Source: Patescibacteria group bacterium (GTDB lineage Bacteria > Patescibacteriota > Patescibacteriia > 2-01-FULL-39-33). From it: a stretch of 32,000 nucleotides of DNA. Both the position numbers and the translations under genes were made by a program. Positions 1 through 32,000 of the stretch are shown piece by piece (positions within the stretch are counted from its first letter, which is position 1; every line of letters starts with the position of its first letter). The stretch is from positions 120,001 to 152,000 of the forward strand of contig JBAZMW010000003.1 in NCBI GenBank assembly GCA_041649575.1, written 5' to 3'. The notes under the pieces are model-generated. The model worked only from the letters and a program-made list of their open reading frames with translations. It ran no database searches and was not told where the DNA came from.

Positions 1-728
1 GACTTGGCCGCCGTGACTGCTCGATTTTCGCCGCTAGCCTCACCAATGCCCATCAGAGCCGAGCCAGCATCTTCCATAATGGCTTTGACATCCGCAAAAT
101 CCACATTAATCAATCCTGGGATAGTAATCAGCTCCGAGATGCCCTGAACGCCTTGTCGCAAGACATCATCAGCCGCCTTAAAGGCGTCAAGCAAAGAGGT
201 TTTTTTATCAATAATGTGAAGAATTTTATCGTTAGGAATAGTAATGATGGTGTCGACTTTATCCTTTAACTCCTGAAAGCCTCTTTCGGCAATTTCCGAC
301 CTCTGAGCGCCTTCAAAAGAAAAGGGTTTGGTTACCACTGCCACCACTAAAGCACCCAATTCTCCGGCCACGCTGGCAATTATGGGCGAAGCGCCGGTGC
401 CAGTGCCGCCGCCCAAACCACAGGTGATAAAAACCATGTCCGCGCCCTTGAGCAAATCACGAATATCGTTGATGCTTTCCTGGGCTGACTGCAAACCGAC
501 ATCGGGGTTCATGCCGGCACCCAACCCTCTGGTGGTGGTTTGGCCGATGTGCAATTTATGTTTGGCGCTATTATGATGCAAAGCCTGGACATCGGTGTTG
601 ACAGCTATAAACTCCACGCCCTTAATTTTAGAATCGATCATGCGATTAATCGCCGATCCACCAGATCCGCCAACTCCTATGACTTTGATTTTGGCAAAAG
701 TTTCTATTTCTGGTCTTATCTCTGGCAT
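1..728 (-). CDS. ftsZ: Cell division GTPase FtsZ, N-terminal ~242 codons; the 3' end runs off the window edge
   Basis: Absent from the supplied ORF track because there is no stop inside the window. The reverse complement from ATG at 728..726 reads [31 protein letters not shown]...[21 protein letters not shown]...[13 protein letters not shown]. This includes the tubulin/FtsZ signature GGGTGTG. It lies directly downstream of ftsA in the classic ftsA-ftsZ order. Confidence 0.95.
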
Positions 729-773
729 ATTTTTAAATTATTTGATTAAAAAAATTAATTTATTAAAACCTTC

Positions 774-2018
774 TTAAGGTAATAACGATTTAAACCATTC
801 CCTTAAGTGGCTGCTGGCTTTATCCACGCTTTTGAAAGGGAAATGCGGCAGACTAAATTTGCCACTCTTTTGTAACTGGCTACCCCAGATAACCAAGCCC
901 ACCGCTGTGGTAAAAGAAAGATCGCCAACTTTATCTAAATTAGAGATAATCCCTTGAGGATAGCCCAGCGAAGCCGGCAGCCGCAAAGCCTTTTTTGCCA
1001 ACTCCACCAAACCGTCTAATTTGGCGCCGCCGCCAGTCAAGACCACACCAGCTGGTAACATACCGGATTTACCTATTTTTTTTAGCTCTTTGTCTACCTT
1101 TTCCATAATCTCTTCAACTCGAGCCTCAATAACTTCGGCTACGTGCTTTTTGGAAAAGGCCCCCTCTTCAACCCCGCCGACATCCGAATATCTAGTCTCA
1201 TCTTGTTTGCGAAAGTTTTCTGGCAGACAGCTGCCCTCGCGAACTTTTATCCTCTCGGCTGTGTCAATAGAAATCCGCCGCTCAATGGCAATATCGCTGG
1301 TTATATATTCGGAACCGACCGGCAAAATCACCGTGTGTAAAACATCACCCTCTTCAAAAACCGCCAGGCTGGTGGTAGCACCGCCAATATTTACCACCGC
1401 CACCCCTAATTCTTTTTGACGATTGGTTAAAACGCTTTCCGAGTTGGCTAAAACCGCCAGGACCAGATCGTCGATATCTAAACCGGTGCGATAGATACAT
1501 TTGGTCAAATTTTTAATTTGAGCCGAAAGTCCTTGAATAATTTGAGCGTCAACCTCCAAACGAATTCCTGTCATGCCGATCGGATCTTTAATTCCAGTCT
1601 GCGAATCAACCGTAAAACTTCTGGGAATGACGTGTAGTATCTCATAATTTGGTGGCGTCGCCACAGCACGGGCCGCTTCTATTACCCGCTCTACGTCTTC
1701 GGGCCTTATTTCGCCATCGGTTTTAGAAACAGCCACCACTCCCTTGCTTTCCTGAGCAATAATATGGCTACCCGAAATACCCACCCAAGCATGCTCAACC
1801 GGCTGACCCACCATTCTCTCTATCCTTTCTAAAGACGAAGAAATGGAAGACACCGCATCCTCAACACTAACCACCACGCCCTTACTGATGCCTTGGGCCG
1901 GTATTTCAATAGCTCCGACTATTTTTATCTTATCGTTTTCTTTGGATTTTTGACCCACTGCTATTCTAATAGCCGTTGAGCCAATATCCAAGCCAGTTAT
2001 TAAGCTAATTTTAGGCAT
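774..2018 (-). CDS. ftsA: Cell division protein FtsA (actin-like ATPase)
   Basis: 414-aa ORF. The N-terminus LDIGSTAIRIAVG is the actin-fold phosphate-1 motif, and VVNIGGATTSLAVF and VLTGGGAKL are also present. The C-terminal amphipathic tail is LREWFKSLLP. It sits upstream of ftsZ. Confidence 0.92.
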   Translation of the reverse strand: MPKISLITGLDIGSTAIRIAVGQKSKENDKIKIVGAIEIPAQGISKGVVVSVEDAVSSISSSLERIERMVGQPVEHAWVGISGSHIIAQESKGVVAVSKTDGEIRPEDVERVIEAARAVATPPNYEILHVIPRSFTVDSQTGIKDPIGMTGIRLEVDAQIIQGLSAQIKNLTKCIYRTGLDIDDLVLAVLANSESVLTNRQKELGVAVVNIGGATTSLAVFEEGDVLHTVILPVGSEYITSDIAIERRISIDTAERIKVREGSCLPENFRKQDETRYSDVGGVEEGAFSKKHVAEVIEARVEEIMEKVDKELKKIGKSGMLPAGVVLTGGGAKLDGLVELAKKALRLPASLGYPQGIISNLDKVGDLSFTTAVGLVIWGSQLQKSGKFSLPHFPFKSVDKASSHLREWFKSLLP

Positions 2019-2051
2019 GGGTTAAATCACTAGAACTTAATTTATGAGTTT

Positions 2052-2080
2052 ATTATAATAAAAAAATGCCTTAAAAGCAA
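2052..2080 (-). promoter_or_regulatory. Candidate sigma70-type promoter for ftsA-ftsZ
   Basis: The minus strand reads TTGCTT, a 17-nt spacer, then TATAAT, about 34 nt upstream of the ftsA ATG. The context is AT-rich, so a chance match is possible. Confidence 0.35.
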
Positions 2081-2130
2081 ATTGTTAATAAATAATAAAA
2101 TGAACAAAATTTGTGTTCAATTCTATTTTC

Positions 2131-2604
2131 TTATTTTTTAATCACTCTTTTAAAAATCTTCTCTTCAAAAACAGACATCTTTTGAGCCGTGTGGGCACTC
2201 ACCCCCTCGTGTTCAAAGCTAAACAAGTGAGCTACTCCATGAATAATCAACCGAATTAACTCTTGGTTTAATGTTGTTTTAAATTCCCGAGCCTGCTTCT
2301 TGGCTTGCGAGACACAAACGACAACTTCTCCTAAATATCCTTGGTCATCGGGTGTGGTTATAAAATTCTGGCTTTGATCGGAAAAACTTAAAACGTCGGT
2401 TGTTTTATTTTGTCCACGGTAATTTCCATTCAACTGTCTTATAGTGCGTGGCCCGACAAAAGCCAAGGAAAAATATTTTTTTTTATTTAATCGTAACTCT
2501 TTAGCGAAGGCCAAGACAATCAACCTGATCTGCCTGTCTGGCAAAGAGAGCTTGACTTGTTTGTTTACTTCCGCAAATAGCATCATACAAAAACCGATTA
2601 ACAT
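2131..2604 (-). CDS. ybeY: rRNA maturation endoribonuclease YbeY (metal-dependent)
   Basis: 157-aa ORF with the zinc-binding motif HGVAHLFSFEHE (H..H.....H) near the C-terminus, plus TDVLSF. The size is typical for YbeY. The start could be a nearby downstream Met. Confidence 0.85.
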   Translation of the reverse strand: MLIGFCMMLFAEVNKQVKLSLPDRQIRLIVLAFAKELRLNKKKYFSLAFVGPRTIRQLNGNYRGQNKTTDVLSFSDQSQNFITTPDDQGYLGEVVVCVSQAKKQAREFKTTLNQELIRLIIHGVAHLFSFEHEGVSAHTAQKMSVFEEKIFKRVIKK

Positions 2605-2610
2605 GGAAGT

Positions 2611-3705
2611 CTAGCTATTAATATTCTCGGGGGTCGAAGAGGAGGTTTCGTTAGTGGTTGGTGTGGTGGCTAACGGTTTAAAACTTTTCACAATCATCTG
2701 AAAAAGCGTGGGGTAGCGGAATTCGGCGTCATCAGACATAATGTATTCAAAAGAATATATTTTGGTTCTTTCATCATCGGCTAAATAAACCTTTAATTCA
2801 TCGGGAGAAACTATCCCTTCCAAATCACCAACCTTGAGAAGCGACAGCTGGCTCAAATTGACCTGCGGATTTGCCTGGGCATACCAGTTAACGGCGGACA
2901 AACGATCTGGGTTTTCCCTGACTGACACCCTGATTATTTCTCCGGTTTTGGTGGTGATTAAAATTTGACGCGAGGCCTCTATAACATTACCTGACCAGTT
3001 TTTGGGCGCTAAAATCTGAAAATTATCCTGGGGAAAGCTGCTAGCCACCACCTGAATGAAGCTGGCGAGTGACAATTTGGCGGCACCGCCGGACTTGAGG
3101 GGATCGTAGCCGTTAACGAGCTCCGAACCATCGAGATAGCTATCCTTATCGGTATCCGGCAGACTGGGACTAGTGCCAATGGCATTTTCTTCCAAATCAG
3201 TCAAACCATCGCGATCTGAATCGCTGCTAACGGGTGGCGGGTTAAGCGAAATAGTTTCGTTGGTATTGTTATTTTTGTTGTTGGTATTTATATTATTATC
3301 AACATTGGCATTAATTTCACCATTAAGATTGGTTTCTATGTTTTCATTAGCTGCCTCATTAAGATTGCTAGTATTATTATTTTCATTACCATTGCCAAGG
3401 CCGGAGTTAAGGCTGTTGGTATTGATAATAATGTTGCTGTTGGTATTAGTATTAGTATTAACTACGGCCAGAGGCTTGGCTTGATTGCGCTGCCACAAAT
3501 CATAGAAAAAATAAGTGGCCGAAACAGCAACAACGATAATTAAAACAATAAAAACTATTACTAATTTTTTGCCGGACGATCTGTTTTGCAGCGGATGGAA
3601 TTTCTGCGGCATAACGTAGATATCCTGGCTGGGCGGTGTTGCTGACGGTGCTGGATTAGTATTAATTGACTGACTGACTGCTTTTTGTTTTTTAGAACCA
3701 AACAT
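2611..3705 (-). CDS. Single-pass membrane protein with an Asn-rich linker, thrombospondin type-3-like Ca-binding repeats and an unknown C-terminal domain
   Basis: 364-aa ORF with one hydrophobic helix (LVIVFIVLIIVVAVSATYFFY). The low-complexity run is NTNTNTNSNIIINTN...NNKNNNTN. The aspartate repeats are DSDRDGLTDLEE and DTDKDSYLDGSE, followed by ELVNGYDPLKSGGA. It is a paralog of the next gene. Confidence 0.8.
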   Translation of the reverse strand: MFGSKKQKAVSQSINTNPAPSATPPSQDIYVMPQKFHPLQNRSSGKKLVIVFIVLIIVVAVSATYFFYDLWQRNQAKPLAVVNTNTNTNSNIIINTNSLNSGLGNGNENNNTSNLNEAANENIETNLNGEINANVDNNINTNNKNNNTNETISLNPPPVSSDSDRDGLTDLEENAIGTSPSLPDTDKDSYLDGSELVNGYDPLKSGGAAKLSLASFIQVVASSFPQDNFQILAPKNWSGNVIEASRQILITTKTGEIIRVSVRENPDRLSAVNWYAQANPQVNLSQLSLLKVGDLEGIVSPDELKVYLADDERTKIYSFEYIMSDDAEFRYPTLFQMIVKSFKPLATTPTTNETSSSTPENINS

Positions 3706-3734
3706 AGAAAAGTTAATAATAATTAATCATTTAA

Positions 3735-4481
3735 CTATTGGGGAACCTGAAAGAGGCGGGCGCCGCCGGTCTTTAGAGGGTCGTAACCGTTAATCACTTC
3801 CGAACCATCACTAAAGCCGTCTCCATCGGTGTCTTTATTTAAGGGGTCGGTTTTATAAATACTGACTTCGGCCCGATCAATCAGACCATCGCTGTCGGTA
3901 TCAATTTTATTGGGGTCGGTGCCTAATTGTTTTTCCTCATCATCGGACAAACCGTCACCATCACTGTCTTGAGGCGGAAGTGGGGCGTTAGTGTTAACAG
4001 CCGAACCATTGACGTTGGAGTTGGCATTGGTGTTGGAGGGGGCTGAAGCACTATTGGTATTAACGGTTGCGTTGACGCTGGAACTGGGGTTAGCATTCTG
4101 ATTACTGACAGGCAAGTTGTTTTTCAGAAAGCCTAAACTTGGCTTGAAAAAAACTAAAGATAAAAAAACGCCGATACCAATTACAACTAGTATTAAAATC
4201 ACCAACAAAAAAATAAATAATTTGTTACTCCAGATCGAGCGGCCGCCATAAATGTCTCCCAGCTGGCTTTCTTTTATGGGCAACCGGCTCACCTGCCCTG
4301 GCTGAATCGGCCTGGTGACAATCGGCCTGGTAACTGGCTCACTTTTACTGAAAATGTCATCGACCAAAGAGTCGCCGGGCGGGACTGGCCGATTGGCCGC
4401 AGCTGGCCGCGGCGGCAAAGTCGGCGACAGATTTTCGGAAGCACCAGAGCTTCTGGGCGTTTGCGGTGGCTGATCAAACAT
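3735..4481 (-). CDS. Single-pass membrane protein with a Pro-rich N-terminus, Asn-rich linker and three thrombospondin type-3-like Ca-binding repeats
   Basis: 248-aa ORF with TM helix LFIFLLVILILVVIGIGVFLSLVFF. The repeats are DSDGDGLSDDEE, DTDSDGLIDRAE and DTDGDGFSDGSE, followed by EVINGYDPLKTGGA. This matches the motif in the 364-aa neighbour. Confidence 0.8.
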   Translation of the reverse strand: MFDQPPQTPRSSGASENLSPTLPPRPAAANRPVPPGDSLVDDIFSKSEPVTRPIVTRPIQPGQVSRLPIKESQLGDIYGGRSIWSNKLFIFLLVILILVVIGIGVFLSLVFFKPSLGFLKNNLPVSNQNANPSSSVNATVNTNSASAPSNTNANSNVNGSAVNTNAPLPPQDSDGDGLSDDEEKQLGTDPNKIDTDSDGLIDRAEVSIYKTDPLNKDTDGDGFSDGSEVINGYDPLKTGGARLFQVPQ

Positions 4482-4491
4482 AAATTAAAAT

Positions 4492-7400
4492 TTAATGACA
4501 AAAATCGGCTGTATTTAATCCGCCAAAAATATTGGCGTTATCGGTATTTTTATTTATTAACTCTACACTAGACCAAGCGGGAAGCCATTTTGTGCCATCT
4601 TTATTATATTCTCCGTTGGCAAAGATATTTTTCTTCTTGCCGATTAATCCATCGATCGGATCTTTCAGGACATAATAACTATAAACATAGGCGTCGGTTG
4701 GGCACTGCATTTTTTTGTTTATTTTGTCCCAACAAGTGGCTGGATCATAATCACCGGCACAGCCCTCTAGTTTGTTAAGCGGATCGGCCGGCAGAGCTTT
4801 GCCTAGAGCATTGGCCAGAGTGGCCTGCCAAGAAGGCCAAACGCTATAAGTACGATTAACCACATAAGTACCGGAAAGTAAAGGCGGGTAGTAATTGCCG
4901 CAACTAGCTCCGCCATAGCAACTAAAACTATTATAACATAATTTTTGATGATCGTTGGCGCAACGTTTCTGATTATAATAATTATCGAGTAATAAATTAA
5001 ATTCTTGGATATCGCTAATCCGTTTGGCGTCACGAGTTAGTTTGGCCTTATCCGACGAGCAATAACCAAAACCGCCCTTGGAACACTGGTTATCGACTAA
5101 GCATTTTTTACTATTATCCTTACTGCAGGAACCAAACCTATCCTGCAAACCACCATTAATATCGGCTGTCACGCCAGCGTTGAGCTGAAAATTATTAACC
5201 AGCTGTTTATAAATCTCTTTGGTATCGCCACTGGCGTCTTGGCTATAAGAAACTAAGTAAATACTGGTGTAAATATTATTGGCATTATTGTCTAAATCAG
5301 CGCCAGCGACATAAGTGGTTCTGCCCTCACTAACAGCCTGATAACCGTCAACCGTTAAGCTCTTGGGCTGCCCTTGTTTTTTGGGATCAAAGGTCTGTTG
5401 ATACCAGACTAAGGGAGAATAATGATTGGGGTTCTTGATTACTCTTAAACCGATGGCGTCGCTGGCATCTTCAAAAGAATAATAAGAAATTAATCCGTCG
5501 TCGTCGGTTTGTGGCTCGGCTTTGTTATAAATTTTTACCTCGTCGATATAGCCTTGCCACATACCCTGATCGGCAGTGTCAGCCCGATGACCAATCCTAA
5601 AAGGAACACCGGCCTGGTAAGCGACGCCAGAGATGATGTTGTTTTCTTCTTTGGCTACCTGAATGCCGTTAATAAAAATTTTTAGATATTTTCCGGGCTT
5701 AAAAGCAGCCGTGATTTTCACCCATTTATTGCCGTAATCCCTAAAAAAATTATCGTATTTAACCAACGAGGTATTGCCGCTAGCGTCGAAAACAATGAAA
5801 TCAAGACTGTCTTCTTGGCCAATGGCCTTACCCAGCAGCCAGCCGCGCTCAAGCCTGGGATTTGAATTCCAATAATAGTTGCCAGCTATAACCCTGCCGG
5901 CACCCAATGAGGCTTCACTTAAATTAACTAAAGCGCTAACCGTTAATTCGCCAGTGATGGCGTTAAAAGGGTTGGTCGGATTGCCGCTCGCATCTATGGC
6001 TGTCAAATAATCGGCAGTGCGACCCAAAAATTTAGCCGCCCGGCCTTGTTCGCCGGTAACCAATTCGACACTGCCCAGTATTGCCAAATTATTAAAACCG
6101 ACCCGATCCTTGACTTGCAGAGGATTGTCCTTGTTGGTCAATAAAAATTCTTTGATGATGTCTTCCCGTCCAGAAATCGCTACTCGATTAAGAGAGGGTA
6201 AATCATCAACCAGTGCGGCTTCGCCTCGGTCACGGCAATAGTAGGTTTCGAAATTAGTAATGGGAGTGGCGGCGGGAATGCTGGCACTGCCTATAAAATC
6301 ACGAAAAGGGAAATCGCCGATTTGGGGCCAGGGGTTGTCGCAAATAAAGACACGTTCGAAAACACTGGTCGCCGCCGAGCCGGCGCCGGAAACAACTCCG
6401 CTGGCCGTCACTCTAACAGCAGTGCTGCCATTAACGGTATTATTACCATAAGCAGTGACAAAAACGCTTTGAAAACCCTCTACCGTTTGATTCCAATCAG
6501 CTATTTGGGGAGAAGAACTATTATCAACAGCCAAAAGTCTCGGACCGACTATTTCCCACTTATAATTAGCGTTTAAAATGTGATTGCCGGTAACATCGGC
6601 TGCCTTGGCCCAATAAAAATGTTGGTTACCAACCAAGTTAGCGGCTTGATACTGGGCTGGATAATTCGTGTTCCAGTTGGCAGAAACATCGTCGTCTAGT
6701 AGATCTTCCGATGTATTTTTGCCACAATCATCGCCTTTACAGAAAAAAGTGTCATCGGTAACAGGGCCCTTAAATTCTACGGGCGGCTGGGCATAAACAA
6801 AAACTTTTTCAACTCGGCAATATTCCTGATTCAAAGTATGAAAAGTAAACAACTTGTCACCACTCATAGACACGCCCCACTGGCTTAAGACGCCCCGACG
6901 GCTTCCGTCTCCAGTATCACCATCGCCATTAACCCAAACCACGTAATCTTTATTTTTATCAAGCAGTCTTTGTGGGGTAATCAAAAGATGGGTGGCGCCA
7001 CCAAGATTAACAGCGCTGGCTTTTATGGGAATGAGATCGGTGGGATTGGCTTGCGCCGGAAGTCCCTGGCCGAACAGTTTGGCTAAAACATTTCCCGCCT
7101 TGAGAAGAAAACGAGCCAAAAAATTATTTTTACCAAGACCAAAAATGTTCAAGCCGCTAGGCACAGGGCTTTCATATAAACGGACATTGAGATTGTTCCA
7201 CTCCCCGGAAAGCGTTGACATGGTGGTGGTGGTTAGACTTTCCATGTCCATATTAATATTACTACCATCGGCAGCGGTAAATTTAATGTCTATAACCTCG
7301 TTGGGGCAAATATTGGTTGGGCTAATGGGGGTTGCTATAGGTCGCCAGTGACAGCAACAATCCTTGCCAACGCCCTTATTATTTATATCGGAACAAACAT

Positions 7401-10400
7401 TGTCTAAATCGCGCTCGCCGCCGGTATTACAAAAAGAGCACTGCACTTCAAGTTCACCACAATCACCCGTATCACCACAAGATTTTCCCCCGCTAATTTT
7501 GGCCGTGATATATTGAATTAAACCATCGGTAATGCTGTCTAGGGCTTTATAATTGGCTCCCCAAGCCAAGGGATGACCGCCGGCGGCGCAGGTTAAATTG
7601 TTACGAACAGCATCTGGCGGCAAATATTTATCAATACTATAATAAGTTCCTAGCGGCCGATTCCAGGTTCCCCAGCTCCAATTGTAGCAGATGGGGCTCA
7701 AGAGCTGACCCTCTTTGTTACAGGCGCTGGAGGCGGAGTAAGGATTAGCCCAATGAGCTTGCGGTAAAACGCCAACACTATTGATGATTAACTTTTGGGG
7801 GAGCACCTGGACTCTGCCAACCTCGCAAGGCTTGTCTAGGGTTTTAAATCGCCAAGAGTAGCTATCGGGTTGGCCGGTTTCAACTTTACCATTACCACAG
7901 ACAGCGCCGGAAGCAGAGCCGGTGCGCAAACAAGTTGGACCACAGCCATCGCCACCGGTTGTATTGCCATCATCGCAGCTCTCGCCGCTTTCTATTTTGC
8001 CGTTACCACAAATTGGGGCGTTGGGTCTAGAGCCGGCCGGCCGGCCGCTTTCTGGCAAACACTTGGAGTCACATCCGTCTCCAGAACTGGTATTGCCGTC
8101 GTCACAACCCTCGCCGGTTTCTATTTTTTTATTGCCACAAAGTGAGCCATATTTTTGATTAGCGCCTTCTAGTTTACAGTCAACGCCACAGCCATCGTCA
8201 CCGGTTGTATTGCCATCATCGCATTCTTCTATTCCTGCTTTAACCAAGCCATCGCCGCAGGAAGCGGTATTATTATTGCCAAGATTATGGCAAGTGGTAT
8301 CACAATAATCAACGGCGTTATTACTGTCGGTATCGGAACATTGTTTAAATCTGCCGCCGGAGATGTTGCATAAATCACTGGCTGGGTTCAAAAGACAATT
8401 ATCAGTACAAACTCCTGAAACCGTATTCCAGGGGTAAGCATTTTTATCACAGTCTTCGCCTCTACCGCCAGTGACGTAATTTAGAGAAGCTAGTTGCTTG
8501 CCGTTCCAAGCTATGACGCCGTCTGCACCGCCCTTCACCACCACCCGATAAGTACTGGTCGAATCAAGAAGGTCTCCGCCCGATCTGGTTAATCTGATGT
8601 TTTTAGTATAACGTTGACTGCCGGCGGTCGGTTCGGTGATTGTTAAACTTTGTTCTCCCCCGACCGCTCCCTCCTTAAATAGAATGATATCGTCATTAGC
8701 CAAGAAAGTGTTCATGTCCACATCAAGACTAAAATCCAAACCAACAACACTATTAGTACAAATGCCTTCAGAAATATAATTAGGATTAACTCCACTATTA
8801 TCGCAAGAAGGGTATCTACTGGTGATTCTTAAATTTTCAAAACCGATGAACAACTGCCCGAAACCCCACCTATCGCCGCAATTACTATCATTCCAAGAGC
8901 AGTCCTGATCGCGAGTATTTTTGGCTCTAGCCTTAATGTTGGTGTCTCCTTCGGTTTTGGCGAAAACCTTAGTCGTATTAACGGCGGGGTCGGCATAGCC
9001 ATCACAACTGGTGGCGTCTTTATTGCAAATACCGGCTACCGCAATACCGGTGCCGCCAGTGCTGTTGGTTTCTTGAGAATCGTCAGCCAGCTTGATAAGC
9101 GAACGCCAATTCCAAACGTAAGAAGCCGGATTTAAAATGTTACAATTGGCTGCTTGGGGCCAAGCCTTGTAAATTTGCGTGTCGTCGGTAAGGGGCATAA
9201 ACTTTAGATGCGGATTAACGCTGACACTATTTATTTTGCCTAATTGATTGCCGGTTTTAAAAATCCAATAATAATCATCTTGACCGTCGCCAGCCGTTTG
9301 ACCCGAAGGGATATAATCCCAACCGGTCCTTACCTCTTCATTGAAACTGTTGTCAGTCATTAATATCCCTTCACTAAGGCCACTAGCCGCTTCTCCTCGA
9401 ACACCATTTTCGCCACCTAAAATAATTATCCGATACCAAGTAAACGCGTCAAAATTACTACTGGGCGTTATTACCACGCCTTCTGGCAAACCGTGCTCGT
9501 TTAACAGGTTTAGGCGATTAATTATTTCTTCACGAGTCAGACCGCTGGCATCTATTTCCGGGCTGTAAGAAAAAATATCTATGCTTGATAAATTAACTTC
9601 TTCATCGCAACCAGAAACGTTGAATTCTGTTTCCGAACCGCATTTTTGCAAAATAAAACTACCGGCAACAAGCGAACCATTAAACATGTTTTTACTAAAA
9701 CGAACGCCTAGCATCGCATTTATATAAGCGTCGCGAGAATTAGGCCAAGGCGTGGGGCTTTGGATGTTGCCGCTACTGCAATTATCATCCTCCACAATAT
9801 AAGGATTGGTAAAATCGATGTGGGCTTCACAATAATCATTCTTGCCCGCGCTATTTAAAGAGGCGATCACTTTGGTAAACTTGGGATTATCGTGCATGGT
9901 TTCATTAAGAGCGAGGCCTTTTTCTTCAGCCCCGACCCTATCGTCTAACTGGACCCGGTTGCTGGTGTCTGTACTCCAGGACCAGGAATAACTATTAGGA
10001 TTTAGAATCAGGCAGGCGTTGTCAGCGCTGTCCAAATTAGCGCTGTAATTTGTCTCGGCCGCTGGCCAATACATCCAAGAAGGATCGGGCGAGCATTCCA
10101 CACAACCTTCCGGGCAAATTTTATCAGAATCGTCATCGGCCCTGGTTTCAAAATTCCAACAATAAGCCGCATTATTGGTATTGCCACCGCCATAATTAAC
10201 TTTGCAAAAACGGTCTTCTGCCCTGGCCGAAGCTGCCGTCTCATCCTTTATAACCTTTCCCGCTTCGCTGGAAATACCTTGTAACAAAACAACCTTATAC
10301 CAGGAACCGGGATCGAGATTGGTAGTCGGAGTAAAAACAAAATAATCTTTATTGCGGTCATTGTTGTCAGTCTTTACCTTTAAAGCGCCGCTGGTAACCC

Positions 10401-13400
10401 GAACGCAAGAACTCCCCTCACGATTATTGCACTTTAAAACCACTAACCTGCTCTGAGCCGGATTAGTGCAGGTATAAATTCCAGCTTCTTCGGTAAAGTT
10501 ATTATCACCGCAGAAAGACGCAACCCTAACCCCCACATCGAAACGAGCGGAAATAACAGCATTCAAACAGGCTTGAGGGTTTTTGACGCCAGGATGCTCA
10601 AGTGTCCAGCCATCGCTCCAAGGAGTTGGGCTTCCCAAGCGAGAACCGAGAGAGCAACTAAGGCCACGCTGACACTCTTCAACAACATACAGATCGTCAT
10701 AAATAATATTTCCACCGAATAGAAAGGACCAAGCATAAATGCCTTGAGTGGCCGAATAAGAAGGCCATTTGCCGCCGCAAGCCGAACAATCAGCTTTACA
10801 GCTACTGCTACAGGCGGCTTGGCAACCGACTTGATTACATTGTTTGTTGACTCTAAACAAATCGCCGTCGCATTCTTCTGGCCAGTCTATTCGGCCATTA
10901 CCACAAAGATTCTCTACTGGAGGAACAAAATTAGTAGTGCTGAAAGCCCAGCCAAACAGAGCCTGGGTGGCCGAACCCCACCCTTCGCTACGAGAACAAT
11001 TTTTGATTAAACGACAACTGCTGTCACAACTAACGGTGCCAGCGGTAAATCCCAACGACTTACAGGTGGTATTGTTTAAATTAGCACCGTCGCATTCCTC
11101 TCCGGAATCAATAATTCCGTCATGATCGCAGGCAGTTATAACTTCACAGGTGCAACTGGTGGTATTACAAGTCAATCCCGATCGGCAGATAGAGACATTG
11201 GGGTTACAGGTGTCGCCAAGAACCCAACCACAGGGCTGACCAACGGCTCCAGAACTTAAAAGAAACAGATAATGATTGCTGAATTCTGCGCCATTATAGA
11301 CGCTGACGTCGGCCCAACCAATTTTATTGGCTGGGACGGTTTCGGTTATTTTCAGGCTGGCCCAATTGGGCTGGGTGACGCCAGAAGGAGAGGTGGTGAC
11401 ATTGGCAAAAGACCAAGCGTTAGTGTTTTGATTCCATTCTTTAAGATACCAAATTAAATTTTGAGCGACAGCCGTTGCCAGAGGAAAATTAACACCATAA
11501 ATATCGGTATTGTCAGCGGCACCGGTGGCGTTAGGGTTAGCGCCATAACCAGGCTGCATTAAACAGATACTGGGCCGGACTCGACTATTAACGTTAAAAT
11601 CATTAATAAGCGGTCCTAGATAATTATTGGTTACATCGGTATAGCCAAATTCATTTTTGACCCTGATCGGGCCACTAACGGCCTCTGGAGGCACGGCAAT
11701 AATAATCTGATTGTCAACCCAGGTGCTTTCACATTTGTTGTTTAATTCTGAAGGAAATTTACCAAGCTTATCGTCGGCATCATCACAGGGATCGCCGTTA
11801 CCGTCGGTATCAGCACCACAGAAACGAACTTCCCCTTGAGTGGGCATTCTGGCAAAAATAAAATCGTCTAAATACAGATTGGTGCCGTTGGCTCCGGTTT
11901 GGCTATCGGCAATATTAAAGATTAATAAGCGATGAGGGTTGCCATTACGATCCTTTAAACGATCTATTTCTGAAGTATAAGTAAAAATAGCTTCGTATTC
12001 CTGCCAGTTGGTATAATTGCCAGCCACCAGCGCGGTAAGAGTCTGTTGGTTGAACGGTTTGGTCTGTATGGGACTGTTCACGCAACAATTAGAAGTGCTT
12101 TCTGTACATCCGCAACGGCCAGGATTGCTCGCACAGTAAACACCCCCCTGAAGAACGCAATTATTATCGGTGTAAACTCCAGCCATTGCCTTGGGCCAAG
12201 ACTGGGAAGCCCAATCATCGGCGCTATAAGCGATTTTGACACTTGCATTTCTGTCTAAAATGCCTTTGTATTTAAATCTTAAAATATACTTATCGCCCAG
12301 ATTAAAATCTAAACTGGAAATATCATAATAAAAAGAGACGTAATTATTGGTGTAGTGATAAGGCCAGTCGATTAAACTGCCATTATTAAACTTACAGGCG
12401 TGATTGGCGGCCGAGCAACCCATGGGTTGATCAGGAAAATCACATATATTGTTTACACTGTCCCACTCACAGCCACGATTAACACCACCGATGACATTTC
12501 TTTTATAAGGATAGGATAAATAAACTCCTACGCCGTTACACAGATCCTCACTACATCTCACCTGATTGACCTGCCAGTTGTTGGGCGGTTCATTGGCAGA
12601 ACGCCAAATTTTAACACTTTTAGAACCGGAAAAATATTCTTCATCCGAGATGCCAACGGTTGAACGAGATTTGGTCAATTTATACCAGTCGGGCGGCAAT
12701 CCTCCAAGAGAACCTGCCTCAAAATCAACGTAGGTTAGGGTATTTACTAAGAGTGAACCGATCTGGGAAAAATTTTTTCCCAAGATAGAAATAAAATTAT
12801 TAGGAGCGCCATTGGGGAGATCATCAGACCAGGTAGCGGGATCGTATCTACTGCTATCACCTTGGGGGTCATCGGCGGGAGAAAGATAGTTGATAATCGG
12901 AGGTTCGACACACTTACAGCTCCCGTCCCAGCAATCATAATGACAAATATCATCGTCGGGCTGACAAGCGGCCAGATTTCTATCGGCATCGCAATCAACT
13001 CCGGCACAAGCACCGCAATAATTGGTTCCCAGGATTTTTGGATCACCCCCGCAATCAATTCCCTCTTCACCTTGGCCGGCATCGCGAGTCCCATTACAAC
13101 AATGACCGGGCCTAACGGTAAAAGACTTGGTATTTTCAGCACTGTTGCTGTCATGATCATAGGCCTTGGCTTTTATTTGCACCCGCTCGCCAACATCGAC
13201 ACCACTGGCGTTCCAATTGACTTGAGCGACTATTGGCGCGCTGCTGTTGGTATCGACCGGATCAGTGCCTATGGCCTGACTGTTGGCAAAAAAATCTACA
13301 TAAGCCACGCCAGCATCGTCGCTAGCTATGGCTCTAATATTATTAGTCCCCGCCCAATAGCTGTCAGGCTTGCAAATGGAACCGGGCTGAACTCTAACCG

Positions 13401-14385
13401 TCGGAGCGGCGGCATCGATTAAAGTCCCGGTGGAGAAGCTGCCGACGCATTGGCTGGGACTTAAGGAACAATCCAGGAGATAGCCACCGCAATTAATGGC
13501 TGTTCCGCTAATAGCAAGATTATAGGTGGCAGCGGCAGAAAAACATTTTAAATTGCCAAAAGGCCCGGGACAGCTGGTACTAGGGGTAAAAGCGGCCACC
13601 GATCCAGTAACGACCAGGCTTCCGCCAACAGTATCGCCATTACAAGTATGATTGTTGGTATCACATGATTCCGAAAGACACTCATTATTATTAGTACAGG
13701 CTTGGCCATTGGTTAGGGTGGCTCCAGCCCGAGTAACCTTCAGATTCGAAATATCAATAGTGTTTTGATCCAAAGGATGATTAAAGAAAAACCTCACTAC
13801 CACATTTCTTAAAGCAATGTCATCCTTGGGTGTGATTTTGGTAGCCACACAGGCGCTGAGAAGGCCGCATTGGGGCGTAGTAGTGTCGCAGACGCTCCAA
13901 TAGCCACTCGCCTGACAGACTTTAGTACCGCAATTATTGGGTCCACAGGCAGCAGTCTCTCCGGGGGTGGTGCAAATCTCTAAATTACCCGAACCGGTGC
14001 CAGTAGCATTTTTCAAAAGATTGATGACAAAAGAGGCGATGGAGAAAGCCGAGAGAACAATAATCAATCCTATAACTGCTGAAATAATAATTTTTTTGGC
14101 CTTTTCGATTTTGCTTTCTTCACCCGAGGCCGTCATCCAGAGGAAGCCGGCATACAAAATTAAAATCAGAAGTACTATGCCAATAATGCCCAAAAAGATT
14201 CGAATAAAATTGACAATGACATCGATTAAATTGGAGTGAGCCAAGCCGCTACCACCAATAGTATCCAAACCAAAGTTGGTCTCTGCTTGGGCCAAAGCCA
14301 AATTAACAAAAGTAAAGACACCGGCGATCACCAACAAGAGAATAATCGCTGTAAAAAATAATTTTTTTTGACTTCCAAAAGTCAT
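4492..14385 (-). CDS. Giant (3297 aa) cysteine-rich surface protein. Contains a signal peptide, a two-helix pilin-like anchor module, Ig-like/IPT-like modules, tandem CGNG..E.GE.CDDGN repeats and a LamG-like lectin domain
   Basis: A single uninterrupted 9.9-kb ORF. The N-terminus is LLLVIAGVFTFVNLALAQAE, then IFLGIIGIVLLILILYAGFLWMTASGEESKIEKAKKIIISAVIGLIIVLSAFSIASFVINLL. Recognisable domain motifs are described in the findings. All antisense ORFs within it are short. Confidence 0.9.
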   Translation of the reverse strand: MTFGSQKKLFFTAIILLLVIAGVFTFVNLALAQAETNFGLDTIGGSGLAHSNLIDVIVNFIRIFLGIIGIVLLILILYAGFLWMTASGEESKIEKAKKIIISAVIGLIIVLSAFSIASFVINLLKNATGTGSGNLEICTTPGETAACGPNNCGTKVCQASGYWSVCDTTTPQCGLLSACVATKITPKDDIALRNVVVRFFFNHPLDQNTIDISNLKVTRAGATLTNGQACTNNNECLSESCDTNNHTCNGDTVGGSLVVTGSVAAFTPSTSCPGPFGNLKCFSAAATYNLAISGTAINCGGYLLDCSLSPSQCVGSFSTGTLIDAAAPTVRVQPGSICKPDSYWAGTNNIRAIASDDAGVAYVDFFANSQAIGTDPVDTNSSAPIVAQVNWNASGVDVGERVQIKAKAYDHDSNSAENTKSFTVRPGHCCNGTRDAGQGEEGIDCGGDPKILGTNYCGACAGVDCDADRNLAACQPDDDICHYDCWDGSCKCVEPPIINYLSPADDPQGDSSRYDPATWSDDLPNGAPNNFISILGKNFSQIGSLLVNTLTYVDFEAGSLGGLPPDWYKLTKSRSTVGISDEEYFSGSKSVKIWRSANEPPNNWQVNQVRCSEDLCNGVGVYLSYPYKRNVIGGVNRGCEWDSVNNICDFPDQPMGCSAANHACKFNNGSLIDWPYHYTNNYVSFYYDISSLDFNLGDKYILRFKYKGILDRNASVKIAYSADDWASQSWPKAMAGVYTDNNCVLQGGVYCASNPGRCGCTESTSNCCVNSPIQTKPFNQQTLTALVAGNYTNWQEYEAIFTYTSEIDRLKDRNGNPHRLLIFNIADSQTGANGTNLYLDDFIFARMPTQGEVRFCGADTDGNGDPCDDADDKLGKFPSELNNKCESTWVDNQIIIAVPPEAVSGPIRVKNEFGYTDVTNNYLGPLINDFNVNSRVRPSICLMQPGYGANPNATGAADNTDIYGVNFPLATAVAQNLIWYLKEWNQNTNAWSFANVTTSPSGVTQPNWASLKITETVPANKIGWADVSVYNGAEFSNHYLFLLSSGAVGQPCGWVLGDTCNPNVSICRSGLTCNTTSCTCEVITACDHDGIIDSGEECDGANLNNTTCKSLGFTAGTVSCDSSCRLIKNCSRSEGWGSATQALFGWAFSTTNFVPPVENLCGNGRIDWPEECDGDLFRVNKQCNQVGCQAACSSSCKADCSACGGKWPSYSATQGIYAWSFLFGGNIIYDDLYVVEECQRGLSCSLGSRLGSPTPWSDGWTLEHPGVKNPQACLNAVISARFDVGVRVASFCGDNNFTEEAGIYTCTNPAQSRLVVLKCNNREGSSCVRVTSGALKVKTDNNDRNKDYFVFTPTTNLDPGSWYKVVLLQGISSEAGKVIKDETAASARAEDRFCKVNYGGGNTNNAAYCWNFETRADDDSDKICPEGCVECSPDPSWMYWPAAETNYSANLDSADNACLILNPNSYSWSWSTDTSNRVQLDDRVGAEEKGLALNETMHDNPKFTKVIASLNSAGKNDYCEAHIDFTNPYIVEDDNCSSGNIQSPTPWPNSRDAYINAMLGVRFSKNMFNGSLVAGSFILQKCGSETEFNVSGCDEEVNLSSIDIFSYSPEIDASGLTREEIINRLNLLNEHGLPEGVVITPSSNFDAFTWYRIIILGGENGVRGEAASGLSEGILMTDNSFNEEVRTGWDYIPSGQTAGDGQDDYYWIFKTGNQLGKINSVSVNPHLKFMPLTDDTQIYKAWPQAANCNILNPASYVWNWRSLIKLADDSQETNSTGGTGIAVAGICNKDATSCDGYADPAVNTTKVFAKTEGDTNIKARAKNTRDQDCSWNDSNCGDRWGFGQLFIGFENLRITSRYPSCDNSGVNPNYISEGICTNSVVGLDFSLDVDMNTFLANDDIILFKEGAVGGEQSLTITEPTAGSQRYTKNIRLTRSGGDLLDSTSTYRVVVKGGADGVIAWNGKQLASLNYVTGGRGEDCDKNAYPWNTVSGVCTDNCLLNPASDLCNISGGRFKQCSDTDSNNAVDYCDTTCHNLGNNNTASCGDGLVKAGIEECDDGNTTGDDGCGVDCKLEGANQKYGSLCGNKKIETGEGCDDGNTSSGDGCDSKCLPESGRPAGSRPNAPICGNGKIESGESCDDGNTTGGDGCGPTCLRTGSASGAVCGNGKVETGQPDSYSWRFKTLDKPCEVGRVQVLPQKLIINSVGVLPQAHWANPYSASSACNKEGQLLSPICYNWSWGTWNRPLGTYYSIDKYLPPDAVRNNLTCAAGGHPLAWGANYKALDSITDGLIQYITAKISGGKSCGDTGDCGELEVQCSFCNTGGERDLDNVCSDINNKGVGKDCCCHWRPIATPISPTNICPNEVIDIKFTAADGSNINMDMESLTTTTMSTLSGEWNNLNVRLYESPVPSGLNIFGLGKNNFLARFLLKAGNVLAKLFGQGLPAQANPTDLIPIKASAVNLGGATHLLITPQRLLDKNKDYVVWVNGDGDTGDGSRRGVLSQWGVSMSGDKLFTFHTLNQEYCRVEKVFVYAQPPVEFKGPVTDDTFFCKGDDCGKNTSEDLLDDDVSANWNTNYPAQYQAANLVGNQHFYWAKAADVTGNHILNANYKWEIVGPRLLAVDNSSSPQIADWNQTVEGFQSVFVTAYGNNTVNGSTAVRVTASGVVSGAGSAATSVFERVFICDNPWPQIGDFPFRDFIGSASIPAATPITNFETYYCRDRGEAALVDDLPSLNRVAISGREDIIKEFLLTNKDNPLQVKDRVGFNNLAILGSVELVTGEQGRAAKFLGRTADYLTAIDASGNPTNPFNAITGELTVSALVNLSEASLGAGRVIAGNYYWNSNPRLERGWLLGKAIGQEDSLDFIVFDASGNTSLVKYDNFFRDYGNKWVKITAAFKPGKYLKIFINGIQVAKEENNIISGVAYQAGVPFRIGHRADTADQGMWQGYIDEVKIYNKAEPQTDDDGLISYYSFEDASDAIGLRVIKNPNHYSPLVWYQQTFDPKKQGQPKSLTVDGYQAVSEGRTTYVAGADLDNNANNIYTSIYLVSYSQDASGDTKEIYKQLVNNFQLNAGVTADINGGLQDRFGSCSKDNSKKCLVDNQCSKGGFGYCSSDKAKLTRDAKRISDIQEFNLLLDNYYNQKRCANDHQKLCYNSFSCYGGASCGNYYPPLLSGTYVVNRTYSVWPSWQATLANALGKALPADPLNKLEGCAGDYDPATCWDKINKKMQCPTDAYVYSYYVLKDPIDGLIGKKKNIFANGEYNKDGTKWLPAWSSVELINKNTDNANIFGGLNTADFCH
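7874..8260 (-). repeat. Tandem cysteine-rich repeats inside the giant gene (3 full units plus 1 partial)
   Basis: The protein reads CGDGLVKAGIEECDDGNTTGDDGCGVDCKLE / CGNKKIETGEGCDDGNTSSGDGCDSKCLPE / CGNGKIESGESCDDGNTTGGDGCGPTCLRT / CGNGKVETG. Units 1 and 3 share an identical DNA run of about 25 nt (tgcgatgatggcaatacaaccggtg). Confidence 0.85.
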
Positions 14386-14420
14386 GATTAAAGACTAAGA
14401 TTATCTAAAAACAATTTTGA

Positions 14421-17400
14421 TTAACGCATAACTCCCAAACAACATTCATTGCCGCTGGCCAGTCCCTTGGTGATTATCCATAAACCGGGCTTGTCGTCCG
14501 GATGAGCCGTATCCTTTTCACAAGCATTAGAATTACTATTGCCTTCCGAACCTCCGACCTCTGAACAAGTCTTCCAATTGGAATCGTTTGTCGGACGACA
14601 TTGACCAAAACAGCAACCGGTACGACCGCTGGCATCGGCCGTGGATTTATCCTTGGAGATTACCCAGCTGCCGGAGAGATAACTAAGAGGAGTGTTGGGA
14701 TTATAATAAGAAACAAAACAAATTTTATTGCTATTATAATCACAGACGCTAGCGCCATTAATACTACTGCAATTTAAACGACCATAAGAGGCCGGGTTGG
14801 GCAATTTGACTTGAGCATTGACCAAATCGGCGTCTCTGACGCAACCAACCGTATTATTACTGCCAACGGATTCATAGCCACAAGCATTGGTTGATCCGGT
14901 GACCCCGGCTTCAGCAGCATTTTTGGGGCCACCAGCCGGCAAAAAGCAGTTTTGGGTAACCGACTGAACACCCGAACCAGACAAAGGGCCATACTCAACG
15001 TTTGGATCAAAGGGATTATGGCTAATCAAAGCCTCGGTGTACTCGGCCCAACCATCATTATTATTGTCTCGATCGGCCTGGCTAAGCCAATAACCCACCG
15101 CTATCTGATTTTGTGTCAGGGTCTCAAGAGCAATATAGCGCTGGGCCTTGTCTTTGTCAGTAGAACCATAATTCCAACCCGGTTTGATGGTATAACTGCG
15201 CATCAAGCGATCAAAAGTCAAGTGAATCAATTCGTTACGGTCAGAAACTGACATTTGAGAAACCGGACTAATGGTTTTTAATAGTGGCGCTTTAATGTCA
15301 ATTTCGCTTGATAACTTAAAAGACCAAGTAAAATCATCGCCAAAACCAGAAACGGCAAAAATCGGAGTTGAAGAACTATAACTAATGACTCGATTACCAA
15401 GACTGTAACAATTGCTAATGCCAATTCCTCCACTACAAATTATGCCTTCATTTAGATTGTAAGCAGTTCGACCCGATTGACCATTGCCATTTTGTGATTT
15501 GCCCTGAGCCAGCCCAACCCGCTGGCCATCATTATCCAAATAATAGTCAAAGCTACCATTAAAAGCGTTTTTGGACATATCCACCAAACCCGAGGCAGAG
15601 GTTCTGGCGAGCGGATAGAAAACGGTTTTAGAGCCAATGGTTTTTTGACAACGACCATGGCCATCACTAGCGCCTCCCCACTGAACGCATTTGGCGTCGG
15701 CACTATCTATTAGATCAGAGGAGATTAAATTAATGGAATATGAGGTTGAAGTGGCAATCTCTCCGGCAGCCAAGCTGGCTATGGGCCAACAAGTCATCTC
15801 ATCGCCGCAGCTATTAGTCGCTCCACAAGAAGCGCTTGGCTTTAGACCAACGGTGTGATACTGATTGGAAAATTCCAAAACAAACTGGTCGTTATTAAGA
15901 TTTTGCCAAGTGTTATCGCTTTGTCTGAGACCAACTTTTATACTATCGTGCGTTATCGATAGAGGGTTGATGGCCTCGTTGAAGGTAACCTGAAAAATAG
16001 TATTTCTAAAAGGGTCGGCTAACCCCTTAACCGCTCTTTGGCTAGAGGCGTCCTGCGCCGGAGTAATATTGGAAAAAACTACTGACGCTGGTGTATTTTT
16101 GCCAGTAAATCTTAAATTATATCTATTGGCTATAGAACCGGTGGTCTTGGTTTGCAAATCGCTACCAGCTCCAGCTTCAAAAATATTAGAAGCTATCAGC
16201 TTGTTTTTTATCGCCTGCCTATCGGTAGTGGCATTATTAGTGACTGCGATATCTTTACCAAGAATATAAGTATTGATCGCATTATTATTTTCCAAAATTT
16301 CAATTTTGTCGCCGGCCTGAGAAGCTGTGACATTAAAAGTCCAGTTAGTAACGCCGCTGGGCGAAGCAGCCAGAATAAACGTCAAACCATAGGGACCGAT
16401 ATTAACCGTGCGACTAGAGGCGGAATATGGGCCATTATTAACATCGTTCATACCGCCAGGCCAATTGACATCAACTTTATTATTATTAGCGTCAATAGAG
16501 ACAACGACAGCGCCGCTAGCTGAACCACCATAGCTGCCAGTAAGACTGGCGGCTGGAGCATTAGGATTGGTGCTTGATGGTTGTGTGTAACCTTGATCAA
16601 CCTGGGGGGTGATAGTATTAAGAACCGTTAAGTTGAACTTGCTAACCGTGGGGGCGGAGGGAGAACTATAAACATCACCCTCGCCGTCGGGATAAGGATA
16701 AACACCAGTAATATCGACTATCTCCGGCGGATCTAAGTCTAATTCTCCATTGGTAGTAAAATCCCAAAGATATTGTTTATTGATCAGGGAATTGAAAACC
16801 GAACGATCCGGTTCTTGAACCGATCTGACGCCTTCCTGCAAAGTCACCTGAAAGCGGCGATTAATTTTATCTTCCGCGCCCAGATAGGTCTCTGGCGTAA
16901 AAACAAAAGTCTTGTTGTCACTACTGGCAACCATCGTATTGTCGTAGCTGTCGAAACCAAAAGGATCGGTACTGGGAACGCAATTATTCTGATTGTCGAG
17001 TAAACAAATTTTAACATTTTTTATTCTTTCGTTGTCGCACCTACCATCACTATTAGAGTCATCACAAATGGTATCGGATTTAATTGGTACTTTAAAAGTA
17101 ACCGCTATAATTGTGTTGATTGGCACCTCTGTCTGGCCCGGGGTCGGATAAACGCTTTCGATTGGTCCGCGCCCAATACCCCAGCGACCGGGATCAATCG
17201 TCGGGCCACCGGGAGTGGTTCCCGGACCGCCGCCAAAGGTGGCGCCGGTTAGTATTCTTAAAACAAAAGTTACAATACTGAAAGCCGAAAGAATAATAAT
17301 AAAGCCAATAATCGCTTGGGTCATTATCTTTTTGGCCTTTTCGATTTTGCTTTCTTCGCCCGCGGCCGTCATCCATAAGAAACCGGCGTAAAGAATCAGT

Positions 17401-17654
17401 AGCAACAAAATAATTCCTAAAACGCCTAAAATCGCCTGGATAATTCTGGCTATCACTACCCTCAAATCGGTCTGGGGCAAAGCCGAATTAAGGTTGCTTA
17501 GGCCAAAATTAGTATCGACGGGATTGGCCGGAGAAGCTGCTGCTAACTGCGGCACAGCTACTAGTAACAAAAAAACTACCAAAAAAATTGCCAAAAACAG
17601 CTTTCTGGTAGTTAGCGACGACCTTTGCATGGAAAAAAGTCGCGACTTAATCAT
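14421..17654 (-). CDS. Large (1077 aa) surface protein with the same N-terminal two-helix pilin-like module, Ig-like modules and a Cys-rich C-terminus
   Basis: 1077-aa ORF. The N-terminus is FLAIFLVVFLLLVAVPQLAAAS, then ILGVLGIILLLLILYAGFLWMTAAGEESKIEKAKKIMTQAIIGFIIILSAFSIVTFVLRIL. An SbsA/Big_5-like segment reads IESVYPTPGQTEVPINTIIAVTFKVPI. The start could be the Met 8 codons downstream. Confidence 0.88.
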   Translation of the reverse strand: MIKSRLFSMQRSSLTTRKLFLAIFLVVFLLLVAVPQLAAASPANPVDTNFGLSNLNSALPQTDLRVVIARIIQAILGVLGIILLLLILYAGFLWMTAAGEESKIEKAKKIMTQAIIGFIIILSAFSIVTFVLRILTGATFGGGPGTTPGGPTIDPGRWGIGRGPIESVYPTPGQTEVPINTIIAVTFKVPIKSDTICDDSNSDGRCDNERIKNVKICLLDNQNNCVPSTDPFGFDSYDNTMVASSDNKTFVFTPETYLGAEDKINRRFQVTLQEGVRSVQEPDRSVFNSLINKQYLWDFTTNGELDLDPPEIVDITGVYPYPDGEGDVYSSPSAPTVSKFNLTVLNTITPQVDQGYTQPSSTNPNAPAASLTGSYGGSASGAVVVSIDANNNKVDVNWPGGMNDVNNGPYSASSRTVNIGPYGLTFILAASPSGVTNWTFNVTASQAGDKIEILENNNAINTYILGKDIAVTNNATTDRQAIKNKLIASNIFEAGAGSDLQTKTTGSIANRYNLRFTGKNTPASVVFSNITPAQDASSQRAVKGLADPFRNTIFQVTFNEAINPLSITHDSIKVGLRQSDNTWQNLNNDQFVLEFSNQYHTVGLKPSASCGATNSCGDEMTCWPIASLAAGEIATSTSYSINLISSDLIDSADAKCVQWGGASDGHGRCQKTIGSKTVFYPLARTSASGLVDMSKNAFNGSFDYYLDNDGQRVGLAQGKSQNGNGQSGRTAYNLNEGIICSGGIGISNCYSLGNRVISYSSSTPIFAVSGFGDDFTWSFKLSSEIDIKAPLLKTISPVSQMSVSDRNELIHLTFDRLMRSYTIKPGWNYGSTDKDKAQRYIALETLTQNQIAVGYWLSQADRDNNNDGWAEYTEALISHNPFDPNVEYGPLSGSGVQSVTQNCFLPAGGPKNAAEAGVTGSTNACGYESVGSNNTVGCVRDADLVNAQVKLPNPASYGRLNCSSINGASVCDYNSNKICFVSYYNPNTPLSYLSGSWVISKDKSTADASGRTGCCFGQCRPTNDSNWKTCSEVGGSEGNSNSNACEKDTAHPDDKPGLWIITKGLASGNECCLGVMR

Positions 17655-17708
17655 AAATTTTAATTATTTTTATTTAGGTTGTAAAAAATTATCAGCCAGA
17701 TCGCCGGC

Positions 17709-18167
17709 CTACTTATTTAGTTCTTCTTTAACCAGACGAGAAACCAGCTGGCCATCTGCTTGAACGCCTAATTGTTTCATTACTTGCCCCATAACTTTGC
17801 CAAAATCGGCTGGACCGACAGGGCCGGCAGCGGCAATTACCTCTTTAACTATTCCCAAAACCTGCTCCTGGGAGAGCTGCGGCGGCAAATATTTATTTAA
17901 AATATCGATCTCCGCCTGTTCCTTACCCACCAAGTCATCACGCTTAGCGGCCTGATAGGACTCCACCGAATCCTTGCGTTTTTTTATTTCGCTTTTCAAA
18001 ACCGCTACCACCTCCTCGTCTGGAAGAAAATCTTCTTTGGGCAATGTTTTTTCAATTTTTTTATTTTGCAGAGCGGCCTTCAACATTCTTAAAGTAGAAA
18101 CCAGGGATTCTTCTCTGGCTTTTAAGGCGACGAGAAAATCTTCTTCTATTTTTTTTTGTAAAGACAT
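17709..18167 (-). CDS. yqeY: GatB/YqeY domain-containing protein
   Basis: From Met25 of the 176-aa ORF the protein reads MSLQKKIEEDFLVALKAREESLVSTLRMLKAALQNKKIE...ADFGKVMGQVMKQLGVQADGQLVSRLVKEEL, typical of YqeY. It lies downstream of rpsU, as in many bacteria. The upstream 24 codons look non-native. Confidence 0.8.
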   Translation of the reverse strand: MSLQKKIEEDFLVALKAREESLVSTLRMLKAALQNKKIEKTLPKEDFLPDEEVVAVLKSEIKKRKDSVESYQAAKRDDLVGKEQAEIDILNKYLPPQLSQEQVLGIVKEVIAAAGPVGPADFGKVMGQVMKQLGVQADGQLVSRLVKEELNK

Positions 18168-18270
18168 GATTTTGTTAAAATAATTAACTCCTTTTGGGAT
18201 GTCCCTCAAATGGCTGCAAACTTGCCTTGGATAAAACAAATTTGCAGATGATTTGTGGACTTCCGGAGCT

Positions 18271-18513
18271 TTAACGATCTCTGGAATCTTCTACTAATTT
18301 ACCAATTTTTTTCAGATACTCTCGCTTCTGATTGATCTTATCGCGTCTGGCGGCAGCAGCTCTAACGGCTGTTTTATTTTTTTTACGTTCGTGATAACGT
18401 ATTTTTCGCGACTGAATCAACCGACCGCTTTGCTGAATTTTTTTGTTAAATCTTCTAACCAACGCTTCAAAGGTTTCTCCCCTTTTTCTTCTAACCTCGG
18501 CCACAAAACTCAC
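18271..18513 (-). CDS. rpsU: 30S ribosomal protein S21
   Basis: 80-aa highly basic ORF reading VRRKRGETFEALVRRFNKKIQQSGRLIQSRKIRYHERKKNK. This matches the S21 pattern (E.fe.AlrRFkk...G.l.e.r.r..yE.p). Confidence 0.85.
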   Translation of the reverse strand: MSFVAEVRRKRGETFEALVRRFNKKIQQSGRLIQSRKIRYHERKKNKTAVRAAAARRDKINQKREYLKKIGKLVEDSRDR

Positions 18514-18535
18514 CTCTCTTTCTAAAAATTTTATC

Positions 18536-19963
18536 TTAATTATTTATTAATTTATTTTGCTTTTCTGAACTTGAACCAGTTGCCGCATTAATTTCCATAA
18601 AACTATTTTCCTTGTATTTTTCCAAACGTTTTTTTATTTCCAAGACAATTTTATTAAAATCAACCACTTCCTGCACACCGCCCTCCATGTCGCGAATCAA
18701 AATAGTGCCGTCGCTGATCTCCTTTTGGCCCAAAATCAAGGTAAACTTTACTTTTAGTTTATTGGCTTGCTCCAATTGGTTTTTCAAGCTGTCCTTATAG
18801 AAAGCCTGGGCTAACCGAAAATCACTTTTTCTCAACTTTTCGTATAAAACCATGGCTTTTCTCTTGGCCGGCTCTCCCAGTTGAGCCAAAAAGATATCCG
18901 GCTGATAAATTTCTGGTATGGCAATTTCTTTTTCTCTTAATTTGGCGACCAGGCGATCCAGACCCATGGCCAGGCCCACTCCCGGCGTCTCCTCTCGGCC
19001 ACCCATAATTTTGACCAAACCGTCATAACGACCGCCGCCGCCAAAAGCATTCTTGCCTTCGTTATCATCAATCGACCAATATTCAAAAATAGTTTTGGTG
19101 TAATAATCCAGGCCCCGAACAATATAAGGATTTAAAACATAAGGCAAGTCTAATTCGTCCAGATACTCGACTACCTTCATAAAATGAGTTTTGCATTCTT
19201 CATCAAGATAATCTAAAATTTGTGGCGCCTCTTCGCGTAAATTGCGACAACTCTCCTCTTTGCAATCCAGTAATCTTAAAGGGTTTTTTGTCAAACGCAC
19301 CTTACAGCTTTCGCATAACAATTTGGCTTTGGGACGATAATATTTCACCAATTCTTTTTTGTACTCTTCGCGGCAAGCCGGACAACCAATACTATTAACC
19401 TGAATTATCGATTCTAAGCCCAATTCATTCAAACTATTCCAGCCCATCAGGATTAATTGAGCGTCAAGGGCCGGGCTAATTTCTCCAATGGCTTCCCAGC
19501 CAAATTGATAGAACTGCCGGAACCGGCCGGATTGAGGTTTTTCATGACGAAACATCGGACCAAGATAAAACAGCTTGACGGGTTGCGGCTGATTGATCAT
19601 CCCGTGCTGAATATAGGCTCGCACCACCGAAGCGGTCATTTCTGGACGCAGCGCCAGCTGATCACCGCCCTGATCAACAAAGGCAAACATTTCTTTTTCT
19701 ATCACGTCTGTCTGTTTACCAATACCGCGAACAAAAACTTCCAAATTTTCGAGGATGGGAGTGTTGATTAGAGAGTAGCCATAATCTAAACTAATCTTGG
19801 TCGCAATTTTTTTGACCATTTCCCAATACTTTTGATCTTGTGGCAAAATGTCGCGCATACCAGTAACAGTCGAGAGCTCCCTCTTGCCCTTGCGTTGTTT
19901 TTTGCCAGTCTTAGCTTCACTATCTTTGTCTGCTTTTTTTTCTATTTTTTTTGGTCTAGCCAT
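18536..19963 (-). CDS. hisS: Histidine--tRNA ligase (class II), with a Lys-rich N-terminal extension
   Basis: Motifs GMRDILP, LRPEMTASVVRAY, FYLGPMFRHEKPQSGRFRQFYQFGWE and GGGGRYDGLV are present, followed by a C-terminal anticodon-binding region. Confidence 0.93.
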   Translation of the reverse strand: MARPKKIEKKADKDSEAKTGKKQRKGKRELSTVTGMRDILPQDQKYWEMVKKIATKISLDYGYSLINTPILENLEVFVRGIGKQTDVIEKEMFAFVDQGGDQLALRPEMTASVVRAYIQHGMINQPQPVKLFYLGPMFRHEKPQSGRFRQFYQFGWEAIGEISPALDAQLILMGWNSLNELGLESIIQVNSIGCPACREEYKKELVKYYRPKAKLLCESCKVRLTKNPLRLLDCKEESCRNLREEAPQILDYLDEECKTHFMKVVEYLDELDLPYVLNPYIVRGLDYYTKTIFEYWSIDDNEGKNAFGGGGRYDGLVKIMGGREETPGVGLAMGLDRLVAKLREKEIAIPEIYQPDIFLAQLGEPAKRKAMVLYEKLRKSDFRLAQAFYKDSLKNQLEQANKLKVKFTLILGQKEISDGTILIRDMEGGVQEVVDFNKIVLEIKKRLEKYKENSFMEINAATGSSSEKQNKLINN

Positions 19964-19971
19964 GTTTAGGA

Positions 19972-20598
19972 TTATTTATATTCTGGTGAATTAAAAACTG
20001 TCAGGCGAGTAAAGGGCCAACCTCTCAACCAAGTACGACCAATGATGAAATCGCGTTTAACCGGACCAAAAACTCGAGAATCAAGACTCTGGTCGCGGTT
20101 ATCTCCCAGTAAGAAATATTCATCATTATTTAAAGTGACATTGCTATAGCCTTCGAAGGGCAAATCGGTTTCCATGCCCGGCATGAGATACTCTTCGGTT
20201 AGGGGACCACTAAAACTACCACTGGTAATAAAAACTCGTCCCGACTTGATCTCCACCCTGTCTCCCGGCAAACCCACAACCCTCTTAATAAAATATTGAC
20301 TAGGATCTTTGGGGTATTTAAAAACAACTATATCGCCACGTTTGGGTTCGGCGAACCGGTAACTAATCTCGTCGATTATGAGGTACTCATGATCATAAAA
20401 ATTCGGCTCCATGGAAGCACCTTTCACATAGAAAGGCTGAATCAGGAAATAACGAATCGGTAAAATAATAACCAGAGAAATGATCGAGACTTTGACCATT
20501 TCCCAAATAAACTCGACAACCGCCTTGGTTTTTGATCTTCTTACAACTGGCGGGTAGCCGGTCAAACCTAAATTATCATTCGGATCAAAATTATCCAT
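19972..20598 (-). CDS. lepB: Signal peptidase I
   Basis: TM helix, then GASMEPNF (catalytic Ser box), GDIVVFKYP, KRVVGLPGDRVEI and LGDNRDQSLDSR (box E). Confidence 0.92.
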   Translation of the reverse strand: MDNFDPNDNLGLTGYPPVVRRSKTKAVVEFIWEMVKVSIISLVIILPIRYFLIQPFYVKGASMEPNFYDHEYLIIDEISYRFAEPKRGDIVVFKYPKDPSQYFIKRVVGLPGDRVEIKSGRVFITSGSFSGPLTEEYLMPGMETDLPFEGYSNVTLNNDEYFLLGDNRDQSLDSRVFGPVKRDFIIGRTWLRGWPFTRLTVFNSPEYK

Positions 20599-20657
20599 GG
20601 TTTGGACTTTTCCCCTTTTTATTAGCGGAAAAATAATATTACTTGATATTTAATCTT

Positions 20658-20685
20658 ATTATAACACAAAATCAATATTTTACAA
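20658..20685 (-). promoter_or_regulatory. Candidate promoter for the long minus-strand gene string starting at lepB
   Basis: The minus strand reads TTGTAA, a 16-nt spacer, then TGtTATAAT (extended -10), about 60 nt upstream of the lepB ATG. Confidence 0.4.
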
Positions 20686-20728
20686 TAGCTAAAATAATTA
20701 ATTTCAAGCATTACTATAACATTTTTCC

Positions 20729-20757
20729 TTGGCAAATTTCAAGTTATGGTTTATAAT
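20729..20757 (+). promoter_or_regulatory. Candidate promoter for the LCP-family gene
   Basis: TTGGCA, a 17-nt spacer, then TATAAT. The -10 element ends 41 nt upstream of the ATG at 20799. Confidence 0.45.
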
Positions 20758-20798
20758 GATAATATTGCTAAAATTTTTAATCTAACCAAAAAATAATA

Positions 20799-22382
20799 AT
20801 GCCTAAAATCGAAGTTGATTTGTTGCCACCCCAGGAACCAGGTAGCGACATGCTATTGCCACGGCGCCGCCTAAGCTGGAAAAAAATCATTGCCAGTTTA
20901 ATAATAATCGCTATTATTGTGCTGGCGGTGTTTTCTTCTTCCGTGGTTTTTTCCGACGAAAGTCTAATAAAAAATTTATCAAAATTAAACTTTATTCAGC
21001 AGTTTGGAAGGTTAATCACCTCTCGCGACCGCGAGCTGTATGGCGAAAGCCAGGACCGGATAAACATCTTGATTATCGGCATGGGTGGCAAAAATCACGA
21101 AGGCGGCACACTGGCCGATACGATTATTTTGGGATCTTTCAAACCCAGCACCAAACAGGTGGCCATGATGTCAATTCCCAGAGACCTGACGGTACCCTGG
21201 AAAAACTACGGCTGGATTAGAATTAATGCGGTCAATGCTTATGCCGAAAAAGAACAAGCGGGCAGCGGCGGACCGGCGATGATAGAGCTGTTAGACAAAA
21301 TGCTTAATATCGACATCCATTATTATGTCACCATTGATTTTGACGGTTTTGAAAAAGTAATCGATGAATTCGGGGGCGTTGACATTAATGTAGACAAAGA
21401 TTTAATTGACTATCAATACCCTGTCCGAGGCCGGGAAGATGCTTACCCCATAGAAAGCCGCTTCGAAATTTTGAAAATCAAAAAGGGCCAGCAGCACATG
21501 AACGGGGAATTGGCCCTGAAATATGCTCGCAGCCGCCACGCTCTGGGGGCCGAGGGTTCTGATTTCGCCCGTTCACAACGACAACAAAAAGTGATTGTGG
21601 CCTTGAAAGAAAAAATTTTTTCGGCTGGCACTTTTTTTAGTCCTAAAAAAATTAATAGTTTACTTAGCGCTTACAACGAAAACATTAAGACTAATTTAGA
21701 AATCTGGGAGCTGCTACGGCTATCGCAGCTTGGGCAAAATACCGACACCTCGCAAATTATCAGCAAGTCAATAACCGACGGCGCCGACAGCCTGCTCTAC
21801 TCGAAAATGATAAACGGCGCTTACGTGCTGTTGCCCAAAAAAGGTAATTTCAGCGAACTAGCCAGCGCCTGGCAAAACATTTTTGGCGACTCTGGCGGCG
21901 CCCAAAACCAAACCAGTGGCTTAAATGTTCCCGCCGAACTGCTTAAAGCAGAAGAACAAAAGGCCAGCTCCAGCGAAACCAAAACTTCTAGCACTCCGGC
22001 AGAAACAAAACCCGAAACAGAGCAAACTGATCAGACAATTGGAGAGCAGGCGGCTAACGAAGAATTACCTTTCACCGAGGAAAAACCAAAAACCCTGCCA
22101 CAACCAGAGGGGGCCACTGTCGAAATCCAAAATGGCACCTTTATCACTGGTTGGGCGGCCAGAGAAAAAACCGCTTTAGAAAATGAGGATTTAAAGGTAG
22201 TCAAAACAGGCAATGCCTCTTTGCGTAATTATAATTCAATAATCATTTACGATTTTTCCGGAGATAAAAATCCGACCACTGCCGAAATTTTACGAAAAAA
22301 ATATGGCGTGGCCATAACTTCTAAAATTCCTAGCGGCCTAAATTCTGTGGCCGACTTTCTAATAATACTAGGCAAAAAATAA
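20799..22382 (+). CDS. LytR/CpsA/Psr (LCP) family cell-envelope phosphotransferase with a C-terminal LytR_C-like domain
   Basis: N-terminal TM helix, then INILIIGMGG...GTLADTIILGSF...MMSIPRDL...HYYVTIDFDGFEKVIDEFGGVDINV...LKYARSRH...DFARSQRQQKVIVALKEK. A Ser/Thr/Glu-rich linker precedes the terminal ATVEIQNGT... domain. Confidence 0.88.
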   Translation: MPKIEVDLLPPQEPGSDMLLPRRRLSWKKIIASLIIIAIIVLAVFSSSVVFSDESLIKNLSKLNFIQQFGRLITSRDRELYGESQDRINILIIGMGGKNHEGGTLADTIILGSFKPSTKQVAMMSIPRDLTVPWKNYGWIRINAVNAYAEKEQAGSGGPAMIELLDKMLNIDIHYYVTIDFDGFEKVIDEFGGVDINVDKDLIDYQYPVRGREDAYPIESRFEILKIKKGQQHMNGELALKYARSRHALGAEGSDFARSQRQQKVIVALKEKIFSAGTFFSPKKINSLLSAYNENIKTNLEIWELLRLSQLGQNTDTSQIISKSITDGADSLLYSKMINGAYVLLPKKGNFSELASAWQNIFGDSGGAQNQTSGLNVPAELLKAEEQKASSSETKTSSTPAETKPETEQTDQTIGEQAANEELPFTEEKPKTLPQPEGATVEIQNGTFITGWAAREKTALENEDLKVVKTGNASLRNYNSIIIYDFSGDKNPTTAEILRKKYGVAITSKIPSGLNSVADFLIILGKK

Positions 22383-22459
22383 TGCGCGACACCTACTAGC
22401 CTTCGTTTTATTAAACCAATAAAAAAACACCGACCAGTCGCTGTCTCGAGTTTATTTTT

Positions 22460-23800
22460 TTATTTGGAGATTAAATCTTTGGTGAGAAATTCTTCCAAAG
22501 CCGCAAAACTAGCCATAACGTTCGCTGAGTTATTTTTCTCTCTTATGGCCCGTGACAGCTCAATCGTCTCTTCCCTTCTGCCTCGCTGGGCCGCAGCTAG
22601 CAGTAGAGCTAACTTATATTTAGGAACCGGGTCTAAAGCTAACTGAAGCGGGTCCTGATCCATTGCTCTAATAAAATCATCACTGACTTCATTAAGGTCT
22701 TGGCCACCGGTCAAGGCGGCTTCAAATTTTCCCCACGCAGTCATCACCCTTTTACCCCTGCTATCACCAATGGTTTTGAGCAGGGACTGGGCTTCGGTGA
22801 TATATCTATTGGTTTTTTTAACCATTGATTCTAAAAATTCTACTAGCTGTCCATCTCGCCGCTGATCACCATTTAGGCTTTCATAAACCTCCTTCTCAAT
22901 CTCCAACACGCTTTGCCCAGACACCCCCAAAACATCAACTTGCCTGGCCTTATCAAAATCTATTAAAAACAAACGTCCTTCGGCCCGCATTAAATTGCCC
23001 TGGTGTAAATCCAGATGAAAAAAGCCGGCGCCATGTAAAATTCTCAAAACCTCACGTAGAGCATTAATTTCTTCCTGGCTAATAATTCCGCTATTTCTTA
23101 ATTTTTCTTTTATAAATTTATCCCATTGCGGGGCTTCGCGGTGGCCATAAACACTGGAAATTAAAGCCAACAAATCTTCCCTGCCAATTTGAGAGATATA
23201 ATCCTCAACATCACCATTGGGACATTTGCTTCTAAATTTATCGGCTTCTTTTCTGATTAATTCCCGATAAGTGATTACCTCAAAATCATCGCCCTCCACC
23301 CTGTCCATTATGATAACTTCTACCTGGCCTAAATTTTTTGCCCCTAAGCTGGCGAGAAGTTTTTGGGTCTGTTCGCTTTGAATTGAAAGGTTATGATAAA
23401 CGGCTCTGGGAACGGCTACTTTTTGAGCCAGAGGACTATTGGCAATAATTTCTCCGGCTCTTGACTGCATTTGGCATTCCTGTTGACCTCTGCCTTTGGC
23501 ATAAATTTTTATAATTTTTAAAGCCAGCCCCGTTTCCGAACAACCCTCGGCCGTTGTTTCAAATAATTGAGGAAAAAACTCTAGCAAGCTTTCTCTGATA
23601 TTTTGAGGCAAAACTCTTAAATCCATCTCTAAAACTATGCCCGTACCGCCTTCACCGATTTTTTTATCAGCCGCGCCGCTTTTCAAAATAAATTCCAAAA
23701 GGGAGTCAACCGGCTCTCGGTTGCTGTCTTTTTCTTCTGCGTCGACTTCACTGGCCGCCACGCCAGAGAAATCTGGCGATTTTGGAGAAATTTTAGCCAT
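22460..23800 (-). CDS. Protein-kinase-like fold phosphotransferase of unknown substrate
   Basis: A Gly-rich loop IGEGGTGIV, a Lys motif LALKIIKIY, a catalytic loop FFHLDLHQGNLM and a metal-binding LIDFDKA occur in kinase order. A ~150-aa helical tail follows. Confidence 0.65.
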   Translation of the reverse strand: MAKISPKSPDFSGVAASEVDAEEKDSNREPVDSLLEFILKSGAADKKIGEGGTGIVLEMDLRVLPQNIRESLLEFFPQLFETTAEGCSETGLALKIIKIYAKGRGQQECQMQSRAGEIIANSPLAQKVAVPRAVYHNLSIQSEQTQKLLASLGAKNLGQVEVIIMDRVEGDDFEVITYRELIRKEADKFRSKCPNGDVEDYISQIGREDLLALISSVYGHREAPQWDKFIKEKLRNSGIISQEEINALREVLRILHGAGFFHLDLHQGNLMRAEGRLFLIDFDKARQVDVLGVSGQSVLEIEKEVYESLNGDQRRDGQLVEFLESMVKKTNRYITEAQSLLKTIGDSRGKRVMTAWGKFEAALTGGQDLNEVSDDFIRAMDQDPLQLALDPVPKYKLALLLAAAQRGRREETIELSRAIREKNNSANVMASFAALEEFLTKDLISK

Positions 23801-23896
23801 AAAAATTTTACCTGTGTTCCCATCTTAACACAAAAAAATCATAACTGACAAGACAAAAAATTGCTAATTGCTGCTTTTTCCGTTATTATTTTATAT

Positions 23897-25261
23897 ATGA
23901 AAGAAAAACTGCCTCAAGTCGCCATTGTCGGCCGCGCCAACGTCGGCAAATCCACTCTCTTTAACCGCCTAATCGAAAGAAACAAGGCGCTGGTTTCGTC
24001 TATAGGCGGCACTACCCGCGATAGAAATATCGACACGGTAAAATGGCGCGACCGGATTTTTACTTTAATCGACACTGGCGGTTTGGATATTGACAGGGGC
24101 ATCGAAGAGAAAATCGCCCAAGGCATCATCAGACAAGCAGAAAAAGGCATTGCTCAAGCCGATCTTATTCTTTTTTTGGTTGACGCCAGAAGCGGACTCT
24201 TGCCAACCGACAAAGAATTAGCGCAACAACTAATCAAAAACAAACTAAAAAATAAAATTCTACTAGTAGTCAATAAGGCCGATTCTTTGAAATGGCGTCA
24301 AAACACTTCCGAATTTTATAAATTGGGCTTGGGCGAGCCTCTTATGGTCTCGGCTTCCAACGGCTCTGGCAGCGGAGATTTATTGGATGTGATTTTGGAA
24401 AGATTGCCAGCTAAGAGCGCCCGGCCTTTAGCCACGGCCGAGAAGCTGCCAAGCATAAAAATTGCTATCGTCGGCAAGCCTAATGTCGGCAAATCGTCGA
24501 TTATGAATTCCATACTGGGCGAAGAGCGGGTAATTATTACCGACATTCCTCATACCACCAGAGAGGCTCACGACACCGAATTTATCTATCAAAATCACAA
24601 GTTTATTATCATTGACACGGCCGGCATCAGGAAACAAGGAAAAATCCAACCCCGAAGCCTGGAGAGAAAATCAGTGGACAAATCGCTGGCCGCCATTAAA
24701 GAAGCGGAAGTGGTGATTTTGGTAACCGAGGTGCAAAAAAAAATCGATACTCAAGACAAAAAAATATCGCAAGAAATTTTGGAGGCCAAAAAATCGCTGC
24801 TTATCGCCGCTAACAAGTGGGATTTGATTCCCGCCAAAGACGAAAAGACCATTAATAAATACATCAAATATTATCAGGCGGCTTTCCCCTACCTGTGGTG
24901 GGCGCCGCTGATTTTCGTTTCGGCCAAAGACAACCTGAGAACCAAAAAAATATTGGAGTTGATTTTGGAAATAAAAGCGTCGCGGGAAAAAGAAATCTCC
25001 GACAGCCAGCTAGAAAGATTCTTGAAATCGAAAATCAAGCAACATCGGCCCAGCCGCGGCCAGGGATTAAAAAACCCCTACATCTTCAAAATAGAACAAG
25101 CGGGAATCAATCCGCCGCGCTTTATTGTTTCTGTCAACGACCCAAAGATTTTGCATTTTTCCTATATCAGATTTCTGCAAAACAGCTTGCGGGAACAATT
25201 TAAACTAATTGGCACGCCTATACAAGTAGAAGTAAAAAAGTGGCAAAGAAAAAATTTATGA
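23897..25261 (+). CDS. der: Ribosome-associated GTPase Der/EngA (tandem GTPase domains plus KH-like domain)
   Basis: Two G-domains are present: GRANVGKST / DTGG / NKAD and GKPNVGKSS / DTAG / NKWD. The start is moved to the ATG at 23897 (MKEKLPQVAIVG); the track start at 23861 is a TTG adding 12 hydrophobic codons. Confidence 0.92.
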   Translation: MKEKLPQVAIVGRANVGKSTLFNRLIERNKALVSSIGGTTRDRNIDTVKWRDRIFTLIDTGGLDIDRGIEEKIAQGIIRQAEKGIAQADLILFLVDARSGLLPTDKELAQQLIKNKLKNKILLVVNKADSLKWRQNTSEFYKLGLGEPLMVSASNGSGSGDLLDVILERLPAKSARPLATAEKLPSIKIAIVGKPNVGKSSIMNSILGEERVIITDIPHTTREAHDTEFIYQNHKFIIIDTAGIRKQGKIQPRSLERKSVDKSLAAIKEAEVVILVTEVQKKIDTQDKKISQEILEAKKSLLIAANKWDLIPAKDEKTINKYIKYYQAAFPYLWWAPLIFVSAKDNLRTKKILELILEIKASREKEISDSQLERFLKSKIKQHRPSRGQGLKNPYIFKIEQAGINPPRFIVSVNDPKILHFSYIRFLQNSLREQFKLIGTPIQVEVKKWQRKNL

Positions 25262-25824
25262 AATTAATCATCGGGCTGGGCAATCCCGGCAAAAAATACC
25301 AAAAGACTTGGCATAATCTGGGTTTTCTAATACTGGGGGAGTGGCAAAAAATTTTGGCCTTTCCCGCTTTCAAAAAACAACTTAAATTTCAAGCGGAAAC
25401 CAGCGAAGGAAAACTGGGCGAAGAAAAGATAATCCTGGCCAAACCATTGACCTACATGAATAATTCGGGAGAAGCCGTAGCTAAAATAAAAAACTACTAC
25501 CAGCTAGACCTGGATCAGATAATTGCCATTCATGATGATATCGACTTACCGCTAGGCAAGATCCGATTGGCCAAAAATTCATCGGCCGGCGGCCATAACG
25601 GAGTCAAATCGCTGATAGAAACTTTGGGCTCGCAAAATTTCTGGCGCCTAAAAATCGGCGTCAAGACGCCACGACTGGAAAAGATTAAGGCGGAAGATTA
25701 TGTTTTGGAAAAATTTAATAAACAACAAGAACTAGAAATCGCCAAAATAAAAAAAACAGCCGTAGCCGCGCTGGAAACCGGCCTGGACAAAAACTGGGAG
25801 ACGGCCATGAATCTTTACAATTAG
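25258..25824 (+). CDS. pth: Peptidyl-tRNA hydrolase
   Basis: MKLIIGLGNPGKKYQKTWHNLGF...LTYMNNSGEAV...IHDDIDLPLGKIRL...GGHNGVKS. The ATG at 25258 overlaps the der stop as ATGA (25258..25261), suggesting translational coupling. Confidence 0.92.
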   Translation: MKLIIGLGNPGKKYQKTWHNLGFLILGEWQKILAFPAFKKQLKFQAETSEGKLGEEKIILAKPLTYMNNSGEAVAKIKNYYQLDLDQIIAIHDDIDLPLGKIRLAKNSSAGGHNGVKSLIETLGSQNFWRLKIGVKTPRLEKIKAEDYVLEKFNKQQELEIAKIKKTAVAALETGLDKNWETAMNLYN

Positions 25825-25893
25825 AAAAGGCCTCGTTTCACCTGGGCTTGGCCTCGGGCGGTTGCCTAAGGCTAATTAAAGTGAAATGAGACC
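25825..25893 (-). terminator. Candidate intrinsic terminator closing the minus-strand tRNA/ncRNA unit
   Basis: The minus strand has a 13-bp stem, GGUCUCAUUUCAC (25893..25881) paired with GUGAAACGAGGCC (25841..25829), with one mismatch and one wobble. UUUU follows at 25828..25825. The 39-nt interior can form further pairs. There is no U-run on the plus-strand side. Confidence 0.4.
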
Positions 25894-25987
25894 TCGCGAA
25901 AGTGCTTGGAGATGGAGGCAGGTATTCCGATTGCCCGTCTCGCCGAAGACGAAGCCGAGGCGGAAGCTACCCCCTCACTGAAAACCT
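25894..25987 (-). ncRNA. Structured GC-rich trailer between the last tRNA and the terminator; unknown class
   Basis: Nested complementarity on the minus strand, for example GGUA[GC]UUCCG (25969..25959) with CGGAAUACC (25931..25923). There is no credible ORF. The strand is inferred only from context. Confidence 0.3.
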
Positions 25988-26063
25988 TGGTGGACGCCGA
26001 CGGGATCGAACCGCCATCTCTCCTGGTGCTAGCAGGCCGCTCTACCAATTAAGCTACACGTCC
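25988..26063 (-). tRNA. tRNA with encoded CCA; the hand-folded anticodon loop CUAGCAC gives anticodon AGC (Ala box), but the stem lacks G3:U70
   Basis: The 76-nt cloverleaf is GGACGUG UA GCUU AAUUGGUA GAGC G GCCUG CUAGCAC CAGGA GAGAU GGCGG UUCGAUC CCGUC GGCGUCC A CCA. The 7:66 pair is a G-G mismatch. Confidence 0.8.
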
Positions 26064-26074
26064 ACCAAATAGCT

Positions 26075-26152
26075 TGGCTCCCCGGGGAAGGATTTGAACC
26101 TCCGACCTAGTAGTTAACAGCTACCCGCTCTACCGGGCTGAGCTACCGGGGA
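26075..26152 (-). tRNA. tRNA-Asn (anticodon GUU), copy A, CCA encoded
   Basis: UCCCCGG UA GCUC AGCCCGGUA GAGC G GGUAG CUGUUAA CUACU AGGUC GGAGG UUCAAAU CCUUC (C) CCGGGGA G CCA. U1-A72 and G73 match classical bacterial tRNA-Asn. My fold leaves one extra C between the T stem and the acceptor stem, so ends are +/-1. Confidence 0.8.
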
Positions 26153-26199
26153 ACATGAGAACACGAGTACTAATTCAACTAGCTACCTAGAGAATAGTT

Positions 26200-26274
26200 T
26201 GGTTTCCCGGGGAGGGTTCGAACCTCCGACCTGGTGGTTAACAGCCACCCGCTCTACCACTGAGCTACCAGGAA
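26200..26274 (-). tRNA. tRNA-Asn (anticodon GUU), copy B, CCA encoded
   Basis: The 75-nt cloverleaf is UUCCUGG UA GCUC AGUGGUA GAGC G GGUGG CUGUUAA CCACC AGGUC GGAGG UUCGAAC CCUCC CCGGGAA A CCA. Confidence 0.88.
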
Positions 26275-26279
26275 ACACG

Positions 26280-26935
26280 AGAACGAGTGTAGAAGGAGGA
26301 TGCTCGCCGAAGCGAGAGTCAGCCACCAGCTGGGGTCGACTATTGGTGGGTGTTCCATCCTCCAACCAGTAACGGATCCCGGCAGTTTTCCCGGAAATCC
26401 TGCCCCAAACAAAGATGCGGCAAGGGAGGAGCGTCGTGGGGTTGCCCGTGGGTGGCTTCACGGGGACCGCCAGGAGCACACCTCCCTTGCCCGACCCGAC
26501 CGATGATGTCCTCAGCGAGAGTGAGATCCTGCTACCCGACAGGGGGAGGGCGGCAGAAACAATCATCCGATCGGTGGAACTGGCCAGGGCAAACAGTATT
26601 TCCGTTCGTGGAGAGCGCGCTGGGTGCTCTACTGATACGGAGAATGTTGCCCTGTTAATGGCTTTAAAGGAGGACGGAGCTGGGCTTGGGCGGCCCAGTA
26701 AGGCTACTACCGACATTGGGTGAAACCAGCTGGTCATTGGCGCCGGTAAACCTCTCCGTCCACAAGAACACTGATAACGGCCACAATTCTGTCCACTAGT
26801 ATATGGCTCCATCCATAAGGATAGAAACATAATTTGCGATGAACAACTGTTAGGAGGGAAACAGCTATCCACCAACTAGCAGACAGAATTATGGCCGTTA
26901 ATGATTATCAAAGAACTTTACAGGATTCAGACAAT
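26280..26935 (-). ncRNA. Large GC-rich, helix-dense non-coding RNA candidate of unknown family, upstream of and co-oriented with the tRNA cluster
   Basis: There is a sharp composition shift: 41/60 G+C in 26461..26520 versus 10/60 in 26941..27000. Overlapping ORFs are open on both strands, which is typical of structured RNA in an AT-rich genome. There are many perfect helices: 26295-26302/26356-26363, 26303-26307/26312-26316, 26323-26328/26344-26349, 26420-26429/26481-26490, 26445-26450/26459-26464, 26585-26592/26647-26654, 26672-26679/26754-26761 and 26775-26793/26882-26900. The strand call is tentative. Confidence 0.5.
26775..26900. repeat. 19-bp inverted repeat forming a long-stem hairpin within the ncRNA candidate
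   Basis: taacggccacaattctgtc (26775..26793) pairs with gacagaattatggccgtta (26882..26900), with one non-Watson-Crick position. The stem is extended by CTAG/CTAG after a 2x2 internal loop. Confidence 0.8.
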
Positions 26936-26940
26936 ATTTT

Positions 26941-26968
26941 ATTTTATCATCTTAAATAAAAAAGTCAA
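26941..26968 (-). promoter_or_regulatory. Candidate strong sigma70-type promoter driving the ncRNA-tRNA unit
   Basis: The minus strand reads TTGACT (26968..26963), a 16-nt spacer, then TGaTAAAAT (extended -10; hexamer at 26946..26941). The predicted start is near 26934, just upstream of the GC-rich segment. Confidence 0.45.
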
Positions 26969-27017
26969 GGGTATAAAATAAATGATTATTTTTTTAGCTA
27001 AATTTAAATAAAAAATT

Positions 27018-28130
27018 GTGAGTGATAATAAACACGAAAAAGATCGAGAGTTAAAATACTGGCTGGCGCTAGCTCAAATCAAAAAAATCGGTCCGGTAAG
27101 CTTTAAAAAAATAATCGATTATTTTGCCTTAGGAGAAAACGCCTGGCGAGCCAATCTGGCAGACTTGTTGACGGCTGGTTTGGATAAAAAGCTGGCTGAA
27201 GAAGTTGTTGTTGAAAGGAGCCAAATCAATCCCGATGCCGTCTGGGAAAAAGTCAGCCAAAGCGGAGTCGGTTTTATTTTTATCCAAGACAAAAATTATC
27301 CGCAACTCTTAAAAGAAATATACAATCCGCCGGCACTGTTGTTTTTCCGCGGCTCGCCGGAAGCCATAAATAATTTTTGCTTGGCGGTGGTAGGCACGCG
27401 GAAATATTCGCCTTACGGCCAACAAGCTACCGAAGAAATCGCCGGCCAACTGGCCAGAGAACACCTGACAATAGTTTCCGGTTTGGCTTTGGGCATCGAC
27501 GCCCTGGCCCATGAGGCGGCGCTAAAGAATAACGGCCTGACCGTGGCGGTTCTGGGAGCGGCGGTGGAAGAAAAAAGTATCTACCCGGCAGAAAACAGAC
27601 GACTAGCCGAAAGAATTGTCGCTAGTGGCGGCGCTCTGATCTCCGAGTACCCGCCCGGCACCCAACCGGCTAAATTCACTTTTCCTATGCGCAACCGGAT
27701 AATCTCCGGCTTGTCCAGAGGTGTGGTGGTGGTGGAAGCGCCGGAAAACTCCGGGGCGCTGATTACCGCCAAATACGCCTTGGAACAAAACCGTGAAGTT
27801 TTTGCCATACCGGGCAGTATTTATAGTAATAATTCTCAAGGCACCAATAATCTGATAAAGCTCGGCGCTAAAATGGTCACCCGGGCCGACGATGTTTTAG
27901 AAGAACTAAACTTGCAACAAGTGGCCAGATTTATGGAGAACAAAAAAATCTTGCCAGCCAATTCGGAGGAAGAATTGATTTTGAAAGCCTTGTCCAAAGA
28001 GCCGACCCATGTTGACAAAATCGCCAAAATCAGTAAACTAAAAATTAATGTGCTCTCGGGGCTGCTGACACTAATGGAAATGAAAGGATCGATCAAAGAC
28101 CTGGGAGGAAAAAATTATATTTTAAGATAA
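27018..28130 (+). CDS. dprA: DNA processing protein DprA/Smf
   Basis: GTG start. Motifs are LAVVGTRKYSPYG, IVSGLALGIDALAHEAAL, GTVAVLG..., FPMRNRIISGLSRGVVVVEA and NSGALITAKYALEQNREVFAIPGSI. It lies upstream of topA, a common synteny. Confidence 0.92.
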   Translation: MSDNKHEKDRELKYWLALAQIKKIGPVSFKKIIDYFALGENAWRANLADLLTAGLDKKLAEEVVVERSQINPDAVWEKVSQSGVGFIFIQDKNYPQLLKEIYNPPALLFFRGSPEAINNFCLAVVGTRKYSPYGQQATEEIAGQLAREHLTIVSGLALGIDALAHEAALKNNGLTVAVLGAAVEEKSIYPAENRRLAERIVASGGALISEYPPGTQPAKFTFPMRNRIISGLSRGVVVVEAPENSGALITAKYALEQNREVFAIPGSIYSNNSQGTNNLIKLGAKMVTRADDVLEELNLQQVARFMENKKILPANSEEELILKALSKEPTHVDKIAKISKLKINVLSGLLTLMEMKGSIKDLGGKNYILR

Positions 28131-28143
28131 TCCCATCACCATA

Positions 28144-30345
28144 ATGAAAAGCCTGGTAATCGTCGAATCGCCGACTAAAGCCAAAACCATTTCCAAATTT
28201 TTGACCAAAGACTTCCAAATAGAATCGTCTTTTGGCCATGTTCGTGATTTGCCGGAAAAAGAATTGGGGGTGGAAGTAAAAAATAATTTTGAACCTAAAT
28301 ACGTGATTTCCCCGCGCGCCAAAAAAAGAGTGACCGAATTAAAAAATTTGGCGGAAAAAGCCGATTTGATTTATTTTGCTACTGACGAAGATCGCGAAGG
28401 CGAGGCCATTTCTTGGCATTTGGCGCAGATCTTTAAAACACCGACCGATCAGGTAAAACGCATCACCTTTCACGAAATTACCGAGGAAGCAGTCAAAGAA
28501 AGCCTGAAACATCCCCGAACCATCGACCTTAATCTGGTCGACGCTCAACAAGCCCGACGCGTCCTTGACCGCTTGGTAGGTTATGAGCTTTCGCCTTTCT
28601 TATGGAAAAAAGTGGCCAAAGGGCTATCGGCCGGCCGCGTTCAGTCGGTAGCCGTCCGTCTGGTGGTAGAAAGAGAAAGAGAAATTAAAAACTTTAAAAT
28701 TCAGGAATACTGGGAAATTTTTGGAGAATTTAAAACCCTTAAAGCGCCGGACAAACTAAAGGCTAAATTGCAAAAAATTGACGGCCGGGTGCTGGAAAAG
28801 ATGGCCATAACATCGGAAAAACAAGCCGCTGATTTGACCGCCGCCTTAAAGCCGCTCCAATACTACGTGGCCGATAATCAAAAAAAACAAACCAAAAAAA
28901 ATCCCCTGCCACCCTTTACCACCTCCACTTTGCAACAAGAGGCCAATCGTCGACTGGGCTACAGCGCCAAACAAACCATGATGCTGGCCCAACAGCTTTA
29001 CGAGGGAGTGGAAATAACTGGCGAAGCCACCGGACTAATAACCTACATGCGCACCGACTCACTTAACCTGTCGGAAAAATTTCTGCAGGAAGCGGCGCAA
29101 TATCTTGATAAAAATTTAGGAAAAAATTACTTAGAAACCAAAACTTTCAAAACCAAAAGCAAAGGCGCTCAGGAAGCGCACGAGGCAATCCGGCCGACTT
29201 CCGCTTCTAGGTCGCCGGAAGAGATAAAAGCTTCTTTGGATCCAAAACAATTCAAGCTCTACCAGCTTATCTGGCAGAGAGCGCTGGCCAGCCAGATGCC
29301 GCCGGCGATTCTGGAGGCCACGGTCATCGACATCAACAGCCAGAATAATAAATATACTTTCAGGGCGACCGGCCAAACTATAAAATTTGATGGTTTTCTA
29401 AAAATTTATCCCTCGCCGACCAAAGACGAGCTGCTGCCAACCGTCTCTTTAAAGGAAGAGATGTCTTGCTTAAAAATAGAACCGGAACAAAAGTTCACCC
29501 AACCGCCCGCCCGCTATAACGATGCTACGCTGGTTAAAGCGCTGGAAGAAAAAGGCATCGGCCGACCTTCTACCTATGCTCCAACCATCGCCACTATTAT
29601 CGAAAGGGGCTACGTTGAAAGAAACCAAGACAAAAGATTACAACCTAAAGAAATCGCTTTTTTGGTTAATGATATTTTGGTAGAACACTTCAAAGACATC
29701 GTCGACTATGATTTCACGGCCAAAATGGAAACGGATCTGGACGAAATCGCTGAAGGCCAAAAAGAGTGGCAGCCGGTCATTAAAGAATTTTACGAACCCT
29801 TTAAGGAAAATCTGGTTTTAAAAAATCAAGAATTAACCAAAAAAGAATTAACCGAGGAAAGCAGCGACGAGATCTGCGAAAAATGCGGTTCGCCGATGGT
29901 GATAAAATTGGGGCGTTATGGAAAATTTCTGGCCTGCTCCAATTACCCGAAATGCAAAAATACCAAAAAATTAAAGAGTGATGACAAGGCAGCCAAGTCC
30001 GAGCCACAAATCCTGGAAGAAACTTGCCTGGATTGCGGCGCTAAACTAGTCTTGCGCCAAGGACGCTATGGCAGCTTCAAAGGCTGCTCACAATATCCAA
30101 AATGCAAATACATCAAAAAGGAGCAAGCCGAGGATTTAAATCTAACTTGCCCGGCTTGTCATGAAGGGAAAATCGTCGCCAAACGCAGCCGTAAGGGAGT
30201 TTTTTATGCCTGCGACCGCTATCCTGATTGCCAGACCGCCTTCTGGGGCAAACCTAAGGACGAGAAGTGCTCCAGCTGCGGTTGGCCGCTAGTGGACAGT
30301 AAGAATGGAGTTAAGTGTTCCAACAAAGAATGCCAGAACTCTTAA
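28144..30345 (+). CDS. topA: DNA topoisomerase I (type IA) with four C-terminal zinc ribbons
   Basis: Toprim motif LVIVESPTKAKTI and DEDREGE, and the active-site Tyr region ITYMRTDS. The C-terminal ribbons are CEKCGSPM...CSNYPKC, CLDCGAKL...CSQYPKC, CPACHEGK...CDRYPDC and CSSCGWPL...CSNKEC. Confidence 0.95.
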   Translation: MKSLVIVESPTKAKTISKFLTKDFQIESSFGHVRDLPEKELGVEVKNNFEPKYVISPRAKKRVTELKNLAEKADLIYFATDEDREGEAISWHLAQIFKTPTDQVKRITFHEITEEAVKESLKHPRTIDLNLVDAQQARRVLDRLVGYELSPFLWKKVAKGLSAGRVQSVAVRLVVEREREIKNFKIQEYWEIFGEFKTLKAPDKLKAKLQKIDGRVLEKMAITSEKQAADLTAALKPLQYYVADNQKKQTKKNPLPPFTTSTLQQEANRRLGYSAKQTMMLAQQLYEGVEITGEATGLITYMRTDSLNLSEKFLQEAAQYLDKNLGKNYLETKTFKTKSKGAQEAHEAIRPTSASRSPEEIKASLDPKQFKLYQLIWQRALASQMPPAILEATVIDINSQNNKYTFRATGQTIKFDGFLKIYPSPTKDELLPTVSLKEEMSCLKIEPEQKFTQPPARYNDATLVKALEEKGIGRPSTYAPTIATIIERGYVERNQDKRLQPKEIAFLVNDILVEHFKDIVDYDFTAKMETDLDEIAEGQKEWQPVIKEFYEPFKENLVLKNQELTKKELTEESSDEICEKCGSPMVIKLGRYGKFLACSNYPKCKNTKKLKSDDKAAKSEPQILEETCLDCGAKLVLRQGRYGSFKGCSQYPKCKYIKKEQAEDLNLTCPACHEGKIVAKRSRKGVFYACDRYPDCQTAFWGKPKDEKCSSCGWPLVDSKNGVKCSNKECQNS

Positions 30346-30354
30346 GAAGCTTCT

Positions 30355-30381
30355 CCCCCTGCCGATTGGCAGGGGGTTTTT
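30355..30381 (+). terminator. Intrinsic terminator after topA
   Basis: CCCCCUGCC GAUU GGCAGGGGG followed by UUUUU, starting 10 nt after the topA stop. Confidence 0.8.
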
Positions 30382-30432
30382 GCTTAAAAAGAAGGTTTGA
30401 ATTATAATACAAAAACAGAAATTGTATTATTT

Positions 30433-31890
30433 ATGAACCGGGCGGAAAACGAATTTAATCAGTGGCTAGAGACTTTACAAAAGAGCTATTCGCCAAGCGA
30501 ATTAGAATTATTAAGTTTGGCGTATGATTTTGCCCAAGAAGCTCACCGGGGGCAAAAACGCGCTTCCGGAGAAGATTATATTATTCATTGTCTAGCCACA
30601 GCGCAAAAATTAGCTGAAATGAATCTGGATTTGTCTACCATTATCGCCGGTCTGCTTCATGACATACCGGAGGATACCAAGCTGACTCTTCAAGATATCG
30701 AAAAAAATTTCGGAGCCGAGATTGCCAGACTGGTTGAAGGTATTACCAAGCTTGGCAAAATAAAATACCGCGGCCTGGAACGCTACGCGGAAAACCTGCG
30801 CAAAATGTTTGTAGCCATGAGCGATGATATTAGAGTAATCCTGATCAAATTCGCCGACAGATTGCATAATCTGAAAACTCTAGAAGCGCTGGCTCCAGAA
30901 AAACAGCTACGCATTGCCAAGGAAACCCTGGAAATCTACGCGCCGATTGCCGATCGATTGAGCATGGGAAAAATAAAAGGAGAACTGGAGGACTTGGCCT
31001 TTAAGTATGTGTACCCCGATGATTATAATTGGATCAGCCAGACTATCCCCAAAGAATACAAAACCAAAGAAACGCGTCTGCAAGAAGTCAAGGAACGGAC
31101 GAGAAAGAAACTGGCGGAACACGAAATTATTTCTGCAGAAATATCAATACAAGGCCGCACCAAACACCTTTACAGCCTTTATCGCAAACTGCTTAAACCG
31201 CATATCAACAAAGACCTGTCCAAAGTTTACGATTTACTGGCCTTGCGCATTATCGTGCCGACCATTTCCGATTGTTATTCGGCTCTAGGAATAGTCCATA
31301 GTCTTTACAGGCCGCTAGTTGGCAGGATAAAAGATTATATTGCCCAACCCAAGCCCAACGGCTACCGCTCACTACATACCACTGTCTTTACCGCCGATGG
31401 AGAAATTGTTGAGTTTCAAATTCGCACCAAGGAAATGCATGAAGAAGCGGAGTTTGGCGTGGCTGCCCATTGGCGCTATAAAGAAAATGGCGGTAAAATT
31501 AATGTTCAAAACATCAAATGGCTGGAAGAGTTGATTAAGTGGCAAAAACAAATCAAAGACGACGAGCAATTTTTACAAACCGTTAAATTTGACATCTTTC
31601 AAAATCGCATTTTCGTCTTCACGCCCAAAGGCGATGTTATTGATTTACCCGAAGGGGCCACGCCAATTGATTTTGCCTATCACCTGCATTCTTGGCTAGG
31701 TAACAAATGCGTTGGCGCCAGAATTAACGATCAAATGGTCAACCTGGGAGCCACTTTAAAAAGCGGGGACATTGTAGAGATAATTACCGACAAAAATCGT
31801 AAAGGCCCCAGCCCGGATTGGCTGGAAACAGTGAAAACCTCCATGGCCAGAAATAAAATACGCTCAGCTTTGAATAAAATTAAAAACTAA
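30433..31890 (+). CDS. Rel/SpoT-family (p)ppGpp synthetase/hydrolase, short form (HD + synthetase + TGS, no C-terminal ACT region)
   Basis: HD motif HRGQKRASGEDYIIHCLATA...LLHDIPEDT, synthetase region YRSLHTTV...EFQIRTKEMHEEAEFGVAAHWRYK, and TGS region IFVFTPKGDVIDLPEGATPIDFAYHLHS. The ATG at 30433 is preferred over the TTG at 30397. Confidence 0.88.
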   Translation: MNRAENEFNQWLETLQKSYSPSELELLSLAYDFAQEAHRGQKRASGEDYIIHCLATAQKLAEMNLDLSTIIAGLLHDIPEDTKLTLQDIEKNFGAEIARLVEGITKLGKIKYRGLERYAENLRKMFVAMSDDIRVILIKFADRLHNLKTLEALAPEKQLRIAKETLEIYAPIADRLSMGKIKGELEDLAFKYVYPDDYNWISQTIPKEYKTKETRLQEVKERTRKKLAEHEIISAEISIQGRTKHLYSLYRKLLKPHINKDLSKVYDLLALRIIVPTISDCYSALGIVHSLYRPLVGRIKDYIAQPKPNGYRSLHTTVFTADGEIVEFQIRTKEMHEEAEFGVAAHWRYKENGGKINVQNIKWLEELIKWQKQIKDDEQFLQTVKFDIFQNRIFVFTPKGDVIDLPEGATPIDFAYHLHSWLGNKCVGARINDQMVNLGATLKSGDIVEIITDKNRKGPSPDWLETVKTSMARNKIRSALNKIKN

Positions 31891-31893
31891 AAA

Positions 31894-31916
31894 GCCCGCT
31901 GTCGAGGCGGGCTTTT
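31894..31916. terminator. Bidirectional-looking intrinsic terminator between the rel gene and a convergent gene
   Basis: GCCCGC UGUCGAG GCGGGC is flanked by an A-run upstream and UUUU downstream. Confidence 0.65.
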
Positions 31917-31926
31917 AAAAAAGGAG

Positions 31927-32000
31927 TTAAATAATTTTTCCTAAAATATCGCTTAGTTCTTCCTCGGAAAAAAACCGAACTATAATCTGTCCCTGCCCGC
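31927..32000 (-). CDS. C-terminal end of an unidentified convergent gene (partial)
   Basis: The minus-strand frame is open to the window edge and reads ...GQGQIIVRFFSEEELSDILGKII, with the TAA stop at 31929..31927. It is too short to identify. Confidence 0.3.
   Translation of the reverse strand, partial: GQGQIIVRFFSEEELSDILGKII

Follow-up and report, generated by a model that had tools for sequence, protein, structure and literature searches.

GOLLD (RF01998) and ROOL (RF03087) are non-coding RNAs that are GC-rich relative to their genomes, dense in helices and located beside tRNA genes. Smaller structured RNAs can also be tied to tRNAs: tRNA-linked small RNAs, such as the E. coli tRNA-spacer sRNAs and the eukaryotic MALAT1-mascRNA, are products of RNase P cleavage of polycistronic tRNA precursors. 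The C-rich-loop regulatory sRNAs of Firmicutes, including RsaE/RoxS and the UCCC-motif Rsa RNAs, carry loops complementary to Shine-Dalgarno sequences.

Here we analysed a locus in a 32,000-nt stretch of CPR (Patescibacteria) DNA, referred to throughout as the window, to whose positions all coordinates refer. Its segment 26280..26935 shares with GOLLD and ROOL every one of the features listed above, and the original prediction was that it may form a single large ornate RNA of this kind. Unlike these RNAs, however, the segment gives no model match at E<=10, is not conserved as a unit and consists of separate domains of 70-125 nt. Only its 5' 125 nt proved to be conserved, while the rest is made of independent modules, so that the segment is a chain of separate RNA parts rather than one large conserved RNA. 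Most probably, these parts belong to a non-coding, polycistronic operon of small RNA, tRNA-like RNAs and tRNAs on the minus strand, between pth and dprA, in a CPR genome.

Layout and strand of the proposed operon

The segment covers roughly the first two-thirds, counted from the 5' end, of a probable RNA operon on the minus strand, with pth and dprA on either side. Its features, from 5' to 3' on that strand, are:

26941..26968, minus strand: sigma-70-type promoter, TTGACT-16-(TG)TAAAAT, with 10/12 consensus positions and an extended -10 TG
26775..26900, minus strand: three-way-junction small RNA of ~125-130 nt, recognised by covariation, model R3 and folding z
26665..26762, minus strand: Domain 1, Y-shaped tRNA-like module, matched by model R1, helix probabilities 0.82-0.99
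26581..26654, minus strand: Domain 2, rod-like hairpin with closing stem CAGGGCAA/UUGCCCUG, helix probabilities 0.84-0.98
26496..26574, minus strand: Domain 3, Y-shaped, with closing stem CCGAUCGgAUGAU/AUCAUCGGUCGG, helix probabilities 0.86-0.99
26419..26491, minus strand: Domain 4, GC-rich rod, helix probabilities 0.99-1.00
26288..26364, minus strand: Domain 5, Y-module-like, with closing stem GGAGGAUG/CAUCCUCC, helix probabilities 0.79-0.98, weak match to model R2
26274..26200, minus strand: tRNA-Asn(GUU), found by ARAGORN, Rfam tRNA 69.9 bits, CCA encoded
26153..26075, minus strand: tRNA-Asn(GUU), found by ARAGORN, Rfam tRNA 56.6 bits, CCA encoded
26063..25988, minus strand: tRNA with anticodon AGC, found by ARAGORN, Rfam tRNA 44.1 bits, CCA encoded
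25910..25973, minus strand: GC-rich domain in the trailer downstream of the third tRNA, folding z -2.9 on the minus and -1.1 on the plus strand
25827..25895, minus strand: long terminator-like hairpin followed by UUUU, helix probabilities 0.96-0.98, at the convergent end of pth

Much of this layout had been described in the original prediction and was recovered independently. Direct counting reproduced the reported jump in G+C from 10/60 at 26941..27000 to 41/60 at 26461..26520. The promoter was found on the minus strand at 26968..26941, ARAGORN and Rfam placed all three of the co-oriented tRNAs on the same strand, the proposed C(UUCG)G hairpin lies at 26316..26303 minus with a pair probability of 0.98, and the expected hairpin and U-run were present, with the long hairpin at 25895..25827 and the U-run after it. 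In a 300-nt profile, GC content peaks at 0.61 at 26401..26700, compared with ~0.33-0.56, and mostly 0.35-0.50, elsewhere in the window. At 0.59, the GC content of the GC-rich block equals that of the neighbouring tRNAs.

The strand, which had been left unsettled with a leaning towards minus, is now settled as minus. The promoter boxes TTGAC and TATGATAAnAT are kept at equal distance in the loci L001, L002, L003, L005 and L011, and equivalent boxes lie upstream of more distant homologues of the small RNA. In addition, the minus strand gives the top score with either covariance model, and in the minus-strand reading G-U pairs outnumber A/C mismatches by 17:3 in the GC-rich part and by 10:0 in the 5' hairpin. 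At the other end, the operons of relatives likewise finish in a hairpin and a U-run just before pth. The analysis supports a segment that is non-coding and laid out for co-transcription with the tRNAs, a joint transcript that we infer from this arrangement.

Among the tRNAs, the one with the AGC anticodon lacks the alanine identity pair, and odd tRNAs with 6-nt anticodon loops, UAACCAR T loops and A34 anticodons were observed in the tRNA operons of this group of genomes. In the trailer, 36 nt (25967..25932) are 89% identical to positions 3968-4003 of locus L091 (E = 5e-7), where the copy lies within a degenerate tRNA-Leu-like gene.

Tests for coding

Reading frames are open on both strands, and a 230-aa minus-strand ORF (26183..26875) crosses tRNA-Asn, as had been noted from the outset. 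The suggestion that this ORF, or a plus-strand one of 102 aa, is a real orphan protein gene would be in keeping with the call made by the gene caller on the source contig and with the stop-free frame over all 496 nt of the GC-rich block, which is mildly unexpected for non-coding sequence and arose in 2.2% of shuffles. We give it almost no credence: the 230-aa ORF traverses both a tRNA gene and covarying RNA, and five ORFs searched against Pfam gave no match. The only homologues in protein libraries were tRNA-derived artefacts, in that a search of 5.8 billion proteins with the 230-aa ORF returned only itself and an exhaustive search of 1.84 billion added two matches, both of them translations of tRNA genes. 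Its GC content by codon position (0.55/0.61/0.61) shows no coding-type pattern and is unlike that of real genes (0.49/0.40/0.45), and the translated GC-rich block is rich in Ser, Pro and Arg, an amino-acid usage unlike that of the genome's proteins. Nothing, then, was found to support coding of the segment.

A probable chain of RNA parts rather than a single fold

When compared with dinucleotide shuffles, the whole segment (666 nt) had a folding z of -7.2 on the minus and -4.9 on the plus strand. The 125-nt hairpin at 26900..26776 alone, however, reached -12.3, and is therefore the source of most of this score. The GC-rich 496 nt alone gave a modest -3.8 on the minus strand and -2.6 on the plus strand, which folds too; for ten coding windows of this size the values ranged from -1.7 to +0.8. 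The helices that had been described as nested in an orderly way are indeed present, but rather than building a single nested fold of 650 nt they give six local domains, each closed on its own, at pair probabilities of 0.8-1.0. Long-range pairing is predicted at probabilities of 0.56-0.70 and is incompatible with the tRNA cloverleaves; a minimum-free-energy pairing of the GC-rich block with the trailer was dropped on both counts.

We compared the sequence with all 4227 models of Rfam 15 using cmscan. At the gathering score only tRNAs were found in the window, and at E<=10 the regions 25700..27100 and 26270..26790 gave, on both strands, chance-level matches to unrelated families only. There was no covariance-model match to GOLLD, ROOL, OLE, HEARO or raiA, nor any Rfam match to RNase P RNA, tmRNA, SRP RNA or 6S RNA. 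ARAGORN at its default threshold reported no tmRNA; lowered thresholds and mitochondrial mode produced dozens of false positives, which were discarded. Between 26288 and 26762 neither RF00005 nor ARAGORN detected a canonical tRNA, and only the three downstream tRNAs qualify. This is in line with the original description of the segment as a candidate RNA of unknown class. By eye, the plus strand bears some likeness to the S-domain of RNase P RNA (GGGUGAAA, GGUAAACC), which was set aside for its wrong motif order, the lack of a model match and the wrong strand.

If the segment, or its 490-nt part, were a single large structured RNA co-transcribed with the tRNAs, the lack of an Rfam match would make it a new class. 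High helix density and GC content in an AT-rich setting, next to tRNAs, are what suggest such an RNA, and a search for conservation and covariation gave a divided answer: the 5' hairpin covaries strongly, but the GC-rich part taken as one unit has no homologues. The 490-nt part showed no single architecture of the GOLLD/ROOL type, that is, one of at least ~500 nt with covariation across genomes. Conservation as a whole does not extend beyond one species, from which identical copies were recovered in two samples, the long-range pairs compete with tRNA folding, and the two ends of the segment belong to different, separately conserved families, one of which, the small RNA, stops at its own terminator in distant CPR. 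This makes a single large RNA, a giant of the GOLLD/ROOL class, decidedly improbable. We therefore consider the parts of the operon one by one.

A covarying small RNA conserved across CPR genomes

The first of these parts is the three-way-junction small RNA (26900..26775), which comprises a closing stem P1, with 23 predicted pairs and, in the window, arms of 26 nt, a hairpin P2, the junction AAAUUAUG and a hairpin P3. The loop of P2 is an unpaired CCCUCCU that is invariant in 34/34 sequences. RNAalifold, run over 18 distinct homologues, predicted 49 pairs, 35 of which show compensatory changes. Across the alignment 93.5% of cells pair, compared with 34-51% when the partners are slid, and none of 500 shuffles reached the observed values. 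Model R3 scored the window at 122.8 bits, with the minus strand best, and found 16 further, more distant CPR copies with E-values from 9e-12 to 7e-5.

Homologues were identified at 33 CPR loci, every one of them between pth and dprA and on the strand opposite to dprA, a synteny that holds at all loci, including those from bins labelled Buchananbacteria, Falkowbacteria, Doudnabacteria and Saccharibacteria. Together these data show that the gene for the small RNA is of old standing in CPR. Distant lineages have it as a stand-alone gene, between a promoter and a terminator that belong to it; since the RNA ends there at this terminator, linkage to tRNAs is a secondary feature of one clade. Neither the window nor 22 related loci contain an Rfam match to this RNA, either at the gathering score or at E<=10, the only hits being tRNAs and terminator look-alikes.

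In being ~130 nt long, widely conserved and equipped with its own promoter and terminator, the small RNA resembles 6S RNA, SRP RNA and 5S rRNA. However, it lacks the central bubble of 6S RNA on its 5' strand and the GNRA-capped helix-8 motif of SRP RNA, and its P1 is far longer than helix I of 5S rRNA. As in tRNA-linked sRNAs, a structured RNA stands directly before tRNAs or tRNA-like structures in the window, and by this analogy its 3' end might be defined via RNase P. It also has in common with RsaE/RoxS a stable hairpin whose C-rich loop is conserved, unpaired and complementary to Shine-Dalgarno sequences, although it has no sequence or structural homology to those RNAs.

The CCCUCCU of the loop is identical to the anti-Shine-Dalgarno sequence of 16S rRNA. 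The small RNA may act via this loop by pairing with ribosome-binding sites of the AGGAGG type. Alternatively, the loop may bind a protein whose target is the 16S 3' end, and because the sequence is that of the anti-Shine-Dalgarno itself, a role as a mimic of this 3' end has to be given equal weight. A more general enrichment of CCUCC across the operons was considered and rejected: outside the invariant loop ~15 occurrences were observed where 9 were expected, and the skew was no greater than that of GGAGG.

A Y-shaped, tRNA-like module

Downstream of the small RNA, the minus strand of 26762..26288 is arranged as beads on a string, in five independently closed GC-rich domains. The closing stem of Domain 1 is GGACGGAG/CUCCGUCC; the domain also has a long arm and a hairpin (CUGGGC-CGCCCAA-GCCCAG) stacked on its 3' strand, and what comes next is UCCU, not NCCA. 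A covariance model (R1) seeded with L094, L095 and L097 only, leaving the window out, matched Domain 1 over its full length (26762..26665, minus strand) with a modest 23.9 bits and an E-value of 0.0095 in 294 kb, a rough figure, as are the E-values from the shortened calibration in general. The control locus L002 was recovered at E = 1.8e-9, and the next matches, in L005 and as a second copy in L094, lay in the same operon and on the same strand. In the module alignment, which was itself fitted to the model, 92.8% of cells pair, compared with 34-53% for slid partners. An HMM of the module built on sequence alone failed to reach the window, so that a structure-aware model was needed.

The position of the module recurs as well. 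It lies directly 3' of the small RNA in L098, L005, L101 and L093, as Domain 1 does in the window. In relatives the module is followed by NCCA and then by a U-run, NCCA being present in L002, L097, L098, L005, L093 and L003; it is absent after Domains 1 and 5 of the window. These results place Domain 1 in a recurrent family of Y-shaped modules of tRNA-like outline, in which a stem resembling an acceptor is combined with a long arm and a hairpin resembling a T arm.

Like tRNA (RF00005) and tmRNA, the Y-modules have an end-joining stem of 7-9 bp and a hairpin on the 3' strand that is stacked in the manner of a T arm, and those of relatives carry NCCA and a U-rich trailer within a tRNA operon, as a tRNA would. 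Unlike tRNAs, they have no anticodon arm, canonical T loop or G3:U70 pair, and they stack over 15 bp where a tRNA has 12 bp. The Rfam tRNA and tmRNA models and ARAGORN miss them, and at E<=10 the module of L095 still gave no match to the Rfam tRNA model. Their 5' end, GGGGgcG-GAUUUCUGG, looks by eye like the start of tmRNA, GGGGCUG-AUUCUGG. Full-text literature on CPR structured RNAs, tRNA-like RNAs, 6S and dprA motifs yielded nothing relevant, and neither the small RNA nor the Y-module turned up in it. Both families are unrecorded in Rfam 15.

An acceptor-like stem with a hairpin stacked on the 3' strand is found in Domains 1, 3 and 5. Domain 3 has one long arm and a small hairpin adjoining its 3' strand, while Domain 5 has one arm, and its hairpin (CUCGC-UUCG-GCGAG) stacks against the 3' strand, after which come UUCU and the tRNA-Asn leader. 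With model R2, which includes Domain 1 of the window, and with filters off over 25800..27020, Domain 5 was the second-best match (14.8 bits; E = 0.005, valid for that 2.4-kb search only). A 24-nt stretch of Domain 3, spanning the small hairpin and the 3' strand, is 75% identical to one in Domain 5 (repeat D10), which is no more than suggestive of a duplication. Domains 3 and 5 thus appear, less firmly than Domain 1, to share the outline of the Y-module, giving between one and three tRNA-like domains among the five.

The remaining two domains are rods. In Domain 2 the hairpin is followed by GCCA (26584..26581) and GUUCC. Its stem, NCCA, U-rich tail and lead-in (UUAACAGGGC) look by eye like those of L003 (UUAUCAGGGCGCUCC...GGAGCGCCCUG-ACCA-GUUUUU), a likeness without statistical support. 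In Domain 4 the closing stem (GGCAAGGGAGG/CCUCCCUUGCC) is perfect over 11 bp, and there is an inner hairpin (CCCGUG..CACGGG), with an inverted repeat (I7) that is 100% complementary. No homologues of Domains 2, 3 and 4 were found, and their structures are thermodynamic predictions.

A variable slot between the small RNA and the terminator

Downstream of the small RNA, each genome examined has a region of its own. Within the clade of the window, the variable cargo between this RNA and the terminator consists of tRNAs, non-canonical tRNA-like RNAs and hairpins. MAFFT alignment of these variable tails was uninformative. Taken as a whole, the ~490-nt part had no homologue in ~100 syntenic CPR loci, in phage and plasmid records (BLAST, distant mode), in viral contigs (two pattern scans) or among the called ORFs of the 5.8- and 1.84-billion-protein libraries. 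It is known from one species: apart from the source contig, only one was found to carry this DprA, and the two are 100% identical (two samples), and the nearest relative beyond that has a DprA identity of 64%. This shows the 490 GC-rich bases to be the version of the clade's variable cargo peculiar to the window's genome.

A GC content well above the genome average, absence from the same site in all relatives and the adjoining tRNAs might also point to foreign DNA, either a small non-autonomous mobile element or the remnant of an integrated element that targets the tRNA cluster. We think this very improbable, as Domain 1 belongs to the operon family itself and there is one copy of the block in the 32-kb window, with no bracketing terminal inverted repeats or target duplication, no integrase or transposase nearby and no resemblance to sequences of phages, plasmids or viral contigs.

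Alternatively, the 490 bases could be a functionless, fast-evolving spacer made up of decayed and duplicated tRNA and tRNA-like genes and of GC-rich hairpins, a block tolerated because it sits inside a highly expressed RNA operon and is stably folded and harmlessly trimmed. Such decay can be seen in relatives, as visibly degenerate tRNAs with insertions of 40-70 nt occupy the same, ever-changing slot in L091, L099, L095 and L097, and short paralogous pieces within the window (repeats D7, D10, D19 and D20) suggest local duplication. The lack of any homologue of the whole part and its folding z of only -3.8 fit this picture too. Against it, L002, L094, L095 and L097 have kept the sequence of the Y-module well, a sign that this module, at least, is under selection. 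Moreover, the closing helices in the window are near-perfect, the GC content of 0.59 matches that of the tRNAs and lies above most of the window, and a CPR genome of ~1 Mb rarely retains 500 nt of junk. On balance, we consider a spacer unlikely.

Proposed explanation and significance

In the operon that we favour, transcription would run from the strong, conserved promoter at 26968..26941 through the ~125-nt small RNA, the five GC-rich domains, the three tRNAs and a further GC-rich domain to the terminator hairpin. Instead of working as a single RNA of 650 nt, the precursor would then be cut into pieces of ~70-125 nt by the enzymes of tRNA maturation, with RNase P generating the 5' ends and the 3' ends being trimmed, and the tRNA-like modules might serve as processing handles or as tRNA mimics. 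A more specific proposal, which is possible but which we hold only tentatively, joins two families that are both unrecorded in Rfam: a ~130-nt CPR small RNA with an anti-Shine-Dalgarno loop, and anticodon-less, Y-shaped NCCA tRNA mimics in operons with odd tRNAs, of which the 490-nt block would be a lineage-specific expansion yielding stable mimics.

For genome scans, the locus is a caution that a GC-rich, helix-dense block beside tRNAs may be a chain of small RNAs and not a giant RNA. CPR bacteria (Patescibacteria) make up a large share of bacterial diversity and have tiny genomes and, to our knowledge, almost no non-coding RNAs beyond the universal ones have been described in them. The tRNA-like modules and odd tRNAs suggest that tRNA-shaped RNAs are kept in these genomes for purposes other than decoding. 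The small RNA, in turn, with its fixed chromosomal position, strong covariation and anti-Shine-Dalgarno-like loop, is a candidate for a lineage-wide regulator related to translation; if this is true, it might control ribosome-binding sites globally, or act as a decoy for a factor recognising the 3' end of 16S rRNA.

An unusual non-coding region between pth and dprA

The window derives from a metagenome-assembled genome of Patescibacteria (CPR). Look-ups of its DprA placed it on ENA contig ERZ27247363 k141_920019 (189 kb), with an identical copy in Logan SRR8542065; the next-nearest DprA among 5.8 billion proteins searched was just 64% identical, and there was therefore no close strain for comparison. 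The window is densely coding apart from its largest non-coding gap (25825..27017), which lies between the following genes:

23861..25261, plus strand, der, on the pth side of the gap
25240..25824, plus strand, pth, flanking the gap
27018..28130, plus strand, dprA, the other flank
28144..30345, plus strand, topA, beyond dprA

The der and pth frames as listed overlap by 22 nt (25240..25261), and the pth start is uncertain, the protein being called as 188 aa, six codons shorter, on the second source contig. Elsewhere on the minus strand, two adjacent very large ORFs (4492..14385, 3297 aa; 14421..17654, 1077 aa) take up 13 kb.

Most of the features on which the original prediction of one large structured RNA at 26280-26935 was built proved accurate. 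Recounting reproduced the jump in GC exactly (10/60 at 26941..27000, 41/60 at 26461..26520), and a 300-nt profile reached its maximum of 0.61 at 26401..26700. The three minus-strand tRNAs were called by both ARAGORN and Rfam, and a consensus scan recovered the promoter TTGACT-16-(TG)TAAAAT at 26968..26941 (minus). Pair probabilities of 0.96-0.98 were predicted for the UUCG hairpin (26316..26303), as well as for a long hairpin at 25895..25827 that is followed by a U-run. When compared with shuffled sequences, the whole 666 nt gave folding z-scores of -7.2 (minus) and -4.9 (plus), the hairpin 26900..26776 by itself -12.3, and the GC-rich 496 nt by itself -3.8 (minus) and -2.6 (plus), while ten equally long coding windows ranged from -1.7 to +0.8. 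The observation is thus real, but once the region is divided most of the folding signal proves to come from the hairpin.

As had been suspected, the ORFs in this region do not resemble proteins. None matched Pfam, and the 230-aa ORF had no homolog in the 5.8-billion protein library. When 1.84 billion representatives were searched exhaustively with HMMER, just two sequences matched it, both translated tRNA arrays and both only over the part overlapping tRNA-Asn. GC by codon position was 0.55/0.61/0.61, versus 0.49/0.40/0.45 in the window's genes; among the encoded amino acids Ser, Pro and Arg are frequent, and Lys, Glu, Asn and Asp are scarce. One oddity is the 496-nt frame lacking a stop, which arose in just 2.2% of shuffles. 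A protein gene is an extremely improbable explanation of the region.

Nor does any known RNA family explain the region, in line with the 'unknown class' of the original prediction: on both strands, at gathering score and at E<=10, tRNA was the sole family matched in Rfam 15, with RNase P, tmRNA, SRP, 6S, GOLLD, ROOL, HEARO, OLE and raiA all negative.

A structured small RNA conserved across CPR bacteria

When 80 dprA loci from species-representative genomes were compared with the window, matches were confined to 26769..26984 and the tRNAs and lay immediately upstream of dprA in every case. This piece comprises the small-RNA hairpin (26900..26775, minus) together with its promoter, whose boxes (TTGAC...TATGATAAnAT) are kept in relatives at unchanged spacing. 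A hairpin-derived motif scan of metagenomes and look-ups of DprA relatives brought the total to 18 distinct sequences, which in a MAFFT alignment share a three-way junction of 49 pairs, with compensatory changes in 35. Paired cells made up 93.5% of this alignment, as against 34-51% with slid partners, and the observed values were reached in 0 of 500 shuffles.

With a covariance model of the small RNA (R3), 16 additional copies came to light in CPR further removed (E 9e-12 to 7e-5), among them copies in bins labelled as Buchananbacteria, Falkowbacteria, Doudnabacteria and Saccharibacteria. The distance upstream of dprA is no more than about 1 kb in nearly every case, L007 and L014 (~2-3 kb) being the exceptions, and each copy runs on the opposite strand to dprA. 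In these distant genomes the small RNA stands alone, with no tRNAs present, between an upstream TTGACA/TATAAT promoter and an intrinsic terminator directly after it, followed in most by a convergent pth-sized ORF; Rfam near-matches there were only to sRNA models bearing terminators. The small RNA is genuine, widespread and structured, and is not in Rfam 15; full-text literature searches found no description of it. Conservation and covariation in related genomes held for the small RNA and failed for 26280..26775 taken as one unit, for which nhmmer and blastn found nothing alignable in roughly 100 loci.

The apical loop of hairpin P2, CCCUCCU, is the only sequence feature invariant in 34/34 copies. 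As the anti-Shine-Dalgarno sequence, it suggests, with low-to-moderate credence, pairing with AGGAGG ribosome-binding sites, for which the C-rich-loop sRNAs of Firmicutes may serve as a model, or else that the unpaired loop mimics the 3' end of 16S rRNA.

The dprA ORF as listed has a GTG start at 27018, and the AT-rich 20 nt upstream contain no recognisable Shine-Dalgarno; the small RNA, with its anti-Shine-Dalgarno-like loop, is divergent from it.

The strand had been left undecided. R3 scored 122.8 bits on the minus strand of the window versus 45.2 bits on the plus strand, a model of the tRNA-like module described below (R1) matched the minus strand only, and in minus-sense folds the ratio of G-U pairs to A/C mismatches was 17:3 for the GC-rich part and 10:0 for the small RNA. 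Together with the promoter and tRNAs, this settles the minus strand for the conserved parts and makes it probable for the remainder.

The GC-rich block folds as five local domains

The partition function of the transcript divides the 490 nt of the GC-rich block into five separately closed domains, with closing-helix probabilities of 0.8-1.0:

26761..26672, minus strand, domain 1
26654..26585, minus strand, domain 2
26574..26496, minus strand, domain 3
26491..26419, minus strand, domain 4, an orphan rod
26363..26295, minus strand, domain 5

Pairing over longer distances is predicted with lower probabilities (0.56-0.70) and would break up the tRNAs. With its domains local and no homolog of it as a whole in the collections searched, the block does not bear out the single large ornate RNA first proposed, and one large new RNA is an unlikely reading. 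That the block is a mobile insertion is more doubtful still; searches of phages, plasmids and viral contigs gave no match.

A Y-shaped tRNA-like module

A recurrent layout emerged when the tails that follow the small RNA in related dprA loci were read side by side. The 5' end is joined to the 3' end by a 7-9-bp stem; a long arm starts GAUUUCUG and finishes CAGUGAAAUC; after two bases, a short hairpin (CUUGGG-loop-CCCAAG) is stacked on the 3' strand, and the module ends in NCCA and a U-run. It is present in L002, L095, L097 and L094, with a four-way version in L098, and is not recognised as tRNA by Rfam or ARAGORN.

R1, seeded with L094, L095 and L097 only, the window being left out, recovered L002 as a control (E = 1.8e-9). 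Its next match was full-length, at window 26762..26665 (minus; 23.9 bits, E = 0.0095 in 294 kb), followed by L005 5746..5646 and a second L094 copy, which share that operon and strand. When the seven sequences were aligned to the model, a procedure that favours the structure by construction, 92.8% of cells paired versus 34-53% when slid. We regard the module as a second RNA family at the locus, tRNA-like in outline.

A second model (R2), which takes in the seven aligned sequences, the window's domain 1 among them, ranked domain 5 (26364..26288) second in a 1.2-kb region (14.8 bits, E = 0.005 for that small search), weak evidence that it may be a member. Domain 3 has the module's outline by eye, and a 24-nt stretch of it is 75% identical to domain 5 (repeat D10). 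Domain 2 begins UUAACAGGGC and, past a long stem, ends in GCCA-GUUCC; by eye, and without statistical support, it is very like L003 UUAUCAGGGCGCUCC...GGAGCGCCCUG-ACCA-GUUUUU. For the middle three domains of this lineage-specific expansion (2, 3 and 4), the searches returned no homolog.

Variable cargo behind the small RNA

No two genomes of the window's clade carry the same sequence behind the small RNA.

Cargo following the small RNA in related loci
tRNAs directly after it: L002, L086, L091, L011, L100
Non-tRNA structured tails, 70-290 nt: L001, L005, L087, L093, L098, L101
tRNAs and structured tails mixed: L003, L094, L095, L097, L099

These operons hold many non-canonical tRNA-like genes, most undetected by ARAGORN, including some with 6-nt anticodon loops (2-nt 'anticodons') and some with T loops UAACCAR or CGAAAAC in place of UUCRANY. 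ARAGORN reported 'tRNA-???' at L003 5401-5478, at L011 5680-5754, in L086 and in L091; other such sites lie in the L099 gap and at L094 gap positions 313-385. Insertions of 40-70 nt occur in tRNAs of L099, L091, L095 (2004-2089) and L097. A different kind of cargo fills the same slot in L091, where two copies of a ~45-nt GC-rich hairpin repeat (GCGAKCCUGCCUGYCCGGUAGGCAGGGGA...) follow the tRNAs (RNA-sense ~750-930 of the extract). In the window's trailer, a 36-nt GC-rich element (25932..25967, RNA GCUUCCGCCUCGGCUUCGUCUUCGGCGAGACGGGCA) is 89% identical to L091 3968-4003, which in that distantly related genome sits within a gene resembling a degenerate tRNA-Leu(UAA); the element may be a small hairpin that moves, or else a remnant common to both genomes. 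Seven of the loci (L002-L004, L008, L011-L013) are titled 'uncultured Gammaproteobacteria' despite a clear CPR der-pth-sRNA-dprA-topA arrangement, and these titles are probably taxonomic mislabels of MAG records.

In the window itself, the ARAGORN tRNA-Ala at 25988..26063 (minus) has anticodon AGC (A34), which is unusual in bacteria. It carries A3:U70 in place of the alanine identity pair G3:U70 and a G7/G66 mismatch, and scores just 44 bits in Rfam; in L002, a tRNA of the same operon has anticodon AGG. A short U-rich leader, UGUUCUY, precedes domain 1 and both tRNA-Asn genes (26762..26774, 26275..26294, 26154..26175). It also stands ahead of several tRNAs and modules in relatives (leaders of L098, L003 and L011), with AUUAU before modules in others. 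UGUUCUY may be a processing signal.

A model for the locus

The likeliest account is that the ancestor had a stand-alone small-RNA gene, with promoter, RNA and terminator, between pth and dprA, and that one CPR clade gained tRNAs and tRNA-like RNAs between the small RNA and its terminator. This cargo would turn over fast, the window's genome having an unusually large, GC-rich version. The layout and homologies are demonstrated here; processing and any function we infer. RNase P and 3'-end enzymes would probably cut the precursor at tRNA/tRNA-like boundaries into 70-125-nt pieces. The 490 nt might instead be functionless spacer of decaying tRNA-like genes, a reading with an identical anatomy that we consider less probable. 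Compared with a giant RNA, the locus is arguably the more tractable: its small RNA occurs CPR-wide and covaries excellently, and it also holds the second RNA family, tRNA-like in outline, and an expansion specific to this lineage.
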